A stretch of DNA of 64,000 bases from a virus, in the IMG/VR virus record IMGVR_UViG_3300043446_003110, one strand, 5' to 3'. The notes under the pieces were generated by a model. That model saw nothing but the letters and a program-made list of their open reading frames with translations. It ran no database searches and was not told the DNA's origin. Positions 1 to 64,000 of this stretch are shown piece by piece; position 1 is the first letter of the stretch, and the number at the start of each line of letters is the position of its first letter. Made by a program: the position numbers and the translations under genes.

Positions 1-2
1 GT

Positions 3-167
3 CTGACCCGTGCGGGACAGGTGTTTGATAATAAGACTTGGGTAAGGTTTGACGAGATCGCTGGTAGTCTGATGGAAACGTCCTCAGACCGCTGGGCTAC
101 GATCCTGCGTCGTGCTGATACCTTCACCGACAAGGATTACGAGAAGGTTTTCGCTCTGACCGCTTAG
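3..167 (+). CDS. 3' end of a hypothetical phage protein (partial, runs off window)
   Basis: Open frame ...LTRAGQVFDNKTWVRFDEIAG...KVFALTA* ending TAG at 167, followed by a GC-rich hairpin. Confidence 0.6.
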   Translation: MTRAGQVFDNKTWVRFDEIAGSLMETSSDRWATILRRADTFTDKDYEKVFALTA

Positions 168-173
168 TTAGTG

Positions 174-215
174 GGAGGGAAGGGTTGGCGGGGTAAAACT
201 CGCCAGCCCTCTCTC
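174..215 (+). terminator. GC-rich stem-loop after upstream gene
   Basis: GGGAGGGAAGGGTTGGCGGG-GTAAAA-CTCGCCAGCCCTCTCTC imperfect inverted repeat; no clear U-tract. Confidence 0.5.
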
Positions 216-237
216 GCTAGTAACAAAGGAGAATAAT

Positions 238-498
238 ATGCCAAAGTATAGAGTATATATGAACTATGTCACCGCCCATAGGGCTGAGTTTATTGTAGAG
301 GCTAAAGACTCAGATGAACTTCATGACCTTATAGGTGAACTGGATATGGATTTTGTGGAAAACAATGCTGGCTTTCGCGTAACAGATTATGAACCCCCTG
401 TAATAGATGAATGGGAAAAGGTACATAAAGATATGCCAGTAGATGAAATCATGCAGCGGGCTATGGATGAAGTAAAGAATGCTTGGGAAGCGTTGTAG
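238..498 (+). CDS. hypothetical acidic protein
   Basis: ORF with AAGGAG SD. Confidence 0.7.
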   Translation: MPKYRVYMNYVTAHRAEFIVEAKDSDELHDLIGELDMDFVENNAGFRVTDYEPPVIDEWEKVHKDMPVDEIMQRAMDEVKNAWEAL

Positions 499-518
499 CG
501 TGGAACCGTGATTCGTTC

Positions 519-646
519 TAAGTCCTTGCAACACAAGGGTTTAGGGCGAACGCGGCCCGCCGCCCTATTCATAAGTCTTTTATTTTCAACCACTTACGTC
601 AAGTCTAATGGTGAGTGAACGTAAGTCCTTATTCCTCAAGTACTTG
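519..646. repeat. three copies of a 25-bp imperfect palindrome TAAGTnnTT-N7-AAnn(A/G)(C/T)TT(A/G)
   Basis: Copies at 519-543, 572-596 and 622-646 in a non-coding stretch. Confidence 0.75.
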
Positions 647-816
647 CGTCGAGTGTGTCGATATGGTACAATGGAGAGGATGCGTAGGTTGGTAAGATTG
701 GTAAAATAGATAATCTACGCAGATTACATAAGCTGCACAAATGGGGTTGTCCCTCCCAAATAATCGGGATCAACATATTGCAATACAGTCAGCGAGATTT
801 AACCAAGGAGATAATA

Positions 817-1089
817 ATGGCAAAGATTAAAAAAGAGAACGTTGAAGAGACTACAGTGAAAAAGAGTGATTATGGATATACTCCATGTGACTTTATATTT
901 GACCACGTAGAGAAGCCCGCTGACTATATATTCTCAAAGTGCTTCAATGTATTTGATGATAAGTGGCGTATCAATATATATAGTAAGCGTTACGTAGAAG
1001 GTATTGAGGGTAAGTATATCAGCAATAGTTATTTTGTCAAGTTCAATCCCGATAATAATAACATATGCTTTGTATCACCTAAGATATAG
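817..1089 (+). CDS. hypothetical protein
   Basis: ATG at 817 preceded by AAGGAG; ORF track 778..1089. Confidence 0.7.
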   Translation: MAKIKKENVEETTVKKSDYGYTPCDFIFDHVEKPADYIFSKCFNVFDDKWRINIYSKRYVEGIEGKYISNSYFVKFNPDNNNICFVSPKI

Positions 1090-1228
1090 AGATCGCCAGA
1101 GTAGCCATAGTCAGTGAGATGGGCTAAATTTTTGCCTTGACACTTGCCGATACTTCTGGTATACTTCGTTTGTATCACTCTAATCTTTAAGATCGCCAAA
1201 GTAGCTATAGTCAGTGAAGGGAGCTAAA
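1090..1228 (+). repeat. ~39-bp imperfect direct repeat, 100 bp apart, bracketing a promoter
   Basis: AGATCGCCAGAGTAGCCATAGTCAGTGAGATGGGCTAAA (1090) vs AGATCGCCAAAGTAGCTATAGTCAGTGAAGGGAGCTAAA (1190). Confidence 0.8.
1137..1165 (+). promoter_or_regulatory. sigma70-like early promoter with GCCGAT spacer motif
   Basis: TTGACA-17-TATACT with extended TG. Confidence 0.8.
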
Positions 1229-1666
1229 ATGAAAGTTAAACGTGGACAGAAACTTTGTAAGAATTGTAATGGTATTAACGGGGCTAGGTCACATACTTGT
1301 AAGCATTGTAATACTGAATTTGTAATCGGGGCTACCTCTAAAAATAAGAAGCCCGCCAAGATTAAGAAGCCGAAGAAGTTTGAAGAAATAGAAGATTGGA
1401 AGTCTCTTACTAATGGTGATCGTATTAAGGTAATCGGTCGTTCTGGTAATTATTATTTAGGTGAGAACGGCGATAAACAATATATGACTGATGCTGGTAT
1501 ATATACTGTTAAGAATCGCGACTCCGATGGCTTGATTGTTCATGCTAGTGATGGTGGTTGGGGGTATATATATATGGGGCCAGAAAAAGCTTCTGATACC
1601 ATTCCCAACATGTACCGTTCACCACATAAGATTGTAAGAGCTAATATATCAGTTCGTGTAAAGTAG
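1229..1666 (+). CDS. hypothetical protein with N-terminal C4 zinc ribbon
   Basis: CKNC...CKHC; GGGAG SD. Confidence 0.7.
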   Translation: MKVKRGQKLCKNCNGINGARSHTCKHCNTEFVIGATSKNKKPAKIKKPKKFEEIEDWKSLTNGDRIKVIGRSGNYYLGENGDKQYMTDAGIYTVKNRDSDGLIVHASDGGWGYIYMGPEKASDTIPNMYRSPHKIVRANISVRVK

Positions 1667-1753
1667 TCAAATTCCTCCAATATTTACAGTTATTAACACT
1701 TATTTATAGAAATGAGGGGCAAAACGCCCCAAATTTAATATGGAGAAAATATC

Positions 1754-2020
1754 ATGAAAACAAAGATAGAATTCTTTACAGATATGAGCGAATTGTTTGA
1801 AGAAGACTATGATGATAACGAAGGCTATAAGACATATAGAGAGATAGCTAGTTTAAAGAATAAGAGTCAAATCAAGGAAATGAGAGAGTTGATTGATATG
1901 GATATATCTAAAAGATTAGCATATCGACACGCCCTTGCTGCTAATGGTAAAGAACTTACACCTAGACAACTTGACCAGTATCTGACTATTATAGAGTATG
2001 CCCTAGACCATATGGAATAG
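1754..2020 (+). CDS. hypothetical protein
   Basis: ORF with GGAG SD. Confidence 0.7.
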   Translation: MKTKIEFFTDMSELFEEDYDDNEGYKTYREIASLKNKSQIKEMRELIDMDISKRLAYRHALAANGKELTPRQLDQYLTIIEYALDHME

Positions 2021-2300
2021 AGTATATACATACATACATATATACCATAGACCCCTATAGCCCCATAAAGGTTACTAGGGGTCTTACTCTATACATACTC
2101 TACATACGTACCCATACACTCCATAGACTCTAGAAAAATAGGCATATATGAAAATTTATTATTTATGTGAATTAGCCACGTATAAATCAAGATTTTGGTT
2201 TGGACTATGTAGTGTGTTATTACTCTTATGTATATGGAGTATAGTATGTTTGTTATATGTCTTATTTTGTAGTGTTAAACTCATGTGCTGGATAGTAGAC
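2021..2300. other. non-coding low-complexity region with AC-rich to GT-rich switch (origin-like?)
   Basis: TACA/CATA repeats on the left, TATG/GTAT on the right; no ORF. Confidence 0.35.
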
Positions 2301-2422
2301 TAACTTCCCTATTTAGACTCATTTTTGGGTGTATATAACTAGTAGAATGATGGAAACCATCCCACAAAAAACCATCGAAAAAAATATTAAAAGGGACAAA
2401 AACCCACAATTGGGAGAAAAAA

Positions 2423-2665
2423 ATGAGCGATATAAAACAAGAAATGGATCAAGTAATACAAGAACTTGAAAGCAAGGGCATAAAAGCTAATAGTCATACA
2501 AATAGTGAACTAACTGGCCTTGGAGATGTTGTAGAGAGTGCATTAAAATCTGTAGGAATTACAGAAGAAAGATTTAAAGAATGGTTCAACTTAAGAGAGT
2601 GTAATTGCAGTAAAAGAAAAGCTTGGCTAAATAATCTCTTCAGTTGGAGAAAAAATCAATTATGA
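2423..2665 (+). CDS. small phage protein with CxC motif
   Basis: GLGDVVES...ECNCSKRKAWLN; GTGTATA motif upstream at 2329. Confidence 0.7.
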   Translation: MSDIKQEMDQVIQELESKGIKANSHTNSELTGLGDVVESALKSVGITEERFKEWFNLRECNCSKRKAWLNNLFSWRKNQL

Positions 2666-3192
2666 TATCACAAATAGGTCAAGATGAGTTTGTATTAAAT
2701 ACTTGCAATAAAAAAAATAATGGAATTTTTATAGATATAGGTGCTGGTCATCCTATAGAAATAAATAACACATACATACTTGAGAATGACTTTAATTGGT
2801 CTGGACTTTCTTTCGATATAGGGCCACCATACACCCATGCTTGCTCTAATATGTCAATTGAAGAATACGATCAATTTTGGAAAAAAAATAGAAAATCAAA
2901 GTTATACATTGGAGATTGTACATCAACGAAATTTGAAGATATCTTCATAGAAAATAATATACCTAAAAATATAGATTATTTATCTATAGATCTTGAACCA
3001 CCCAAAATAACATTTGAGGTATTAAAAAAATTACCATTTAACAAATACATATTTAATATAATAACATTTGAGCATGATAATTATCGAAATACTGAGATAT
3101 TATTACCATCAAGAGAATTTTTATGCAATCTTGGATATGAATTGGTTAAAACTGTAAATGATCAAGAAGATTGGTACGTATACAAAAATTAA
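2662..3192 (+). CDS. FkbM-like SAM-dependent methyltransferase
   Basis: SQIGQD, FIDIGAGHP, IDYLSIDLE, ITFEHD motifs. Confidence 0.8.
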   Translation: MISQIGQDEFVLNTCNKKNNGIFIDIGAGHPIEINNTYILENDFNWSGLSFDIGPPYTHACSNMSIEEYDQFWKKNRKSKLYIGDCTSTKFEDIFIENNIPKNIDYLSIDLEPPKITFEVLKKLPFNKYIFNIITFEHDNYRNTEILLPSREFLCNLGYELVKTVNDQEDWYVYKN

Positions 3193-3194
3193 GT

Positions 3195-3222
3195 TTGACA
3201 ACCGACACAGCCGATGTATAAT
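3195..3222 (+). promoter_or_regulatory. sigma70-like promoter
   Basis: TTGACA-16-TATAAT with GCCGAT in spacer. Confidence 0.75.
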
Positions 3223-3255
3223 AGTGTAGTACCCTGACACTATACGAGAAATTAC

Positions 3256-4170
3256 ATGAAAATTGGCCTCTGTTGTATATCTTTACAGTTGCAGGAACTT
3301 GACGATCCAGTTAAGTTCCAGACTATGACATTCAAGCGTTTTTCTAGCTTGCCTAGATCAGAGGCTATATCTATCCTTGGTGATCGCATACTAAACAATA
3401 TGTATGTTACCAATGAAATAATCAAACATTGTGCCGCCAATGACTATTGCTACAGGCTTAGTAGTGACCTTTTCCCACTTATTACTTATGATGAAGCTAA
3501 AGTCGATCTAGAGGATTTGCCTAATTATGATGACATTCAAGACAGTTTTGATATACTGGAGGAAACTATTACCTCTACAAATGTTCGCATTTCTTGTCAT
3601 CCTAGTGAGTTTAATGTCCTCGCTTCAACCAATGCTTCCGCAGTCGAAAAAACAATCACAGAACTTAATTTCTATTCTTCATTCATGGACCGTATCGGCT
3701 GTCCCACAGACTACAGATCTCCCATGAATTTACATGTTCATAACAAGACGGGAGATTACGATGCTATCATATCTAGATTTCTTAGCAATTTTAATCTTCT
3801 TGACCCCAATTGTCGTAGCCGATTGGTTGTCGAGAATGACGATAAGATAAACTGTTGGAGTGTACGCGAACTTACCTCTATATTTCATTCTAAGACCGGA
3901 ATACCAATCACATTCGACTATTTACATCACGCCTGTCATCCAGACGGTTTATCAGAGAACGAGGCTATAAACGCCTGCTACGCAACGTGGGGCGATTATA
4001 GACCATTGTTCCATTACAGTGAGAGTCGCCCCGGCAATAATCCACGGGCGCATTCAGATTACGCTAACAATATATTCAATACTCATGGCCTTGACTTTGA
4101 TCTTGATTTTGAACTCAAAATGAAAGATCATGCAATTTCACGTTATATGGAGAATGTTGTAGGTGCATAA
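3256..4170 (+). CDS. uvsE: UV DNA damage endonuclease (UvsE/UvdE family)
   Basis: YRLSSDLFP, RISCHPSEFNVLAS, RLVVENDDK, FDYLHH, FHYSES, AHSDY, ELKMKD. Confidence 0.92.
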   Translation: MKIGLCCISLQLQELDDPVKFQTMTFKRFSSLPRSEAISILGDRILNNMYVTNEIIKHCAANDYCYRLSSDLFPLITYDEAKVDLEDLPNYDDIQDSFDILEETITSTNVRISCHPSEFNVLASTNASAVEKTITELNFYSSFMDRIGCPTDYRSPMNLHVHNKTGDYDAIISRFLSNFNLLDPNCRSRLVVENDDKINCWSVRELTSIFHSKTGIPITFDYLHHACHPDGLSENEAINACYATWGDYRPLFHYSESRPGNNPRAHSDYANNIFNTHGLDFDLDFELKMKDHAISRYMENVVGA

Positions 4171-4523
4171 TGGATAAAGATAAAGAACCGCTAGTAGTAA
4201 TAAAAGATATAAAGAAAACTGCTAAGTATATTGGTAAAGATGTTGCTAAAAATAGAGGAATTCCATTAGATGAATTCACTAATTACATCAAACCAAAAGA
4301 GATTGTATCTATCATCAAACAATATTCTATATCTAGGGGCGACAAATATCTCATGAATACTAAAATATTGCAAAAAATATTTACTGAGGTACATGATTGG
4401 GTTTTAGGAGTCACATTATCCAAAATGGCTTCTAAAGATATAATTGATACATATTGGGATGAAACTTTAAATTGTATGACTTTTGCACCAAAGGAGAATA
4501 ATAATGGCACGAAAATTGTTTAA
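4170..4523 (+). CDS. hypothetical protein
   Basis: TAATG-coupled ORF. Confidence 0.7.
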   Translation: MDKDKEPLVVIKDIKKTAKYIGKDVAKNRGIPLDEFTNYIKPKEIVSIIKQYSISRGDKYLMNTKILQKIFTEVHDWVLGVTLSKMASKDIIDTYWDETLNCMTFAPKENNNGTKIV

Positions 4524-4773
4524 GCCTCGACAACATGAATCTGGATCAGTTGTTACTACTAAAACTCATTATGGATCAGATTCTACAATGATTGTAGATC
4601 TGTCACAATATAAACCAATTTCAATTAATACAGATGAAGTAGTCTGTAAGGATGATCGTGGATTTTATATCACAAAAAAGAATCGTATAAACAGTGGATT
4701 GGCGGACCCTAATCGTCATTCTGACGAAAAAGCAAGGATAACGCTTGAAGAACTAGAAGTTTCAAGTTCTTGA
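4504..4773 (+). CDS. hypothetical protein
   Basis: ATG at 4504 after AAGGAG. Confidence 0.7.
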   Translation: MARKLFKPRQHESGSVVTTKTHYGSDSTMIVDLSQYKPISINTDEVVCKDDRGFYITKKNRINSGLADPNRHSDEKARITLEELEVSSS

Positions 4774-4798
4774 CAGGAAATAGACGATACTGTAGAAT
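4770..4798 (+). promoter_or_regulatory. sigma70-like promoter
   Basis: TTGACA-17-TAGAAT with GACGAT in spacer. Confidence 0.7.
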
Positions 4799-4822
4799 AC
4801 GTTCAATCGCAAAGGAGTTAAC

Positions 4823-4993
4823 ATGACTTGGCGAGAACTAATGCAGTTCATACAAAAGCAAGATAAACACACTTTAGATGAGGAAGTCAAAATATATGTT
4901 CATGCTGACAATTCAGAATATCCAGTAGAGATAACTGAGTTACTTCATGAAGGTTGGATTCCTTATTTAGCAATTAACGAAGAAGAGGAATAA
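4823..4993 (+). CDS. 56-aa acidic protein (MTWRELMQFI...), paralog of next ORF; not in ORF track
   Basis: AAGGAG SD; hand translation. Confidence 0.7.
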   Translation: MTWRELMQFIQKQDKHTLDEEVKIYVHADNSEYPVEITELLHEGWIPYLAINEEEE

Positions 4994-4994
4994 T

Positions 4995-5174
4995 ATGACT
5001 TGGGGCGAACTTAAAAAGTATATCGAAGATAAGCCCGGTATTCATAACGACGTTGTATATGTTTATGATTTCGTTGATGGTTCTGAGTACGAAGCGGATA
5101 TTGATGAGTTTAAGGTTAATGATGGAGAATGGTTTCCTAGTATAACGATTAATGCGTCTAACTTGGAGGAATAA
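4995..5174 (+). CDS. 59-aa acidic protein (MTWGELKKYI...); not in ORF track
   Basis: GAGG SD; shares MTWxEL..SEY..G(E)WxP..IN pattern with 4823..4993. Confidence 0.7.
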   Translation: MTWGELKKYIEDKPGIHNDVVYVYDFVDGSEYEADIDEFKVNDGEWFPSITINASNLEE

Positions 5175-5176
5175 AC

Positions 5177-5509
5177 ATGAAGATTGCAAATAAGAAGCGT
5201 AAACAGGTTTCCATTGAGTTTCTTGAGCATATCAAGAATACTGTCAATGATATGCTTTCTACACGAATTCCTCAGTCTACCAAGCAAAAGCTTTGTATTC
5301 TTGTAGAAAAAATGTTAATGGAGACTAAGAGTTATGAAGGATTTAAGTATCTATACTGGAGTAGGTATGGTTGTCTTGATTGGGAAGACGCCAAGCAAAA
5401 GGGAGTTTATAAACACGTTCCGCAGGAATATATAATCGGTCCAGATGTTACCAACGATCCAGAATTTATTAGTGACATACAGGGCGAATATTCTAGACGA
5501 TATATATGA
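5177..5509 (+). CDS. hypothetical protein
   Basis: ORF with GGAGG SD. Confidence 0.7.
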   Translation: MKIANKKRKQVSIEFLEHIKNTVNDMLSTRIPQSTKQKLCILVEKMLMETKSYEGFKYLYWSRYGCLDWEDAKQKGVYKHVPQEYIIGPDVTNDPEFISDIQGEYSRRYI

Positions 5510-5698
5510 TAAAGTTAGCGTCAGCAATAATCATCAGTTCCACAATACCGACTGTTGATTACAGTCCATCAAATAAATATGTGATTGACGGTGATTATTC
5601 TGACACTATACGAGAACATTATCCTCAGTTAATTAGACAAGATGATTTGACAGATTTACTATACAAGACTTTAATAGAAGAAATAGAAAGAGGACAAC

Positions 5699-6028
5699 AT
5701 GGACCGATTCGACATGGAGAATGAACTTACAAATCTAAATAAGATTAGCGACGATATTAAGACTATTGCTGGTCAAATTATTGATGGTACACTAGACAGA
5801 GATGATGCATTTGCTGCCCTTCATGGGCTTGCTATTCTTCATGAGGCTAGGTATAATGTCGCTTGGGACACATTCCTACAAGTATTCAAACTTGATGAAT
5901 ATTCTGATCTTCACAATGAAGATGATGATACAAATTCTATAAATGACTGCGATACTTGCGATAGATATATTAAGGATGTATTTTCTAAGTATAATTACCC
6001 CGATGAAGATAAAACTGTTTGGTATTAA
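5699..6028 (+). CDS. hypothetical acidic protein
   Basis: ORF with GAGG SD. Confidence 0.65.
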   Translation: MDRFDMENELTNLNKISDDIKTIAGQIIDGTLDRDDAFAALHGLAILHEARYNVAWDTFLQVFKLDEYSDLHNEDDDTNSINDCDTCDRYIKDVFSKYNYPDEDKTVWY

Positions 6029-6030
6029 TT

Positions 6031-6462
6031 ATGGATCAAGAACTAGAAGATAAACTTTACGAAAAGTATCCCCAATTCTTTAGTAATAAAGACAAGGGGA
6101 TTATGCAAAGTTGTATGGCATGGGGTTGTGAATGCGGAAATGGTTGGTTTGATATTATATCCAACCTATGTTGGTACATAAAACAACACGAAGACAACAT
6201 TATAGGTCAAACAAAATGGAAACAACAAACGAATCCAGATTATATATCTAATTATATTCCAGTAAAGTTTGATCAAATAAAAGAAAAGTTTGGTGGTCTT
6301 CGCGTATATCTTAGTGGTGGCGATGATTATGTTAAGGGTTTAGTTAGTATGGCAGAAGGATTTAGTTACAAAATTTGTGAAGTTTGCGGTGAACGCGGAA
6401 GCCCGAATAAGGGTGGATGGATAACAACTCTTTGTGAAGGATGTAAAAATAAAAATGGATAA
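6031..6462 (+). CDS. conserved phage protein with C-terminal Zn ribbon
   Basis: CGNGWFDII, QIKEKFGGLRVY, CEVCG...GWITTLC. Confidence 0.75.
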   Translation: MDQELEDKLYEKYPQFFSNKDKGIMQSCMAWGCECGNGWFDIISNLCWYIKQHEDNIIGQTKWKQQTNPDYISNYIPVKFDQIKEKFGGLRVYLSGGDDYVKGLVSMAEGFSYKICEVCGERGSPNKGGWITTLCEGCKNKNG

Positions 6463-6727
6463 AGTATCTAATCCTATTGAGTTTTTAATTGAGTTTGCTT
6501 GGGCAAGCGGTGCTGATCAATTTACAGTCAACAATGCCAAAGATGAACTTAAAAAACTGCGATCTAATGCTGAATTGCCATTCTACAATGTTGCATGGGC
6601 CAGTATAAATGAACGTGGAGACATATATAATCTTACATTGCATTATAATCGTTTTGATGAAGAAAGATTAATTCCATTATATGCCAACAGAGAAGAACTA
6701 AAGAAGTGGCTTGACAAGAACCGATGA
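6455..6727 (+). CDS. hypothetical protein
   Basis: ORF in operon context. Confidence 0.6.
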   Translation: MDKVSNPIEFLIEFAWASGADQFTVNNAKDELKKLRSNAELPFYNVAWASINERGDIYNLTLHYNRFDEERLIPLYANREELKKWLDKNR

Positions 6728-7168
6728 CAGTGGTATACTCACTTCTATCAGTCCCGCGTGTAACTTTCTATGACAATTTGAACAAATTACTAGACATTTA
6801 TCAATTTCTTTCATAATTGTTTCTATAGAGTTTGCACCCTTAGACATTATAGAAATGTTGATTTCTTTTTCGTTTGGATCTAAATGATGAAAATCTAAAC
6901 AAACTGGAGTATTTTCTTGACAAAAATGACAGCCTTTTTCAGATTTATACTCAGATACAAATTGACGATTACGCTCACGATATAGTACATTATTTTTTCT
7001 AGCACGTTTGCGATAATCATCTTTATTTGAAAGATAATGTTTTTTAGAACATTCAGATTGACATTTTTTACATCTAGATTGCAATTTTCCTCTTTGTTTG
7101 TCCTTAAATCCAAATTCAGACACATTTTTTTCCTCTTGACAAGTGCCGCAAACTTTGGTATGATACAT
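6698..7168 (-). CDS. HNH endonuclease (free-standing, tRNA-adjacent)
   Basis: CGTC/CKKC Zn finger; CHFC..LDFHHLDP..KCLVICSNCHRKLH; SD GAGGAG on the minus strand overlaps the tRNA-Leu 5' end; ATG at 7168. Confidence 0.85.
   Translation of the reverse strand: MYHTKVCGTCQEEKNVSEFGFKDKQRGKLQSRCKKCQSECSKKHYLSNKDDYRKRARKNNVLYRERNRQFVSEYKSEKGCHFCQENTPVCLDFHHLDPNEKEINISIMSKGANSIETIMKEIDKCLVICSNCHRKLHAGLIEVSIPLSSVLVKPLL
6711..6739 (+). promoter_or_regulatory. sigma70-like promoter (upstream of HNH/tRNA-Leu)
   Basis: TTGACA-17-TATACT with ACCGAT in spacer. Confidence 0.75.
7136..7164 (+). promoter_or_regulatory. sigma70-like promoter embedded antisense in the HNH coding sequence, directly upstream of tRNA-Leu
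   Basis: TTGACA-17-TATGAT with TG extension. Confidence 0.65.
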
Positions 7169-7179
7169 AGATAACACTC

Positions 7180-7262
7180 CTCACGGTGGCGAAATTGGTA
7201 TACGCAAGACACTTAAAATGTCTCGACTATTAGTCATGTGGGTTCGACTCCCACCCGTGAGA
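7180..7262 (+). tRNA. tRNA-Leu(TAA)
   Basis: Acceptor CTCACGG/CCGTGAG, anticodon stem AGACA-CTTAAAA-TGTCT, long variable arm, T arm GTGGGTTCGACTCCCAC; no encoded CCA. Confidence 0.92.
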
Positions 7263-7326
7263 TTATACACCAAAACGTTTTAAGTAACAACAACAAAATT
7301 CAAAAATTACCTTTAAGGAGTAAATT

Positions 7327-8421
7327 ATGCTCAAGCTTGAACTTAGTTTTAATCCATTTGATGATAAAAGCACACAGAATGATGTTAACAGGAGCGGTTA
7401 TGTGAATATGAGAAACCGATTCTTGGATTCATTTGGCGGTGGTCATATACTTTGCTATAATAATAATCCACGTAAGAAACTCAGTGGTATGAATCATACT
7501 ACTATGATTAGCGAAGTTATAGACAATAACATCAAAAACAGTTCTGATGCTTATTTCTATATCAATGGATTACGCAAGAAGGATGATATAAAGTCTGTTC
7601 GTGCTTGCTACATTGATCTTGATGCTGGTCGAGACAACAATGGACATTATTTTTCTCCTAAGATTGTCAAGGAAAAGAAGAAGCAGTTCCTTAACATGAT
7701 CAACAGTTTTGCCGTCGAGCCAACATGGGTTGTCGATACACGAAATGGTTATCAAGTTTATTGGGTTCTTTGTGATAAGGATCATCAACTTGGACTTACG
7801 AAAAACAAAAAGTATTGGACAGGCATTCAGAAGAAGCTTGCCAATTATTTTAATGCTGATATTCGTGCCATGAAGATTAATCAAATCTTTCGCGTTCCTT
7901 ATACTTGGTGGCGTAAGCCTTGGGAGGGTAAGAAGTCATATTTTTCTACGCTTCTTGAAGGTTGCAGCGGTAAGAAGGTTAGTATTGTACAACTTCAAGA
8001 GGCTCTTACTGGTCAATCAGCACAGATTCATGTTCAGTCCGCAAAGAGCAGCGATGCTTGGTATGAGTCTTGGCGTGAAGCGTCTAAGAAAGCCGATGCC
8101 AATTCTGTGCCATTGACAGTTGACGCCGCTACCAGCATACTTAACAAACTGGTTAAGCAAGACGCTAACGCTGTATTGGTTCTTAACGAGGATGATGATA
8201 TTCCAGATTACAACGAGGCAGATATTGATGAAGATGAGGATACCAATCCAATATTCAGCAATAAGTGCATACCAAATGAAGCTCAACTTCGTTTGCTTTC
8301 AACTGTTGTGGATTTTCTCAATCAAGTTTCTACACCATTGTTTTTCAGTAATAATAAGTTTCTTTCTGCTTCGGCAAAAGATCTTGCTGCTAAACTCAGT
8401 GATGAATTTTGCGTTGGTTAA
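7327..8421 (+). CDS. RepB-like/AEP-superfamily primase domain protein
   Basis: ACYIDLD, PTWVVDTRNGYQVYW, QIFRVPYT motifs; acidic C-terminal linker. Confidence 0.7.
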   Translation: MLKLELSFNPFDDKSTQNDVNRSGYVNMRNRFLDSFGGGHILCYNNNPRKKLSGMNHTTMISEVIDNNIKNSSDAYFYINGLRKKDDIKSVRACYIDLDAGRDNNGHYFSPKIVKEKKKQFLNMINSFAVEPTWVVDTRNGYQVYWVLCDKDHQLGLTKNKKYWTGIQKKLANYFNADIRAMKINQIFRVPYTWWRKPWEGKKSYFSTLLEGCSGKKVSIVQLQEALTGQSAQIHVQSAKSSDAWYESWREASKKADANSVPLTVDAATSILNKLVKQDANAVLVLNEDDDIPDYNEADIDEDEDTNPIFSNKCIPNEAQLRLLSTVVDFLNQVSTPLFFSNNKFLSASAKDLAAKLSDEFCVG

Positions 8422-8440
8422 ACTACTTGGAGAATAACTG

Positions 8441-8704
8441 ATGAAAACTCTTAATGAAATGATTAATGAATTGACCGCTCTGCGTGATAAACTTGGTGGA
8501 AATGTTCAGGTATTCTTTGATAAGAATGGCTGCGACGATGCTGCAAGATCAATTACAGATGTTGAGGAAGTAGGATATTTTACAGATGACGATGGAGAGT
8601 TTTATTGGACTAGCGATTACGAACCAGAAAACTATCAAGTTCATAAACTGGTCAGAATTTACTCTGACAGAAGTTCTTTGTTTGATAATTTGGAGAATAA
8701 CTAA
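8441..8704 (+). CDS. cassette-like hypothetical protein ending LENN*
   Basis: Starts and ends in the junction repeat. Confidence 0.75.
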   Translation: MKTLNEMINELTALRDKLGGNVQVFFDKNGCDDAARSITDVEEVGYFTDDDGEFYWTSDYEPENYQVHKLVRIYSDRSSLFDNLENN

Positions 8705-9027
8705 TGGTTAAAATTCGTTTGGTTACTTTTTACGAAGTCCCAAATTGTTGGAACATAACCAATGATGAAGATGATAGGGATCTTGATGTTCAATTGGGCG
8801 AATATGTTTTTGACAATATTGATAACATTACCGCTCCCGGTTTTGAGATAGAAGATTTTGAGATTCCAGATAATCTGACTATGGATTCAAACAAGGAGTT
8901 TGTTGTGGATATTTGTCAGGGGCGATCTTTTAACGCTTGGAATGAGGCTGGAGTTGATTTTGGGTCAGAATATTACCAAAATTGGATCTTTTTCAAGAAC
9001 AAAGAAAACTCTTGGGAAGAATTTTGA
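8704..9027 (+). CDS. cassette-like acidic hypothetical protein
   Basis: Starts in the junction repeat. Confidence 0.75.
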   Translation: MVKIRLVTFYEVPNCWNITNDEDDRDLDVQLGEYVFDNIDNITAPGFEIEDFEIPDNLTMDSNKEFVVDICQGRSFNAWNEAGVDFGSEYYQNWIFFKNKENSWEEF

Positions 9028-9039
9028 GGAGAATAACTA

Positions 9040-9258
9040 ATGACTAATTACTGGATTGAAAAAACTGAAATTTTTGTGTATAACGACGATCAGCAAAATT
9101 TGAATGATCACAACTATAATCGTCTTATGAATCATTTATGTGGTCATGAATTTGGTAAGTTTTTGGCCCAAATAGGATTGACTAGACAAGATTCTATTAA
9201 ATTTCTGATTGACTCTTTAACATACGTTAATGATCAAAATAACGAATTTAATACCTAA
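9040..9258 (+). CDS. cassette-like hypothetical protein
   Basis: Flanked by junction repeats. Confidence 0.7.
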   Translation: MTNYWIEKTEIFVYNDDQQNLNDHNYNRLMNHLCGHEFGKFLAQIGLTRQDSIKFLIDSLTYVNDQNNEFNT

Positions 9259-9275
9259 TATTTGGAGAATAACTA

Positions 9276-9527
9276 ATGACAGATACAGAATTTCTAGAAT
9301 GGTTAATTGACCGACTAGTTGATGTTTATGGAGAAAATCCTAATGTAGATTTTATTCATAGATTGAGAAAAATTGCTACTAAATCAGAGAATAAAACAAT
9401 GAACATCTCGCTAGAAGAACTTAAAAATTTAATAATGAAGTATGATCTTATGGAGGGAGAATATCCTGAAAGTAGTTATGAGGGACTAAGCGTGTACGAG
9501 TTTATATGTCAAGAACTAGGTAATTAA
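9276..9527 (+). CDS. cassette-like hypothetical protein
   Basis: Starts in the junction repeat. Confidence 0.7.
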   Translation: MTDTEFLEWLIDRLVDVYGENPNVDFIHRLRKIATKSENKTMNISLEELKNLIMKYDLMEGEYPESSYEGLSVYEFICQELGN

Positions 9528-9602
9528 GTCTGATATTAATAATGACTTGTTCGATGCGAATTACTTTAATCTTCTAAAAAAAACTTTTCATAAGAATAAC
9601 TA

Positions 9603-9812
9603 ATGGGAATTTTTACAGAAAATGAAGAAGAGTTCAAAAAGAAGGCTAATATTGAACTCTATAATAAACTAAGAGCAAAAGGCTTAGAGCCTAATGAGAT
9701 TGCCAAGATTATTGGCACTGATGCCGCCAGAGAGGGTTATGATGCCCAAAATGGTTGGGATGGTCATTGGGCTGGATGGCGTTATATCAAAGGTGGTTTG
9801 GAGAATAACTAA
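9603..9812 (+). CDS. cassette-like hypothetical protein ending LENN*
   Basis: Flanked by junction repeats. Confidence 0.7.
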   Translation: MGIFTENEEEFKKKANIELYNKLRAKGLEPNEIAKIIGTDAAREGYDAQNGWDGHWAGWRYIKGGLENN

Positions 9813-9934
9813 TGAAACTAACTAAAGAGGATATTATAGTATACTCACTATTGATTTTGGGATTTTTGTTTTTTGTAGTAATTGGGCCAATAGGTTTGAG
9901 CAGTATGATATGTGAATATTTGGAGAAGAATTAA
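9812..9934 (+). CDS. 40-aa single-TM microprotein ending LEKN*; not in ORF track
   Basis: MKLTKEDIIVYSLLILGFLFFVVIGPIGLSSMICEYLEKN; flanked by repeats. Confidence 0.65.
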   Translation: MKLTKEDIIVYSLLILGFLFFVVIGPIGLSSMICEYLEKN

Positions 9935-10062
9935 TGTATTTTAATTTTGACCTAAAAGGACTAATACCAGCACTCTTAGTTATGACAGTATTTTCTATCA
10001 TGGGAATATGGAAAACGATAGAAGTTATTGTTTGGTTGATTAACCATATACGAATAGTCTAA
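9934..10062 (+). CDS. 42-aa membrane microprotein; not in ORF track
   Basis: MYFNFDLKGLIPALLVMTVFSIMGIWKTIEVIVWLINHIRIV; starts in a repeat variant. Confidence 0.6.
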   Translation: MYFNFDLKGLIPALLVMTVFSIMGIWKTIEVIVWLINHIRIV

Positions 10063-10132
10063 GTGGTGTGTATTATATCGTGGATACCAGGTTTCAGATA
10101 CTTTGCAGCAACAATCAAATAAGGAGAACAAA

Positions 10133-10438
10133 ATGAAATATTTTTTTGCTATAATCATGACAGTTTTGAGTTTTAACAGTACGGTAAATGCTGAAGGTTT
10201 GGTATTTAATTTTCCTCACTCGCCGTATGTTACTGTTACTGGAAATGGTAATGACGTTGCATTATTTGTGGAACGATATCAAGATATTCTTTGGCCGGAT
10301 TGGCGAGATGATGACAAATATGCTAGAGAAATGATAACTAATCTGAGAAATATTAGACGTACTGGCAAAGCGACTGTATATTATGGTGACGATAAGAGTC
10401 AACGAGCAGTTGAACTTGCTAGTCTGGTAATAAATTAA
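10133..10438 (+). CDS. secreted hypothetical protein
   Basis: Signal peptide MKYFFAIIMTVLSFNSTVNA; AAGGAG SD. Confidence 0.7.
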   Translation: MKYFFAIIMTVLSFNSTVNAEGLVFNFPHSPYVTVTGNGNDVALFVERYQDILWPDWRDDDKYAREMITNLRNIRRTGKATVYYGDDKSQRAVELASLVIN

Positions 10439-10471
10439 ATATTTTAAGGAATAAGAATAAGAATATAAATT

Positions 10472-10993
10472 ATGAGCATAAAATGTGTAGCATTTGATTG
10501 TTTTGGTACAGTATTTGATATGAAAGATATATCAAACAATGAAATATGTAAATATATTAATCATATAATTAAGCAAGATTATTCGCCTTACTCCTTTCCC
10601 AATAGTTGGTATAACTTAAAAAGTCACCCTGACAGTGCGGAAGGTATTAAACTGTTACAAGAACACGGTTATTTTTGTGTAGCACTAAGTAATGGGTCAT
10701 ATGATCTAATCAAAAGAGTATCAGAATCTAATAATATCTATTGGGATCATATTGTGGACTTGAACAAGCATAAAGTCTACAAGCCACATTTTGATGCTTA
10801 TAAAACTATAGAAAAAGATACAAACTTTAAACCATTAGAAACACTAATGGTAACTGCTAATCCTAAATTTGGAGATATTGAAGGAGCCAGAAATATTAAT
10901 ATGCGTAGTGCAATTATTAGACATGGCTATCTTAATACAATACCAGAGTTAGTTGGATATATTAAAAATCTTGAGGATTTGGAGAACAAATGA
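10472..10993 (+). CDS. HAD-superfamily hydrolase (haloacid dehalogenase type II-like)
   Basis: AFDCFGTVFD, ALSNG, YKPH, LMVTAN..GDIEGA. Confidence 0.85.
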   Translation: MSIKCVAFDCFGTVFDMKDISNNEICKYINHIIKQDYSPYSFPNSWYNLKSHPDSAEGIKLLQEHGYFCVALSNGSYDLIKRVSESNNIYWDHIVDLNKHKVYKPHFDAYKTIEKDTNFKPLETLMVTANPKFGDIEGARNINMRSAIIRHGYLNTIPELVGYIKNLEDLENK

Positions 10994-11196
10994 AAGATAA
11001 AGTTACAATGTATAATAATCCACAAGAATGGCTTAAAAAACCTCTTGTTATTAGATTAGAAGAACTAAGAAAAGCAAATTGTACTGGCCCTTGTGGTCAA
11101 TCTATGTTTACTATGAATAAAAGAAGTAGTGAAAATCAAACTCTTACTGAGGCCATAGAGTTAATTACTCACTATTTAAATGAGAAAATCGGCTAA
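10990..11196 (+). CDS. hypothetical protein
   Basis: Starts in a repeat variant. Confidence 0.65.
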   Translation: MKDKVTMYNNPQEWLKKPLVIRLEELRKANCTGPCGQSMFTMNKRSSENQTLTEAIELITHYLNEKIG

Positions 11197-11205
11197 AGTC
11201 TGCTA

Positions 11206-11234
11206 TTGACAACTGCCGATGTTAGATGTATACT
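11206..11234 (+). promoter_or_regulatory. sigma70-like promoter
   Basis: TTGACA-17-TATACT with GCCGAT in spacer. Confidence 0.8.
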
Positions 11235-11251
11235 TACTGAGTAAATGCGGT

Positions 11252-11336
11252 GGCGAATGTAGTTTAATTGGAAAAACAATTTTCACACAATCGAATAATG
11301 TGATCAGTATTGATGGTTCAACTCCATCCATTCGCC
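11252..11336 (+). ncRNA. tRNA-like element (His-like 8-bp acceptor) with aberrant anticodon arm
   Basis: GGCGAATG/CATTCGCC, D arm GTTT/AAAC, T arm GATGG-TTCAACT-CCATC; the central region is ~11 nt too long and has no canonical 7-nt anticodon loop. Confidence 0.7.
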
Positions 11337-11357
11337 CTTAAATTTGGAGAATAAATA

Positions 11358-11573
11358 ATGAGTTTCTGGACAGGTTTCTTTAGTTTATTCGATTGGATGG
11401 TTCCTAAAAGTCTAGATGAAAGTCTCTGTGATCTTGACAACAATATGCAAGAGTTGTATGATCGTATGGGGTGGGGAATTTATCATCATCCGTTTGAGCA
11501 AGAGGAAAGACAAAGACAAAACGCATTGTATGATAATCCCACAGAATCACAAAAGAGTTGGTTTAAGGAATAG
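11358..11573 (+). CDS. cassette-like hypothetical protein
   Basis: Starts in the junction repeat. Confidence 0.7.
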   Translation: MSFWTGFFSLFDWMVPKSLDESLCDLDNNMQELYDRMGWGIYHHPFEQEERQRQNALYDNPTESQKSWFKE

Positions 11574-11597
11574 TGTAAATTTTCAGATCAACTAACT

Positions 11598-11798
11598 ATG
11601 GATGAATACTATTATGCACAATCTGGCAGAGTTGACCAAGAAAGAAACTATTGGACTAAATTAAAACAACTAGCATCAGAAGATAATATTGTAGAATTTT
11701 ATAAGCTGTATGCAAAATACTTAGAATGGAATAATGTCCTATCCAACGATAGAAAAACAATTCATAAAATGGCTAAAAAAGTAGCGGAGAATAACTAA
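11598..11798 (+). CDS. cassette-like hypothetical protein ending AENN*
   Basis: Ends in the junction repeat. Confidence 0.7.
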   Translation: MDEYYYAQSGRVDQERNYWTKLKQLASEDNIVEFYKLYAKYLEWNNVLSNDRKTIHKMAKKVAENN

Positions 11799-12091
11799 TG
11801 AAATACAAAATTTTATTATTATTGGTTTTTTGTTTTATTGGATGCAATAGTCCAAATCCAAACCAAAAATTATACAAATATTCTGTTAAATTAACTAGAC
11901 CAGACGGAGTTGTTCACAAAACTTTTATTATAGAAAGTACGGAACAACCTATGGTTAATTCCACCAATGGAGGGCATTCAAAGTTTTTCGAAGCAGAAAA
12001 ATATAATGGAAAATGGACAGGACGATGGAACAGTCATTTGGCTCCTGTTGGTTGGCTTGTTGAAATTGAACCTTTAGTGGAGAATAACTAA
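11798..12091 (+). CDS. predicted lipoprotein, cassette-like, ending VENN*
   Basis: MKYKILLLLVFCFIG-C lipobox-like; flanked by repeats. Confidence 0.7.
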   Translation: MKYKILLLLVFCFIGCNSPNPNQKLYKYSVKLTRPDGVVHKTFIIESTEQPMVNSTNGGHSKFFEAEKYNGKWTGRWNSHLAPVGWLVEIEPLVENN

Positions 12092-12261
12092 TGAATGAAA
12101 CTTATCAAAGTTACAAAGGCGACACTTTTATCTTTCATCTATTTGATGAGAAGGATACTATTAGGATTGGTCTTGCTAGTAGTTTGGTTTATCCTTCAGT
12201 GAATAGGTATGAACTAAGGGAGTTAGCCGATTTTATCCTTCAATATTTGGAGAATAACTAA
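12091..12261 (+). CDS. 56-aa cassette-like protein ending LENN*; not in ORF track
   Basis: MNETYQSYKGDTF...FILQYLENN; flanked by repeats. Confidence 0.7.
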   Translation: MNETYQSYKGDTFIFHLFDEKDTIRIGLASSLVYPSVNRYELRELADFILQYLENN

Positions 12262-12286
12262 TCGGGAAATCCTCTAAAGTCTACAC

Positions 12287-12314
12287 TTGACAAATGACGA
12301 TAGTGTGTTATGAT
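12287..12314 (+). promoter_or_regulatory. sigma70-like promoter
   Basis: TTGACA-16-TATGAT with GACGAT in spacer. Confidence 0.7.
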
Positions 12315-12422
12315 GACCTAATACAAAATTGAAGGAAGCGTAGGTAATCATTCTTACTAAACTGTGGACTGGAGTTCCCCGCAGATAAATCATTCTACAA
12401 AGTAGAAAAAAGACTCCACCAA

Positions 12423-12496
12423 CTAGGTGTAGTTCAACTTGGCAGAACGCTTGCTTTGGGAGCAAGAGGCTGAGGGTTCAAATCCCTCCATCTAGA
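12423..12496 (+). tRNA. tRNA-Pro(TGG)
   Basis: Acceptor CTAGGTG/CATCTAG, anticodon arm CTTGC-TTTGGGA-GCAAG, T arm GAGGGTTCAAATCCCTC. Confidence 0.92.
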
Positions 12497-12519
12497 TTTA
12501 GATTTATAAGGAAATACCA

Positions 12520-12735
12520 ATGATACTAGACTCTAATAACAAAGATCATCATAAATATAGAATTTTTGATGCTAATGGAATAGAATTAAAATATTTGATT
12601 ATGGCAGATACCGAGTCAGGAGCCATCATTAGGTGCGTGTTAACTAGTGATGGAAAATTGCAAAAAGATCACAATAACGATATTATAGTAGAAACCACCA
12701 GTGTGCCAGCACCACTAAAATATTTAGCAGAATAA
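12520..12735 (+). CDS. hypothetical protein
   Basis: AAGGA SD. Confidence 0.65.
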   Translation: MILDSNNKDHHKYRIFDANGIELKYLIMADTESGAIIRCVLTSDGKLQKDHNNDIIVETTSVPAPLKYLAE

Positions 12736-12741
12736 TTTGTC

Positions 12742-12894
12742 ATGAATATGACCACAACACATAAACTAGTAATAGCATATTCTAGTGCCACTATATTTAT
12801 ATGTTCTATGTTAGTATGGGATGATCCTCTAATCGGTATGTTGTCTAGTGGATTTTTGTTAGGATTTTTATGTAATGAAATGTTTGGAGAATAA
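12742..12894 (+). CDS. ~50-aa membrane microprotein ending FGE* in the junction repeat; not in ORF track
   Basis: Hydrophobic ORF terminated by the first TAA of the repeat. Confidence 0.55.
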   Translation: MNMTTTHKLVIAYSSATIFICSMLVWDDPLIGMLSSGFLLGFLCNEMFGE

Positions 12895-12897
12895 CTA

Positions 12898-13224
12898 ATG
12901 AGTAATTTTGTAGATGAACAAGTTATTGAGCAACCGGCTTCGTTTGAGAAGGAGTTGTGCGACCTTATTAACAAACACAGTATGGAGAGGTTTAGTAACA
13001 CGCCCGATTGGGTGTTGGCTCGCCTTCTCGTAAGAACGCTGGACGCTTATGCGTCTGCTGTTCCGTGGATTAGCCCTTCCGTAAACGAGGTAGTTAAGGC
13101 TCAGTCTTATTATGACAAATATTGGGCGGCTGAAAATGAATTAACCGCTACTAGAGATGAATTGGATAGAATAAAAGAGATTGTTAAACAAAATAACCTA
13201 TCATTAGATTTGGAGAATAACTAA
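12898..13224 (+). CDS. cassette-like hypothetical protein ending LENN*
   Basis: Flanked by repeats; LINKHSMERFSNTPDWVLA motif; 5' part visibly more GC-rich. Confidence 0.75.
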   Translation: MSNFVDEQVIEQPASFEKELCDLINKHSMERFSNTPDWVLARLLVRTLDAYASAVPWISPSVNEVVKAQSYYDKYWAAENELTATRDELDRIKEIVKQNNLSLDLENN

Positions 13225-13433
13225 TGAGTTCTGACGAACTTATAAAAACCCTATATCAAATCAGCGATAGTTTTAAAGAAACTAGTTTGTGGCCTACTAT
13301 TAGGCTAATTGGTAGTCTTATTATTCTTGGTGTTTTTGTTATTTGTTATATTGTTCTTGATCTTTGGGAAGCATACATACTAAGGAAAATTCTTAAAAGG
13401 ATAACTAATGAATCCCCTACAACAAGCCACTAA
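13224..13433 (+). CDS. single-TM protein, paralog of 14034..14240
   Basis: MSSDELIKTLYQISDSF; starts in repeat. Confidence 0.75.
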   Translation: MSSDELIKTLYQISDSFKETSLWPTIRLIGSLIILGVFVICYIVLDLWEAYILRKILKRITNESPTTSH

Positions 13434-13605
13434 AACTTGGATAGAATCTGTTCAAAAGTTTTATGAAAATACTCCTAAGAATGAACTGACCCAAATTTAT
13501 ATGAGGGGCTATTGGGCTGGTTGGAGTGAGCGACAAATATTGGAATTGGCCGAAAATCTACTAAAGAATGAACAGGATTATCCTTTGTATAGGGAGAATG
13601 AATAA
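13408..13605 (+). CDS. cassette-like hypothetical protein ending RENE*
   Basis: Flanked by degenerate repeats. Confidence 0.65.
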   Translation: MNPLQQATKTWIESVQKFYENTPKNELTQIYMRGYWAGWSERQILELAENLLKNEQDYPLYRENE

Positions 13606-14033
13606 TGAAAGTTCATGTTGTGATTGATTATCCGGGTGTTGATCCAGATAGTGAAGAAGCAGATAATATTGTTGAGTGTTTGGAAATGGACTTGACCGAA
13701 TTTGGTGAAGATTATGGTCATATTTGGTATATTGATGATGCTACGGAGGACTAATGAAAAACTCTTTAACATTTAGTTTTGTTCATTTTAGTTTTTATTT
13801 CAGTGTGTTACTGGGAACAATAATGAACCTTATGGATAAAGATAAAGCACAATATAGTTTTCCTCCTAATATGGGATGGATTATTATATTAGGTTTTTTG
13901 TGTCTTATTTATAGGGATAATAACTAATGGAAAATCAACCAGTGAGCAATTTTAGATATTATCTATTGATATCGTGTTTAGTATCAATTATTATACTGTT
14001 AACTAATATAGTTCTAATTTTGGAGAATAAATA

Positions 14034-14240
14034 ATGAGTTCTAACGAACTTATAATCACACTATATCAGATTGGCGATAGTTTTAATAATGAGCCTATCT
14101 GGCCTTTTATTGAGCGTATGATCGGTTTAATTTTGCTAGGATGTTGTGTTGTAACTTACGTCTATCTGACAATTAGAGAATCTTATACAATAAGACTAAT
14201 AAACAAAATAAGGACAATAACTAATGGAAACCCTAATTAA
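14034..14240 (+). CDS. single-TM protein, paralog of 13224..13433
   Basis: MSSNELIITLYQIGDSF; starts in repeat. Confidence 0.75.
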   Translation: MSSNELIITLYQIGDSFNNEPIWPFIERMIGLILLGCCVVTYVYLTIRESYTIRLINKIRTITNGNPN

Positions 14241-14387
14241 CTATCTATTTGGTCGCATGGGCAAAAGAACTTGTCCAATCATCGCTATACATCATATATT
14301 TAATACTGGTTTTGATTCTCCTTGGCGAGAATGGTATGAGATCTCTTTTAAGGATGGAAGCAAAGTTGAACTTATTGAGAAACCAAA

Positions 14388-14669
14388 ATGATCAAAATTA
14401 AAAGACTACTAAGTTATGGTGGGGCTTGTCCATACCAACTAGAAGCAATAACAAGTGATGATAAGTGGCTTTATATTCGCTATCGTCATGGTGTGTTGAG
14501 TTATGTTGTGGCAAATAGTGAAAAAGAATGGATGGATAATGATTGTATAGACTATAATTATAGTGAAGCAATCGGAGATAGTTTGGATGGCTATGCGGAT
14601 CACGACTTGATTTTTCCTCATCTGTGTGATAAGATAGACTTTCCAGAAAATTTCAGATTGGAGTCTTAA
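14388..14669 (+). CDS. hypothetical phage protein
   Basis: ACPYQLE..LYIRYRHG motif. Confidence 0.7.
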   Translation: MIKIKRLLSYGGACPYQLEAITSDDKWLYIRYRHGVLSYVVANSEKEWMDNDCIDYNYSEAIGDSLDGYADHDLIFPHLCDKIDFPENFRLES

Positions 14670-14683
14670 AGGAGTTAGTAGAC

Positions 14684-14911
14684 ATGAATAAACCTAACGA
14701 AAAACAAAGAGCAATTATTAAATTTTTTCTGAAACAACTAAGTTTTTGGGAGAATACTAATGATATAAATTCACCAACTCACCTTACTGATATTGGTGAA
14801 GAATCTTATTATCTGAATGATCATTTATCACCAGAAACTATTAATGATGTAGAACACGTTACAGTACAAATGTATCAAGTAATAAGAAATACCGGGCCTT
14901 TTGGATTTTAA
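14684..14911 (+). CDS. hypothetical protein
   Basis: AAGGAG SD. Confidence 0.65.
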   Translation: MNKPNEKQRAIIKFFLKQLSFWENTNDINSPTHLTDIGEESYYLNDHLSPETINDVEHVTVQMYQVIRNTGPFGF

Positions 14912-14923
14912 CTCAAGCGACAG

Positions 14924-14951
14924 TTGACAACTACCGATAACATGGTAGAAT
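14924..14951 (+). promoter_or_regulatory. sigma70-like promoter
   Basis: TTGACA-16-TAGAAT with ACCGAT in spacer. Confidence 0.7.
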
Positions 14952-15169
14952 ACCACTATGGTACACGCTTACAAATACCCTTGGAATATAAGTATGAATT
15001 ACTATATTGAAAAGCATGATATGGAAATTATTCTGGATGCGTTGGAAACTTTGCACAACAGAATGAAAACTCGTCAAGATTTCGGTTTGCCAAATGACAA
15101 GACATTTTCTATCGAAGATGTTGATGGTCTTTTTCAGAGTTTTGACAACAGTTTTGCAGAGGATAGCAA

Positions 15170-15595
15170 ATGAAACAGAATATTATGAAACAATGGGTCA
15201 AGGCTCTTAGGAGCGGCAAATATAAGCAGGGTAAGGGAACTCTCAAGCAATATGATAGCAAGGGAAACGCACAGCATTGTTGTTTGGGCGTTCTTTGTGA
15301 ATTGTATAATCAGGAAATGAAAAAGAGTAAGAAAAAGACTCTGCCAGAAAAGATCTATAATAAGGATTTTCCTAATGGGTGTACAAAATTTGGAAACAAA
15401 TTAGATGATTTGCCTGTGGAGGTTAGGAAATGGGCAGGAATGAAAAATAGTATGGGTGAATTCTATACAGGAATAACTTGGTTTGGTGATTATGAGGTAG
15501 AAAAAATAAGAGAAAGTCTTGCTGATCTAAATGATACCGGACGAAAGTTTAAAACTATTGCTGGTATTATAGAGAAAAACTGGGAAGTTTTGTGA
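15170..15595 (+). CDS. conserved phage protein
   Basis: WVKALRSGKYKQG..CCLGVLCEL..LNDTG..F..IA pattern. Confidence 0.75.
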   Translation: MKQNIMKQWVKALRSGKYKQGKGTLKQYDSKGNAQHCCLGVLCELYNQEMKKSKKKTLPEKIYNKDFPNGCTKFGNKLDDLPVEVRKWAGMKNSMGEFYTGITWFGDYEVEKIRESLADLNDTGRKFKTIAGIIEKNWEVL

Positions 15596-15772
15596 TGATT
15601 AATCCAGTAATCTATACAGACGATGGTGGACTAACTTATCGTATAGAATTTGAGCGAACAAAAGATAACATACATTTTGAACATTACAAAACTGTGAAGT
15701 ATTTGTCTTTAGTTGATTTGATGAAGTTGCGAAATAATATAGATAAGATTACTATTAAATTTAGGAATCCAA

Positions 15773-16045
15773 ATGACAACAATAACTGAACAAGTTGCAT
15801 CTTATATTTATGATCCGTCTGTTCCTTATGGAACTTATAATGTATTTGCTTGTTATGAAAGTCTAGAGGATTATGATAATCGTAATGTAGATTATTATGA
15901 TCTTTATGATAAGAGCGGATTGTGTGTGAATAAGGGCGATCCTTTTTATGATTTACCAACATGGAAAGAGGTTTATGAACACTACTATCTTCCATCTATT
16001 AGCGAAGCAACCGAAGATCATCCTAGAGACTTGAAGTTTGTATGA
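15773..16045 (+). CDS. hypothetical protein
   Basis: AGGA SD, operon context. Confidence 0.65.
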   Translation: MTTITEQVASYIYDPSVPYGTYNVFACYESLEDYDNRNVDYYDLYDKSGLCVNKGDPFYDLPTWKEVYEHYYLPSISEATEDHPRDLKFV

Positions 16046-16387
16046 CTAAAGAAGAAAGATTCGCAGTAAGTTGGTGTTACAGTAGGGCTATGGATTATGT
16101 GGAAAAGTATAGTCCCACTAAAAATCCATATGAACATCACACTGGCCCACTTGATCTTATAGTAGATGGTGTTAACATTACTCAAACAATTAAGGAATTG
16201 CTAAATGACTCCTCATCCACTTGATGTTGTTGGAGCTTATATTGAAGATGCTAGTAAATATGGCTTGACCGCAGAAGTTGTACTGTATGCATTACAATAT
16301 ATGAAAGCTAATCCAGATAGCACCATAGAAGATGCTATGAACTACGGTTATTTTGAATGGGTTAAATGACAAAGATGAATTAAATTT

Positions 16388-16461
16388 GCCCCAATAGCTC
16401 AATTGCATAGAGCAAATCACTTCTAATGATTAGGTTACAGGTTGGAGTCCTGTTTGGGGTA
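16388..16461 (+). tRNA. tRNA-Arg(TCT) with C19/G56 swap
   Basis: Acceptor GCCCCAA/TTGGGGT, anticodon arm AATCA-CTTCTAA-TGATT, T loop TTGGAGT, D loop AATTGCATA. Confidence 0.88.
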
Positions 16462-16472
16462 CTTAAACAATA

Positions 16473-16523
16473 ATGTGTATATCTGGATAGAACATTAGAT
16501 TCTATCCAAGGAGATATATACAT
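16473..16523 (+). promoter_or_regulatory. RBS/start-sequestering hairpin containing a GTGTATA motif, upstream of HNH
   Basis: ATGTGTATATCT/AGATATATACAT and GGATAGAA/TTCTATCC pairings enclose AAGGAG and reach the ATG. Confidence 0.75.
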
Positions 16524-16902
16524 GAAATGTACTAAATGCGGTATTAATGATAGACCATATAAAGTAAAAACAGGAAGCAGGAAAGGAAAAATACAATCAT
16601 ATTGTAAAGAATGTAATAAAGAACAGGTTATAAAAAGACAAAGAAAACTAAAACAACAATGCGTTGAATATGCTGGCGGTGAATGCAAAATATGTGGATA
16701 TAAAGTATATTTGGGAGCATTAGAATTCCATCATTTAGATCCATCTAAGAAAGATATAGGATTTAGTAAATTTGGAAGAACCTCTTGGGATAAAAACAAA
16801 GAAAAAATAATAGAAGAATTAGATAAATGCGTATTACTTTGTGCAAATTGTCATAGAGAAGTACATGGCGGATTGCATAAAGAAATGTTGGTTGATCGTT
16901 AA
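16522..16902 (+). CDS. HNH endonuclease (tRNA-adjacent), same family as 6698..7168
   Basis: CTKC/CKEC; CKICG..LEFHHLDP..KCVLLCANCHREVH. Confidence 0.88.
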   Translation: MKCTKCGINDRPYKVKTGSRKGKIQSYCKECNKEQVIKRQRKLKQQCVEYAGGECKICGYKVYLGALEFHHLDPSKKDIGFSKFGRTSWDKNKEKIIEELDKCVLLCANCHREVHGGLHKEMLVDR

Positions 16903-16932
16903 GTTAGTAACTTTTATTTGAAAGGAATGTTT

Positions 16933-17157
16933 ATGAAGAATTTTATTTTTACTGTTGCCGCACTACTAGTTGGTGGAGTTGCTTTTGCTGGTGATTGCCA
17001 GAATGGAGTCTGCCGCCAGCCAGTTCGTAATGCTGCACGTTCGGTTGTTCGCGTCACAGAGGCTGTTGTAACAGCCCCAGTTCGCGTTACGAAGCGTGTT
17101 GTACAGAATACCAAGCAGCGTCGAGCCGCTCGTTATTCTTGCAATACTTGTAACTGA
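16933..17157 (+). CDS. small secreted basic peptide
   Basis: Signal peptide ..GGVAFA-GDCQNGVCR, Arg/Val-rich. Confidence 0.7.
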   Translation: MKNFIFTVAALLVGGVAFAGDCQNGVCRQPVRNAARSVVRVTEAVVTAPVRVTKRVVQNTKQRRAARYSCNTCN

Positions 17158-17208
17158 TTTATGTCTAACAGTTTAGCGGGTTCTGTTATAAAACAAAAAC
17201 TCGCCCAA

Positions 17209-17295
17209 GGAATCTTGGCAGAGAGGTCTAATGCAGCGGTTTACTAAACCGCCGAGGGTTAAAATCCTCCGGGGGTTCGAATCCCTCAGATTCCG
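17209..17295 (+). tRNA. tRNA-Ser with ACT anticodon
   Basis: Acceptor GGAATCT/AGATTCC, G discriminator, anticodon arm GCGGT-TTACTAA-ACCGC, long variable arm, T arm GGGGGTTCGAATCCCTC. Confidence 0.88.
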
Positions 17296-17302
17296 TTTAA
17301 AT

Positions 17303-17500
17303 ATGAATAAATTAGCTACCATAGTATTGAATAACGATATAATAGAGATTCTACATAACGAGAATCTTAAGCATAATCCATATCTTATTAGACTAACTAA
17401 TTACAACAATGAAAGATATGAAATAAGAGCTAGTAAGGAAGATTTAGAAGAGTTATCAGTCATCATTGACGATATAATAGTTGAGGAACCAACAAAATGA
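17303..17500 (+). CDS. hypothetical protein (start reassigned downstream of tRNA-Ser)
   Basis: In-frame ATG at 17303. Confidence 0.6.
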   Translation: MNKLATIVLNNDIIEILHNENLKHNPYLIRLTNYNNERYEIRASKEDLEELSVIIDDIIVEEPTK

Positions 17501-17657
17501 ATAACGTAATCTTGACAGACGATGAAGTAGGTGTTATACTTCTACTCATAGAGGATAGCTTAGATGATATATACGGTGGACCTAAGATATTAATTGAATC
17601 TATCCAAGATCAAGCTGAAATCATGAAAGAGCTGAAGAGAAAACTAGAAAAACTACT

Positions 17658-18068
17658 ATGATAAAACATTATCCAATTACAAATACCAAAAATGTTGAGG
17701 CACTGTATTCTGAAAAAGATGGAGTAAAAGTATCTCACGTTTGCACTACGGAATTAGGTAATGGTCATATTTGTGATGTTTTTTATAGAGATACTCCACA
17801 TCCAGAGTTTGGCAATAGATATTTTGCAATATTCTTTAAAGGAGATGATCCTTACATTGGCAATGCAGATCAAGTTGAGAATTTAACATTTGGAACTGTG
17901 GAAAACGATGAGGGCGATGTAGAATATAGCAGAAGCCGCCATGATTATAAGTCATTCAAGAATGGCAATATGATTGATGGTGGACGAGACTACATTAGAT
18001 CTAACGGAGATGTTAAAATCTTTGTAGTTCGTGATGGACTTATGGTTCATTATGGAGTAAATAAGTGA
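17658..18068 (+). CDS. conserved phage protein
   Basis: PHPEFGNRYF, YSRSRHDY, IDGGRDY motifs. Confidence 0.75.
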   Translation: MIKHYPITNTKNVEALYSEKDGVKVSHVCTTELGNGHICDVFYRDTPHPEFGNRYFAIFFKGDDPYIGNADQVENLTFGTVENDEGDVEYSRSRHDYKSFKNGNMIDGGRDYIRSNGDVKIFVVRDGLMVHYGVNK

Positions 18069-18637
18069 ATCAAAAGCAAAAAGATCAAATACTTGAGATT
18101 ATAAAACTTTGCAACCAAAAGATTAAAGACCAAAAACAGCATGAAAAAGATGCTGGATATGGCGAGGACTATACTGATGGAAGAATTGTTGGTGGTGCTG
18201 CGTTGGCACGACGAATATTGGATATGTTAAAAGGTTTTCAACTTTAAAAGGATAAATTATGAAGAGTACGAATTATTTTCTAGTGGCCGCATTTGCAAGT
18301 TTTGTTTTTAGTGTTACATTATGGTTTGCTGGTGATGCTGATATTAACAAGCAGCAAGCAATCTTTGTGGGTCTTTGGGTTCCTTCTATTCTGGCACTGG
18401 GCAATCTAACCAAATGAGCGACTTTGTTATTTTTATTGTGGGAATAGTGGTAACTCTCATCGCCGGGATGGGAGTTATTACTAGTCAAATTTTTATGGGA
18501 TACAAAAAGCCTCCCATTTATTATAAGGAACCAGAGTATGCTGTGGATAAGTCTGCCTAAAGTTTTAGAGATAACTTGCGGTATATTACTAGCACGATCA
18601 ATACTTTATGGAGTGAGTAAAATCAAGAAGTGAATTA

Positions 18638-18726
18638 ACACTCGCCTTTGGGTTGATCGCCAAGGGTAGCATCCTGAGCCTCTAGTTCGTCTATGCTTGA
18701 CGTTCAACGCTCAATAATGGGGGTGC
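18638..18726 (+). ncRNA. possible structured non-coding RNA (long bulged hairpin)
   Basis: CACTC/GGGTG, TTGGG/CTCAA, GTTGA/TCAAC, AGCAT/ATGCT nested pairings in a GC-richer intergenic segment. Confidence 0.35.
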
Positions 18727-18745
18727 TTTCAATACAAAGCATAAT

Positions 18746-19048
18746 ATGAAAACAACTAAAGAAAAAATAGTTAAAGTTCTCGACAAAATCTATTGTGATG
18801 TTTGTGGAGAATCTTGCACAAAAGGCGACGAAGAAAATGGGTGGACTGACCATGAATATGCCACGATAGAGGCGACTTGGGGATATTGGTCAAAGCAAGA
18901 TGGAACTCAATATCATATTGAAATGTGCGAGAACTGTTTTAATGAAGTGTTGGAGTCTCTTAAAAAGAAACGCAAGAAGTTTTTGGGGCCATTCAAATAC
19001 CCATACGATACTGATCCATTAGAAGGAAAGAGTTATTTTCCATCATGA
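18746..19048 (+). CDS. Zn-binding hypothetical protein
   Basis: CDVCG...WGYWSKQDG...MCENC. Confidence 0.7.
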   Translation: MKTTKEKIVKVLDKIYCDVCGESCTKGDEENGWTDHEYATIEATWGYWSKQDGTQYHIEMCENCFNEVLESLKKKRKKFLGPFKYPYDTDPLEGKSYFPS

Positions 19049-19773
19049 AACTAAATAAAAGAGCCAGATTCCATTACTGGAGTTGTAGTAAATTTGCCGA
19101 TTGGATCAGAGGAACAAATAAACCCTTCGCTCTTGAGTGGGACGCATGGGATACTTGGAAAGAAGAAGCAAAAAAGAAACACCCATTTAGGTATTGGGTG
19201 GCAGATGAATTTCTTGATTATATACAAGATTTTATCAATTTGCCGATGGATATCTATCATACCATAGATATCTATGTTCGTAATCGTTATATTGATAAGA
19301 TTCATTATCTTCGCACAGGACTAACTCCCGGCCAATATTATGATCTGGATTGGAGAATCCTAAACGGTCTTTTTAACGAATTGGTTATTTATGTTGAGAG
19401 TGAACTAGCTCATACCATGAAAGCATATCCAGACCGTAATTATAAGTTTGTTAATGGAAGATGTAAACTTGCTGGTTTAGATCATCTTAACTGGGCTATG
19501 AATCTTGTTATGAATGAAGATTATGGAATAACTATAAATGATGAAGATTATGGCAAGCCTACTCATCAAGCAATAGTTGCAAAAAAGGTTTACGAGTTGT
19601 ATAATTGGTGGACTAATAGAGATGATAGAGTTGACCCATACACTCTCTTTACAAAAGAAAAAGATGGACAATACTATTATCGTAAGATTGATGAGATGGA
19701 AAATCAGTACGATCAAGAAGATACTGATATGCTAATTGAATTAGTTAAGATTAGGAGTTCACTATGGACTTGA
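19045..19773 (+). CDS. conserved Trp-rich phage protein
   Basis: YWSCSKFADWIRG...ELYNWW...LVKIRSSLWT. Confidence 0.75.
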   Translation: MKLNKRARFHYWSCSKFADWIRGTNKPFALEWDAWDTWKEEAKKKHPFRYWVADEFLDYIQDFINLPMDIYHTIDIYVRNRYIDKIHYLRTGLTPGQYYDLDWRILNGLFNELVIYVESELAHTMKAYPDRNYKFVNGRCKLAGLDHLNWAMNLVMNEDYGITINDEDYGKPTHQAIVAKKVYELYNWWTNRDDRVDPYTLFTKEKDGQYYYRKIDEMENQYDQEDTDMLIELVKIRSSLWT

Positions 19774-20144
19774 ACTATAATGTTAATAAACCAGATCTAG
19801 AATATGATCTCATTAATAATGATCGGATAGTAGAGAAATGCCAAAATAGCGATGTTTATGCACAAAATCTATATGCTGCCATGTGCAATAATAGATTTTT
19901 TTATGGAGATAATGAATGGAGTTGCTCATGGAGAATGAGTGGTGGAATAGTAGCAGATATTAGAGATGGTGGTGAAGAATACATTGATTGGTATTGTTCT
20001 GGTACGATAACAGAAATTCCCGGCTACGTTGAAGAAGGATTTGTAACTGACGAAATTCGTCTTGATTTAATGATGATGGGATGGGTTGTCAAACCTTATG
20101 AACCAAGATTAAACCCCGGAATTTATAGGAACGAATGGAAATGA
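19764..20144 (+). CDS. conserved phage protein
   Basis: YAQNLYAAMCNN, WSCSWR.SGGIVAD, YIDWYCSG. Confidence 0.75.
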   Translation: MDLNYNVNKPDLEYDLINNDRIVEKCQNSDVYAQNLYAAMCNNRFFYGDNEWSCSWRMSGGIVADIRDGGEEYIDWYCSGTITEIPGYVEEGFVTDEIRLDLMMMGWVVKPYEPRLNPGIYRNEWK

Positions 20145-20941
20145 ACATTGATATATCTAAAAACGAAGCATGGAAAATTCTTGACGCCTTAAAAGCTTAT
20201 CAAAAAGACTATGCTCTAACAGCACCAATTACTAAAACAATAGACACATTAATCAAAAAACTGAAAGAAATAACAGATGAATAAAAGGCAGCACCAACTA
20301 AATGATTACTTATGTGAACAACATTCTGATACAGATTACAATATTGATATTATTAAATCTCGCATTGACAATATTAATGAAGAAATACGACGCTTAGACA
20401 ATGATAGATTCTTTTTAACTTTAACCTTATTTAATCTTCAAAATAGAAAGATGGAAGAAAATGGAGATGAATAAAAAATTACACATCACAATGTGTGCAG
20501 AAGATGTGAAAGATTCTATAATCAAAAATCTATATTATAGTCAGGGCATCAGTGGTATATTTGATGTAAAATTTAAGACTAAAAGAGAATTTTACAAGGG
20601 TATTGATCCTCATGACAGCGATTATCGTTGGGTGTTTGATGGTGCAGAAATTATAATAGACTTAAATGAGCGATGAAAATTTACCAATACTTGGATCATC
20701 TATAAATGATGGAGAATCAGCCCCATTTGCTGATCTTTATTTAGATCTTTTCCCAGAATGGTATGATGTAGAATGATAGCACTAAAAATTAATCCAGAAC
20801 TAACATGCGACAAAGTATGCCACGCCATACAAAAATTATTAAAATCTGGCAATCATAACGACGATATATTAGTCATTGAAATAAAACAGATAATTAATAC
20901 TACTGATGAGATGATACCAAAGTTGACACATGAGATCATAA

Positions 20942-21553
20942 ATGAATAAATTAGATTTAACCAACACTACATTATTTTGTCTTAGCAACATAAAAATAAA
21001 CGAGACATTATTAGCTATAAAAACTTGTGAATATTATGCACAATTTAATAATACTATGTTTATTCAAGATCCAACAATAAAAAACAGTTATGATTATAGT
21101 CAATTTATTATCAACAAATTACCATATATTATATCTACAGATTTTGTGCTTATAATTCAATGGGATGGATTTATTATCAATCCTAATGCTTGGACAGAAG
21201 AATTTTTTAACTATGATTATATAGGAGCGCCATGGCCGGATTTTCAAAACCTATGCGGCAATGGGGGGTTTAGTTTACGAAGTAAAAAATTTCTTAGCCA
21301 ACAAAAAGAATTATCACCATACATAAATTATCAACAAATTTTAATGTCTGGAGTCGGAGAAGACTTACCAGAAGATTTTATCTTATGTTACTGTTACAGA
21401 AATTATTTCGAACAAAATGGATGCAAATTTGCACCAACAAATATTGGATATAAATTTTCTATAGAGATGGGAGAATACGATAAAGATAATTTGCCATTTG
21501 GTTTTCATGGTTTACATCACTTAAAAGATTTCGAATCTTTACTTTGTCACTAA
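20942..21553 (+). CDS. DUF5672-like glycosyltransferase-related protein
   Basis: LIIQWDGFI, YDYIGAPW, GNGGFSLRSKK, PED, PFGFHG. Confidence 0.8.
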   Translation: MNKLDLTNTTLFCLSNIKINETLLAIKTCEYYAQFNNTMFIQDPTIKNSYDYSQFIINKLPYIISTDFVLIIQWDGFIINPNAWTEEFFNYDYIGAPWPDFQNLCGNGGFSLRSKKFLSQQKELSPYINYQQILMSGVGEDLPEDFILCYCYRNYFEQNGCKFAPTNIGYKFSIEMGEYDKDNLPFGFHGLHHLKDFESLLCH

Positions 21554-21615
21554 ATCATGAATTAATAAGTGTATAAATTCAAGGAAGATTATTTTTCCAC
21601 TTGGAGGGTTTATAC

Positions 21616-21957
21616 ATGAAAAATTCCCTAACCAGCGTTCTTTTATTTTCATTACTAATATCTATAGCTTCGGTTTTTGCTATGGATAATAACAAAGAAA
21701 AAACTCTTATTATTTTTTCTGCCGATTGGTGTAAATACTGCCAAGTTGCCAAGCAAGATATGGCAAATCATCCCAAATTATCAGAGGCAATAAAAAATTA
21801 TACCATCGTAGATGTAGATTTTGATGTTGACAAAGAGATAGTTAGAGGGTACAATATAAAAAGCATCCCATGCTTTGTAGTTTTTGAGAACGGAAAAGAA
21901 AAATCAAGATTACAAGGATACAAGGGTCCAAACAGTTTATTATTACTTCTGAAATAG
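21616..21957 (+). CDS. thioredoxin-like protein with signal peptide
   Basis: FSADWCKYC and SIPCF cis-Pro motif; hydrophobic N-terminus. Confidence 0.85.
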   Translation: MKNSLTSVLLFSLLISIASVFAMDNNKEKTLIIFSADWCKYCQVAKQDMANHPKLSEAIKNYTIVDVDFDVDKEIVRGYNIKSIPCFVVFENGKEKSRLQGYKGPNSLLLLLK

Positions 21958-22312
21958 GGGGCGTAAAGGTTTCGACTACATAAAGAAGATTATATTAGCA
22001 AGTAGTGGTTGATCGACAGGCCACTTTAAAAGTCGATTAAAACGCTTTAACTGGCGAAACTCAGTTAGCACTTGCTGCCTGACAAAAAAGGGCAGTAACA
22101 GACTGCGATTGCGAATGAGGGTAGCGATCAAAAGTCTGTCGTTAAATCCCTCTGCACTTACAATACCCAGCGGGTTGTAGGTTAAGAGAAGCTGGTAAGA
22201 CAGAAAGAATCTTGTTTGTTCTATACTTCTGTTTAACTTATGAACAAAATAAACTTGTAGAAGATATAGTTTGATATATGTTAGGACAGGGGTTCGACTC
22301 CCCTCGCCTCCA
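21957..22312 (+). ncRNA. ssrA: tmRNA; predicted tag (A)GETQLALAA* at 22053..22082
   Basis: 5' GGGGGCGTAAAGGTTTCGAC; 3' GGTTCGACTCCCCTCGCCTCCA; G3:U70 Ala identity pair; tag ORF ends ALAA. Confidence 0.93.
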
Positions 22313-22409
22313 ATAATATTATGGAAACTATTGCTTGGATATGCTTGGGTTTTGTATATTTTATGTGTGCAATACTCACAATATTGATAATTAAACATGA
22401 AAGGTAATC

Positions 22410-22691
22410 ATGACTATTGAACAGTTGCGACATAGCGGATACAAAGTTAAAGTCTTACACAATCGTCTTTACAATGGTGTTTATATTTGGCAAAACAGAG
22501 TAAAACAAATTGATGGACCTATAGATCCAGACGCCAAGGGTGGATCAACAATGGTAATAATCGATAGTCCAGACGGCCAACATTTTGAGGGAGTAGCAAT
22601 TTGTAGTAAAAAAGAAAACTACAATAAGAGGATGGGCGTTAAGATTGCACTTGGGAGGGCACTATATGGAAGTGGAAGCAACACAGCGTGA
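22410..22691 (+). CDS. conserved phage protein
   Basis: KGGST...GVAICSKKENYNKRMGVKIALGRA. Confidence 0.75.
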   Translation: MTIEQLRHSGYKVKVLHNRLYNGVYIWQNRVKQIDGPIDPDAKGGSTMVIIDSPDGQHFEGVAICSKKENYNKRMGVKIALGRALYGSGSNTA

Positions 22692-23244
22692 ATTTAATTT
22701 TATTGATGATATCAATATAGATATTAATGAAGAACTTACTCCATTAATAGTAGATGGTATTAGCATGAAAGAATACAGCATTTCTAAAAGTGGAAATGTA
22801 TATTCGCATTTGCAATCTATAAGGAGGCCAAATTCCAATAGAGGATTTGATACTATATATAATCCTAATTATAAAAAATTATTAACACCAGATATCAAAA
22901 AAGATGGATACAAATGTGTCAGAATAAATTTTGACTCAGGAACATTTGATTATAATTACTACTGTAATTCATCATCTATTACCAATAGACAAAGAAGGTC
23001 ATGCCGAGTTCATAGATTGGTAATAGATAGCTGGAAACCATTTGATCAAAATCTTCCAGATGAAATTAATAAAACAGATTATGAAAATACACCAGAATCA
23101 ATTAAAACACTGTTAAAAGATTTGTTCTTAGTAAATCATATAGATCATGACAGATCAAACAATAATCTGGAAAATTTAGAAAGAGTAACCCATAAACAAA
23201 ATAGTAGACTAGCTACTCAATACTATAGCGTCGGAAATGAATAA
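22666..23244 (+). CDS. HNH homing endonuclease (NUMOD4/I-HmuI-like)
   Basis: YSISKSGNVYS, RVHRLV, VNHIDHDRSNNNLENLERVTHKQN. Confidence 0.85.
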   Translation: MEVEATQREFNFIDDINIDINEELTPLIVDGISMKEYSISKSGNVYSHLQSIRRPNSNRGFDTIYNPNYKKLLTPDIKKDGYKCVRINFDSGTFDYNYYCNSSSITNRQRRSCRVHRLVIDSWKPFDQNLPDEINKTDYENTPESIKTLLKDLFLVNHIDHDRSNNNLENLERVTHKQNSRLATQYYSVGNE

Positions 23245-23252
23245 GTTATACT

Positions 23253-23465
23253 ATGGATTTAGATGATTATATTAATAGCCTAACAAGAAAAATACAAGAT
23301 CTGGAGACTTCGATAGATTCACTAAAATTAGAAGTAAAAACACAAAGAAAAGAAATAGCAGTACTTAGAGAAGAAAAACGTATACTATTTAATAATAATG
23401 TTCCCGGTAAGTGTATAGATTGGTGGCCTTCCATATCAATCCCACCGGAGAAAAATAATGACTAA
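23253..23465 (+). CDS. coiled-coil hypothetical protein
   Basis: Heptad pattern. Confidence 0.6.
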   Translation: MDLDDYINSLTRKIQDLETSIDSLKLEVKTQRKEIAVLREEKRILFNNNVPGKCIDWWPSISIPPEKNND

Positions 23466-23736
23466 ATATGTTATTACATTCTTGACTACTACGTTATTTA
23501 TGTCTTTAATCATACACCTAGCAAATTATGAAGATATGTATCATACTAAGAAGCAGAATGAAATGTCTGAACAAATGATACGTAATATGTCTGACAAAAT
23601 AATGGAATTAGAATCAAAGGTTGCGGACTGAGCCGTAAAAGTGTATAATACAATAGCCGCGTTGGCTAAATGTGGATGCCACAAAATGGGTCCATATAAA
23701 TAGTTAAGCTTAATTGCTGTAACAAGGAGATTTATT

Positions 23737-24228
23737 ATGACATTTTCAATTTCTAATTATCGACCTCTACTAAGACCAAAGCGTGTAGATTTATTTTCTG
23801 AGGTCAACAAAGAATTAGACCATATTTTCAATGAAATGTTTAATGGTCAATACTTTGCAAATAAAAAATCCAAAGGATATCCCCTTGTAGATGTAATAAG
23901 ACAAAATCATAGTCTTATACTACAATTTACAGTCCCCGGAGTAAAACTAGAAGATATAAATGTTAATATTTCTGATACTGAAGAAGGTAAGATATTAGAA
24001 GTATCTGGAAAACTATCAGAGGAATATAGATCTTTTGGTGATGAAAATTATCATATTAGAGAATTGTCTAGCCAAGATTTTAGAAGAATTATTAGATTAC
24101 CAGACGATATAGAAAACAATGAACCTTTAGCAGTTTTGCGTAATGGAATCTTGACTTTAACATTCGAAATTATTAAATCTCAAGAATCTACTCCGCAGGT
24201 CAAACCAGTTAAAATAATACAGGGGTAA
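23737..24228 (+). CDS. small heat shock protein (Hsp20/alpha-crystallin)
   Basis: YPLVDV, VPGVKLEDI, FRRIIRLP, AVLRNGILTL. Confidence 0.9.
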   Translation: MTFSISNYRPLLRPKRVDLFSEVNKELDHIFNEMFNGQYFANKKSKGYPLVDVIRQNHSLILQFTVPGVKLEDINVNISDTEEGKILEVSGKLSEEYRSFGDENYHIRELSSQDFRRIIRLPDDIENNEPLAVLRNGILTLTFEIIKSQESTPQVKPVKIIQG

Positions 24229-24355
24229 GATGTTATTTTTTTGGTTAAACAACAAATTATTTCGTAAGTACTTGAATCTTCTGCAAAAATTAACTATGCA
24301 GAATATTCAACCAATTGCATTCCAATGTAACTTTTTATATAGAGAGGGTAAAGAA

Positions 24356-24646
24356 ATGCTAGTATATAATGTAACAGCCGGTGCCGTAGTAGACAAGGAC
24401 GTAGCAGAGCGTAGGCTAAGTGTAACAGTAAATGGCGAGGTTCGTGAAACTAAGCCTTTTGCTCCAGATACAACAGCTTTTGGTGAATTATCCTTTGCCG
24501 ATAACGACAAAGTTGTTTTAACTTTAGTAGATGTCGATGATGCTGGCAACGTGAGTTCACCGGCCACAGTAGAATTCGTAGCACTAGATACCGTGGCTCC
24601 AGCGGCTCCCGGCGAATTTGGTGTATCATTTATACGTGAAGAGTGA
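24356..24646 (+). CDS. small beta-rich (Ig/FN3-like) protein
   Basis: VDVDDAGNVS..DTVAPAAPG motif; GAGGG SD; followed by terminator. Confidence 0.65.
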   Translation: MLVYNVTAGAVVDKDVAERRLSVTVNGEVRETKPFAPDTTAFGELSFADNDKVVLTLVDVDDAGNVSSPATVEFVALDTVAPAAPGEFGVSFIREE

Positions 24647-24671
24647 GAATAAATAAATAGGTCAAACATTG

Positions 24672-24700
24672 AGGGGGTAGCGAAAGCTGCCCCCTTTTTA
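24672..24700 (+). terminator. rho-independent terminator
   Basis: AGGGGGTAGC-GAAA-GCTGCCCCCT-TTTT. Confidence 0.85.
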
Positions 24701-24718
24701 TTTGGTGTATATAATACT

Positions 24719-25078
24719 ATGCTCAATTGGTTAAAAAATAAATTAAATGATTATTCTAGATCTCCAAAATGGTCTAGCGTGAGAAAGGAGCATTTATTAA
24801 ATGAACCTAATTGTCGGGCTTGCAATAGGAAAAAAGACTTAGAAGTTCATCATATAGTACCTTATCATATAAATCCAGAAGATGAATTAAATCCTAGTAA
24901 TTTAATTACATTATGCTCTAACTGCCATTTATTGTTTGGACACTTGATGGACTATAAAAGTTGGAATGAAAATGTCGTAGAAGACTGTAATAATTTTTCA
25001 TCCAAAATAAAGAATAGGCCATATCATGAACAATCTCATCAAGTTAATAATACTTTCTCTAGTTTTTTTAAGTGGTAA
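24719..25078 (+). CDS. small HNH endonuclease
   Basis: CRAC..EVHHIVP..NLITLCSNCH. Confidence 0.85.
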   Translation: MLNWLKNKLNDYSRSPKWSSVRKEHLLNEPNCRACNRKKDLEVHHIVPYHINPEDELNPSNLITLCSNCHLLFGHLMDYKSWNENVVEDCNNFSSKIKNRPYHEQSHQVNNTFSSFFKW

Positions 25079-25793
25079 AACTTACTCTGGAACAATTGAT
25101 CCTAATACTCCAGATGAAAAATATATTGAATATGGTAAAGAATTTGAATGCGTGTTAGAGATAATGGGTTCTTATGATAAGACAAATAATTTTTTTTACG
25201 GATCTGCCGTTGCTATAGACCCTCACTGGATTTTAACTGCGGCTCATGTTGTGAAAGATGCTAAAATAGTATTCATTTATGATGACACAAAAAAGAAAGC
25301 CACTGGTATAGACTTAGTTATACCTCATCATGATTTTGAAGAATCAAAATTTGGAATTGCCGACATAGCACTATGTTATACATCTTCTGATATTGGATTA
25401 GATTCTTATCCATCACTTTATGAAGATACTGATGAATTAGAAAAATTATGTTCAATAGCTGGATATGGGCAAACTGGTAATTTTAACACAGGAATATATA
25501 TATCAGATAATCATAAAAGGGCTGGAACCAATAGAATAGATTTCATAGAAAATGATTTATTGATATGTTCACCATCTAGAAACGACAAGACAAAACTTGA
25601 ATTTTTAATAGGAAACGGAGATAGCGGTGGAGGTCTTTTTATAGATGGAAAATTGGCTGGGATCAATTCTTGCGTTACGGCAGTTGACAAAAAGCCCAAC
25701 TCCACGTATAATGATGATGGTGGTCATACAAGAGTCAGTAAGTTTTTTGGATGGATAAAAGAGCAAATGCAAAAAAAAGAGGGCAAGCACTAG
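25026..25793 (+). CDS. secreted trypsin-like serine protease
   Basis: Signal peptide; WILTAAH, DIAL, GDSGGG catalytic triad. Confidence 0.9.
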   Translation: MNNLIKLIILSLVFLSGKTYSGTIDPNTPDEKYIEYGKEFECVLEIMGSYDKTNNFFYGSAVAIDPHWILTAAHVVKDAKIVFIYDDTKKKATGIDLVIPHHDFEESKFGIADIALCYTSSDIGLDSYPSLYEDTDELEKLCSIAGYGQTGNFNTGIYISDNHKRAGTNRIDFIENDLLICSPSRNDKTKLEFLIGNGDSGGGLFIDGKLAGINSCVTAVDKKPNSTYNDDGGHTRVSKFFGWIKEQMQKKEGKH

Positions 25794-25805
25794 GCTTACC
25801 CTCTT
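25777..25805. terminator. probable bidirectional terminator between convergent genes
   Basis: AAGAGGGCAAGC-ACTAG-GCTTACCCTCTT preceded by an A-run. Confidence 0.65.
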
Positions 25806-25846
25806 AACCAAACATACGTATATTTTTCTATCAAACCTGTCCGATA

Positions 25847-26206
25847 TTATTCTTCTGCTACATCGTATGTAGCATTGCTCACATTTAATACAGAAGTAAT
25901 AGTATATGACTTTGTAATAGTTGGATTGTCACCCACTACATTTGTTGTATCAACAGAACGTGTGATTGAAAAATTTTGTAAAACTCCAGAATCACTAGCT
26001 GTTAATGTATCATTGATATCAACAATACGATTGTATGCTGCATCTACAACAGAATAAACAAACTCACGAAAATCACCGCTTGTAGAAGCCCCATAACTTT
26101 CTAATGCGGCAAAAGGAATTGTTACGGCTGTATTTGAACATGCAGCTGATGCAAATGCTGTTGTAATTGGTAAAAATTGACCCGAATGCGCAGGACTCCA
26201 AGACAT
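25847..26206 (-). CDS. hypothetical (possibly virion) protein, Thr/Ser/Ala-rich
   Basis: Minus-strand AAGGAG SD and GTGTATA motif (26252..26258). Confidence 0.75.
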   Translation of the reverse strand: MSWSPAHSGQFLPITTAFASAACSNTAVTIPFAALESYGASTSGDFREFVYSVVDAAYNRIVDINDTLTASDSGVLQNFSITRSVDTTNVVGDNPTITKSYTITSVLNVSNATYDVAEE

Positions 26207-26264
26207 AATATATCTCCTTATAAGGGACTAATTAACGAGTACTCATATAAATATACACAAAATT

Positions 26265-26903
26265 ATGGATATAACACTATTAGTAGGTACATGCGATAAA
26301 TACAATTTTTTGTGGAAAAACTTTTCAATATTATTTGATAGATATTGGGATCACTCCATAAATATATCTAAATATTTCTTATCCGAAACTGTGTCATATA
26401 ATGACTATGGATTTAAGTCTATTTTACCGGGCAAAATTCCATATTCCGATTGCCTAAAGTATGCTCTTAAATGTGTCGATACTAAGTATATTTTATGGAT
26501 GCAAGATGATTACTTTCTGCAAAAAACTATTTGTAAATCTCAGTTTCAATATTATATGAATCTAATTGATATAGGAATTGATAGGTTTGGCATACATGAT
26601 GACAGTATTTATTATAGCAAATATCATATAATTAACAATATATATAAATTACATCAATATAGCTTATATACTATATCTATGCAAGCCTCAATATGGAATA
26701 AAGAATTCTTTGAGTCGTGTTTAATATCTAGTGGGACTGAAACTCCTTGGGAATTTGAAGTCAATGGAAGTCAAAGATTAAACAATAAAAATCACAATAT
26801 TGTGTTTGACAAACAAGAAACTCCATGGTATAAGGAAGCCATGAGAAAGGGGCAATTTACTACTGATTATTACTCTATATTAGAATCAGAAAGACTGATA
26901 TGA
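26265..26903 (+). CDS. glycosyltransferase-like protein (GT-A, DxD-like)
   Basis: YILWMQDDYFL, QASIWNK, TPWEFE. Confidence 0.7.
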   Translation: MDITLLVGTCDKYNFLWKNFSILFDRYWDHSINISKYFLSETVSYNDYGFKSILPGKIPYSDCLKYALKCVDTKYILWMQDDYFLQKTICKSQFQYYMNLIDIGIDRFGIHDDSIYYSKYHIINNIYKLHQYSLYTISMQASIWNKEFFESCLISSGTETPWEFEVNGSQRLNNKNHNIVFDKQETPWYKEAMRKGQFTTDYYSILESERLI

Positions 26904-27250
26904 AATTTGAAGAAGCACTTCGATTGAAAATTGGTGATAAAATTTATACACATTCTGGAGAGACAGTTGTAGTATCCGGGTGGAGCAAAAAATTTGACAA
27001 CCCGTGTATATCAGATGATTTATATTTTACGTGTATCGATACATCATTAAATACCATTCAGTATAGATATGATGAACTTTGTGGCCCAGAACTATGCGAT
27101 GAAGACAAAATGTTTATTGAGTGGTATCATAACGAATCTCCACAAAATGAAAATATGATTTCATACTTAAAATCTGCTTTTATGAAAGGTTTTCAGTGTG
27201 GATATTCCCACAAGCAACGTATATCCTGCGAAGATCAATTGCAAAAATAA
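26900..27250 (+). CDS. hypothetical protein
   Basis: ORF in operon context. Confidence 0.65.
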   Translation: MKFEEALRLKIGDKIYTHSGETVVVSGWSKKFDNPCISDDLYFTCIDTSLNTIQYRYDELCGPELCDEDKMFIEWYHNESPQNENMISYLKSAFMKGFQCGYSHKQRISCEDQLQK

Positions 27251-27251
27251 T

Positions 27252-27500
27252 ATGTTTAAAATCACAGAAGTAAAAAGTTGGGCAAAACGCTGGGGATACT
27301 CTATAATAAAAGAGAAGGATGACAGTGTTAATGGTGCTAGTTATTACTGGTGTAAAGATGATGACTCCTCAATAACTGGCGTAGCTTTAAGTGTAAGTAA
27401 AGTTGCCGCAGCTGTATATAATCATATGACAGAAAATAGATGGATTGAACATCAAAAACAATACAGGAAAATACAAAATGGACCAAGTGAAATTAATTAG
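27252..27500 (+). CDS. hypothetical protein
   Basis: In-frame ATG at 27252. Confidence 0.6.
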   Translation: MFKITEVKSWAKRWGYSIIKEKDDSVNGASYYWCKDDDSSITGVALSVSKVAAAVYNHMTENRWIEHQKQYRKIQNGPSEIN

Positions 27501-28134
27501 TGTCACTCCAGATGCTGAAAAAAATATCGCTTATTGTGCTAGAGTAAGCAATCCTAATAATCAAGACAATGAGAACTATGCTAAACTTTTAAAGTATTGC
27601 ATAGACCACAAACATTGGTCAATATTTGAAATGGCTTTTCTCACTCTAGAGATTAATACCACAAGAGGACTTGCTGCACAAATTTTAAGGCATAGAAGCT
27701 TTACATTCCAAGAATTTAGCCAGAGGTATGCAGACGCAACTTTATTAGGCGAGGATATACCACTGTTTGAACTTCGCCGCCAAGACAATAAAAATAGACA
27801 AAATAGTATTAATGATATTGACCAAGAAACAATTGTAAAGTGGAATACTCAAATACGAGAACATTTTGCAAAAGCAAAAGCTTTATATGATGGAATGATT
27901 AAAGACGGTGTAGCAAAAGAATGTGCAAGGTTTGTGTTACCACTCGCTACTCCGACTAGAATGTATATTAGTGGCAGTGTAAGGTCGTGGATTACATACA
28001 TAGCATTGCGAGAAAAAAACGGCACTCAGAAAGAACATATCGAAATTGCTAAAAGTTGTAAAAAAATATTCTGTGAACAATTTCCTATAATTTCAGAAGC
28101 ATTAGGTGGTTTTATGCAAGATTGGTGTATATAA
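27478..28134 (+). CDS. thyX: flavin-dependent thymidylate synthase
   Basis: HWSIFE, QILRHRSFTFQEFSQRY, ECARFVLP. Confidence 0.95.
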   Translation: MDQVKLISVTPDAEKNIAYCARVSNPNNQDNENYAKLLKYCIDHKHWSIFEMAFLTLEINTTRGLAAQILRHRSFTFQEFSQRYADATLLGEDIPLFELRRQDNKNRQNSINDIDQETIVKWNTQIREHFAKAKALYDGMIKDGVAKECARFVLPLATPTRMYISGSVRSWITYIALREKNGTQKEHIEIAKSCKKIFCEQFPIISEALGGFMQDWCI

Positions 28135-28175
28135 GAATGTATAGTATATAAATATACATTCTAGGAGACACTATT

Positions 28176-28790
28176 ATGCCAAGAAATAAGAGTTTAAAAA
28201 TAGGTGATATAATTGGCTCAAATAATTTAGAAGTTTTAGATACAAAAACTGTAGCTGAAGGCACAACGAAAACAAAACGAGGCTGGTCTAAAGTTCATTG
28301 TAGACTATGTAAAAAAAATAAATGGATGAGAAATAATATCTTAAAAAGAGAAAGAACCACAAGTTGTGGATGCGTATCTAGAGATTCTAAAACTTGGAAA
28401 ATAAAAAAACAAAGGAATATGACTTGGCAATTAGACAAAGGAGAGTCAGCATTTAATAATTTGTTTTCTCAATATGCACACAGTGCAAAAAAAAGAAATC
28501 TATCTTTTGAGTTATCAAAAATAGAATTTAAACAATTAACTAAAAAACCATGTTATTATTGCGGAAGAGAACCACATAGAATAATAAAAGGACAAGGAAA
28601 AACTAGTGGGGACTATGTATATAATGGTTTAGACAGAGTAAACAACGATATTGGATACAATATTGATAATATTGTCAGTTGTTGTTTTGATTGTAATTCT
28701 GGCAAAAGAACTTTGTCACAACAAGATTTTTTTGCACACATTAAACGAATTTATGACTTACATTATGAAAAAATGCAAACAAATTTTTAA
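28176..28790 (+). CDS. HNH-like homing endonuclease inserted at the thyX 3' end
   Basis: TTSCGC; CYYCG..NGLDRVNNDIGY..NIVSCCFDCNSGK. Confidence 0.82.
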   Translation: MPRNKSLKIGDIIGSNNLEVLDTKTVAEGTTKTKRGWSKVHCRLCKKNKWMRNNILKRERTTSCGCVSRDSKTWKIKKQRNMTWQLDKGESAFNNLFSQYAHSAKKRNLSFELSKIEFKQLTKKPCYYCGREPHRIIKGQGKTSGDYVYNGLDRVNNDIGYNIDNIVSCCFDCNSGKRTLSQQDFFAHIKRIYDLHYEKMQTNF

Positions 28791-28845
28791 TCAACAATTT
28801 CCTTTAATTAGCGAGGCTTTAGGTTGGAATGAAACTCAAACTTGA
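28768..28845 (+). pseudogene. orphan duplicate of the thyX 3' end
   Basis: KKCKQIFNQQFPLISEALG vs ThyX C-terminus KSCKKIFCEQFPIISEALG. Confidence 0.85.
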
Positions 28846-29131
28846 AATGTCCGAAAGTGACATTGTTCGTGCGATGCGTGATAATAGACATTCGCCTTTA
28901 GAACTATTAGCAGCACGGGTTTTTAAGGAAGATATAAAGAATGTAGAAGTCACAAATGATTCTATAATATTATGGGATGATTCTATAAATGACTACAATT
29001 CATATCGATATTGCACTGAAGATATAGATACAATAGTATCTTTCGTGGATGAATGGGCAGATTACGTTGATGGACACTTGGTTGATTTTGCATTGGAACC
29101 AATATCATTTTGCGTAGAAGAGAACCCGTAA
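28829..29131 (+). CDS. hypothetical acidic protein
   Basis: Overlaps the orphan thyX tail as if translationally coupled. Confidence 0.7.
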   Translation: MKLKLEMSESDIVRAMRDNRHSPLELLAARVFKEDIKNVEVTNDSIILWDDSINDYNSYRYCTEDIDTIVSFVDEWADYVDGHLVDFALEPISFCVEENP

Positions 29132-29149
29132 AAAAATTAACGCCACGCC

Positions 29150-29177
29150 TTGACAACGCCGATAACTCTGGTATACT
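29150..29177 (+). promoter_or_regulatory. sigma70-like promoter of the rII operon
   Basis: TTGACA-16-TATACT with GCCGAT in spacer. Confidence 0.8.
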
Positions 29178-29223
29178 CAGAGGCATACACAGCACTTAAG
29201 CACTTTTTAGGAGATTAGCAATT

Positions 29224-31362
29224 ATGAAACTTCACGCTGGTACGAACGTCATTGAGAAGTCTGGTCAGTTCGAAGAGTCTAAGTTTAGTATTGAGGCTTC
29301 GTCTAAGGCTTTCTTTATTCTTTCTGACGGTCTTTATTCTAACAAGATTCTTGCTGTTGTTCGTGAACTTTCCACGAATGCTTATGATTCTCACGTTGAA
29401 GCTGGTAAGGCCGACGTTCCTTTTGATGTTCATATTCCGACTCATCTTGAGCCGACGTTTTTTATTCGTGATTATGGCACAAGCATGAATCACGAAGATT
29501 GTATGCAACTGTATACTACGTATTTCCGTAGTACCCGTAATAATAGCAATGATGCTGTTGGTTGCCTTGGTCTTGGTAGCAAGGCTCCGTTTGCTTACGC
29601 CGATAGTTTTACTGTCGAAGCATATCTTAATGGTATTCGCCGCCTCTATACTGCATACAAGAATGAGGACGGTAGCCCCGTTTTTTCTCTTCTGGATGAA
29701 ACTGAAACTTCTGAGGCTAATGGCATCAAGGTTTCTATTAATGTCAATACGAACGATGTTAATCGTTTTCACAGTGAAGCAGTTCGCGTATATGAATATT
29801 TTAAGGTCAAGCCTAACTTTATTGGACAGAAACTTTCATTCCGCAATGTAGATAAAGTTCTTGCTGGTAAGAATTGGTATTTTGATGACAATGCTAACGA
29901 CAACTTGATTATCATGGGTCAGATTGCATACCCAATTGACACTTATCAACTTATTTCTAATCTTGACAAGTCCTTTGAGCGTCATCGTCGCTTTGTTGAA
30001 CACTCTGATGGTCTGCGTATTTTCGTGAACATTGGGGATGTTGATATTACTCCTAGTCGCGAGTCACTTTCTTATAGCCGCGAGACTAAGAATAATATTC
30101 TTACGATTGTTGATGCTATTACGCATGAAATCAAGGATAAGATTGAAGAGCAAATTGCTAATCAACCCTCTTTGTTTAAGGCTCGTATGAAGTATGTTCA
30201 AATTAGCAATCAGTGTTCTTCGATCAGCACTGCTATGGAGTCTCTCCAGAAGTCTATCGCTTGGAAAGAGATGAAACTTTTTGATAGCGTTGCTGGTGAA
30301 TACATTAATATTAAGGATAAGATTGTTCTTAATAGTCTTGACAAGTCTCAATATCGTTCCAAGGTAGATATCAAGTACGGCATTGAACGTATGTGCTTTA
30401 CAGAAAATGCCAAGTTTTTTATTGACGATCTGACTCGCGGAGGATTGAGTCGTATCCGTCAATATATGAAAGATCGAAGCGGTTCTCAAATCTCTTATGT
30501 TTACAAACTTAAGGATAATGAGACTGTTGACAACTCCAATCTCCTTGTTATGATGGGTAATGCCTCTAGGGAAGATGTTATTCTTACATCTACTCTTGAT
30601 AAGGTGAACTATAATCGTACTAGGAGTATTGGCGGAAGTTCCGAACCGGTTGTTCAAGTTCAAGTTTTTAATGAAGAAACTGGACACTTTGAAGAGTGCA
30701 AGATGAGTGTAAAGTATGAGAATGCACATTATTTCAAAGAGTCTAAAGAGACTGTTAATCTTGTAAACTCTGAAGTCGCTGTGCATTATCTTGAGGGTAT
30801 TCTTGGTTATGTACACAAGAATTATGCAGATATGATCGGTGATGCCACATTTTATATCATCAAGCCTTCTGTTATCAAAAACAGGAAGCTTGAAGAGCGT
30901 GATAATTGGTTTGACGGTGCTTCTCTGATTGGAAATATTCTTAACAAGGCGGCTATTGCGAACAAGAAGAATATTATTGAGTGCCAGAAGAGGTATTATC
31001 TCTCTAGTCAGCGTCATGATCGCTGGAAGGATTGCATCATGATGACTACTACAGACAATGAACTTAAAAGGATTGTTCTTGAGCATGATGCTCACGCAAA
31101 GGAACTCAATGCCATTCGTCAAGATATGAACTACATCTACGAGGCATCGCACAGATTCCCTTCAATTGAATCTATCAATTTGTCTGGAATCAAGTTGGAT
31201 GATACTAGGTATTCTGCTAGGTTTGACGAAGAGATTAAGAGGTATCCTATGCTTCGACTTCTTTCCAATGTTTGGTCAGATCAAGATAGGAAACTTGTTG
31301 CAGATTACATCGACACTGTAAACGTCGGTGCTAACGCGATGAATGTTTTGAACGCTATGTGA
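29224..31362 (+). CDS. rIIA: RIIA-like protein (GHKL ATPase N-terminus)
   Basis: LYSNKILAVVRELSTNAYDSH, IRDYGT, GLGSKAPFAY, ITPSRESLSY. Confidence 0.9.
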   Translation: MKLHAGTNVIEKSGQFEESKFSIEASSKAFFILSDGLYSNKILAVVRELSTNAYDSHVEAGKADVPFDVHIPTHLEPTFFIRDYGTSMNHEDCMQLYTTYFRSTRNNSNDAVGCLGLGSKAPFAYADSFTVEAYLNGIRRLYTAYKNEDGSPVFSLLDETETSEANGIKVSINVNTNDVNRFHSEAVRVYEYFKVKPNFIGQKLSFRNVDKVLAGKNWYFDDNANDNLIIMGQIAYPIDTYQLISNLDKSFERHRRFVEHSDGLRIFVNIGDVDITPSRESLSYSRETKNNILTIVDAITHEIKDKIEEQIANQPSLFKARMKYVQISNQCSSISTAMESLQKSIAWKEMKLFDSVAGEYINIKDKIVLNSLDKSQYRSKVDIKYGIERMCFTENAKFFIDDLTRGGLSRIRQYMKDRSGSQISYVYKLKDNETVDNSNLLVMMGNASREDVILTSTLDKVNYNRTRSIGGSSEPVVQVQVFNEETGHFEECKMSVKYENAHYFKESKETVNLVNSEVAVHYLEGILGYVHKNYADMIGDATFYIIKPSVIKNRKLEERDNWFDGASLIGNILNKAAIANKKNIIECQKRYYLSSQRHDRWKDCIMMTTTDNELKRIVLEHDAHAKELNAIRQDMNYIYEASHRFPSIESINLSGIKLDDTRYSARFDEEIKRYPMLRLLSNVWSDQDRKLVADYIDTVNVGANAMNVLNAM

Positions 31363-31390
31363 TGCTATAATACACTAAGGAGACACACAA

Positions 31391-32269
31391 ATGAAATACA
31401 TTATTGCAAATGATGGTACGGTTACTGCGGTTGTTAGTGGTCAGACATATTGCTTTGGCAAGTCTCATCCTAATTATAATAAGCTTATTGGTTATCTTAA
31501 GACTAATAATGTTGAACATTTTGAAGCGGCCTATGATATTATCTCTAAGGTAAATTCTTACTGTGAGGGATATGTAAATTGCCAAGATGGTAGTCTTAGC
31601 TGGGATGGTATTAAGATGCCAGATATGTTCACTGGAACAATTCTTGATATGATTAAGCAGGGCTTTCCTTTTGAACCAATGCTTAACTTTCTTGACAATC
31701 TGAGCCAGAACCCTTCTGATCACGCAGTTGTAGAACTGTTTGATTTTATGGAAAACAAGAACATGCCTATTACTTACGATGGTCATTTCTTGGCATACAA
31801 GGCTGTTCGCAATGACTATAAGGATATTTACTCTGGTACTTTCAATAATAATGTTGGTGATATTTGTTCTGTGCCTCGTAGTGCTGTAGACAGCAATCGT
31901 AGCAATGGATGCGGACACGGTTTGCACGTTGGTGCGATTGATTATGCAAAGAGTTATGGCGGCATTGATCTTGATGATATTGATGGCGGTGGGAATGATG
32001 GTGGAAATCGTCTTATGATTTGCAAGGTCAATCCACGCGATGTAGTCAGCGTTCCTACTGATTCTAAATTTCAGAAGCTTCGTTGCTGCCAGTATGAAGT
32101 TGTAGCTGAATTCGATAGTATTTTTGATAAGGTTGTTCATATGACTAGCGACGATATTGCTCACGTTCAACGTCAGAAGCGTAATCGTGAATGGATTGTT
32201 GAAGTCACCGCAAAGATTGAACGCCTTAATAAAGTTCTCTCAAGGCGTATGCAGACAGTGAGTGTTTGA
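31391..32269 (+). CDS. rIIB: RIIB-like protein
   Basis: ITYDGHFLAYKAV, CGHGLHVG, KVNPRDVVSVPTD..KLRCCQYEVV; follows rIIA. Confidence 0.9.
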   Translation: MKYIIANDGTVTAVVSGQTYCFGKSHPNYNKLIGYLKTNNVEHFEAAYDIISKVNSYCEGYVNCQDGSLSWDGIKMPDMFTGTILDMIKQGFPFEPMLNFLDNLSQNPSDHAVVELFDFMENKNMPITYDGHFLAYKAVRNDYKDIYSGTFNNNVGDICSVPRSAVDSNRSNGCGHGLHVGAIDYAKSYGGIDLDDIDGGGNDGGNRLMICKVNPRDVVSVPTDSKFQKLRCCQYEVVAEFDSIFDKVVHMTSDDIAHVQRQKRNREWIVEVTAKIERLNKVLSRRMQTVSV

Positions 32270-32281
32270 GTGTGTGTGTTG

Positions 32282-32318
32282 AAGCCGATGGGGGAAGAAA
32301 TTCCCCTGTCGGTTTTTT
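32282..32318 (+). terminator. rho-independent terminator
   Basis: AAGCCGATGGGGAA-GAAA-TTCCCCTGTCGGTT-TTTT. Confidence 0.8.
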
Positions 32319-32331
32319 CGTGGAGATATAA

Positions 32332-33375
32332 ATGAATATTAATAATGACATTAAACTTGACTTTGACGATGTATTACTCGTTCCACAGCGATCCCGAGCC
32401 GCTTCACGGTCCTTGGTCGATCTAAAAAGAACATTCAAATTTTTCCATTCATCTTTGGAGTGGAGCGGTACTCCTATAATATCTTCTAATATGGATACCA
32501 CTGGTACTTTTCAAATGGCTGAATCATTATCTAAGAGAGATTGCATAACATGCCTACATAAGCACCACAATGTAAATGATTACATTTTAAATATGCAAAA
32601 TCTTAATACATTTTGGTACAGTATGGGAATTAGTGACGATGAAATCACTAAACTCAAAAAACTTGTTGACTCTATTGAAGCCGTTCCTAATATATGTATT
32701 GATGTTGCAAATGGATATACTGATCAATTTGTAGATCACTGTGCTATGATAAGAGAAAAGTTTGGCACTAGAACTATAATAATGGCTGGCAATGTATGCA
32801 CTCCAGAAATGGTTCATGAATTAATCTTGCACGGTGGCGTTGACATTGTTAAAGTTGGCATAGGTCCGGGATCAGCGTGTACAACTCGTCTAAAAACAGG
32901 AATTGGATATCCTCAACTTTCTGCTATTGATGAATGTTCTCATGCCGCACATGGATTAAAAGCTAAAGATAAATATTTGGGAAGAATCTGTGCTGATGGT
33001 GGTTGTAGAACCCCATCAGACGTTGTAAAAGCGTTTGCGGCAGGGGCAGACTTTGTTATGCTTGGTGGTATGCTTGCTGGCACAGAACAATGCGAAGGAG
33101 AATGGAGTTGGACAAATGAGGGAAGAGTATTAAAGTTCTATGGAATGAGTTCACATGAAGCACAAGAAAAATATGGTGGAATTAAGAATTATCGTGCTAG
33201 TGAAGGTAGAGTAAAGTCTATTCCATATAAAGGAGAAGCTTTAGACATAATAGATGATATACTTGGTGGTATACGTAGTGCATGTGCTTATGTCGGTGCA
33301 GATAGTTTAAAAGATCTGCCTAAGTGTGCAGAATTTGTTAGAGTCAATAGAGTACATTTTGACAAGAGCGTATAA
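32332..33375 (+). CDS. guaC: GMP reductase
   Basis: KLDFDDVLL, NMDTTG, IDVANGY, KVGIGPGSACTTR, FYGMSS, YRASEG. Confidence 0.93.
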   Translation: MNINNDIKLDFDDVLLVPQRSRAASRSLVDLKRTFKFFHSSLEWSGTPIISSNMDTTGTFQMAESLSKRDCITCLHKHHNVNDYILNMQNLNTFWYSMGISDDEITKLKKLVDSIEAVPNICIDVANGYTDQFVDHCAMIREKFGTRTIIMAGNVCTPEMVHELILHGGVDIVKVGIGPGSACTTRLKTGIGYPQLSAIDECSHAAHGLKAKDKYLGRICADGGCRTPSDVVKAFAAGADFVMLGGMLAGTEQCEGEWSWTNEGRVLKFYGMSSHEAQEKYGGIKNYRASEGRVKSIPYKGEALDIIDDILGGIRSACAYVGADSLKDLPKCAEFVRVNRVHFDKSV

Positions 33376-33527
33376 TGGCTATTCCTGCTATAATAATATC
33401 GACGCTGTGTTATTTATTTACATCAATTAATTGTTATATTCAAAACGATAAGCCTCACTGTGTAATGTGGGCTGGATATGTTTTTGCAAACCTTGGACTA
33501 CTTTGGTATGAACTTACAAAACTTTAA
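33375..33527 (+). CDS. 50-aa hydrophobic protein; not in ORF track
   Basis: TAATG-coupled to guaC; MAIPAIIISTLCYLF... Confidence 0.55.
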   Translation: MAIPAIIISTLCYLFTSINCYIQNDKPHCVMWAGYVFANLGLLWYELTKL

Positions 33528-33951
33528 ATGGGATATAAGGTTTTTAGATTTGGCAAAGCTTGTATCAACTTGGTCTAAAGATCCATCTACTAAAATTGGT
33601 GCAGTTATAACAGACAGTGATAATAAAATTATATCACTTGGATATAATGGATTCCCAAAAAAACTTGCAGATGATGACAGATTAAATAATAGAGAAACAA
33701 AATATAAAATGATTATTCATGGAGAAATGAATGCCATCTTATCTGCAAATAGATCGCTTGAAGGATGTACTTTATATACTTATCCTTTTATGCCATGCCC
33801 ACGTTGTGCATCGATGGTTATACAAACTGGAATCAATCGTATAGTATCATATAAAAACATTAATGAAAGATGGGCAGAAGAATTTGAACTGTCATTATCG
33901 TTATTTAAAGAAGCAAACATAGAATATACGGAATATGAGAATGAGTTCTAA
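33508..33951 (+). CDS. dCMP deaminase
   Basis: SKDPSTKIGA, GYNGFP, HGEMNA, PCPRC. Confidence 0.92.
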   Translation: MNLQNFKWDIRFLDLAKLVSTWSKDPSTKIGAVITDSDNKIISLGYNGFPKKLADDDRLNNRETKYKMIIHGEMNAILSANRSLEGCTLYTYPFMPCPRCASMVIQTGINRIVSYKNINERWAEEFELSLSLFKEANIEYTEYENEF

Positions 33952-34377
33952 TAAAAATAGATCCATAAATGAGACATTAGATTTTATAGAAGAATGTATT
34001 CATTCCAATAAACTAGAATTTCTTGCTCAATTAATAGTTAAATTAGAAAGTGAATATATTGAAATTGCAAGAATATCGACGGATGACAATTACAAATCAA
34101 ATTGGACCCATTTACAAGTTTTAGATTATTTGACATATGAACAAAGACCATAGTGTTTTTGTGTCAGCACAGAACTATAATATGACAAACAAAGGAGGAG
34201 ATATGACAGTAATAGATATGGCTAAAGCTCATCTTCAAAATGTTGTTCAACGTATAGAGGACTTGACTAAGCAGCAGGGACTAATACAAAAAGAAATTGA
34301 ACAACTCAAAGTTTATGTAGATAATGGCGTAAAAGATATACAAACATATGAAAGCAAAGTTAATGAAGGAGATTGAA

Positions 34378-34695
34378 ATGAATTATAGTGAATTCTTAAA
34401 TAAGTTGTCTAATATTGCTAATGCTTATCATTGGGATATTAACCAAAATCGTGTAAATGCAACTATTCAAAGTGGCAATTACAAGGGTTTTACATTAAAT
34501 CCAATCACCGCACTAGCCCACAAGTCTGGTTTTGGTTTTTTCAACAATAACAGAGAAGATACCGAATTTGCAGCAAGACTTCTTGGCATTCCACGAACAT
34601 TTGCCAGAAATGTATATAGTGCCACATTAGCGTCTGACAATCGCGGAAACACACAGGTTTTAAGAGGTAGGATTCGTTCAGCATTGGAGGTATGA
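34378..34695 (+). CDS. hypothetical protein
   Basis: AAGGAG SD before ATG 34378. Confidence 0.7.
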   Translation: MNYSEFLNKLSNIANAYHWDINQNRVNATIQSGNYKGFTLNPITALAHKSGFGFFNNNREDTEFAARLLGIPRTFARNVYSATLASDNRGNTQVLRGRIRSALEV

Positions 34696-34699
34696 TAGC

Positions 34700-35032
34700 A
34701 TGAATATTAACACTTGGCTAGGTTGTGGTAGATTAACGAAAGATGCCGAAATTAGTACTACACAAAAGGGTACTTCAATGGCTAAATTTCGTATGGCAGT
34801 AAATGATCGTAGAAACGAAGAAACTCTTTTTTTGAATATCTTATGCTTTGGAAAGATGGCTGAAGCATTAAAAGATCATCTAAAAAAAGGTAGACTAGTT
34901 GGCGTTCAAGGAAAGTTAAAGATAGATGATTATCAAGACAAGGATGGTAATCAAAAGAATTCAATCTGCGTAATGGCAGATGAAATTTCTTTAGGACCGT
35001 CTGGAACTGTAGGGCAAGATTCTAAAGAGTGA
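34700..35032 (+). CDS. ssb: single-stranded DNA-binding protein (short OB fold)
   Basis: GRLTKDAE, FGKMAE, LKKGRLVGVQGKL. Confidence 0.88.
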   Translation: MNINTWLGCGRLTKDAEISTTQKGTSMAKFRMAVNDRRNEETLFLNILCFGKMAEALKDHLKKGRLVGVQGKLKIDDYQDKDGNQKNSICVMADEISLGPSGTVGQDSKE

Positions 35033-35056
35033 ATTCTGCCTCTAGTCTAATCTTAG

Positions 35057-35093
35057 AATGGCCCGTTAGCATCATGCTGCGGGCCATTTTTTT
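35057..35093 (+). terminator. rho-independent terminator
   Basis: AATGGCCCGTTAGCA-TCA-TGCTGCGGGCCATT-TTTTT. Confidence 0.8.
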
Positions 35094-35104
35094 TAAGTCT
35101 GGGC

Positions 35105-35132
35105 TTGACTTTTCCGATACATACTGTATACT
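35105..35132 (+). promoter_or_regulatory. sigma70-like promoter
   Basis: TTGACT-16-TATACT with TCCGAT in spacer. Confidence 0.7.
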
Positions 35133-35147
35133 TCGTATGAGGAAACT

Positions 35148-35567
35148 ATGAACCCGCAACCAGATCCAACAGTCGGCAATGTTGTAGCAATTATTTTTGT
35201 TTTATCGATTATATTTTATACAATTCAAGCCATTAATCAAAACAAGACTATTCAAATTAGTGATAATTTTATAATTGGATACTTAGAATCTGATCCAATC
35301 ATCATTCAACGTAATGATCCTCCAAACGATTTTGAAAAATTTGATCCTAACACTCCAAAAACCCCGGTTCCTACTAAGTCAAAAGAAATAGATAGTATCA
35401 AAAGTATTGATAAACAACCATTTTATACTGACTGTATTGATGCATTAGTAGCGTTGGGCATGAAGAAGAAAGAAGCAAGACAAACAACTAAAACTGTCTT
35501 TGAGACTACAATCCCGATGCCAGACAATCTACAGTCTTTCTTGTTGACGGCACTAAAAACTAAATGA
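35148..35567 (+). CDS. membrane-anchored protein with RuvA C-terminal-like helical domain
   Basis: N-terminal TM; DCIDALVALGMKKKEA...LLTALK. Confidence 0.6.
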   Translation: MNPQPDPTVGNVVAIIFVLSIIFYTIQAINQNKTIQISDNFIIGYLESDPIIIQRNDPPNDFEKFDPNTPKTPVPTKSKEIDSIKSIDKQPFYTDCIDALVALGMKKKEARQTTKTVFETTIPMPDNLQSFLLTALKTK

Positions 35568-35971
35568 ATATATTACACCAATCTTTAGACATAGCATTAA
35601 GTCTTTTACCAAAAGCCAAAGAAGACCGCAATACAAAAAATAAGTTTTTTCATTTTGCTTTTGCCTATAAACGAAATAAGCTTTTGGCTATGGGTCAAAA
35701 CAATCCAGAAAAAACTCATACCAAAGCATTAATGCTTGCTAAGAGATTTAATACAAATTTGGAACATCCTCACTTTCATGCTGAGACAGACTTAATTTCT
35801 AGACTCTGGGGTAAATACTATATAGATAATAGCCTAAAAATGGTTATACTTCGTTTGAACAAGCGGGGTGAATTACGTTGTAGCAAACCGTGCAAGCGTT
35901 GCGATATGATTATACAGTCACTTGGCATAAATAAAATATGGTGGAGCATTGACAATGGATTCAGTGAATAA
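35564..35971 (+). CDS. Zn-dependent cytidine/nucleotide deaminase-fold protein
   Basis: HAE...SKPCKRC. Confidence 0.8.
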   Translation: MNILHQSLDIALSLLPKAKEDRNTKNKFFHFAFAYKRNKLLAMGQNNPEKTHTKALMLAKRFNTNLEHPHFHAETDLISRLWGKYYIDNSLKMVILRLNKRGELRCSKPCKRCDMIIQSLGINKIWWSIDNGFSE

Positions 35972-36515
35972 TCTTAAAGGTATGAGAACATATTTAGTTG
36001 GTGCTATGGATAGAGTACCAGACGGTGGTGTTACGTGGAGAAAAAGAATAACGGGAATCTTAGAGAAACTAGGGATTACTGTAATAGATCCATGTAATAA
36101 GCCTGTAAATGGCATTGTTGAAGATGAAGAAACTAGGCACTGGATTGATTATTATAAGGAGACAGAACAATACGACAAAATCAAAAATAAATTCTCTGTA
36201 ATAAGAAGTGCAGATTTAAGATGTGTCGATGTTTCAGATTTTATAATTGCACATATTGATTTAGATGTTCACGCTTGCGGAACTTATGAAGAAATAGTGA
36301 CAGCAAATAGGCAAAAAAAGCCAGTTTTGATATGGTGTAAACAGGGAAAAAAGCAAGCACCAAATTGGTTATTTTTTATGCTGCCGCATGAGCATATATT
36401 TAGTTCGCTCAGTGAAATAATAAACTATTTAGATCATATCAATCAAGAAAGAAATATAACTAAACTCAAAAGATGGTTTTTCTTTAAATACAATAATGTG
36501 GGGTACATAGAATGA
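35955..36515 (+). CDS. nucleoside 2-deoxyribosyltransferase-like protein
   Basis: TYLVGAMD..WR, DLRCVDVSDFII, GTYEE. Confidence 0.75.
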   Translation: MDSVNNLKGMRTYLVGAMDRVPDGGVTWRKRITGILEKLGITVIDPCNKPVNGIVEDEETRHWIDYYKETEQYDKIKNKFSVIRSADLRCVDVSDFIIAHIDLDVHACGTYEEIVTANRQKKPVLIWCKQGKKQAPNWLFFMLPHEHIFSSLSEIINYLDHINQERNITKLKRWFFFKYNNVGYIE

Positions 36516-37597
36516 ATATTAATATAATTGGACCGATAAATCAATTGGGTTACGGCATAACGTCGCTCAATATTGTTAAAGAACTATCTAAATTTGCAGA
36601 AGTGTCATTGTTCATGATAGGACAACCCCAAGTGACAAACCAAGAGGATGCAGACATTGTATCTAAATGTATACAAAATTCTCATTTTTTTGATGTTAAT
36701 GCCCCCAGCATCAAGATTTGGCATCAGCATGATATGGCACAATCTGTCGGTAGAGGAACTAGAATTGGTTTTCCAATATTTGAATTAGATCAATTTAATA
36801 GTTTGGAAAAACATCAATTATCATCTCTAGATATAATATTTGTTTGTTCAGAATGGGCTAAAAGCGTTATATGCAATAATATCAAATCTGTTTCTAAAAA
36901 CAAAGTCATTGTTATACCACTGGGCGTAGATTTATCTATATTTAAACCATCTACAATGATAAACGGTGGCCCAACTAAATTTTTTAATTGTGGAAAATGG
37001 GAAATAAGAAAGGGGCATGATCTATTAGTTAATCTTTTTAATGATGCCTTTAATGAAGATGATAATGTTGAATTACACATGATGTGTACTAATCCTTTTT
37101 GCTCAGAACAAGAGGAATTAGAGTGGATAAATCTATACAAAAACTCAAAACTAGGACATAAAATACATATAATTCCACGACAAGATACTCAACATGAAGT
37201 GTATAATATTATGTCTACCATGCATTGTGGTGTATTTCCAGCAAGAGCAGAGGGATGGAATTTAGAATTATTGGAAATGATGGCCTGCGGAAAACATGTA
37301 ATTACAACAAATTACTCAGCACACACAGAATTTTGCAATGAGGATAATGCTTTGTTGATGCCAATAAAATCTAGTGAAATCGCCTATGATGGAAAATGGT
37401 TTCATGGTCAGGGCAATTGGGCTAAAATAGATGACAATGCCAGAGGATATGCTATACAACATATGAGAAAAATATACAACTCTCATCAAAATAATCAATT
37501 ATTGCTTAATAATTCTGGTATTGAAACAGCAAACAGGTTCAATTGGCAAAATACAGGAAGGAAAATATTAAATGCTATTCAACTTCTTAAAAAATAA
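36512..37597 (+). CDS. glycosyltransferase family 4 (GT-B)
   Basis: GKWEIRKG, FPARAEGWNLELLEMMACG. Confidence 0.88.
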   Translation: MNINIIGPINQLGYGITSLNIVKELSKFAEVSLFMIGQPQVTNQEDADIVSKCIQNSHFFDVNAPSIKIWHQHDMAQSVGRGTRIGFPIFELDQFNSLEKHQLSSLDIIFVCSEWAKSVICNNIKSVSKNKVIVIPLGVDLSIFKPSTMINGGPTKFFNCGKWEIRKGHDLLVNLFNDAFNEDDNVELHMMCTNPFCSEQEELEWINLYKNSKLGHKIHIIPRQDTQHEVYNIMSTMHCGVFPARAEGWNLELLEMMACGKHVITTNYSAHTEFCNEDNALLMPIKSSEIAYDGKWFHGQGNWAKIDDNARGYAIQHMRKIYNSHQNNQLLLNNSGIETANRFNWQNTGRKILNAIQLLKK

Positions 37598-37940
37598 AAA
37601 CAATAATCTACAAGAGCAATCTGATGATGGTGAAATATTGGCACGAATTAGTTATGTAGCAATGAAAGATTCAGACTCAGTAATAGTCGATGTAGAATTA
37701 AAAGAGTATAATAATGAATGTGTTCAGCAACTAAGCTATATTATAGATGCATTATCAAAAGATACTTGTATAGCTGATACTATACAAATCATAAAAAATG
37801 CTATGGTCAGCGAAGATAAGCAAGAATATTTAGTTAAACTTTTGAGCGAGTTACATGTAAACACAAAAGCAAAATTATTACACTCATATAACGACAGGGA
37901 AGAACCGTGCATAAAACCATCCGAAGTGTTTCTTAAATAA
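37572..37940 (+). CDS. hypothetical protein
   Basis: ORF in operon context. Confidence 0.7.
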   Translation: MLFNFLKNKNNNLQEQSDDGEILARISYVAMKDSDSVIVDVELKEYNNECVQQLSYIIDALSKDTCIADTIQIIKNAMVSEDKQEYLVKLLSELHVNTKAKLLHSYNDREEPCIKPSEVFLK

Positions 37941-37953
37941 AGGGAGTAAATAT

Positions 37954-38418
37954 ATGGTCAAATTAGTAAAAAAAATAGGATGGCAGAAATATGAAGATTA
38001 TATTGAAAAACAACTTTCATGCCCAATGTTGCAAAATATATTGCAAAGTATGTTTCCAACTGCTGAAGACTTAATAGAAGATAATTCAGATGATAGCGAG
38101 GACGAGGACGAATCCTATGCCGATGAAGATGAAGATAAAAAAAGTTCTTTAGCGATGGTAATACATAAAATGCTACCACTCACACCACAAATCATTGATG
38201 ACATTTCAGTATTGGCAAATTTTGATTGCTGGATTGGACACGCCAATTTTGATATTACCCCCAAAATTCGCGATCAATTAAATAAGATAGCTGGAGTAGA
38301 AGTTCTTAAGATATTTAGTAGATATCGTTTTTTTGTAGGTATTGGTCAAATGTTTGATTTTCAGAATGTAAGATATGACATTGAAAAAATAATTATAAAA
38401 GGAGAAATTGATGACTGA
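37954..38418 (+). CDS. conserved phage protein
   Basis: WIGHANFDIT..GVEVLKIFSRYRF. Confidence 0.7.
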   Translation: MVKLVKKIGWQKYEDYIEKQLSCPMLQNILQSMFPTAEDLIEDNSDDSEDEDESYADEDEDKKSSLAMVIHKMLPLTPQIIDDISVLANFDCWIGHANFDITPKIRDQLNKIAGVEVLKIFSRYRFFVGIGQMFDFQNVRYDIEKIIIKGEIDD

Positions 38419-38890
38419 ATTGAATGACTTAAACCAAAAGATGGATAAAGCCCTAAAAGATGAAAATATACTTAAAATAATGAATAAAGCATCTAAAAGA
38501 TTTAAAAATCAATTAGACTCTGATACTATCAGAACTTGTCAATTAAATGCTTTATGGAAAACATTTTTACACCATGATGCATCTAAGGGAGCAAAATTTA
38601 CTACATATTTGTATAAAGGTGTTTTTATAGAGTGCATGAAAGAGATAAAGTTTTCAAATAAAAGTAAATTATTTAATAAATTACACAACAATATTCCATC
38701 TAAAAATAATCCATTTTTTTATATTGATCTTATGGACGAATTCAAAAACGAAGATGATCAAAATTTAATCAATGATAGATTAAGCAACATGACTATCTCT
38801 GAAATATCTAATAAGTACGGGAAAAATAGAGAAAGTGTTAGGAGAAAAATACACAAATTAGCAGATTCAGTAAGAAACAAATTTTGCTAA
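38411..38890 (+). CDS. phage-encoded RNA polymerase sigma factor
   Basis: Region-2-like ALWK..HDASKGAKFTTY; region-4 HTH MTISEISNKYGKNRESVRR. Confidence 0.8.
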   Translation: MTELNDLNQKMDKALKDENILKIMNKASKRFKNQLDSDTIRTCQLNALWKTFLHHDASKGAKFTTYLYKGVFIECMKEIKFSNKSKLFNKLHNNIPSKNNPFFYIDLMDEFKNEDDQNLINDRLSNMTISEISNKYGKNRESVRRKIHKLADSVRNKFC

Positions 38891-38892
38891 AT

Positions 38893-38899
38893 GTGTATA
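38893..38899 (+). promoter_or_regulatory. candidate late-promoter motif GTGTATA
   Basis: Recurs before genes at 2329, 16475, 21569, 23641, 24705, 28125, 56315 and on the minus strand at 7264 and 26252. Confidence 0.6.
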
Positions 38900-38971
38900 T
38901 ATAACTAGGAATCGGACTAAAAAGGATGCGGACATATATTTTTTACATATGAAAAATTAAAGGAGAATAAT

Positions 38972-39601
38972 ATGGCATCCACATCAGCAAAACAGTCCGG
39001 TGGTAATCCAAACAACGACGGCGGCGTAATAATCCAAGCTGGCAATGTATCAGAAAATTTAACCGATCTTTCAATTATCGGTAATCTTCCCTCAGTTCCA
39101 GCCTATGGAACAGTTGTAGTACAGGATACACCTTCTGCACCATTGGATTATACTGACCCACACGGTGTAACTAAGGCTAAAAGCACTGGTACATTTGCAT
39201 ACACACCAGCCCCCGGTACAAACTTTTTAGTACGTGGTGGCGGTGATAATGCTAGCAGTATTAATGGTGTTTCTAGTCCAGCGTTGTCTGGTGTATTAGG
39301 CATTCCCGGCGGTGCTGCTGGCTTCATGACCAACAAAAACTTGAAGTCAACACAGGTTGGTACATATGCTACTAGGACTTTCAACGTTTTAGCTACACCA
39401 TCAAGTGGTAATTTCCCCGGTTTAACTAGAGGTACTGGTGCTGGTACTGCTGTAACTTACTCATCAACTAGTGGTAATTATCCCGCTGTTGATGATGCCG
39501 CTACAACAAGCAGAACAGTTCCCGGTGAACTTACATACATGTTTGGTTCCACAGTTCCTACACGTAATACAGCTTACAAGGCTAAAGATAGTAACGAATA
39601 A
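38972..39601 (+). CDS. probable virion structural protein (Gly/Thr/Ser/Pro-rich)
   Basis: Composition, strong SD, ..RTVPGELTY.. C-terminus, downstream hairpin at 39614..39654. Confidence 0.6.
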   Translation: MASTSAKQSGGNPNNDGGVIIQAGNVSENLTDLSIIGNLPSVPAYGTVVVQDTPSAPLDYTDPHGVTKAKSTGTFAYTPAPGTNFLVRGGGDNASSINGVSSPALSGVLGIPGGAAGFMTNKNLKSTQVGTYATRTFNVLATPSSGNFPGLTRGTGAGTAVTYSSTSGNYPAVDDAATTSRTVPGELTYMFGSTVPTRNTAYKAKDSNE

Positions 39602-39675
39602 TTAATCGTTATTTAAGATAAGTGCCTTTGAGAAATCTTAGGCACTTTATCTTACCTTTATCCTTGGAGGCAACT

Positions 39676-40269
39676 ATGTTAGACATAAAAGATCCACAAA
39701 ATATACCCATAATATGGGGAATATTAGGAGCAATTGGCACTTTTTGCAGCCTAGTTTGGGTAAAAATAGTAAAACCAACGATAAAATTTGTAAAAGGACA
39801 AGAAGAAATAACTCATTCTCTTGAAACAATACGTAAAGAGTTAACAACTAATGGTGGAAATAGCTTAAAAGATACTGTAATAGATTTGCGTTCTACCATA
39901 AACAGAATGGAAAAAAGACAAAAAATTATAGAACAAAGAACAAAAGCCGCACTACACTATAACGATGTCGCTTTATTCGAAATAGATGATAGTGGCAGAT
40001 TAACGTGGACAAATAATAATTTTTATGAATTAACACAAGATGTATTAAATAGCGTAGATGGATATGATTGGCTTAATTATGTGCAAGAAAATCAAAGAGA
40101 AGAATTATTTGATGAATTAAAATCCTGTTTAGAAATGAACAGAAAATTAGCAAAAACAGTAAAAACGGTAGATGGAAAACTAGTAAAGTTTACTGGTTTT
40201 CCTTATAGGATAAATGAAAAAGAGCATGGAGGATTTTTAGTAAGCATTTCTCAACTCAAGGAGATATAA
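39676..40269 (+). CDS. single-TM + coiled-coil + PAS-like domain protein (holin-like N-terminus)
   Basis: TM; ELTTNGGNSLKD; ALFEIDDSGRLTWTNNNFYEL..GYDWLNYV (PAS pattern); GGAGG SD. Confidence 0.65.
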   Translation: MLDIKDPQNIPIIWGILGAIGTFCSLVWVKIVKPTIKFVKGQEEITHSLETIRKELTTNGGNSLKDTVIDLRSTINRMEKRQKIIEQRTKAALHYNDVALFEIDDSGRLTWTNNNFYELTQDVLNSVDGYDWLNYVQENQREELFDELKSCLEMNRKLAKTVKTVDGKLVKFTGFPYRINEKEHGGFLVSISQLKEI

Positions 40270-40271
40270 CA

Positions 40272-40493
40272 ATGTCAGAAGTCAAATGTGGTTCTGGTCC
40301 CTTTGCATTAAATACAACAGATCTGATTTCAGTAGGTAAAAATGCCCTATTAGTAGGTTTAGCCGCAGTACTAACTTATGTTGGCGAAAATTTAACTAAA
40401 TTAGATCTTGGAAATATGACAGCCCTAGTTGTACCCGTTACGGTAGTAGTGATAAACACATTAGTAAAATGGGCCAAGGATAATACAAAGTAA
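40272..40493 (+). CDS. small two-TM holin-like protein
   Basis: Two hydrophobic helices, charged C-terminus. Confidence 0.55.
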   Translation: MSEVKCGSGPFALNTTDLISVGKNALLVGLAAVLTYVGENLTKLDLGNMTALVVPVTVVVINTLVKWAKDNTK

Positions 40494-41410
40494 TGTTTAA
40501 AACACCAAAAGATCTCTTAAAAGCTTATAAAGAAGGCTTTGTAGGATCATATTGTGATCCAAAAGAATTAGATAAACTTTTAGGTAAATTACCACATCCT
40601 TTATTTGGTGTGGCCGCTCATGATTTATATGGAAGCGGTAAAGGTAAGTTAGCATTACCATTTAAAAATTTACTTAAGTTTGATCCATCTTTTGGCCCAT
40701 CGGAAAGGCAAATTCAAGGAGATTGTGTTTCACATGCTACGCGAAACGCTGTAGACGTTACTAGAAGCTGTGAAATAGTAGACGGCCAACGAGAAGAATT
40801 TGTTTGTCGTGGTGCCACGGAAGGCATATACGGATCTCGCGGCCATGGCGGCGAAGGTATGACTTGTGCTGGTGCAGCAAGATTCGTTCATGAAACCGGC
40901 GGTATATTATTAAGACAAAAGTACGGAGAATACGATCTATCTGAATATAATGCCATTGGTGGCAAATGGGGCAGATCTGGAGTACCAGACGAGTTAGTTC
41001 AATATGCAAAAAAACATCAAGTAAAAACAATTAGCTTAATCAATACTATAGATCAAGCTAGAGATGCTTTAGCTAATGGATATTCTATTAGCGTTTGCTC
41101 AATGTCTGGATTTAGTTCTAGGCGTGATAAAAATGGAATAGCAGCACGTTCTGGATCATGGAGTCATGCCATGGCTTGGATAGGTATGGATGACACTCAT
41201 GAAATATACAATGAAACTTTATTCTTAGTCCAAAATTCTTGGGGGATTTGGAATAATGGGGAAAAGCGTTTAGATCAACCAGATGGTAGTTTCTGGATAC
41301 GAGAACGAGATGCAGCAGAAATGCTTGCATCAAATGGTTCGTGGGTGTTTAGCGATGTAGATGGTTTTCCCCCAAGAAAAGTAACTTGGACATTAAAAGA
41401 TCAATTCTAA
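40493..41410 (+). CDS. papain-like (C1) cysteine peptidase
   Basis: QIQGDCVSH, SHAM, VQNSWG. Confidence 0.85.
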   Translation: MFKTPKDLLKAYKEGFVGSYCDPKELDKLLGKLPHPLFGVAAHDLYGSGKGKLALPFKNLLKFDPSFGPSERQIQGDCVSHATRNAVDVTRSCEIVDGQREEFVCRGATEGIYGSRGHGGEGMTCAGAARFVHETGGILLRQKYGEYDLSEYNAIGGKWGRSGVPDELVQYAKKHQVKTISLINTIDQARDALANGYSISVCSMSGFSSRRDKNGIAARSGSWSHAMAWIGMDDTHEIYNETLFLVQNSWGIWNNGEKRLDQPDGSFWIRERDAAEMLASNGSWVFSDVDGFPPRKVTWTLKDQF

Positions 41411-41422
41411 AAGAGGTGTAAA

Positions 41423-41659
41423 ATGGCAATAACAACGACAGATGTAATTACTAATGTGGTCAGTGGAAGAGAAACAATCCAGAATGGCTCCGCAATAGTT
41501 TATTGCTGGAGAGGTGTGCCAATCAGCGGAAGTGGAAATTATCAAGCTTTAGTTAGTAATTTTGAATATGACAAAAATTATTCATATACAGGTCATGAAA
41601 CTAGATTAACAAATAGATTTGATGATGTTACATATTATACCACCGGTAGTGGTAATTGA
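41423..41659 (+). CDS. hypothetical (virion-like) protein
   Basis: GAGGTG SD. Confidence 0.65.
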   Translation: MAITTTDVITNVVSGRETIQNGSAIVYCWRGVPISGSGNYQALVSNFEYDKNYSYTGHETRLTNRFDDVTYYTTGSGN

Positions 41660-41672
41660 TTAGGAGCATAAC

Positions 41673-41804
41673 GTGGCGATAGTAAAAATAACAGAATTGC
41701 CAGAGTCAACTTCTATAGCTAATGACGATTTGTTAGTTATGGTTGATAGTGGAAATCCGTATGTAACTAAAAAAATTGCTTTTCTTATAACAACAATATC
41801 TTAG
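41673..41804 (+). CDS. 43-aa ORF resembling a stand-alone tail-fibre N-terminal anchor; not in ORF track
   Basis: GTG start after AGGAG; KITELP..DDLLVMVD..TKKI. Confidence 0.5.
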   Translation: MAIVKITELPESTSIANDDLLVMVDSGNPYVTKKIAFLITTIS

Positions 41805-41811
41805 GAATCAT

Positions 41812-42114
41812 ATGAAATATATATTTTTATGTTGCTTTTTATTATGTGGATGTATTAACGAACAAAATTGTTCAGTAAATCCACAAGATATAACAAACAT
41901 GTATTCTTCTTATGTAACGGAATGGCAAGAGAAATGCAAGAACGCATTTGATACGGCTGAACAAGAAGTATTTAAACCGCAACCAAAACCAGTTGTAGAT
42001 GATACTAATCCAGATCCAGCAAAATGTATCTGCAAGGGTACTGGAATAATCGTACAGGGAGATGGGCATAATACTGTTTGCCCATATCACGGCAAGACCA
42101 CTAATAAGAGGTAA
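41812..42114 (+). CDS. predicted lipoprotein with Cys-rich C-terminus
   Basis: FLLCG-C lipobox; CICKGTG..GDGH..CPYH. Confidence 0.7.
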   Translation: MKYIFLCCFLLCGCINEQNCSVNPQDITNMYSSYVTEWQEKCKNAFDTAEQEVFKPQPKPVVDDTNPDPAKCICKGTGIIVQGDGHNTVCPYHGKTTNKR

Positions 42115-42118
42115 TAAA

Positions 42119-42406
42119 ATGGAACTTTGGCAGATGGTGTTATTGTGCTTGGGATTATTAATATTATCAACAAATTTTATTGATATTCCATATTTAATTT
42201 CTAAGCTTGTTTCTAAATCAAAAACAAGAGAATTAATAGAAAAAGACGAAAACAAACAAGAGGGATTTTTGGAAATTGTCAGTTTATGGTATCAACTAAA
42301 AAATAAATGTGACGAACATAATCTTGATGTAGCTTCCGATAAACTTGATGAAGTATTCCCACTTTTAAACAAGGTAATTGAGGATAATAATGGAAAAGTT
42401 TCTTAA
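42119..42406 (+). CDS. membrane-anchored hypothetical protein
   Basis: N-terminal TM; GAGG SD. Confidence 0.7.
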   Translation: MELWQMVLLCLGLLILSTNFIDIPYLISKLVSKSKTRELIEKDENKQEGFLEIVSLWYQLKNKCDEHNLDVASDKLDEVFPLLNKVIEDNNGKVS

Positions 42407-42860
42407 ATTAAAAAATTTAATAGCTATAATGTTGATTGGAGTGGCGTTATGTGGTTCTATAAATAATGTATTACCAGTAATAATACCAAAACCAGATGTT
42501 GCTATACTTAACATAGATAAACCATCTGACAGAATTATAGAATTAACAAAATCTACATCTAATCTTGTTACTGATCCAACCGATAGAGCTAAATTAGCTA
42601 TTTATAGTCAAGAATTTTCTAGTAGAGTCATAAAATATGACGTTCAGTTACAACAAGTGAACGATATTTTATCAATTGCAGCAAGAGAGTTTTTCCAAGG
42701 ATCAATAAACGATAAATATGTTGGACTTGATGATAGAATTATTAATCTAATTACTTCTGCCTGTGGTGGAGATGAAAACCATAAACTTACTGAACAAGAA
42801 AAAATTGAAATATCAGAAAGATTTTTAGGACTTGCTTGGTTATTAATTCAAAGAAAGTAA
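42390..42860 (+). CDS. exported hypothetical protein
   Basis: Hydrophobic N-terminus. Confidence 0.7.
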   Translation: MEKFLKLKNLIAIMLIGVALCGSINNVLPVIIPKPDVAILNIDKPSDRIIELTKSTSNLVTDPTDRAKLAIYSQEFSSRVIKYDVQLQQVNDILSIAAREFFQGSINDKYVGLDDRIINLITSACGGDENHKLTEQEKIEISERFLGLAWLLIQRK

Positions 42861-42863
42861 AAT

Positions 42864-43499
42864 ATGGCTATACCAATCTCTCAGATAAAACAAATAGTTG
42901 ATTTCATTTTTTCTAAAAATGGATATGATATAAAAAATCTAAATATTAGTTTTCCACAGCCGCTAGACATAAAAATTGTAAAAGACTCGTCAGAAAATAT
43001 CATCTTGTCTTTCACTGAATCATTACCAAAAGTAACATGGAAAAAATTTGTTAGATTAAGTGCTTATGTACAGGGGTTGACTTTGGGCAAAGACGGTGGT
43101 ACACTTAAGTTGAAGTACCTACCAGACATCAATTTTACTTATGATGACAATTCAGAGTCATTATTTGGCAACTCATTTGATGTTAGCGATATAGAATTTC
43201 AAGTTGATACAGAATTTCCAGATGAAGAACAAAACTTTTTAGCAAAAAAGTGCTTGCACTATGCCAATGAATGGGCTACAATAGTTAGCCAAAGCGGCAC
43301 AGATTTTGGTTCATGCGACAGATATATCAGAAGACAACTCAAAAAAGATTGCAAAAATTTTGTCATATCAAATGTAAAAGATGACGAAGAGGTTCGCCAC
43401 GGATCTGTCGTTTTGACATTTTTATTAATCTATGTTGTATTACCTGTTGTGCTTAAATTTGTGCTTGAAAGACTCTTTAAAAAACTATTTAACGAATAA
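42864..43499 (+). CDS. hypothetical protein with C-terminal TM
   Basis: VVLTFLLIYVVLPVVL. Confidence 0.7.
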   Translation: MAIPISQIKQIVDFIFSKNGYDIKNLNISFPQPLDIKIVKDSSENIILSFTESLPKVTWKKFVRLSAYVQGLTLGKDGGTLKLKYLPDINFTYDDNSESLFGNSFDVSDIEFQVDTEFPDEEQNFLAKKCLHYANEWATIVSQSGTDFGSCDRYIRRQLKKDCKNFVISNVKDDEEVRHGSVVLTFLLIYVVLPVVLKFVLERLFKKLFNE

Positions 43500-43526
43500 T
43501 TGACGATTGAACAGAAAGGGTAATTA

Positions 43527-45755
43527 ATGCGCGTTCAAAAGAGGAACGGTAGTTTCGAAGTCTATACAGTTGAAAAAATACATAAGGTGGTTGAATGGGC
43601 CATTAAAGATATTGCAAATGTTTCTTGGTCTGACATAGAAATGAACGCCAATTTATCTTTGAGGGATGGTATTACTACACAAGAAATACATCAAATACTC
43701 ATTAAATCTGCAAATGACCTGACCTCACCAAGTAAGCCAAATTATCAATATGTGGCGTCTAGACTACTCAATATGTCTTTAAGAAAAGACCTTTGGGAAA
43801 AACATGACTCGCCACCAAGTCTATTTTCTCATATATATGAGAACGTCAAGGCTGGAGTGTATGACAATGAACTATTGTCTAAATGGTCAGAAGAACAGAT
43901 CGGCCAGATAGAAAAACTTATTGATCACGATAGAGACTATTTATTTACATACGCTGGTTTACAGCAGATGATAGACAAATATCTAATTAAAAACCGCTCT
44001 ACTGGCGAAATGTATGAAACACCACAGTTTGCCTATATATGTATTGCTATGTCTTTGTTTGATACTATAGAAGAGGTAGAAGAAGCATATGAAAGTTTTT
44101 CCACATTTAAAATCAATCTGCCAACACCTATCATGGCTGGAGTAAGGACTAAGATTAAACAATTTGCAAGCTGTGTCTTAGTAGACGTAGAAGACGATCT
44201 TGATTCTATATTCTCTAGCGTACACGCGGTTGGTAAATATACAGCAAGAAGAGCCGGTATCGGATTAAATATTGGTAGAATTAGACCAATTAATTCAAGC
44301 ATTAGGGGCGGTGAAGTAGTTCATACTGGTTTGATACCGTATCTCAAAGTCTTTGAGTCTGCCGTAAAGGCCACAAGTCAAAACGGAATTCGCGGAGGGT
44401 CTGCCACTGTACATATTCCATTTTGGCATTATGAAATTGAAGATATTATGGTTCTAAAGAATAACGCCGGAACTGACGATAATAGGGTAAGAAAACTAGA
44501 TTACTCTGTACAGTTCAACAAGCTTTTTTATGAGCGTTTAATAAAGAATGAAGATATCACACTTATGAGTCCTCATGAAACTGGCGGATTATATTCAGCT
44601 ATGAACAACAATGAAGACTTCAAAAAGCTATACGAAAAGTACGAAAATGCTCGTTACGTCAAGATGAAGAAAAAGATTAGTGCCAGAAAATTAGCAGAAA
44701 TCTTTACAAAAGAAAGATTAGAAACTGGTCGTATTTATGTGATGAACATTGACAACGCCAATGAACATGGTTCTTGGGACGCACCTGTATATATGAGTAA
44801 TCTTTGTCAGGAAATTATCCACCCAACTAATCCAATAGTTTCTATAGACGATGAGGTTGGCGAGATTGGCATTTGTATTTTGTCTGCACTAAACCTGCTT
44901 GAAATAGAGGATGACAAAGACTTACAGCAAGCCTGTTCGGTAACAGTAAAGTCATTAGAATCTATTATTGACTATCAAGACTATCCAGTTGAGGCTGGAA
45001 GAAATTTTACTAAGAATCGCAGATCGCTTGGTATTGGTATAACAAACTTTGCCGCGTTTCTAGCAAAACATAAACTTAAGTATGAAGACGCTGAGACTCT
45101 AAAATTAGTACATCAAACTATGGAAAAAATTCAGTGGCATCTGCTAAATGAATCATGCAAGCTTGCTGAAAAGCTTGGTCCATGTTCTAAGTTTGGTGAG
45201 ACAAAATATTCTAGAGGATTATTACCAATAGATTGGTATAAAAAAACAGTTGACGAACTGGTTGCTCCAGAATATACTATGGATTGGGAAGGTTTACGAT
45301 CTAGAATAGCAAAGTTTGGTCTTAGACATTCAACCGTCACGGCAATTATGCCATGCGAATCGTCAAGCGTAATACAGAACAGTACAAATGGCATTGAGCC
45401 AGTTCGCAATCTTATGTCCTACAAAAAAGCAAAAAATGGAGTTCTAAAACAATTAGTTCCAAATTACGCTTCAAGAAAAAATTATTACAGCTTGGCTTGG
45501 GAAATGGAAAATAATAAGGCCATTTTAAATATCTGTGCCGTGCTTCAAAAGTTTGTTGATATGAGTATTAGCGTCAATCTGTACTATAATTATGCCCATT
45601 ATCCAGACGGCAATATACCCTTGAGCGTCTTAATAAAAGATCAAATTTACGGGTATAAATATGGTGTAAAGAACTTTTATTACTGTAATACCCCTGACGG
45701 TGACGGTGCGACAGAAAAAGAAACCAATTGTGAATCGGGGGCTTGTGCTATATGA
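43527..45755 (+). CDS. nrdA: class Ia ribonucleotide reductase alpha subunit (with ATP cone)
   Basis: VQKRNG ATP cone, PTPIMAG, FASCVL, SNLCQEI, MPCESSS, C-terminal CESGAC. Confidence 0.96.
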   Translation: MRVQKRNGSFEVYTVEKIHKVVEWAIKDIANVSWSDIEMNANLSLRDGITTQEIHQILIKSANDLTSPSKPNYQYVASRLLNMSLRKDLWEKHDSPPSLFSHIYENVKAGVYDNELLSKWSEEQIGQIEKLIDHDRDYLFTYAGLQQMIDKYLIKNRSTGEMYETPQFAYICIAMSLFDTIEEVEEAYESFSTFKINLPTPIMAGVRTKIKQFASCVLVDVEDDLDSIFSSVHAVGKYTARRAGIGLNIGRIRPINSSIRGGEVVHTGLIPYLKVFESAVKATSQNGIRGGSATVHIPFWHYEIEDIMVLKNNAGTDDNRVRKLDYSVQFNKLFYERLIKNEDITLMSPHETGGLYSAMNNNEDFKKLYEKYENARYVKMKKKISARKLAEIFTKERLETGRIYVMNIDNANEHGSWDAPVYMSNLCQEIIHPTNPIVSIDDEVGEIGICILSALNLLEIEDDKDLQQACSVTVKSLESIIDYQDYPVEAGRNFTKNRRSLGIGITNFAAFLAKHKLKYEDAETLKLVHQTMEKIQWHLLNESCKLAEKLGPCSKFGETKYSRGLLPIDWYKKTVDELVAPEYTMDWEGLRSRIAKFGLRHSTVTAIMPCESSSVIQNSTNGIEPVRNLMSYKKAKNGVLKQLVPNYASRKNYYSLAWEMENNKAILNICAVLQKFVDMSISVNLYYNYAHYPDGNIPLSVLIKDQIYGYKYGVKNFYYCNTPDGDGATEKETNCESGACAI

Positions 45756-46828
45756 AAACAATATTGAACAAACATAATGTAGATTATCTTTCTCAGCCAT
45801 TATTCCTTGGCGAAGATCTATCCCTACAGAGATACGATAAGTTTAAGTATCCCGTGTTCTTTGATCTATATAAGAAACAAATAGAATTCTTCTGGAGGCC
45901 AGAAGAAATAGAACTTAAAAAAGATAGAAATGACTTCAAAAATGACGATGTAATGTCGGCAAATGAGAAGTTTATTTTTACTTCCAATTTAAAGTATCAG
46001 ACTATGATGGATAGCGTTATTTGTAGAGGAGTGCCTACGTTGACTCAATATGTTTCTAATCCAGAATTAGAAGCATGTATGAATGTTTGGCAGTTCTTTG
46101 AACAAATTCATAGCTACAGTTATACCTATATTATCAAGAACGTATACAGCAATCCAAGTGAAATATTAGACAGTTGCTTAACAGACAAAGAAATACTTAA
46201 AAGAGCTAATGTAGCAATCAAGGAATATAACGCATTAAGAGAAATAGGTCATTCCGGCAAACTTAAAGATATCAAAAAGCAGATTTACCTAACTCTTATA
46301 AGCGTTAATATTCTTGAAGCAGTTAGATTTTATGTTTCATTTATCTGCGCTTTTGCGTTTGCTGAAAATAAAAAAATGATGGGCAATGCTGATATTATCA
46401 AGTTAATCAAACGTGATGAAGCATTACACTTATACAATACGCAAGAAATAATTAAGATTTTACGTACAAATCCAGATGAAGGATTTATTAAAATTGCAGA
46501 AGAGTGCGAAGATGAAGCGGTTCAAATGTTTGAATCTGCCGCCAATGAAGAAAAAGCATGGTCAGAATATTTATTTAAAGATGGATCAATTATCGGTCTT
46601 AATGAGAAAGTAATGGCAGAATACATTGATTGGTTATGCATGAGTCGCAGAAAGACTATTGGTTTACCATACGATAAAGGGTGTAGAAATCCAATTTCTG
46701 GATGGACCGATCCATGGATGAATAGTGAATCAGTTCAAGTAGCACCACAAGAACATGAAATCACATCATATAAAATTGGTGCAAGCAAAAATGATTTAGA
46801 GGATATGGAGCTAGGAGGACTGCTATGA
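45752..46828 (+). CDS. nrdB: ribonucleotide reductase beta subunit
   Basis: FFWRPEE, EQIHSYSY, LEAVRFYVSF, RDEALH, QVAPQE. Confidence 0.96.
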   Translation: MKTILNKHNVDYLSQPLFLGEDLSLQRYDKFKYPVFFDLYKKQIEFFWRPEEIELKKDRNDFKNDDVMSANEKFIFTSNLKYQTMMDSVICRGVPTLTQYVSNPELEACMNVWQFFEQIHSYSYTYIIKNVYSNPSEILDSCLTDKEILKRANVAIKEYNALREIGHSGKLKDIKKQIYLTLISVNILEAVRFYVSFICAFAFAENKKMMGNADIIKLIKRDEALHLYNTQEIIKILRTNPDEGFIKIAEECEDEAVQMFESAANEEKAWSEYLFKDGSIIGLNEKVMAEYIDWLCMSRRKTIGLPYDKGCRNPISGWTDPWMNSESVQVAPQEHEITSYKIGASKNDLEDMELGGLL

Positions 46829-47253
46829 ATAATTTAGTAAAAGTTCAAATTTTGAAAATTGAAGGTAAAGTTCCCACTAAGGCAAACATAAATGACGCTG
46901 GATTTGATTTATATTCTGCTATTGATACCGTCATACCATCAAAACAACGCAAGACTGTCAGTACCGGGATAGCAATACAAATGCCAGAACAATTTGCTGG
47001 TTTAATTTGGCCCAGATCGGGTTTATCAGTTAAACATGGTATCGATGTTTTGGCTGGAGTAGTGGATAGTGGATATAGAGGAGAAATAATGGTATGTCTA
47101 TATAATACTTCTGATGAAAATGTTAGTATACATACCGGGGATAGAATCGCTCAGATTATATTCCAAGAGGTTCCTCGCGTAATTATGGAGGTCCATGAAT
47201 CGTTAGGTTCCTCGCAACGGGGAGAAAACGGCTTTGGCAGCAGCGGCAAATAA
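46825..47253 (+). CDS. dut: dUTPase
   Basis: AGFDL, PRSGL, GVVDSGYRGE, RIAQ, RGENGFGSSG. Confidence 0.96.
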   Translation: MNNLVKVQILKIEGKVPTKANINDAGFDLYSAIDTVIPSKQRKTVSTGIAIQMPEQFAGLIWPRSGLSVKHGIDVLAGVVDSGYRGEIMVCLYNTSDENVSIHTGDRIAQIIFQEVPRVIMEVHESLGSSQRGENGFGSSGK

Positions 47254-47914
47254 CAATTCGAAAAAAAACAAAAAATCTAAACAAGAACCAAAACAAAATG
47301 TACTAGTAGCAAAAACAGAAAATCAAAAAGATTATATTAGATCAATCATTGAGAATGATATAATATTTTGTACCGGACCATCTGGAACTGGTAAATCTTT
47401 TATTGCCGCAGGAGTTGCTGCTGAACATTTATTAAAGGATAAAATTGAAAATATAATAGTAACAAGACCGTTAGTATGCACAGGAAAAGATATAGGATCA
47501 TTACCGGGAGAATTGGGAGAAAAAATTAAGCCATACCTACAACCTATGGAAGAAAATCTAAAATACTTTTTGGGTAGAGATAAGTTTGGCTTATATTACA
47601 ATACTCGCAGAATTAAATTTGAGCCACTTGAGACTATGAGAGGATCAACATTTCACAATTCTTATATGATATTAGATGAAGCTCAGAACTGTACCTTAGA
47701 GCAGATTAAAATGTTTATTACACGCATGGGTGAAAATTCTAAAGTAATGATAAATGGTGATACCAAACAAACAGATTTGTATCGCGGGAATGGATTATTA
47801 GAATGTATAGAAAAATTGACAGATATTCATGGTATAGGAATGTGTCGATTAGGATATGAAGATATACAAAGAAATGGAATTTTAGGAGCTGTTCTACACG
47901 CTTTAGAATCTTGA
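47234..47914 (+). CDS. phoH: PhoH-family ATPase
   Basis: GPSGTGKS, LPG, MRGSTF, DEAQN, TRMG, GDTKQTD. Confidence 0.93.
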   Translation: MAAAANNNSKKNKKSKQEPKQNVLVAKTENQKDYIRSIIENDIIFCTGPSGTGKSFIAAGVAAEHLLKDKIENIIVTRPLVCTGKDIGSLPGELGEKIKPYLQPMEENLKYFLGRDKFGLYYNTRRIKFEPLETMRGSTFHNSYMILDEAQNCTLEQIKMFITRMGENSKVMINGDTKQTDLYRGNGLLECIEKLTDIHGIGMCRLGYEDIQRNGILGAVLHALES

Positions 47915-47921
47915 GGATTAT

Positions 47922-48272
47922 ATGTTATATGATTATATTTGTGACGAATGCCATAATGAAATGAAAGATGTTTATCAGTCCATTAAGGATGATGCATTAA
48001 CCACTTGTCCAGCATGTGGAAAAAGTGGTCTACGAAGAGTAATATATGGTGGCATAGCATCTTTTATGAAGGACTGTAAAACGATAGGCAGTCTGGCAGA
48101 AAAGAATTGGTCACAAAAGGGCAGTTACGAAAAATCCGACATAGAATCACAATCCAAGAAGAGTACGGAGGAAACTTCGTACTTTTCTTCTTTTGGATCA
48201 GCATCTAAAAAAGAAATCAACAAAATGACAGAAGCACAAAAAACAAAATATATTATGACAGGTGAAAAATGA
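47922..48272 (+). CDS. FmdB-like zinc-ribbon protein
   Basis: YDYICDEC...CPACG. Confidence 0.75.
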   Translation: MLYDYICDECHNEMKDVYQSIKDDALTTCPACGKSGLRRVIYGGIASFMKDCKTIGSLAEKNWSQKGSYEKSDIESQSKKSTEETSYFSSFGSASKKEINKMTEAQKTKYIMTGEK

Positions 48273-48613
48273 AATTTATCAATTCTGAAAATCAAGCATT
48301 TGAAATTAACCATACAGATGTATTTGAAATCAATCTAAATAAACTGGGAAGACCAATCAGCGATGAGTCTGAAAAGATATTTGCCAAGACAATTGGGAAT
48401 ACAAATTCTATACCTAGTCAAAATAAATATGCAATTTTAGTATTTAATAACCAACCGTATGATCCCTATGGAATTGATAGTCATAGAGAATCCACACTAT
48501 CGCTCAGTTTGAAACAAGTTAGCAAACAAACACATGATATGTATGTATCTTATTTAAAAAGTAAAAATTCTCTATATATGACTAGGGCACAAAGGAGTTT
48601 TATCAATGGCTAA
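48269..48613 (+). CDS. hypothetical protein
   Basis: Operon context. Confidence 0.7.
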   Translation: MKFINSENQAFEINHTDVFEINLNKLGRPISDESEKIFAKTIGNTNSIPSQNKYAILVFNNQPYDPYGIDSHRESTLSLSLKQVSKQTHDMYVSYLKSKNSLYMTRAQRSFING

Positions 48614-48893
48614 AACTGGACCTCTCGGTAAAGCTGAATCTTTTTACGTAGAAGAAAAATATAAATCTGGTAATAGTATTGAACAGATTGCACAAGATTT
48701 AGATAGAGCTGTTGGTGCTATTGAAAAATATATCAAGAAATGCAAGATAGAAGCACCAAAAACTATAGTAGATCAACAATTTGTACGTCAGGGCGGTGCA
48801 ACCATAATGACAGAAAATGCATCTACTATGATAGATCAAAAAAAAATTATACCAAACAGAAAAAACCCTAGCTGTGTTACCAAAATACGATGA
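48606..48893 (+). CDS. HTH-containing protein
   Basis: SIEQIAQDLDRAVGAIEKYI. Confidence 0.65.
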   Translation: MAKTGPLGKAESFYVEEKYKSGNSIEQIAQDLDRAVGAIEKYIKKCKIEAPKTIVDQQFVRQGGATIMTENASTMIDQKKIIPNRKNPSCVTKIR

Positions 48894-49318
48894 ATAATTT
48901 TATTACTTCATATACTGATTGGCTTGAGGAATATAAAAAAGACAAGTATAATACTTGGATTCGTGCTATTTTAAATGATGGTAAAGAAATTTATCTCAGA
49001 AACTATAATGAATGGATGGATCTAAAAAATTATTGTAAATTACACAAACTTTGTATTAATAAAATAGGTTTACAATATAGATCAAGTTCTATAGAAATTG
49101 ATACCTCTGGCACAGATGCGGTTTATTTGATAAGATCTATGTTGGCCACATTTGGTAAAGATGAAAAACATACATACACAGTTGGCAAAGTGTATGGAAA
49201 TAAAGTCAAAAAAACAATATGGATTATACCAGAATTGATACAGCACTTAGAAGAAGAAGATAATATTGAACAATGTTTTGAAGAAGCCATAATATACAAT
49301 TATGCCACAGAAAAATAA
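48890..49318 (+). CDS. hypothetical protein
   Basis: Operon context. Confidence 0.7.
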   Translation: MNNFITSYTDWLEEYKKDKYNTWIRAILNDGKEIYLRNYNEWMDLKNYCKLHKLCINKIGLQYRSSSIEIDTSGTDAVYLIRSMLATFGKDEKHTYTVGKVYGNKVKKTIWIIPELIQHLEEEDNIEQCFEEAIIYNYATEK

Positions 49319-49817
49319 ACCAGAGTTATTTAGCCAAAACTACCAAAAAGAATGGTCAGAAACTCATAAATATAAACATATTCATACTGGCGAATATTGT
49401 ACATTTGAAGCTTATGTAGCTGAATATATCGTTTTGAGGAGATCTGAAAAATTGAATTTAGGTAAGCCATCTTACAAATTTTGGACAAAGGGCGATCCTC
49501 TACACTGGATATGGAAGAAGCAACATGGAGCAGCACTTCAATTAAAAAAGAAGTATAGCGAAGAAGCCATTATACAAGCTATACAGTCTAAAGATTTTGA
49601 TAAATTATTAGTTATTGGAGTGCAAAATGGCAGAGGATATAAAATAAATCCAGAGGCAGAAAAAATCATAGCAAAGTATCACCAAAAGATTGAAGATCAG
49701 AAACACAAAATTGAAATCAATATGGATGTATCAATTGAAAAACCGGCACTTGAAACTAGAGCGTCAGCAGGCTATAATAACAAAAAGAACACCATGAACC
49801 AGTTGAGGAACCTATGA
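49302..49817 (+). CDS. hypothetical protein
   Basis: Operon context. Confidence 0.7.
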   Translation: MPQKNKPELFSQNYQKEWSETHKYKHIHTGEYCTFEAYVAEYIVLRRSEKLNLGKPSYKFWTKGDPLHWIWKKQHGAALQLKKKYSEEAIIQAIQSKDFDKLLVIGVQNGRGYKINPEAEKIIAKYHQKIEDQKHKIEINMDVSIEKPALETRASAGYNNKKNTMNQLRNL

Positions 49818-50920
49818 GCAAAGTTAAAAAGAACAATGTAAAATTCTCTGAAGACGCTATAAGCAATTCTATTGTCAGTAAATATGGAGATGTTGTCAGA
49901 AGCGGAACAGAAGTTCTTGAAAGTATAAATAGTCTAAATGTTATAGGTCTTTCTCCAGCATTAGATATAGCACTTGGCGGTGGAATAAGAGAAGGTTCTG
50001 TCGTGGTGATGACGGGAGATCCAAAAAGTGGCAAAACTACAACAGCTTTACATTTTGCATCTAAATGCCAACAAAAGGGAAAACGCATTATATATGTGAA
50101 TACTGAGGGTAGACTATCAAAACAAAATTTTGATGGAATTAAGGGGCTTCAGCCAGACAATATCTTAATAATAGAGTCAACTGACGAAAGAGTATTATCA
50201 GCAGAAGATTTTCTTAACATTATTGAGTATTATATCAATAATGATCCCGGATGTTTAATCATTGCTGATTCACTATCTAACATGGTTCCAGCGTGTGAAC
50301 TTGAAGGCGAAGTAAGAACTGGCGTAAGAAATGCACTTCCAAGATTGCTATCAATGTTTTTCAAGCGAATCAGTGGTACTTTGATGAAAAATAAGACAAT
50401 TCTTATTTGTATCACTCATAATATTGCTAATACTGGTGGATCGCCATATGCCCCACAAAAGATGGCAGATTGTGGAAATATGTTGCAATATCAGGCCGGT
50501 ACTAATATGGTCATTACTCATCGTGGTAAGTGGCAAGTTCCAAAGGATACTGGTCCACACGTTGGCCAAATAGCAAATTGGGTGATAAAAACTTCTAACG
50601 CTGGCGGTAGACCAAACAGCACGGCAGAAAGTTGGATAAAATATGGAACTGGAGTTGATGAAGTACAAGAAATTGTACAAATTGCTTGCGAATTTAGACT
50701 TATCAAAGCGGCTGGAGCGTGGTATACCATACAATGCGCCGTTGATGATCAAGCTAATCCAATTATAGTAAAATTACTAGAAGACAACGGTATTGGGAAC
50801 ACTTCAGACGAAGTTGAAAGATTTTTTAAATTTCAAGGTGTGAATAATGTATCGGAATTTTTGAATAACAATCCATCGATGTCAGAATTTATATATGACA
50901 AGATAAAGGAACTACATTGA
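49814..50920 (+). CDS. recA: RecA/UvsX-like recombinase
   Basis: SPALDIALGGG, GDPKSGKTT, IIADSL, KAAGAWY. Confidence 0.88.
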   Translation: MSKVKKNNVKFSEDAISNSIVSKYGDVVRSGTEVLESINSLNVIGLSPALDIALGGGIREGSVVVMTGDPKSGKTTTALHFASKCQQKGKRIIYVNTEGRLSKQNFDGIKGLQPDNILIIESTDERVLSAEDFLNIIEYYINNDPGCLIIADSLSNMVPACELEGEVRTGVRNALPRLLSMFFKRISGTLMKNKTILICITHNIANTGGSPYAPQKMADCGNMLQYQAGTNMVITHRGKWQVPKDTGPHVGQIANWVIKTSNAGGRPNSTAESWIKYGTGVDEVQEIVQIACEFRLIKAAGAWYTIQCAVDDQANPIIVKLLEDNGIGNTSDEVERFFKFQGVNNVSEFLNNNPSMSEFIYDKIKELH

Positions 50921-51339
50921 AAGTCAAAGGAATCAATGGCAAAGAATATACTTGGAATTTAACTGGATATGATATATTCAATGATGACGCTCGTAAAAGA
51001 TCTAGATACCATTTGCGAGCAAGAAACTTATTAAAAGAAATCTACAATAGCTATAGAATATTAGAAGAGGTTAAACTTCCCGGCAGTACAGCTTTACATA
51101 GAAAATCAGTTTTATATTTAGACTTTTATATACCAACTCTACAAAGAGCCTTTGAAGTTCATGGTCAACAACATTATGAGTACAACCCATTTTTTCACAA
51201 AAGCAAAGCAGATTTCATAAAAAGCCAAGTGCGAGATGAAGATAAAATATCTTGGTGCGAATTGAATAATATTGAATTAATAACCTTAAAATATTCAGAA
51301 AGCGATGATGAGTGGCGAAAAAGAATTAAAAGCATCTGA
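50917..51339 (+). CDS. PD-(D/E)xK/Vsr-like endonuclease
   Basis: LYLDFYIP..AFEVHGQQH..RDEDK; TTG start. Confidence 0.75.
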   Translation: MKVKGINGKEYTWNLTGYDIFNDDARKRSRYHLRARNLLKEIYNSYRILEEVKLPGSTALHRKSVLYLDFYIPTLQRAFEVHGQQHYEYNPFFHKSKADFIKSQVRDEDKISWCELNNIELITLKYSESDDEWRKRIKSI

Positions 51340-51784
51340 CAAATTAGCAGAACATATAGCACTAATCAATGACTATATAAATAGTAGTAATACTAAATTC
51401 TCATCATTTAGAGAAGAATATCTGATGGTGGCAGATTTGTCATTAGACCAGCTTAAAAAAACAACACAACAAGAAGCATTTGATGCGGCATATCTATTAT
51501 ATGGATATGCTACCTATATTCAAGATGAAATAAATAAAAATAAAGTTGCATTAACTTGGTGTCATGATCAAATAGAAAAGTTAATAGTTAAACATAATAA
51601 TGATTTTGGTCAATATACTAAGCATGAGTCAAAAAAATATATACTAGCACAAAATAACTCATACGCCGCTTCACTAGAAAATATGAGAGAAATAGCTGAA
51701 GCTAGATTGCAATCATTAGATGGCAAAGTATTTGAATTGAAGAGAAAAGCAGACATCCTTCTTGAGAGAGGTAAAAGATCATGA
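51305..51784 (+). CDS. helical hypothetical protein (possible recombination mediator)
   Basis: Coiled-coil; lies in the recombination cluster. Confidence 0.55.
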   Translation: MMSGEKELKASDKLAEHIALINDYINSSNTKFSSFREEYLMVADLSLDQLKKTTQQEAFDAAYLLYGYATYIQDEINKNKVALTWCHDQIEKLIVKHNNDFGQYTKHESKKYILAQNNSYAASLENMREIAEARLQSLDGKVFELKRKADILLERGKRS

Positions 51785-52200
51785 GCATGAACGATTTCAT
51801 AAATATGCTCAACGATGAGCAAAAACAGGCTTTATTAAAAGCATTAATTGGGAATACTCCAACAGTAGCACCAGTACCAACAGAAATAAAACAAGAGAGT
51901 ATAAAAACAATCAAGTCTTCAACGCCAACTGCCAGCGTAAATGAAGATTTTACTATACGTAGGCAGGAAGATACTTCTAATGTCAGGAGAAAAGAACCCG
52001 TGAGAGCTAGAAAGAATGAGTGGCAAGATACAGGAGAATTTCGCGATATAGAAACTCCTCAGTTTGAACGCACTCCGCGTAAGCGTCAACCGCACAAAAA
52101 GGTTGAAGTAGAATGCCATGTATGCGGAAAAACATTTAAAGAAGATCCAAGATATGTACATGGTGATTATTACAGATGCAACAGGTGTACTGGAAGATAA
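51781..52200 (+). CDS. hypothetical protein with C-terminal Zn ribbon
   Basis: CHVCG..YRCNRC. Confidence 0.7.
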   Translation: MSMNDFINMLNDEQKQALLKALIGNTPTVAPVPTEIKQESIKTIKSSTPTASVNEDFTIRRQEDTSNVRRKEPVRARKNEWQDTGEFRDIETPQFERTPRKRQPHKKVEVECHVCGKTFKEDPRYVHGDYYRCNRCTGR

Positions 52201-52201
52201 T

Positions 52202-53665
52202 ATGGATACTAAATTAACAGATATAGGTTCAGAACGTGCTGTACTCGCTGGATTATTTCAGCATGGTATAGATGCTTATGTAAATATATCTGATATTATT
52301 AGTCAAGACTCTTTTGGTCACGTAAATAACCAAATTCTTTACAAGTGCATAGAAAAAGTTATTACTAATGATCAAAAAGTAGATATACCGTCTATTTTAT
52401 CAGCTGCCGAACAACTTAATTTGTCTGATAGTATTAATACTGATCAGGAATTAAAATATATCAAATCTTTATCTGATTTTCCGGTTAATAAAGATAATGT
52501 ATTTAGCTTTGGATTGCAACTTAAAAAATTTGAGTTCGCCAGAAAAATAAAACATTTAACAGCAAAAATACATAAAGATATAGATGACATTACTGGATCT
52601 GAGTCTATCAATGAAATTATACAAATTTTAGAAAGTCCAGTAACAGATTTTCTGCGTGAAGATGATAGCGGAGATTTACCAGAAAAAATAGGAAAAGACA
52701 TACAGCAATATCTAGATTTTTTAGAAGAAAATAAATGTGATATTATAGGCATACCAACGGGATTCAATAAATATGATGAAGCAATAGGTGGCGGTCTTCG
52801 CAGAAAATGTGTAGACTTAATATCTGCTCGTCCTAAAGTTGGTAAAAGCGTATTTGCTGATAATGTTGCATTGAATGTATCTTCTAAAAGAATACCTGTA
52901 TTGATGTTAGATACAGAAATGAGCAAAGAAGATCACTTAAATAGACTATTAGCTAACATTAGTGGCATTCCAATAAACGAAATAGCTACCGGAAAGTTTA
53001 CTGAAGATGAAGAAAAAAGAATCAAAGTCAAAGAAGCAATTGACAAAATAGAATCAATACCATATAGCTACGTTAGTGTTGCTGGAAAACCTTTTGAACA
53101 AATATTGAATTTAATCAAAAGGTGGATTATGCAAGAAGTAAAGATGGATGAAAATGGCAAAACAAATAATTGTCTTATTATATATGATTATCTTAAATTA
53201 ATGTCATCTAATTCTATCACAAATAATATTCAAGAATATCAAGCTTTAGGCTTTCAGATAACCGCTTTGCATAATCTATGTGTAAAATTGGATATACCAT
53301 GTTTATCATTTGTACAATTGAACCGTGATGGTATAACTAAAGAAAGTACTGACGCTGTTTCTGGATCTGATAGGTTAATATGGTTATGTACATCTTTTAC
53401 TATATTCAAGGCAAAATCACCAGAAGAACTAGCAGAAGATGGACCAAATGCTGGTAATAGAAAACTTGTTCCAATAGTCTCACGACACGGTGCTGGATTA
53501 GATGACGGCGACTATATCAATATGGTAATGCAAGGATCTCATGCCAAGTTGAGAGAATTAAAAACACGCAATGAGTTCAAAAATCAGCCGGTTGGAGATA
53601 CTGGCATGGTAAACCAAGAAGCATTGGACAAACTAAAAAATGGACTTACAGAAGATAAAGAATAG
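52202..53665 (+). CDS. dnaB: replicative DNA helicase
   Basis: ERAVLAG, IPTGF, ARPKVGKS, DTEM, IYDYLKL, VQLNR. Confidence 0.93.
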   Translation: MDTKLTDIGSERAVLAGLFQHGIDAYVNISDIISQDSFGHVNNQILYKCIEKVITNDQKVDIPSILSAAEQLNLSDSINTDQELKYIKSLSDFPVNKDNVFSFGLQLKKFEFARKIKHLTAKIHKDIDDITGSESINEIIQILESPVTDFLREDDSGDLPEKIGKDIQQYLDFLEENKCDIIGIPTGFNKYDEAIGGGLRRKCVDLISARPKVGKSVFADNVALNVSSKRIPVLMLDTEMSKEDHLNRLLANISGIPINEIATGKFTEDEEKRIKVKEAIDKIESIPYSYVSVAGKPFEQILNLIKRWIMQEVKMDENGKTNNCLIIYDYLKLMSSNSITNNIQEYQALGFQITALHNLCVKLDIPCLSFVQLNRDGITKESTDAVSGSDRLIWLCTSFTIFKAKSPEELAEDGPNAGNRKLVPIVSRHGAGLDDGDYINMVMQGSHAKLRELKTRNEFKNQPVGDTGMVNQEALDKLKNGLTEDKE

Positions 53666-54665
53666 TCTTAATTTAAGAGCAGAAGAAGTATTCTCTAGTT
53701 TGGGTATGCAATATGAGGTATTAGGAGATAACATATATTGTAATTGTCCAGCACATGAGGCTAGTGATAACCCACGGGCATTCTCATTTTCTAAAGATAA
53801 AGGTATATGGAAATGTTGGACTAGAGATTGTCAGTATCACTATAAAAATGATATATTTGGAGTCATAAGGGGGTTTTTGTCTAAACAGCACGGAGAAGAC
53901 GTTGGTTTTTCAGAGGCACTTAAATGGTCTTGTTCTTTTCTTGGAGTGTCAAAAAGTCCAAATGTTATTTCTAAATCTGTTAAGACTGAAGAATGTGATT
54001 TCTCGCGTATAGTAAATACTATTAATAGTAATATAAAAATTGAAACACAATATTCAGCGATAACACTAGAATGTAATTCTATTCCATCTTGTTACTTTCT
54101 CAATCGCGGATTTAAAAAAGAAACATTATCATTTTTTGAAGTTGGAGATTGCACAGATAAATCTTCCAAGCTATATGACAGATCAATTATACCAATACAT
54201 AATGAAGATGGAACACAAATCATAGGATCTATAGCTAGAGCAATTAAAGAATACAAAAGTCCTAAATTCTTGATCACCCCTAAAGGTTTCGACAAAAGGT
54301 ACATTTTCTACAATTATCATAGAGCAATAGATTATGTGTATACATCTTCTTCGTTGATATTAGTCGAAGGCCAAAGTGACATATGGAGACTTCATGAAGC
54401 TGGAATCAAAAATGTGATGAGCATCTTTGGAAGAACATTATCAAAAGAACAAGAATACAAATTATCTACTATGCCACTTACCAAAGTAGTGATATTAATG
54501 GATAATGATCAAGCTGGTAGAGAAGCAAAAGTGCAATTGCAAAGACAATTAAATAGAATGTACAAATTGTTTTTCCCTAGAATACCAGCAAAAGACGTAG
54601 GAGAAATGACGGTGGATCAAATACACAAAATCTTGGTTCCGCAATTGAGAGGCAACAATGGTTAA
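53640..54665 (+). CDS. dnaG: DNA primase (Zn finger + TOPRIM)
   Basis: CPAH..WKCWT, IIPIHN, LVEGQSD, MDNDQAG. Confidence 0.9.
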   Translation: MDLQKIKNSLNLRAEEVFSSLGMQYEVLGDNIYCNCPAHEASDNPRAFSFSKDKGIWKCWTRDCQYHYKNDIFGVIRGFLSKQHGEDVGFSEALKWSCSFLGVSKSPNVISKSVKTEECDFSRIVNTINSNIKIETQYSAITLECNSIPSCYFLNRGFKKETLSFFEVGDCTDKSSKLYDRSIIPIHNEDGTQIIGSIARAIKEYKSPKFLITPKGFDKRYIFYNYHRAIDYVYTSSSLILVEGQSDIWRLHEAGIKNVMSIFGRTLSKEQEYKLSTMPLTKVVILMDNDQAGREAKVQLQRQLNRMYKLFFPRIPAKDVGEMTVDQIHKILVPQLRGNNG

Positions 54666-55401
54666 AATTATTGGAATTTCTGGTAGAAAACAATCTGGAA
54701 AGAATACTGTAGCAAACTATATCAACGGAGACATTTTAAAGTCTAAATCGATGATAAATGATTTCTCTATAAATGATAATGGAGAATTGTTAATCAATAC
54801 TAGTGATATTACTGGTACAAGTGGGTATGGCATATTTGATGTCACTAGAAAAGATAACATTTTCATAGATTATGCAGAACGAGAACTATGGCCCTACATA
54901 AAAGTATACCATTTTGCTGATCCGCTAAAAGAAATGTCTATCAATTTATTTGGATTAAATCCAGAAAATATATATGGCACAAATGATCAAAAAAATGAAA
55001 AAACTGATCTAAGATGGGAGAATATGCCAGATAATGACTCAAATAAAGAAGACAGAATGACATACAGAGAATTTTTAGAACATTTTGGCACTAAAGTTGT
55101 AAGAAAAATAAAGAATAATGCATGGTCTGAATATACACTAAAAAAAATTGTGTTTGAGCAATCTGAGATAGCTATAGTACCAGATGTTAGATTTCCCAAT
55201 GAGGTTAAGGCGATAAAAGACAATGGGGGGATGGTAATAAGATTAACAAGAGACATTTTTAATAGTGATTCGGAATCAGAATGTGCTTTAGATAGTGAAC
55301 AATTTTCTTGGTCAAATTTCGATATGGTTATTGATAATCATAACATGACGCTAGAGGTCTTGTGCGATGAACTAAGAAACAATCCATTTTGGAGGAATTA
55401 A
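54658..55401 (+). CDS. deoxynucleoside monophosphate kinase
   Basis: GISGRKQSGKNT, FADPLKE, PDVRFPNE. Confidence 0.88.
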   Translation: MVKIIGISGRKQSGKNTVANYINGDILKSKSMINDFSINDNGELLINTSDITGTSGYGIFDVTRKDNIFIDYAERELWPYIKVYHFADPLKEMSINLFGLNPENIYGTNDQKNEKTDLRWENMPDNDSNKEDRMTYREFLEHFGTKVVRKIKNNAWSEYTLKKIVFEQSEIAIVPDVRFPNEVKAIKDNGGMVIRLTRDIFNSDSESECALDSEQFSWSNFDMVIDNHNMTLEVLCDELRNNPFWRN

Positions 55402-56420
55402 TGTTAGTTACATATATAAGATCTTCTAGTTATAATAATTATGCTTATTGTCAAATGCAATATTTTATGACTTATGTTTTGGGCCATCAGCCAGATAGTG
55501 GCAAAAAAGCTGAATTAGGAACAATAGTACATAAAGTAATGGAAGTATTGGCCAGTTTAAAGAAATTTCATCAAGATAATCCACGTAAATTAAATCTAGT
55601 CATAGAAGATGATGCCCTCCAAACAATATCAATCAAAAAAAATGAATTATTTACTAGCTCATTAGTAGACAGTTTACTTTCTAAGAGTTTTGAATTTTAT
55701 ACTGGATCATCCAAGCATTCATTTACAAAAGGTGACAAAGATTCATGCTCTAAGTTAGTATGGGACACTTTGAATTATAATGATGGACAATTTGATCCAA
55801 GATATAGAAAAATAGTGGCAGCAGAACCACATTTTGACATACCAATAGACGAAGATTGGGCTTTTTATGAATATGAAGTAAATGGTCAAAAGATCAAAGG
55901 GCAACTTGCGATAAAAGGGACCATAGATCTCGTAACAGAGACAGAAGAAGGAATTATAGAGGTAATTGATTGGAAAACTGGCAAAAGGCTAGATTGGGCA
56001 ACGGGTGAAGAAAAGACATACGACAAATTATGTGCAGATCCACAATTATTGCTATATAACTATGCAATATCTAAATTATTCCCGCAATATAAACAGTCGA
56101 TAATGAGTATTTTCTTTATAAAAGATGGTGGTCCATTTTCTATGTGCTTTGACGAACTTGACCAGCAAAAGTTCATTAAAATGCTCAAAAATAGGTTTTT
56201 AGACATAAAAAGTAATAATAATCCCCAGCCAATTTCACAAAATAGGGATAATTGGAAATGTACCAAATTATGCCACTATTGTAAGCACAACTGGCCGGGA
56301 ACAGATCAGAACATGTGTATATATGTAGAGAACAGTATAAAAACACACGGTATACAAAAGACAATAGAGGATTGTACCAGACAGGGATTTGACATAGGAT
56401 TTTATTCTGCTCCGGGGTGA
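55401..56420 (+). CDS. PD-(D/E)xK nuclease (RecB/Cas4-like)
   Basis: GTIVHKVME, KGTIDLV..IDWKTG, QLLLY, C-terminal CTKLCHYC. Confidence 0.85.
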   Translation: MLVTYIRSSSYNNYAYCQMQYFMTYVLGHQPDSGKKAELGTIVHKVMEVLASLKKFHQDNPRKLNLVIEDDALQTISIKKNELFTSSLVDSLLSKSFEFYTGSSKHSFTKGDKDSCSKLVWDTLNYNDGQFDPRYRKIVAAEPHFDIPIDEDWAFYEYEVNGQKIKGQLAIKGTIDLVTETEEGIIEVIDWKTGKRLDWATGEEKTYDKLCADPQLLLYNYAISKLFPQYKQSIMSIFFIKDGGPFSMCFDELDQQKFIKMLKNRFLDIKSNNNPQPISQNRDNWKCTKLCHYCKHNWPGTDQNMCIYVENSIKTHGIQKTIEDCTRQGFDIGFYSAPG

Positions 56421-56424
56421 AAAT

Positions 56425-57297
56425 ATGAGTAAATTATTAACTATCGGTATGGCAACATATGATGACTATAATGGAGTATTTTTCTCCATACAGTCATTAA
56501 GGATGTTCCACGAAATATGCAATACAGAACAGGTGGAGTTTATTGTACTTGATGGAAATCCATCTAGTGAACATGGAAAAGCTTGTAAATCATATATAGA
56601 GCATCAAGTCCATGGTAAATACATAGCATATGATGGTGTAAATAGCTCATTTAATAAGTACAAAATAGTAGAATACGCTACAGGAAAGTATATTTTAATA
56701 ATAGATTGTCACGTTTTAATAGAAAAAGATGGAATATCTAAATTATTACAATATTTTCAAGAGAATCCAGATTGCAAAAATTTAATACAGGGTCCATTAT
56801 GGTATGATGATTTAAAAAACATATCAACGCATTTTGATCCAGTGTGGCGTGGAGATATGTTTGGCATATGGGGAACAAATAAAAACGAATATGATAAAGG
56901 GCTACCCTTTGAAATACAAATGCAAGGTATGGGATTAATGGCGTTTGAAAAATCTGCTTGGACAGGAATAAATAATAATTTTAAAGGATTTGGAGCAGAA
57001 GAAGGATATATAGCAGAAAAATTTAGAAGAAATGGTGGTAAAAATATTTGTCTTCCATACTTAAAGTGGAATCATAGATTTGGAAGACCCGATGGTGTAA
57101 AATATAGATTAATATTAGAAGACAGAATATGGAACTATTTCATAGGATGGTTAGAAATTACCAAAGATCCAAATGACATAATGGTTCTGAGTATATACAA
57201 TTACTTTCGAAATAAAATACCAAGAGAAAGTTTAGATAACATCTTTCTTGAAGCTAAAAAAACAATATTAGGAGAAAATCATGCCACTTCCAAGTAG
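56425..57297 (+). CDS. glycosyltransferase family 2
   Basis: LTIGMATY, YILIIDCH, FKGFGAEE. Confidence 0.8.
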   Translation: MSKLLTIGMATYDDYNGVFFSIQSLRMFHEICNTEQVEFIVLDGNPSSEHGKACKSYIEHQVHGKYIAYDGVNSSFNKYKIVEYATGKYILIIDCHVLIEKDGISKLLQYFQENPDCKNLIQGPLWYDDLKNISTHFDPVWRGDMFGIWGTNKNEYDKGLPFEIQMQGMGLMAFEKSAWTGINNNFKGFGAEEGYIAEKFRRNGGKNICLPYLKWNHRFGRPDGVKYRLILEDRIWNYFIGWLEITKDPNDIMVLSIYNYFRNKIPRESLDNIFLEAKKTILGENHATSK

Positions 57298-58252
57298 AAA
57301 CAAAGATGAGAATAAGGATAAATTTGTGTCACGTTGCATGAGTAATGAAACTATGCAAAAAGAATATCCAGATTCCAAACAGAGAGTGGCTATTTGTATA
57401 GATCAGGCAACGGCAGACTGTGGATGCATAGAAGCTGCTGACTTTAGACTACAAATGGAAGCGTTTGGCTATGAAGAAGAACTCAATGAAGATAATGTAT
57501 ATATTCCACTAGAAGCAGAATATGAAGACTTTGGTGAAGAAACTGAAGAATTTGATATAGCAGCAGAAAAACCCGGATTATGGGAAAATATTCGCAAGAA
57601 AAAAGAGCGTATGGGCAAAAAATATAAACCAGCTAAACCGGGAGATCCAGATAGACCAGATCCAAAGTCATGGAAAAAGGCTCAATCAAATGGTGATAGC
57701 GAAATGGCTATAGAGCAGTTACAAAAAATGCACGATCAATTAGTAGACATAGTATCTAAGTTAAAAAATATGTCAATGTCTTTAGAATTTCAAGATTGGA
57801 CTAAGGATATGATTTCTAAAGCTGAAGTATATATTCAAAACATACATGATTTTGTAACGTACTATGAACCCGGTAAATATGAAGATGATACAGAAGAATC
57901 ATATAGTTCATATGAATATCAAGATCCAAAAACTGGAGAAGTCTATACTTATAGACGTAAAGGATATTATGAAAAAGATGGTCGAATTTTAATGTATATG
58001 GGAGAAGGAAGTGAATATCAAGGTCGTAAAGTGACATTAAATAAACCATTCAGAACTCCCGGTGGACCAAAGAAATTTGCAGTTTATGTCAAAAATGAAA
58101 GTGGTAATGTAGTTATTGTACGATTTGGTGATCCAAATATGAAGATAAAGAAAAATATTCCAGAAAGACGCAAGAGTTTTAGAGCGAGGCATAATTGCGA
58201 CAATCCCGGTCCCAAATATAAAGCTCGTTACTGGGCCTGCAAAAGCTGGTAA
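57281..58252 (+). CDS. modular phage protein of short basic modules with acidic linkers (C-terminal DUF6321-like)
   Basis: FVSRCM..YPDSKQRVAIC; PGLWENIRKK; EYQGRKVTLNKP..FGDP..RKSFRARHNC..ARYWAC. Confidence 0.7.
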   Translation: MPLPSRNKDENKDKFVSRCMSNETMQKEYPDSKQRVAICIDQATADCGCIEAADFRLQMEAFGYEEELNEDNVYIPLEAEYEDFGEETEEFDIAAEKPGLWENIRKKKERMGKKYKPAKPGDPDRPDPKSWKKAQSNGDSEMAIEQLQKMHDQLVDIVSKLKNMSMSLEFQDWTKDMISKAEVYIQNIHDFVTYYEPGKYEDDTEESYSSYEYQDPKTGEVYTYRRKGYYEKDGRILMYMGEGSEYQGRKVTLNKPFRTPGGPKKFAVYVKNESGNVVIVRFGDPNMKIKKNIPERRKSFRARHNCDNPGPKYKARYWACKSW

Positions 58253-58264
58253 GGAGAAACACAA

Positions 58265-58687
58265 ATGAAAAAATCTAGAGCAGAAGAATTATTACAATCA
58301 GTTCAAGCTAAAATAGAGTGTCCTCCAGCTACTCAAGATATTACTATTAACTTAGCTAATAGAAAAATATGTGTAGAAAAAGCAAACTATGGACCAGCAA
58401 ATCCAGATCTTCCAAATGAAGATTTTTGGCAAGGTAAAGCAGATCTATTTAAAACATCCATAGACGAAGCTAAAACTATGAGATGTAAAAATTGTGCAGC
58501 ATTCATACAAAAAGAAAAAATGATGAATTGCATAGAAAAAGGCATAGCATCAGAAATAAGCGAAGATCAAATAGCAATTGACATAATAGACAAAGCTAAT
58601 TTAGGTTATTGTGAATTATTTGATTTCAAGTGCGCTGGAGAAAGAACTTGTGATGCATGGATAACCGGCGGTCCAATAAAAAAATAG
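58265..58687 (+). CDS. conserved Cys-rich phage protein
   Basis: CPPATQD..YGPANP..CKNCAAF..GYCELFDFKCAGERTCDAW. Confidence 0.75.
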   Translation: MKKSRAEELLQSVQAKIECPPATQDITINLANRKICVEKANYGPANPDLPNEDFWQGKADLFKTSIDEAKTMRCKNCAAFIQKEKMMNCIEKGIASEISEDQIAIDIIDKANLGYCELFDFKCAGERTCDAWITGGPIKK

Positions 58688-58696
58688 GAGACAAAG

Positions 58697-59218
58697 ATGA
58701 ATAAAATAGATGACTTATTAAGCAAGCAAAGTATAGCACAGGATGTAACAAACTATTCTAGTGAACAAGTAATAGAACTACTAAAAAAATCATTAAATAT
58801 TCATTGGCAGCAGACAACCGTATTAACAGCACAGGCTGTTCATCTTGAAAGATGGGGATATAAAAAGCTCGCTGCTATTATAAAAGAAGATGCTCAACAA
58901 GAACACGAACATGCTGCTGTAAATATAGAAAGATTAGAATTTTTTGATATAGATTATCAACCATTAACAGTATCTCCTCCGACTTGGACAAGGCATGATA
59001 TGTTAGCTATGATACAATATAATCTGAATTCTGTTCAAGAAGCATCGCTAGCAGAAAGGGCAACCATTGTTGCTGCGAGGTCGGTTGGTGATGAGATCAC
59101 TGCTAACACAATGATCCCATTACTACAAGGAAGCGAAGACGGTATCAAGCTCTATGAAGGATTTTTAAAGATGATTGAACAAATGGGTTTGGATAATTTC
59201 TTAACTTTGCAAGTGTGA
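58697..59218 (+). CDS. ferritin/bacterioferritin-like protein
   Basis: LERWGYKKLA..EHEHA..ERL..IEQMGLDNFL. Confidence 0.8.
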   Translation: MNKIDDLLSKQSIAQDVTNYSSEQVIELLKKSLNIHWQQTTVLTAQAVHLERWGYKKLAAIIKEDAQQEHEHAAVNIERLEFFDIDYQPLTVSPPTWTRHDMLAMIQYNLNSVQEASLAERATIVAARSVGDEITANTMIPLLQGSEDGIKLYEGFLKMIEQMGLDNFLTLQV

Positions 59219-59226
59219 TTTTTTCT

Positions 59227-59274
59227 CATCAGAAAAGGCAGTTAGTTGACTAATTGCCTTCTGATGGGTATAAT
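59227..59274 (+). promoter_or_regulatory. promoter overlapped by a long inverted repeat upstream of dnaE-N
   Basis: CATCAGAAAAGGCAGTTAG-TTGA-CTAATTGCCTTCTGATG; TTGACT-17-TATAAT. Confidence 0.65.
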
Positions 59275-59310
59275 AAAGTGTTGATCTCTTAGTATTGACA
59301 AGGAAAATGT

Positions 59311-60942
59311 ATGAATTGGTTCCCATTGAAGAATTTTACACATTACAGTCTTCTTCGTGGATATTCTAAACCAGAAGAACTGGCACAAAAGTGCAAAGAT
59401 AATGGATATCCAGCCTGTGGAATATGCGATTACAAAACATTATCTGGTGCAGTAGCTTTTTATAAAGCTTGTAAAAAGGTAGGCATAAAACCAATAATTG
59501 GATGTTCATTTGATTTTGCCATTCTATTTGCTAAAAATAAGCAAGGTTGGTATGAATTGATAGAAATGGTTTCTTCATTAGATGAAAATGGAAAATTACC
59601 AGAACGTTATGACAATATAGACATTAGCAAAAATCTCGTTAGTGTTTATAAAGGTTCAACTGATGATATGCCTATTAGCTATTATACCAATCGTGAAGAT
59701 GCAAAACTTCACAGAGTTCTATTGTGTTCAGATATGAAAACCACATTACCCAAAATATTTAAGTCTGTTAGACCAGACAATAAGGGTGGAATAAATATAG
59801 ATGCTAAGTTTCCTAGCGAACATGCTGATAAGTTAACATATTTTATGCAAGATAATTTCTATATAAAAGACAAGAACGAATCCAGCAATTTAGATACGTC
59901 AAAGTTAAAAGATATTTATGATCAGTGTAAAGACTATGATATATTAAGTAAACCAATATTACCAAAATTCTCTTGCCCAAATGGGTTAACAGAAGAAGAA
60001 TATCTTAAAGAATTATGCCGTAAGGGGTGGAAAGAATTGCTCATAGACGGCAATAAAGTGTCCAATGAAGATTCCAAGCAAAAGTATCTTGATAGATTTA
60101 AAGAAGAATTCGACGTAATCAAAGACGCCAATTTATTCGGTTATTTTTTGATTGTTCAAGATATCATCAAGTATGTAAATGATCGCGGTTGGCTCTCCGG
60201 TCCCGGAAGAGGATCTGCGGCAGGGTGCTTAATATCTTACTTGATAGGAATTACTAAGATAGATCCAATTGAATTTGACCTTCTATTTGCACGTTTTTAC
60301 AATGCCGGTAGAAATACCGCTGATCATATATCTTTGCCAGATATTGATATGGATGTCCCCGGTACAAAACGAGATGAGATAATATCTTATCTAAAAGATA
60401 AATATGGGAATGAAAGAGTTAGTCAAATGTTGACATTTGGAAGACTTCAAGGTAAAAGTGCAATAAAAGAGGTATTACGCATAAATGAAGCGTGTTCTTT
60501 TGCAGAAATGAATGCTATCAGCAATTGTATACCAGATGAAGCTAGAATTTCAGATCAATTGGCAGAAATGGATGACGAAGATAGATCTATCATCAGATGG
60601 GCATTAATGAATAATGCTGATGAACTAAGAGATTTTTGTAGACTCAATGACGATGGATCATTAGAAGGAGAATACGCTGAGTACTTCGATCAAGCGATAA
60701 AAATAGAAGGAACCTTCAAAACGCAAGGTAAACATGCTGCTGGAGTTGTAATCTCAGCTGACCCTCTTCAAAAAGTATGCCCAATGGTTAAACAAAAAGG
60801 ATCTAATGAAAAAATAGCCGGTCTGGAAATGTCAGATCTGGAAGCATTGGGTCATGTAAAATTTGATGTATTGGGCATAAATTTGCTTGATAAAATAATG
60901 AAAATTGAACAATTAACTGGAGATAATAATGGCAAATCGTGA
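59311..60942 (+). CDS. dnaE: DNA polymerase III alpha, N-terminal half (PHP + palm)
   Basis: THYSLL, GPGRGSAAG, PDIDMD, GKHAAG, ends VKFDVLG. Confidence 0.92.
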   Translation: MNWFPLKNFTHYSLLRGYSKPEELAQKCKDNGYPACGICDYKTLSGAVAFYKACKKVGIKPIIGCSFDFAILFAKNKQGWYELIEMVSSLDENGKLPERYDNIDISKNLVSVYKGSTDDMPISYYTNREDAKLHRVLLCSDMKTTLPKIFKSVRPDNKGGINIDAKFPSEHADKLTYFMQDNFYIKDKNESSNLDTSKLKDIYDQCKDYDILSKPILPKFSCPNGLTEEEYLKELCRKGWKELLIDGNKVSNEDSKQKYLDRFKEEFDVIKDANLFGYFLIVQDIIKYVNDRGWLSGPGRGSAAGCLISYLIGITKIDPIEFDLLFARFYNAGRNTADHISLPDIDMDVPGTKRDEIISYLKDKYGNERVSQMLTFGRLQGKSAIKEVLRINEACSFAEMNAISNCIPDEARISDQLAEMDDEDRSIIRWALMNNADELRDFCRLNDDGSLEGEYAEYFDQAIKIEGTFKTQGKHAAGVVISADPLQKVCPMVKQKGSNEKIAGLEMSDLEALGHVKFDVLGINLLDKIMKIEQLTGDNNGKS

Positions 60943-61609
60943 TTATATTATTTTTGATTTTGAAACTGGATCACGCAACCCACATAGAACACAACCAACA
61001 CAAATAGCCGCAATTGCTTTAGATGGTCGCACATTGCATATGAAAGGTCAATTTAATAGTGAAATCAAACCAATATTTGATGATGAAAAAGCTATAGCAG
61101 CTGGACTTGATCCGATAGAAAATGAAGCATTAAAGATAACTAAAAAGACTAGAGAGCAACTAGAAGAAGCACCATCTTTAAAATCAGTATGGTCTAAATT
61201 CACAAAGTTTGTGGATCAATATAACTGGAAGGGCGATGCATTTTACAATCCAATACCAGTTGGATTTAATATTATTGGATTTGATATGATAATCATAAAT
61301 AGACTTTGTAAAGAATTTGGACCTTGGGACAAGGAAAGAGAGCAGCAAAAACTTTTTAGTAAGGTTTACAAAATAGATATAATGGATAGTATATTTGCTT
61401 GGACAGAAAGTGATCCTAGTGTTAGATCAATAAGCATGGATTCATTGAGACAGCGAATGGGTCTAGATATGGAAAATGCTCATGATGCTCTACAAGATGT
61501 AAAAGATGAAGCTAATATTTTTATTAAAATCATGAAAACCCACCGTGCTGTTTACCAAAATATGAATTTTGACAAAGCCTTTGCTAATGGTGAATTATAT
61601 GTCAAATAA
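60929..61609 (+). CDS. DEDDh 3'-5' exonuclease (DnaQ/epsilon-like)
   Basis: FDFETG, GFNIIGFD, AHDALQD. Confidence 0.88.
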   Translation: MANRDYIIFDFETGSRNPHRTQPTQIAAIALDGRTLHMKGQFNSEIKPIFDDEKAIAAGLDPIENEALKITKKTREQLEEAPSLKSVWSKFTKFVDQYNWKGDAFYNPIPVGFNIIGFDMIIINRLCKEFGPWDKEREQQKLFSKVYKIDIMDSIFAWTESDPSVRSISMDSLRQRMGLDMENAHDALQDVKDEANIFIKIMKTHRAVYQNMNFDKAFANGELYVK

Positions 61610-63170
61610 TTTATCTTATGACGATAAAGATACTTGGAAATTGTTTGCAGAAGGTAAGACAAAAGGTGTTTTTCAATTAGAAAGCAATCTTGGAAAATCT
61701 TGGGCTAAAAAAGTTGCTCCAACGAATATAGAAGAACTATCTGCATTAATAGCTATTATAAGACCCGGAACATTAAAAGCTTTTGTAGATGGAAAAAGCA
61801 TGACCCAGCACTATGTAGATAGAAAACACGGTCGGGAAGATGTGACTTATTTACATCCAATATTAGAGGATATATTAAAATCAACATATGGAGTATTAGT
61901 ATATCAAGAGCAATCTATGCGTATAGCAGAGAAAGTAGCTGGATTTAACTTACAAGAGGCTGATGTTCTGCGTAAAGCCATTGGAAAGAAAAAGGCCGAT
62001 CTCATGAATGAAGTAAAAAAATCATTCCTAGCAGGAGCAGAACGTGTAGGAATTGTTTCTAAAGAAGATGCAGAGCAGATATTTGGATGGATCGAAAAAT
62101 CTTCTCGCTATGCATTCAATAAATCTCACAGCGTTTCCTATGCCGTCTGTTCTTATTGGAGTGCATACTATAAAGCCCACAACACAAAGGAGTTCTTTTT
62201 ATCATATTTGTATTATGCTAATGAAAAGCAAGATCCACAGAAAGAAGTATATGAACTTATATCTGAAGCAAAATTGTTTGATATAGAGACTAAGACTCCA
62301 AATATATCTAATTTTCAGAAAAAATTCAATATTAAAGACAACAAGATATATTTTGGAATTAAAGATGTAAAGTCTTTGACGGGCGCTACAGGAGATAAGC
62401 TTTTAGAAGTAATAAGTTTAGCTGAGAAGGAATTAAATAAAACTATTGATAAGTTTACATGGTTAGAAATATTATTATTTGTATCATCCAAGATAAGTTC
62501 TACTGCTTTTAAGGCTTTAGCCTCAATAGGATTTTTTAGAGGCAAAACAAGCAATATAACTAGAAACAAAGCACTATATGATTATGAAATATATAGAACT
62601 TTAACTAAAGCGGAACAGTCGTGGGTCATTGAAAATTACAAATCCAAACAGTGGACAACATTTGTAGATTGTCTCAAAGACTTAGCCCCAATAAAAAAAG
62701 ATGGTGGCGGTACTAGTAAAGTAGATAGAAAACAAGCTATTGAAAATGAAATACAACTCTTAATAAATCCACCATATGATTTAGATGACGATCCAAGCTG
62801 GGTAATAGATCAAGAAGTCAAGTTCTTGGGATGCCCAGTTAGCATAACAAAAGTGGAAACATCTGACACATCTGCGGCAAATACTACATGCAAGGAAATT
62901 ATAAATGGAAAACGCGGCAAAAATTTATGCATTGTCGCTAATATACAAAGAGTTTCAGATTATACTATCACCAAGGGCGAATCTAAAGGGCAAGTTATGT
63001 CATTTTTGACCATAGAAGATGATACGTGCATATTAGATAGTGTAATAGTATTCCCTAAAATTAAAGAAAAATACAAGTATATTTTATACGAAGGTAACAA
63101 CTTGATATTCTGCGGAACTGTCAGCGAAAAAGATACATCATTTATCGTAGATACAATCCATGAAATTTGA
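61599..63170 (+). CDS. dnaE: DNA polymerase III alpha, C-terminal half (fingers, HhH, OB)
   Basis: GVFQLES, IIRPG, TYGVLVYQEQ, AIGKKK, YAFNKSHS, C-terminal OB fold. Confidence 0.92.
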   Translation: MSNNLSYDDKDTWKLFAEGKTKGVFQLESNLGKSWAKKVAPTNIEELSALIAIIRPGTLKAFVDGKSMTQHYVDRKHGREDVTYLHPILEDILKSTYGVLVYQEQSMRIAEKVAGFNLQEADVLRKAIGKKKADLMNEVKKSFLAGAERVGIVSKEDAEQIFGWIEKSSRYAFNKSHSVSYAVCSYWSAYYKAHNTKEFFLSYLYYANEKQDPQKEVYELISEAKLFDIETKTPNISNFQKKFNIKDNKIYFGIKDVKSLTGATGDKLLEVISLAEKELNKTIDKFTWLEILLFVSSKISSTAFKALASIGFFRGKTSNITRNKALYDYEIYRTLTKAEQSWVIENYKSKQWTTFVDCLKDLAPIKKDGGGTSKVDRKQAIENEIQLLINPPYDLDDDPSWVIDQEVKFLGCPVSITKVETSDTSAANTTCKEIINGKRGKNLCIVANIQRVSDYTITKGESKGQVMSFLTIEDDTCILDSVIVFPKIKEKYKYILYEGNNLIFCGTVSEKDTSFIVDTIHEI

Positions 63171-63220
63171 GTTGTTTTTTATGACTGTTACTGCTAAAAT
63201 ATGAAGATGAGGAGATTACA

Positions 63221-63532
63221 ATGAATATTTGTTCTTTCACTGGATATCTAGTAGAAAATCCAAGAATATCTATAGTTGATGATGTTGTATTAGCTGAATT
63301 TGTTATGGTAGTATATACATACCGCAAAACAAAGAATGGTGAAAAAAATAGAATACCAACTTATATTCGGTGCGAAGCGTGGCATACCGGTGCAGAAACT
63401 ATAGAAAAATATGCTACAAAAGGTACTAAACTAGTTATAAATGCATCAGCAAAACACCCCAGCAGAGATGACCAAGATATAGTTTTTAGAGTAAACGAGT
63501 TTGATTTTTGTCATAATGATTTTGAGGATTGA
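63221..63532 (+). CDS. second SSB-like OB-fold protein
   Basis: MNICSFTGYLVENP..YIRCEAW..AETI..KGTKL. Confidence 0.7.
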   Translation: MNICSFTGYLVENPRISIVDDVVLAEFVMVVYTYRKTKNGEKNRIPTYIRCEAWHTGAETIEKYATKGTKLVINASAKHPSRDDQDIVFRVNEFDFCHNDFED

Positions 63533-64000
63533 ATGATACCAGACAATATCATACTGACATATAAAGACAATAATATCCCAAATTATGTTCTTAACAATAT
63601 AAAAAGACTAAATAATGACAAAAATATTTTATTTTTTACAGATGAAGACGCAGTAAAATTTCTTTCAAAAGAGTACGATTCTTCTTATAGTGATTTTTTT
63701 GCTAGCTTGAATCTTGGATGTAATAAGGGAGATTTTTTTAGATATTGTTACCTCTTTAAGTACGGTGGATATTACTGTGATATTGATATCGAACATGTAT
63801 TACCAATATCATATTATATTCCAGAAAACTTAGAATTCTTCACCGTTAATTCTGGGGCTTGTAAAAATACTACTTTTCAAGCATTATTATATAGTGAAGC
63901 GGAACATGACATTATTAAAAATTGCATCAAAAATTTGATGGATCCATCATCATTCAATGACACATTTCATTATACAACCAGAGATATGTACAATAATATT
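63533..64000 (+). CDS. glycosyltransferase family 32-like (DxD), partial at window end
   Basis: MIPDNII..GDFFRYCYLFKYGGYYCDID. Confidence 0.8.
   Translation, partial: MIPDNIILTYKDNNIPNYVLNNIKRLNNDKNILFFTDEDAVKFLSKEYDSSYSDFFASLNLGCNKGDFFRYCYLFKYGGYYCDIDIEHVLPISYYIPENLEFFTVNSGACKNTTFQALLYSEAEHDIIKNCIKNLMDPSSFNDTFHYTTRDMYNNI

Follow-up and report, generated by a model that had tools for sequence, protein, structure and literature searches.

A 17-nt stop/start junction repeat borders mobile single-gene cassettes in one locus of an uncultured 161-kb phage

In T4-type phages, PeSL (promoter-early stem-loop) elements occupy intergenic DNA and make each cassette a transcription unit of its own; they bring together an AT-rich stretch, a terminator stem-loop and a sigma-70 early promoter, and some of the crossovers mapped in them sit between the -10 box and the SD/ATG (Arbiol et al. 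2010, PMC2839356; Comeau et al. 2014, PMC4122927). Here we describe a junction motif that is best read as the translational counterpart of these elements. Both are short, conserved expression signals that recur where small ORFans adjoin one another in hyperplastic regions of large lytic phages, and for both the agent put forward is general recombination acting on short homology. Tests bore out two further likenesses: indels and replacements that distinguish close relatives end in the repeat, and the repeat carries an SD and start codon at its 3′ end. By contrast, the junction repeat is only 17-18 nt long, contains neither promoter nor stem-loop (both were looked for), imposes a common C-terminal tail on upstream proteins and belongs to a phage that is not T4-type by its polymerase. 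Because the junction is internal to operons and shares bases with the 3′ end of the preceding coding sequence, the insulation it provides is translational, unlike that of PeSLs.

Other described systems share parts of this design. The T4 RegB/S1 target box in the SD regions of early genes (Durand et al. 2006, PMC1702504) likewise joins GGAG to an A-rich stretch at early-gene ribosome-binding sites, and the first nine bases are identical, but the T4 sites are degenerate and genome-dispersed, lack a fixed stop/start part and have not been reported to act in recombination. Boundary or 'linker' sequences of modular phage evolution (Susskind and Botstein 1978; lambdoid boundary sequences; the T4 internal-protein locus, Repoila et al. 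1994, cited in PMC4122927) are short shared gene-border sequences proposed as preferred exchange points between unrelated modules; they show longer or looser similarity in few copies per genome, unlike a near-exact 17-mer present 13-16 times in 5.8 kb with documented single-gene mobility. Integrons also hold same-orientation, mostly promoterless, unrelated small genes that are read from upstream promoters, with single-gene units in many orders shared between genomes, but here IntI, tyrosine and serine recombinases and attC imperfect palindromes were looked for and not found, and the 17-nt direct repeat forms part of the coding and translation signals. A first-pass annotation had called the array integron-like without attC; attC and integrase proved absent from the whole genome, and for that reason the likeness to integrons is an analogy only. 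Engineered bicistronic-design couplers reportedly place the SD in the upstream cistron end, with a TAATG overlap, and give predictable downstream expression. The junction uses the same arrangement as a standard connector, unlike them being natural and acting in recombination as well.

The junction motif is confined to one array of small genes

The window, a 64,000-nt stretch of the 161,058-bp genome, contains an array that the first-pass annotation described as small ORFs linked by a 17-bp junction (Table 1). That description was confirmed: with up to three mismatches the 17-mer TTGGAGAATAACTAATG matched 16 times in the window, compared with a mean of 0.72 by chance (maximum 4 in 100 shuffles), every match lying on the + strand within 8427-14226 and five being exact (8690, 9262, 9798, 12884 and 13210). 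Earlier coordinates agreed to within 2 nt (11786 for 11784, 12078 for 12077, 13914 for 13913, 14212 for 14210); the copy reported at 10122 is an ordinary SD only, and the degenerate copies reported at 9593, 10979, 13399 and 13593 are real, though weaker. A match at 8748 is intragenic and probably due to chance.

The confinement first noticed in the window extended to the whole genome, in which all 13 copies with up to two mismatches, and all 11 occurrences of the 11-mer AATAACTAATG, fall in the 5.8-kb array. This clustering establishes that the motif is not the general ribosome-binding site of the genome, whose remaining 22 GGAG-N8-ATG sites all have spacers unlike that of the motif. Four related genomes likewise restrict the motif to a single stretch of up to ~3 kb, and dozens of small neighbouring genes in this genome and these relatives lack it.

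The conserved block spans -15 to +3 of the ATG (17-18 nt) with sharp edges and no extended similarity in its flanks. GGAG occupies -12 to -9, 8 nt before the next ATG, which forms the final three bases, and the motif carries stop codons in two frames together with a TAATG stop/start overlap, as the first-pass annotation had read it. At 11 junctions the upstream ORF ends in frame a with a LENN*-type tail and the TAATG overlap, and at one it ends in frame b with GE*, the stop lying 3 nt before the ATG. No stop closes the third frame, in which the upstream ORF reads through at two junctions. The upstream ORF stops before the motif at four others, and a tRNA precedes the motif at one more (11344). 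Since the motif is kept in three frame contexts, after this tRNA and, at 12247, without a following gene, its conservation is at the nucleotide rather than the peptide level.

Given their 8-nt spacing, the junctions fit the definition of overlapping stop/start junctions, which asks for an SD within the upstream ORF at 5-9 nt from the start and for a stop that overlaps or adjoins this start; from this, translational coupling of the cassettes is inferred on sequence grounds, coupling itself being unmeasured. Predicted accessibility of motif start sites was not above that of other starts, so a special translational advantage was not shown. We found no dyad symmetry in the motif, no palindromes nearby and no local inverted repeats or stem-loops at the junctions, and terminator-like sites were no more frequent than in shuffled sequence. 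Between 7136 and 14951 only four 11/12 promoters stand in operon layout on the + strand, none of them part of a junction. The products joined in this way are diverse, including an HAD hydrolase, a lipoprotein and secreted, membrane and acidic proteins; among the 23 ORFs the HAD hydrolase alone has a Pfam family, and PHROGs placed cassette ORFs in only three families, all of unknown function.

Table 1 Features of the cassette array, its flanks and related loci (positions in the window)
Feature	Position	Strand	Remarks
Sigma-70-like promoter, 11/12	7136..7164	+	placed to transcribe the first cassette operon along with tRNA-Leu and the 364-aa gene
Left-flank gene, 364 aa	7327..8421	+	conserved, function unknown; 96-97% aa identity in L126-L129
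Cassette array	8427..14240	+	three polycistronic units; 23 small ORFs of 35-173 aa, all on one strand, motif-joined
Motif copy, 1 mismatch	8427..8443	+	array left edge; homology with close relatives L126/L127/L128 reaches 8444
Exact motif copy	8690..8706	+	upstream ORF tail LENN*
Cassette c49, 72 aa	9026..9278	+	mobile single gene; motif copies at both ends (9026, 9262)
Cassette c14, 40-aa membrane microprotein	9798..9936	+	mobile single gene; motif copies 9798 and 9920 as borders
Shortened junction variant	10979..10992	+	end of HAD hydrolase gene; tail LENK*, ATGA overlap
Sigma-70-like promoter, 11/12	11206..11234	+	before tRNA 11253-11337 and second cassette operon
Motif copy, 1 mismatch	11344..11360	+	directly 3′ of tRNA; no upstream ORF to stop, 5′ TTGGAG still retained
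Motif copy, 2 mismatches	11784..11800	+	tail AENN*
Motif copy, 1 mismatch	12077..12093	+	tail VENN*
Motif copy, ATC replacing ATG	12247..12263	+	no gene after; promoter and tRNA-Pro come next
Sigma-70-like promoter, 11/12	12287..12314	+	before tRNA-Pro (12423-12496) and third cassette operon
Exact motif copy, second frame	12884..12900	+	upstream ORF tail FGE*
Exact motif copy	13210..13226	+	start of one of two paralogous membrane-protein cassettes (other: 14020)
Cassette c3, 65 aa	13394..13607	+	mobile single gene; degenerate motif copies as borders (13394, 13591)
Motif copy, 3 mismatches	13913..13929	+	tail RDNN*
Motif copy, 1 mismatch	14020..14036	+	tail LENK*
Motif copy, 3 mismatches	14210..14226	+	upstream ORF reads through in open third frame
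Decayed junction, 11/17	15156..15172	+	before conserved right-flank gene; in L126 an exact motif copy precedes the same gene
Right-flank gene, 141 aa	15170..15595	+	conserved, function unknown
UvsX/RecA-like recombinase	49814..50920	+	candidate enzyme for homology-guided exchange (role inferred)

Single cassettes move from motif to motif among relatives

Between the same flanks, L126 carries one cassette, L127 about seven and the window about 27 ORFs, with the motif as the overlap of the BLAST blocks. Among relatives, genes are gained, lost, replaced and reordered with breakpoints in the motif, which bears out the crossover site that the first-pass annotation had proposed. At strain level, L126 and L127 are 99.9% identical across 2656 nt up to a motif, after which they differ by a 280-bp indel with direct motif copies at both sides (22-nt overlap); because the base at motif position 12 varies, the crossover can be assigned to the first 11 nt of the motif. 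The same pair demonstrates an identity switch at cassette c49, which shows 100% identity along 242 nt, starting with the first base of one motif and reaching the ATG of the next; identity falls to 83% exactly at the motif ending the cassette, and the neighbours differ. Alleles of c49 that are ~80% identical occupy four other loci, with different neighbours in three (L126 and L131 share one context), and c49 of L145 is 97.6-98.3% identical among other neighbours.

Two further cassettes are mobile as well. The membrane microprotein cassette c14 retains 93-95% nucleotide identity in relatives, compared with mostly 67-76% for the collinear backbone (one block 84%). Cassette c3 occurs in at least 12 contigs with at least six different neighbours on each side, homology stopping at the junction, and is 85% identical in nucleotides in the distantly related 223-kb phage G003, whose polymerase and UvsX share only 51% and 33% amino acid identity; this establishes transfer between divergent phages. 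Altogether the three single-gene cassettes were found in at least 12 contigs among many different neighbours.

To quantify the association we used 98 distinct ends of HSPs with at least 97% identity as breakpoints. The canonical motif accounted for 14 of the 98 (0.6% expected) and SD-junction variants for 36 (2.7% expected), and a recent breakpoint of this kind fell at 9/42 motif starts versus 33/514 other starts (odds ratio 4.0, P=0.002). Neighbours were conserved at 20% of motif junctions versus 35% of other junctions; neither these counts nor those of breakpoints are phylogenetically independent. Non-motif gene starts of the region are also shuffled often, the motif raising the rate ~2-4 fold, and many junctions of these cassettes in relatives are degenerate motif variants. 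The canonical string is thus neither necessary nor the sole site, so that the earlier proposal of a connector and crossover site largely stands but not as the only one. Selection against gene-breaking recombinants alone could concentrate surviving breakpoints at gene borders.

A probable coupler doubling as a crossover site, and competing explanations

The array is best explained as a hyperplastic region of early genes in an uncultured lytic-type phage of 161 kb, and we consider it probable that the motif is a translational coupler doubling as a microhomology crossover site for whole-cassette exchange by general recombination. Small accessory genes are chained in three promoter-driven operons via one 17-18-nt junction, which gives the next gene its SD, two-frame stops and the TAATG overlap. 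As the same string stands at both ends of every cassette, it is also a microhomology patch, at which UvsX-type strand exchange or replication template switching, possibly in co-infections, could delete, duplicate, insert or replace whole cassettes, every product again being properly terminated and translationally coupled. The genome encodes rIIA, a UvsX-like recombinase, a DnaB-type helicase, a class Ia ribonucleotide reductase and a split DnaE-type polymerase; with this UvsX-like gene available and no site-specific recombinase found, it is simpler to invoke general recombination. The recombination enzyme and intermediates, such as mini-circles, remain inferences. Efficient recombination in T4 reportedly needs roughly 50 bp of homology, and the motif offers just 11-17 nt, so the events must be rare or assisted.

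A different account would have the motif conserved only for an RNA-level function, as a standard, highly efficient or co-regulated translation initiation region belonging to one class of early genes (bound by S1, for example, cut by a RegB-like endoribonuclease or controlled by a RegA-like repressor), with recombination an unselected by-product and shuffling generic to the region. It draws on a feature that the first-pass annotation missed: the first nine bases from the SD (GGAGAAUAA) equal the T4 RegB/S1 consensus GGAGAAUAAAA (PMC1702504), and the variant copies at 11344 and 14020 match the consensus GGAGRAYARAA at 10 of 11 bases. The motif also occurs only at cistron starts in promoter-driven early-type operons, shuffling affects non-motif junctions as well, and the motif contains two UAA triplets, which RB69 RegA is said to select. 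However, neither RegB (PF10715, no match in the genome even at E<=10) nor RegA (PF01818, no match in the genome) was detected, although the same searches recovered the T4 proteins at 1e-69 and 2e-75, respectively. Sites of a global regulator should moreover scatter over early genes, as GGAGAATAA does in T4, rather than occupy one short locus; the 12247 copy has no gene to start and the 11344 copy no ORF to stop, and motif starts are not unusually accessible. Nor would an RNA-level function explain the motif-to-motif identity blocks and the indels flanked by direct motif copies. As the sole explanation we therefore regard it as unlikely, but the match of the SD half means that part of the conservation may be RNA-level, and an extra role of the GGAGAAUAA half beside coupling and exchange, as an S1-binding or nuclease-target box as in T4 early mRNAs, is inferred to be likely.

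Precise junctions and an exact 17-mer in divergent phages would also fit an active, sequence-specific cassette system, in which cassettes are captured and excised through a dedicated protein that recognises the 17-mer or cuts it. Its candidates are an unknown factor or two paralogous HNH endonucleases (35% identical, E 2e-18; one clears the Pfam HNH cut-off), whose genes, adjoining tRNAs, bracket the array 1.2 kb before and 2.3 kb after it; tRNA-adjacent HNH genes are, however, common selfish elements. Neither a tyrosine recombinase (PF00589, matched in 14/14 control genomes) nor a serine recombinase was found in the whole genome, the motif lacks dyad symmetry and nearby palindromes, many functional junctions are degenerate, and the mapped crossover lies inside the longest identical stretch, as expected of homology-guided exchange. 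We accordingly hold such a system to be very improbable. A broader version, still distinctly doubtful, makes the 17-mer the recognition site of integrase-free capture (for example HNH cutting, then repair), pooled among divergent co-infecting phages and serving also in RNA processing or translation control; if true, this would be a genuine 'phage integron' at the cistron level.

Origin of the array from a single ancestral cassette duplicated in tandem, with coding parts diverging past recognition while the junction was kept, is scarcely credible: an in-array pair of membrane-protein paralogs (ORFs 13224 and 14034; 88% nucleotide identity over 68 nt, starting one base before the motif) and a multi-copy family in relatives ('c0') fit it, but all-against-all BLASTP found no further relation among cassettes of 35-173 aa with unlike products, the HAD hydrolase has many homologs outside an array context, and identical cassettes between different neighbours are not produced by duplication and divergence.

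A probable cistron-level adaptor and its imposed tails

How large lytic phages rapidly turn over many small host-takeover and anti-defence genes is an open question, to which PeSLs are one answer at the level of the transcription unit and the present locus a second at the level of the cistron. Through a 17-nt adaptor, single genes 35-170 codons long can change position and pass to other strains, even to distantly related phages, each arriving pre-equipped with a stop, a ribosome-binding site and a start. The motif thereby provides a natural precedent for engineered bicistronic connectors and an easy way to locate, in metagenomes, the pool of mobile accessory genes on which such phages draw.

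A recombination signal of this kind can also write itself into proteins through shared -ENN tails, which bears on annotation and on the reading of 'conserved' C-termini. The imposed peptide of the first-pass annotation holds for the one cassette with many homologs, the HAD protein, on which comparison of predicted translations shows the tail to be imposed by the junction: among 120 HAD homologs only 2 have E[NK][NK] as their last residues, and a tail of motif sequence occurs only in the four closest (78-91% identity), as LENN, LENK, LVNN and a LEN that is read through.

Confinement and anatomy of the junction motif

Up to three mismatches being allowed, the 17-mer TTGGAGAATAACTAATG was found 16 times in the window against 0.72 copies expected; all of them, including five exact ones, lie on the plus strand within 8427-14226, which bears out the first-pass annotation that the motif recurs across the cassette array. 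The window belongs to a 161,058-bp IMG/VR virus genome, judged to be a circular assembly from its 127-bp terminal repeat, and across its full length all 13 copies with two or fewer mismatches lay inside the array. The 11-mer running from the spacer to the ATG occurred 11 times genome-wide, only in the array, and the remaining 22 GGAG-N8-ATG sites of the genome all carried spacers unlike that of the motif. Thus the motif is not a preferred ribosome-binding site spread throughout the genome. When genes were aligned on their start codons, conservation was sharply limited to about −15 to +3, with no similarity outside.

Megablast with the array as query matched none of 50,697 phage records. The exact 17-mer was present in at least 117 IMG/VR stretches, and nearly all multi-copy loci came from contigs of 57-251 kb that form a single network of related phages. 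Four related genomes (three complete and one 84% complete) held one to five copies each within one stretch of up to ~3 kb, and the array in the window's genome was by far the largest.

The array contained 23 ORFs of 35-173 aa on the same strand, among which Pfam recognized one family only, a HAD hydrolase, and PHROGs recognized three, all of unknown function; the other products, assigned by eye, included a lipoprotein, a secreted protein and several membrane microproteins. Origin of the array by tandem duplication and divergence was rejected.

The GGAG-to-ATG spacing in the motif is 8 nt. Frame 1, used at 11 junctions, encodes Leu-Glu-Asn-Asn followed by a stop that overlaps the ATG; frame 2 stops 3 nt before the ATG and is used at one; frame 3 is open, and two upstream ORFs continue through it and run on into the gene that follows. 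The upstream ORF stops ahead of the motif at four further junctions. The copy at 11344 is preceded by a tRNA and terminates no ORF, and in the copy at 12247 ATC replaces the ATG, with a promoter and tRNA-Pro but no gene downstream. Because the frame contexts vary, one copy ends nothing and another starts no gene, the conserved entity is the nucleotide string itself, not a peptide nor merely a functional start site.

Four strong sigma-70-like promoters (see the table) split the region into operons, and the motif joins cistrons within these operons. No stem-loops or inverted repeats were found at the junctions, and an Rfam search of 6500-17500 returned nothing but tRNAs. A repeated promoter module, consisting of a conserved AAGTCT lead-in followed by TTGACA-17-TATxxT, was seen at 11179-11220, 12260-12301 and 14924-14938; it sits before the tRNA at 11253 and tRNA-Pro, and directly 3′ of the junction copy at 12247, and looks like the phage's own early promoter unit resembling the promoter-early stem-loop (PeSL) of T4-type phages.

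Promoters and endonuclease genes of the array region (window coordinates)
Feature	Position	Strand	Context
Strong sigma-70-like promoter	7136		followed by a tRNA
Strong sigma-70-like promoter	11206		followed by a tRNA
Strong sigma-70-like promoter	12287		followed by a tRNA
Strong sigma-70-like promoter	14924		
HNH endonuclease paralog	6698-7177	−	adjoins tRNA genes; before the array
HNH endonuclease paralog	16522-16902	+	adjoins tRNA genes; after the array; passes the Pfam HNH cut-off

Cassette gain, loss and movement among related phages

Three related phage contigs (L126, L127 and L128) were collinear with the window as far as 8444, which takes in the first motif copy, and diverged beyond that point, and neighbouring BLAST blocks overlapped by the motif. 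Between the two flanking genes, L126 carried one cassette, L127 about seven and the window about 27 ORFs. L126 and L127 shared 99.9% identity across 2656 nt, with two of the three mismatches within the junction itself, and beyond this stretch L127 contained a 280-bp insertion relative to L126, comprising a 12-codon mini-ORF and an 80-codon ORF with direct motif copies on both sides, such that the flanking alignments overlapped by 22 nt. Breakpoints of gene gain and loss in relatives fall in the motif, as would be expected of a crossover site. In addition, as shown by a base that varies at position 12 of the motif, the L126 junction combines left-flank sequence from one L127 copy with the right part of another, placing the crossover within the first 11 bases of the motif.

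Individual cassettes behaved in the same manner. The 72-aa cassette c49 (9026-9278) was 100% identical between L126 and L127 for 242 nt, a stretch beginning at base 1 of its 5′ motif and reaching the ATG of its 3′ motif; at this 3′ motif identity fell to 83% and L127 carried 756 additional bases. The same allele (97.6-98.3% identity) had different neighbours in contig L145. The 65-aa cassette c3 (13394-13607) was found in at least 12 contigs, flanked on each side by six or more different neighbours, with homology stopping at the junction, and was present at ~85% DNA identity in the distantly related 223-kb phage G003, the polymerase and UvsX-like proteins of which are 51% and 33% identical to those of the window phage. 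The 40-aa membrane microprotein cassette c14 (9798-9936) was 93-95% identical in relatives, against 67-76% for most of the collinear backbone and 84% for one block of it. Going by sequence comparison, c49, c3 and c14 each span one gene from motif to motif and move as units from position to position, strain to strain and lineage to lineage. The array as observed is confirmed, and its interpretation, with the junction as a crossover site, is supported by the L126/L127 crossover within the motif and by these motif-to-motif cassettes.

The 12-codon mini-ORF of L127 (2636-2690), also found in L128 (11101-11155), is enclosed by two motif copies at a distance of 38 nt. Its opening codons are similar to those of the paralogous membrane-protein cassettes of the window (13224, 14034), and it is probably what exchange has left of a once longer cassette. 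A metagenome scan with the left-flank protein found only two further, more distant loci, where the gene is followed by a promoter, not an array. In 65%-identical relatives (L130 2749-2820, L153 5180-5250 and L154 5622-5690) a consensus promoter stands directly 3′ of the 364-aa left-flank gene without an array, and L153 carries a three-copy motif cluster upstream of this gene, so that the array position itself is variable.

The C-terminal tail imposed by the motif was found in few homologs of the HAD cassette, with only two of the best 120 ending in Glu-(Asn/Lys)-(Asn/Lys). The tail sequence was limited to the four closest relatives (78-91% identity), which end in -LENN, -LENK or -LVNN or read through, and more distant homologs carried unrelated tails after the conserved core; the expectation that cassette homologs elsewhere lack the -ENN tail thus holds for the HAD hydrolase.

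Neighbour relations were conserved in 20% of genome pairs at motif junctions versus 35% at other junctions (odds ratio 0.48). Breakpoints were defined as distinct internal alignment ends at 97% identity or more; of 98 such breakpoints, 14 fell in the canonical motif (0.6% expected by position) and 36 in SD-junction variants of the motif family (2.7% expected). A recent breakpoint was found at 9 of 42 motif starts versus 33 of 514 other starts (odds ratio 4.0, P=0.002), and 50 of 74 breakpoints lay at gene starts overall, with the caveat that the junction-conservation and breakpoint counts are phylogenetically non-independent. Taken together, these counts reveal that exchange in the region concentrates at cistron starts generally, with the canonical motif as the hottest class, though neither the sole site of exchange nor strictly required. 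Further junction subtypes, with spacers that are A-rich or end in GAAGAATG, occur in relatives (L133 7053; L144 5743, 6525 and 6719; L130 356; and others) and likewise lie at recent breakpoints, suggesting that the phage network may use several linker dialects.

Basis of motif conservation and exchange

From its SD on, the first nine bases of the motif are identical to the T4 RegB/S1 target consensus GGAGAAUAAAA (general form GGAGRAYARAA), which marks ribosome-binding sites of T4 early mRNAs (PMC1702504). Judged by this identity, the motif is likely to be conserved in part for a reason at the RNA level. The same match would favour conservation for purely regulatory reasons, but we rank this explanation second, since copies in T4 itself are dispersed without clustering, many neighbouring small genes of the window genome lack the motif, and predicted RNA accessibility did not differ between motif starts and other starts (0.46 vs 0.51, P=0.23). 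RegA and RegB, absent from the window genome in searches that found both in T4, are ruled out as motif readers, which counts against this explanation as well. An integron was also ruled out, with no integrase or resolvase found genome-wide and no attC-like repeats; the first-pass annotation had likewise seen no integrase in the window and had supposed an integron-like array without attC palindromes.

No tyrosine or serine recombinase was detected in the window genome by searches that matched control genomes. The simplest reading is homology-guided exchange at the 11-17-nt motif patch, which, in line with the argument made for PeSLs (PMC2839356), would occur rarely in any one infection and yet show on an evolutionary timescale. 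The genome encodes a UvsX-like recombinase, and the array is bracketed by two HNH paralogs (35% identical, E 2e-18), whose double-strand breaks could stimulate local exchange. The enzyme, the intermediates and translational coupling at the junction are inferred.

Among published systems, the PeSL of T4-type phages (PMC2839356, PMC4122927) comes closest, sharing both the logic and the kind of comparative evidence. However, PeSLs are promoter-plus-terminator elements that insulate cassettes transcriptionally, whereas the junction has neither promoter nor terminator, lies inside operons, overlaps coding sequence and would insulate at translation, reminiscent of engineered bicistronic connectors. 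Apart from the PeSL and RegB papers, literature searches turned up no account of the motif string or of SD/stop/start linkers acting as recombination sites.

Gene content of the phage

Besides the UvsX-like recombinase, the phage encodes rIIA, a DnaB-type helicase, UvdE and a class Ia ribonucleotide reductase. Its replicative polymerase (59311-63170), only ~30% identical to those of cultured phages, is of the DnaE/PolIII-alpha type and split: an RNase T-like 3′-5′ exonuclease gene (60929-61609) separates its two ORFs (543 and 533 aa). Given this polymerase and the absence of PHROG matches for most structural genes, we dropped the label of a T4-like phage. In relatives, one TAA is reported inside the match to the first polymerase part. 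ARAGORN also predicted a phage-encoded tmRNA with the tag GETQLALAA (21957-22312) and a tRNA-Ser (17209-17295) whose anticodon, ACT, is unusual.
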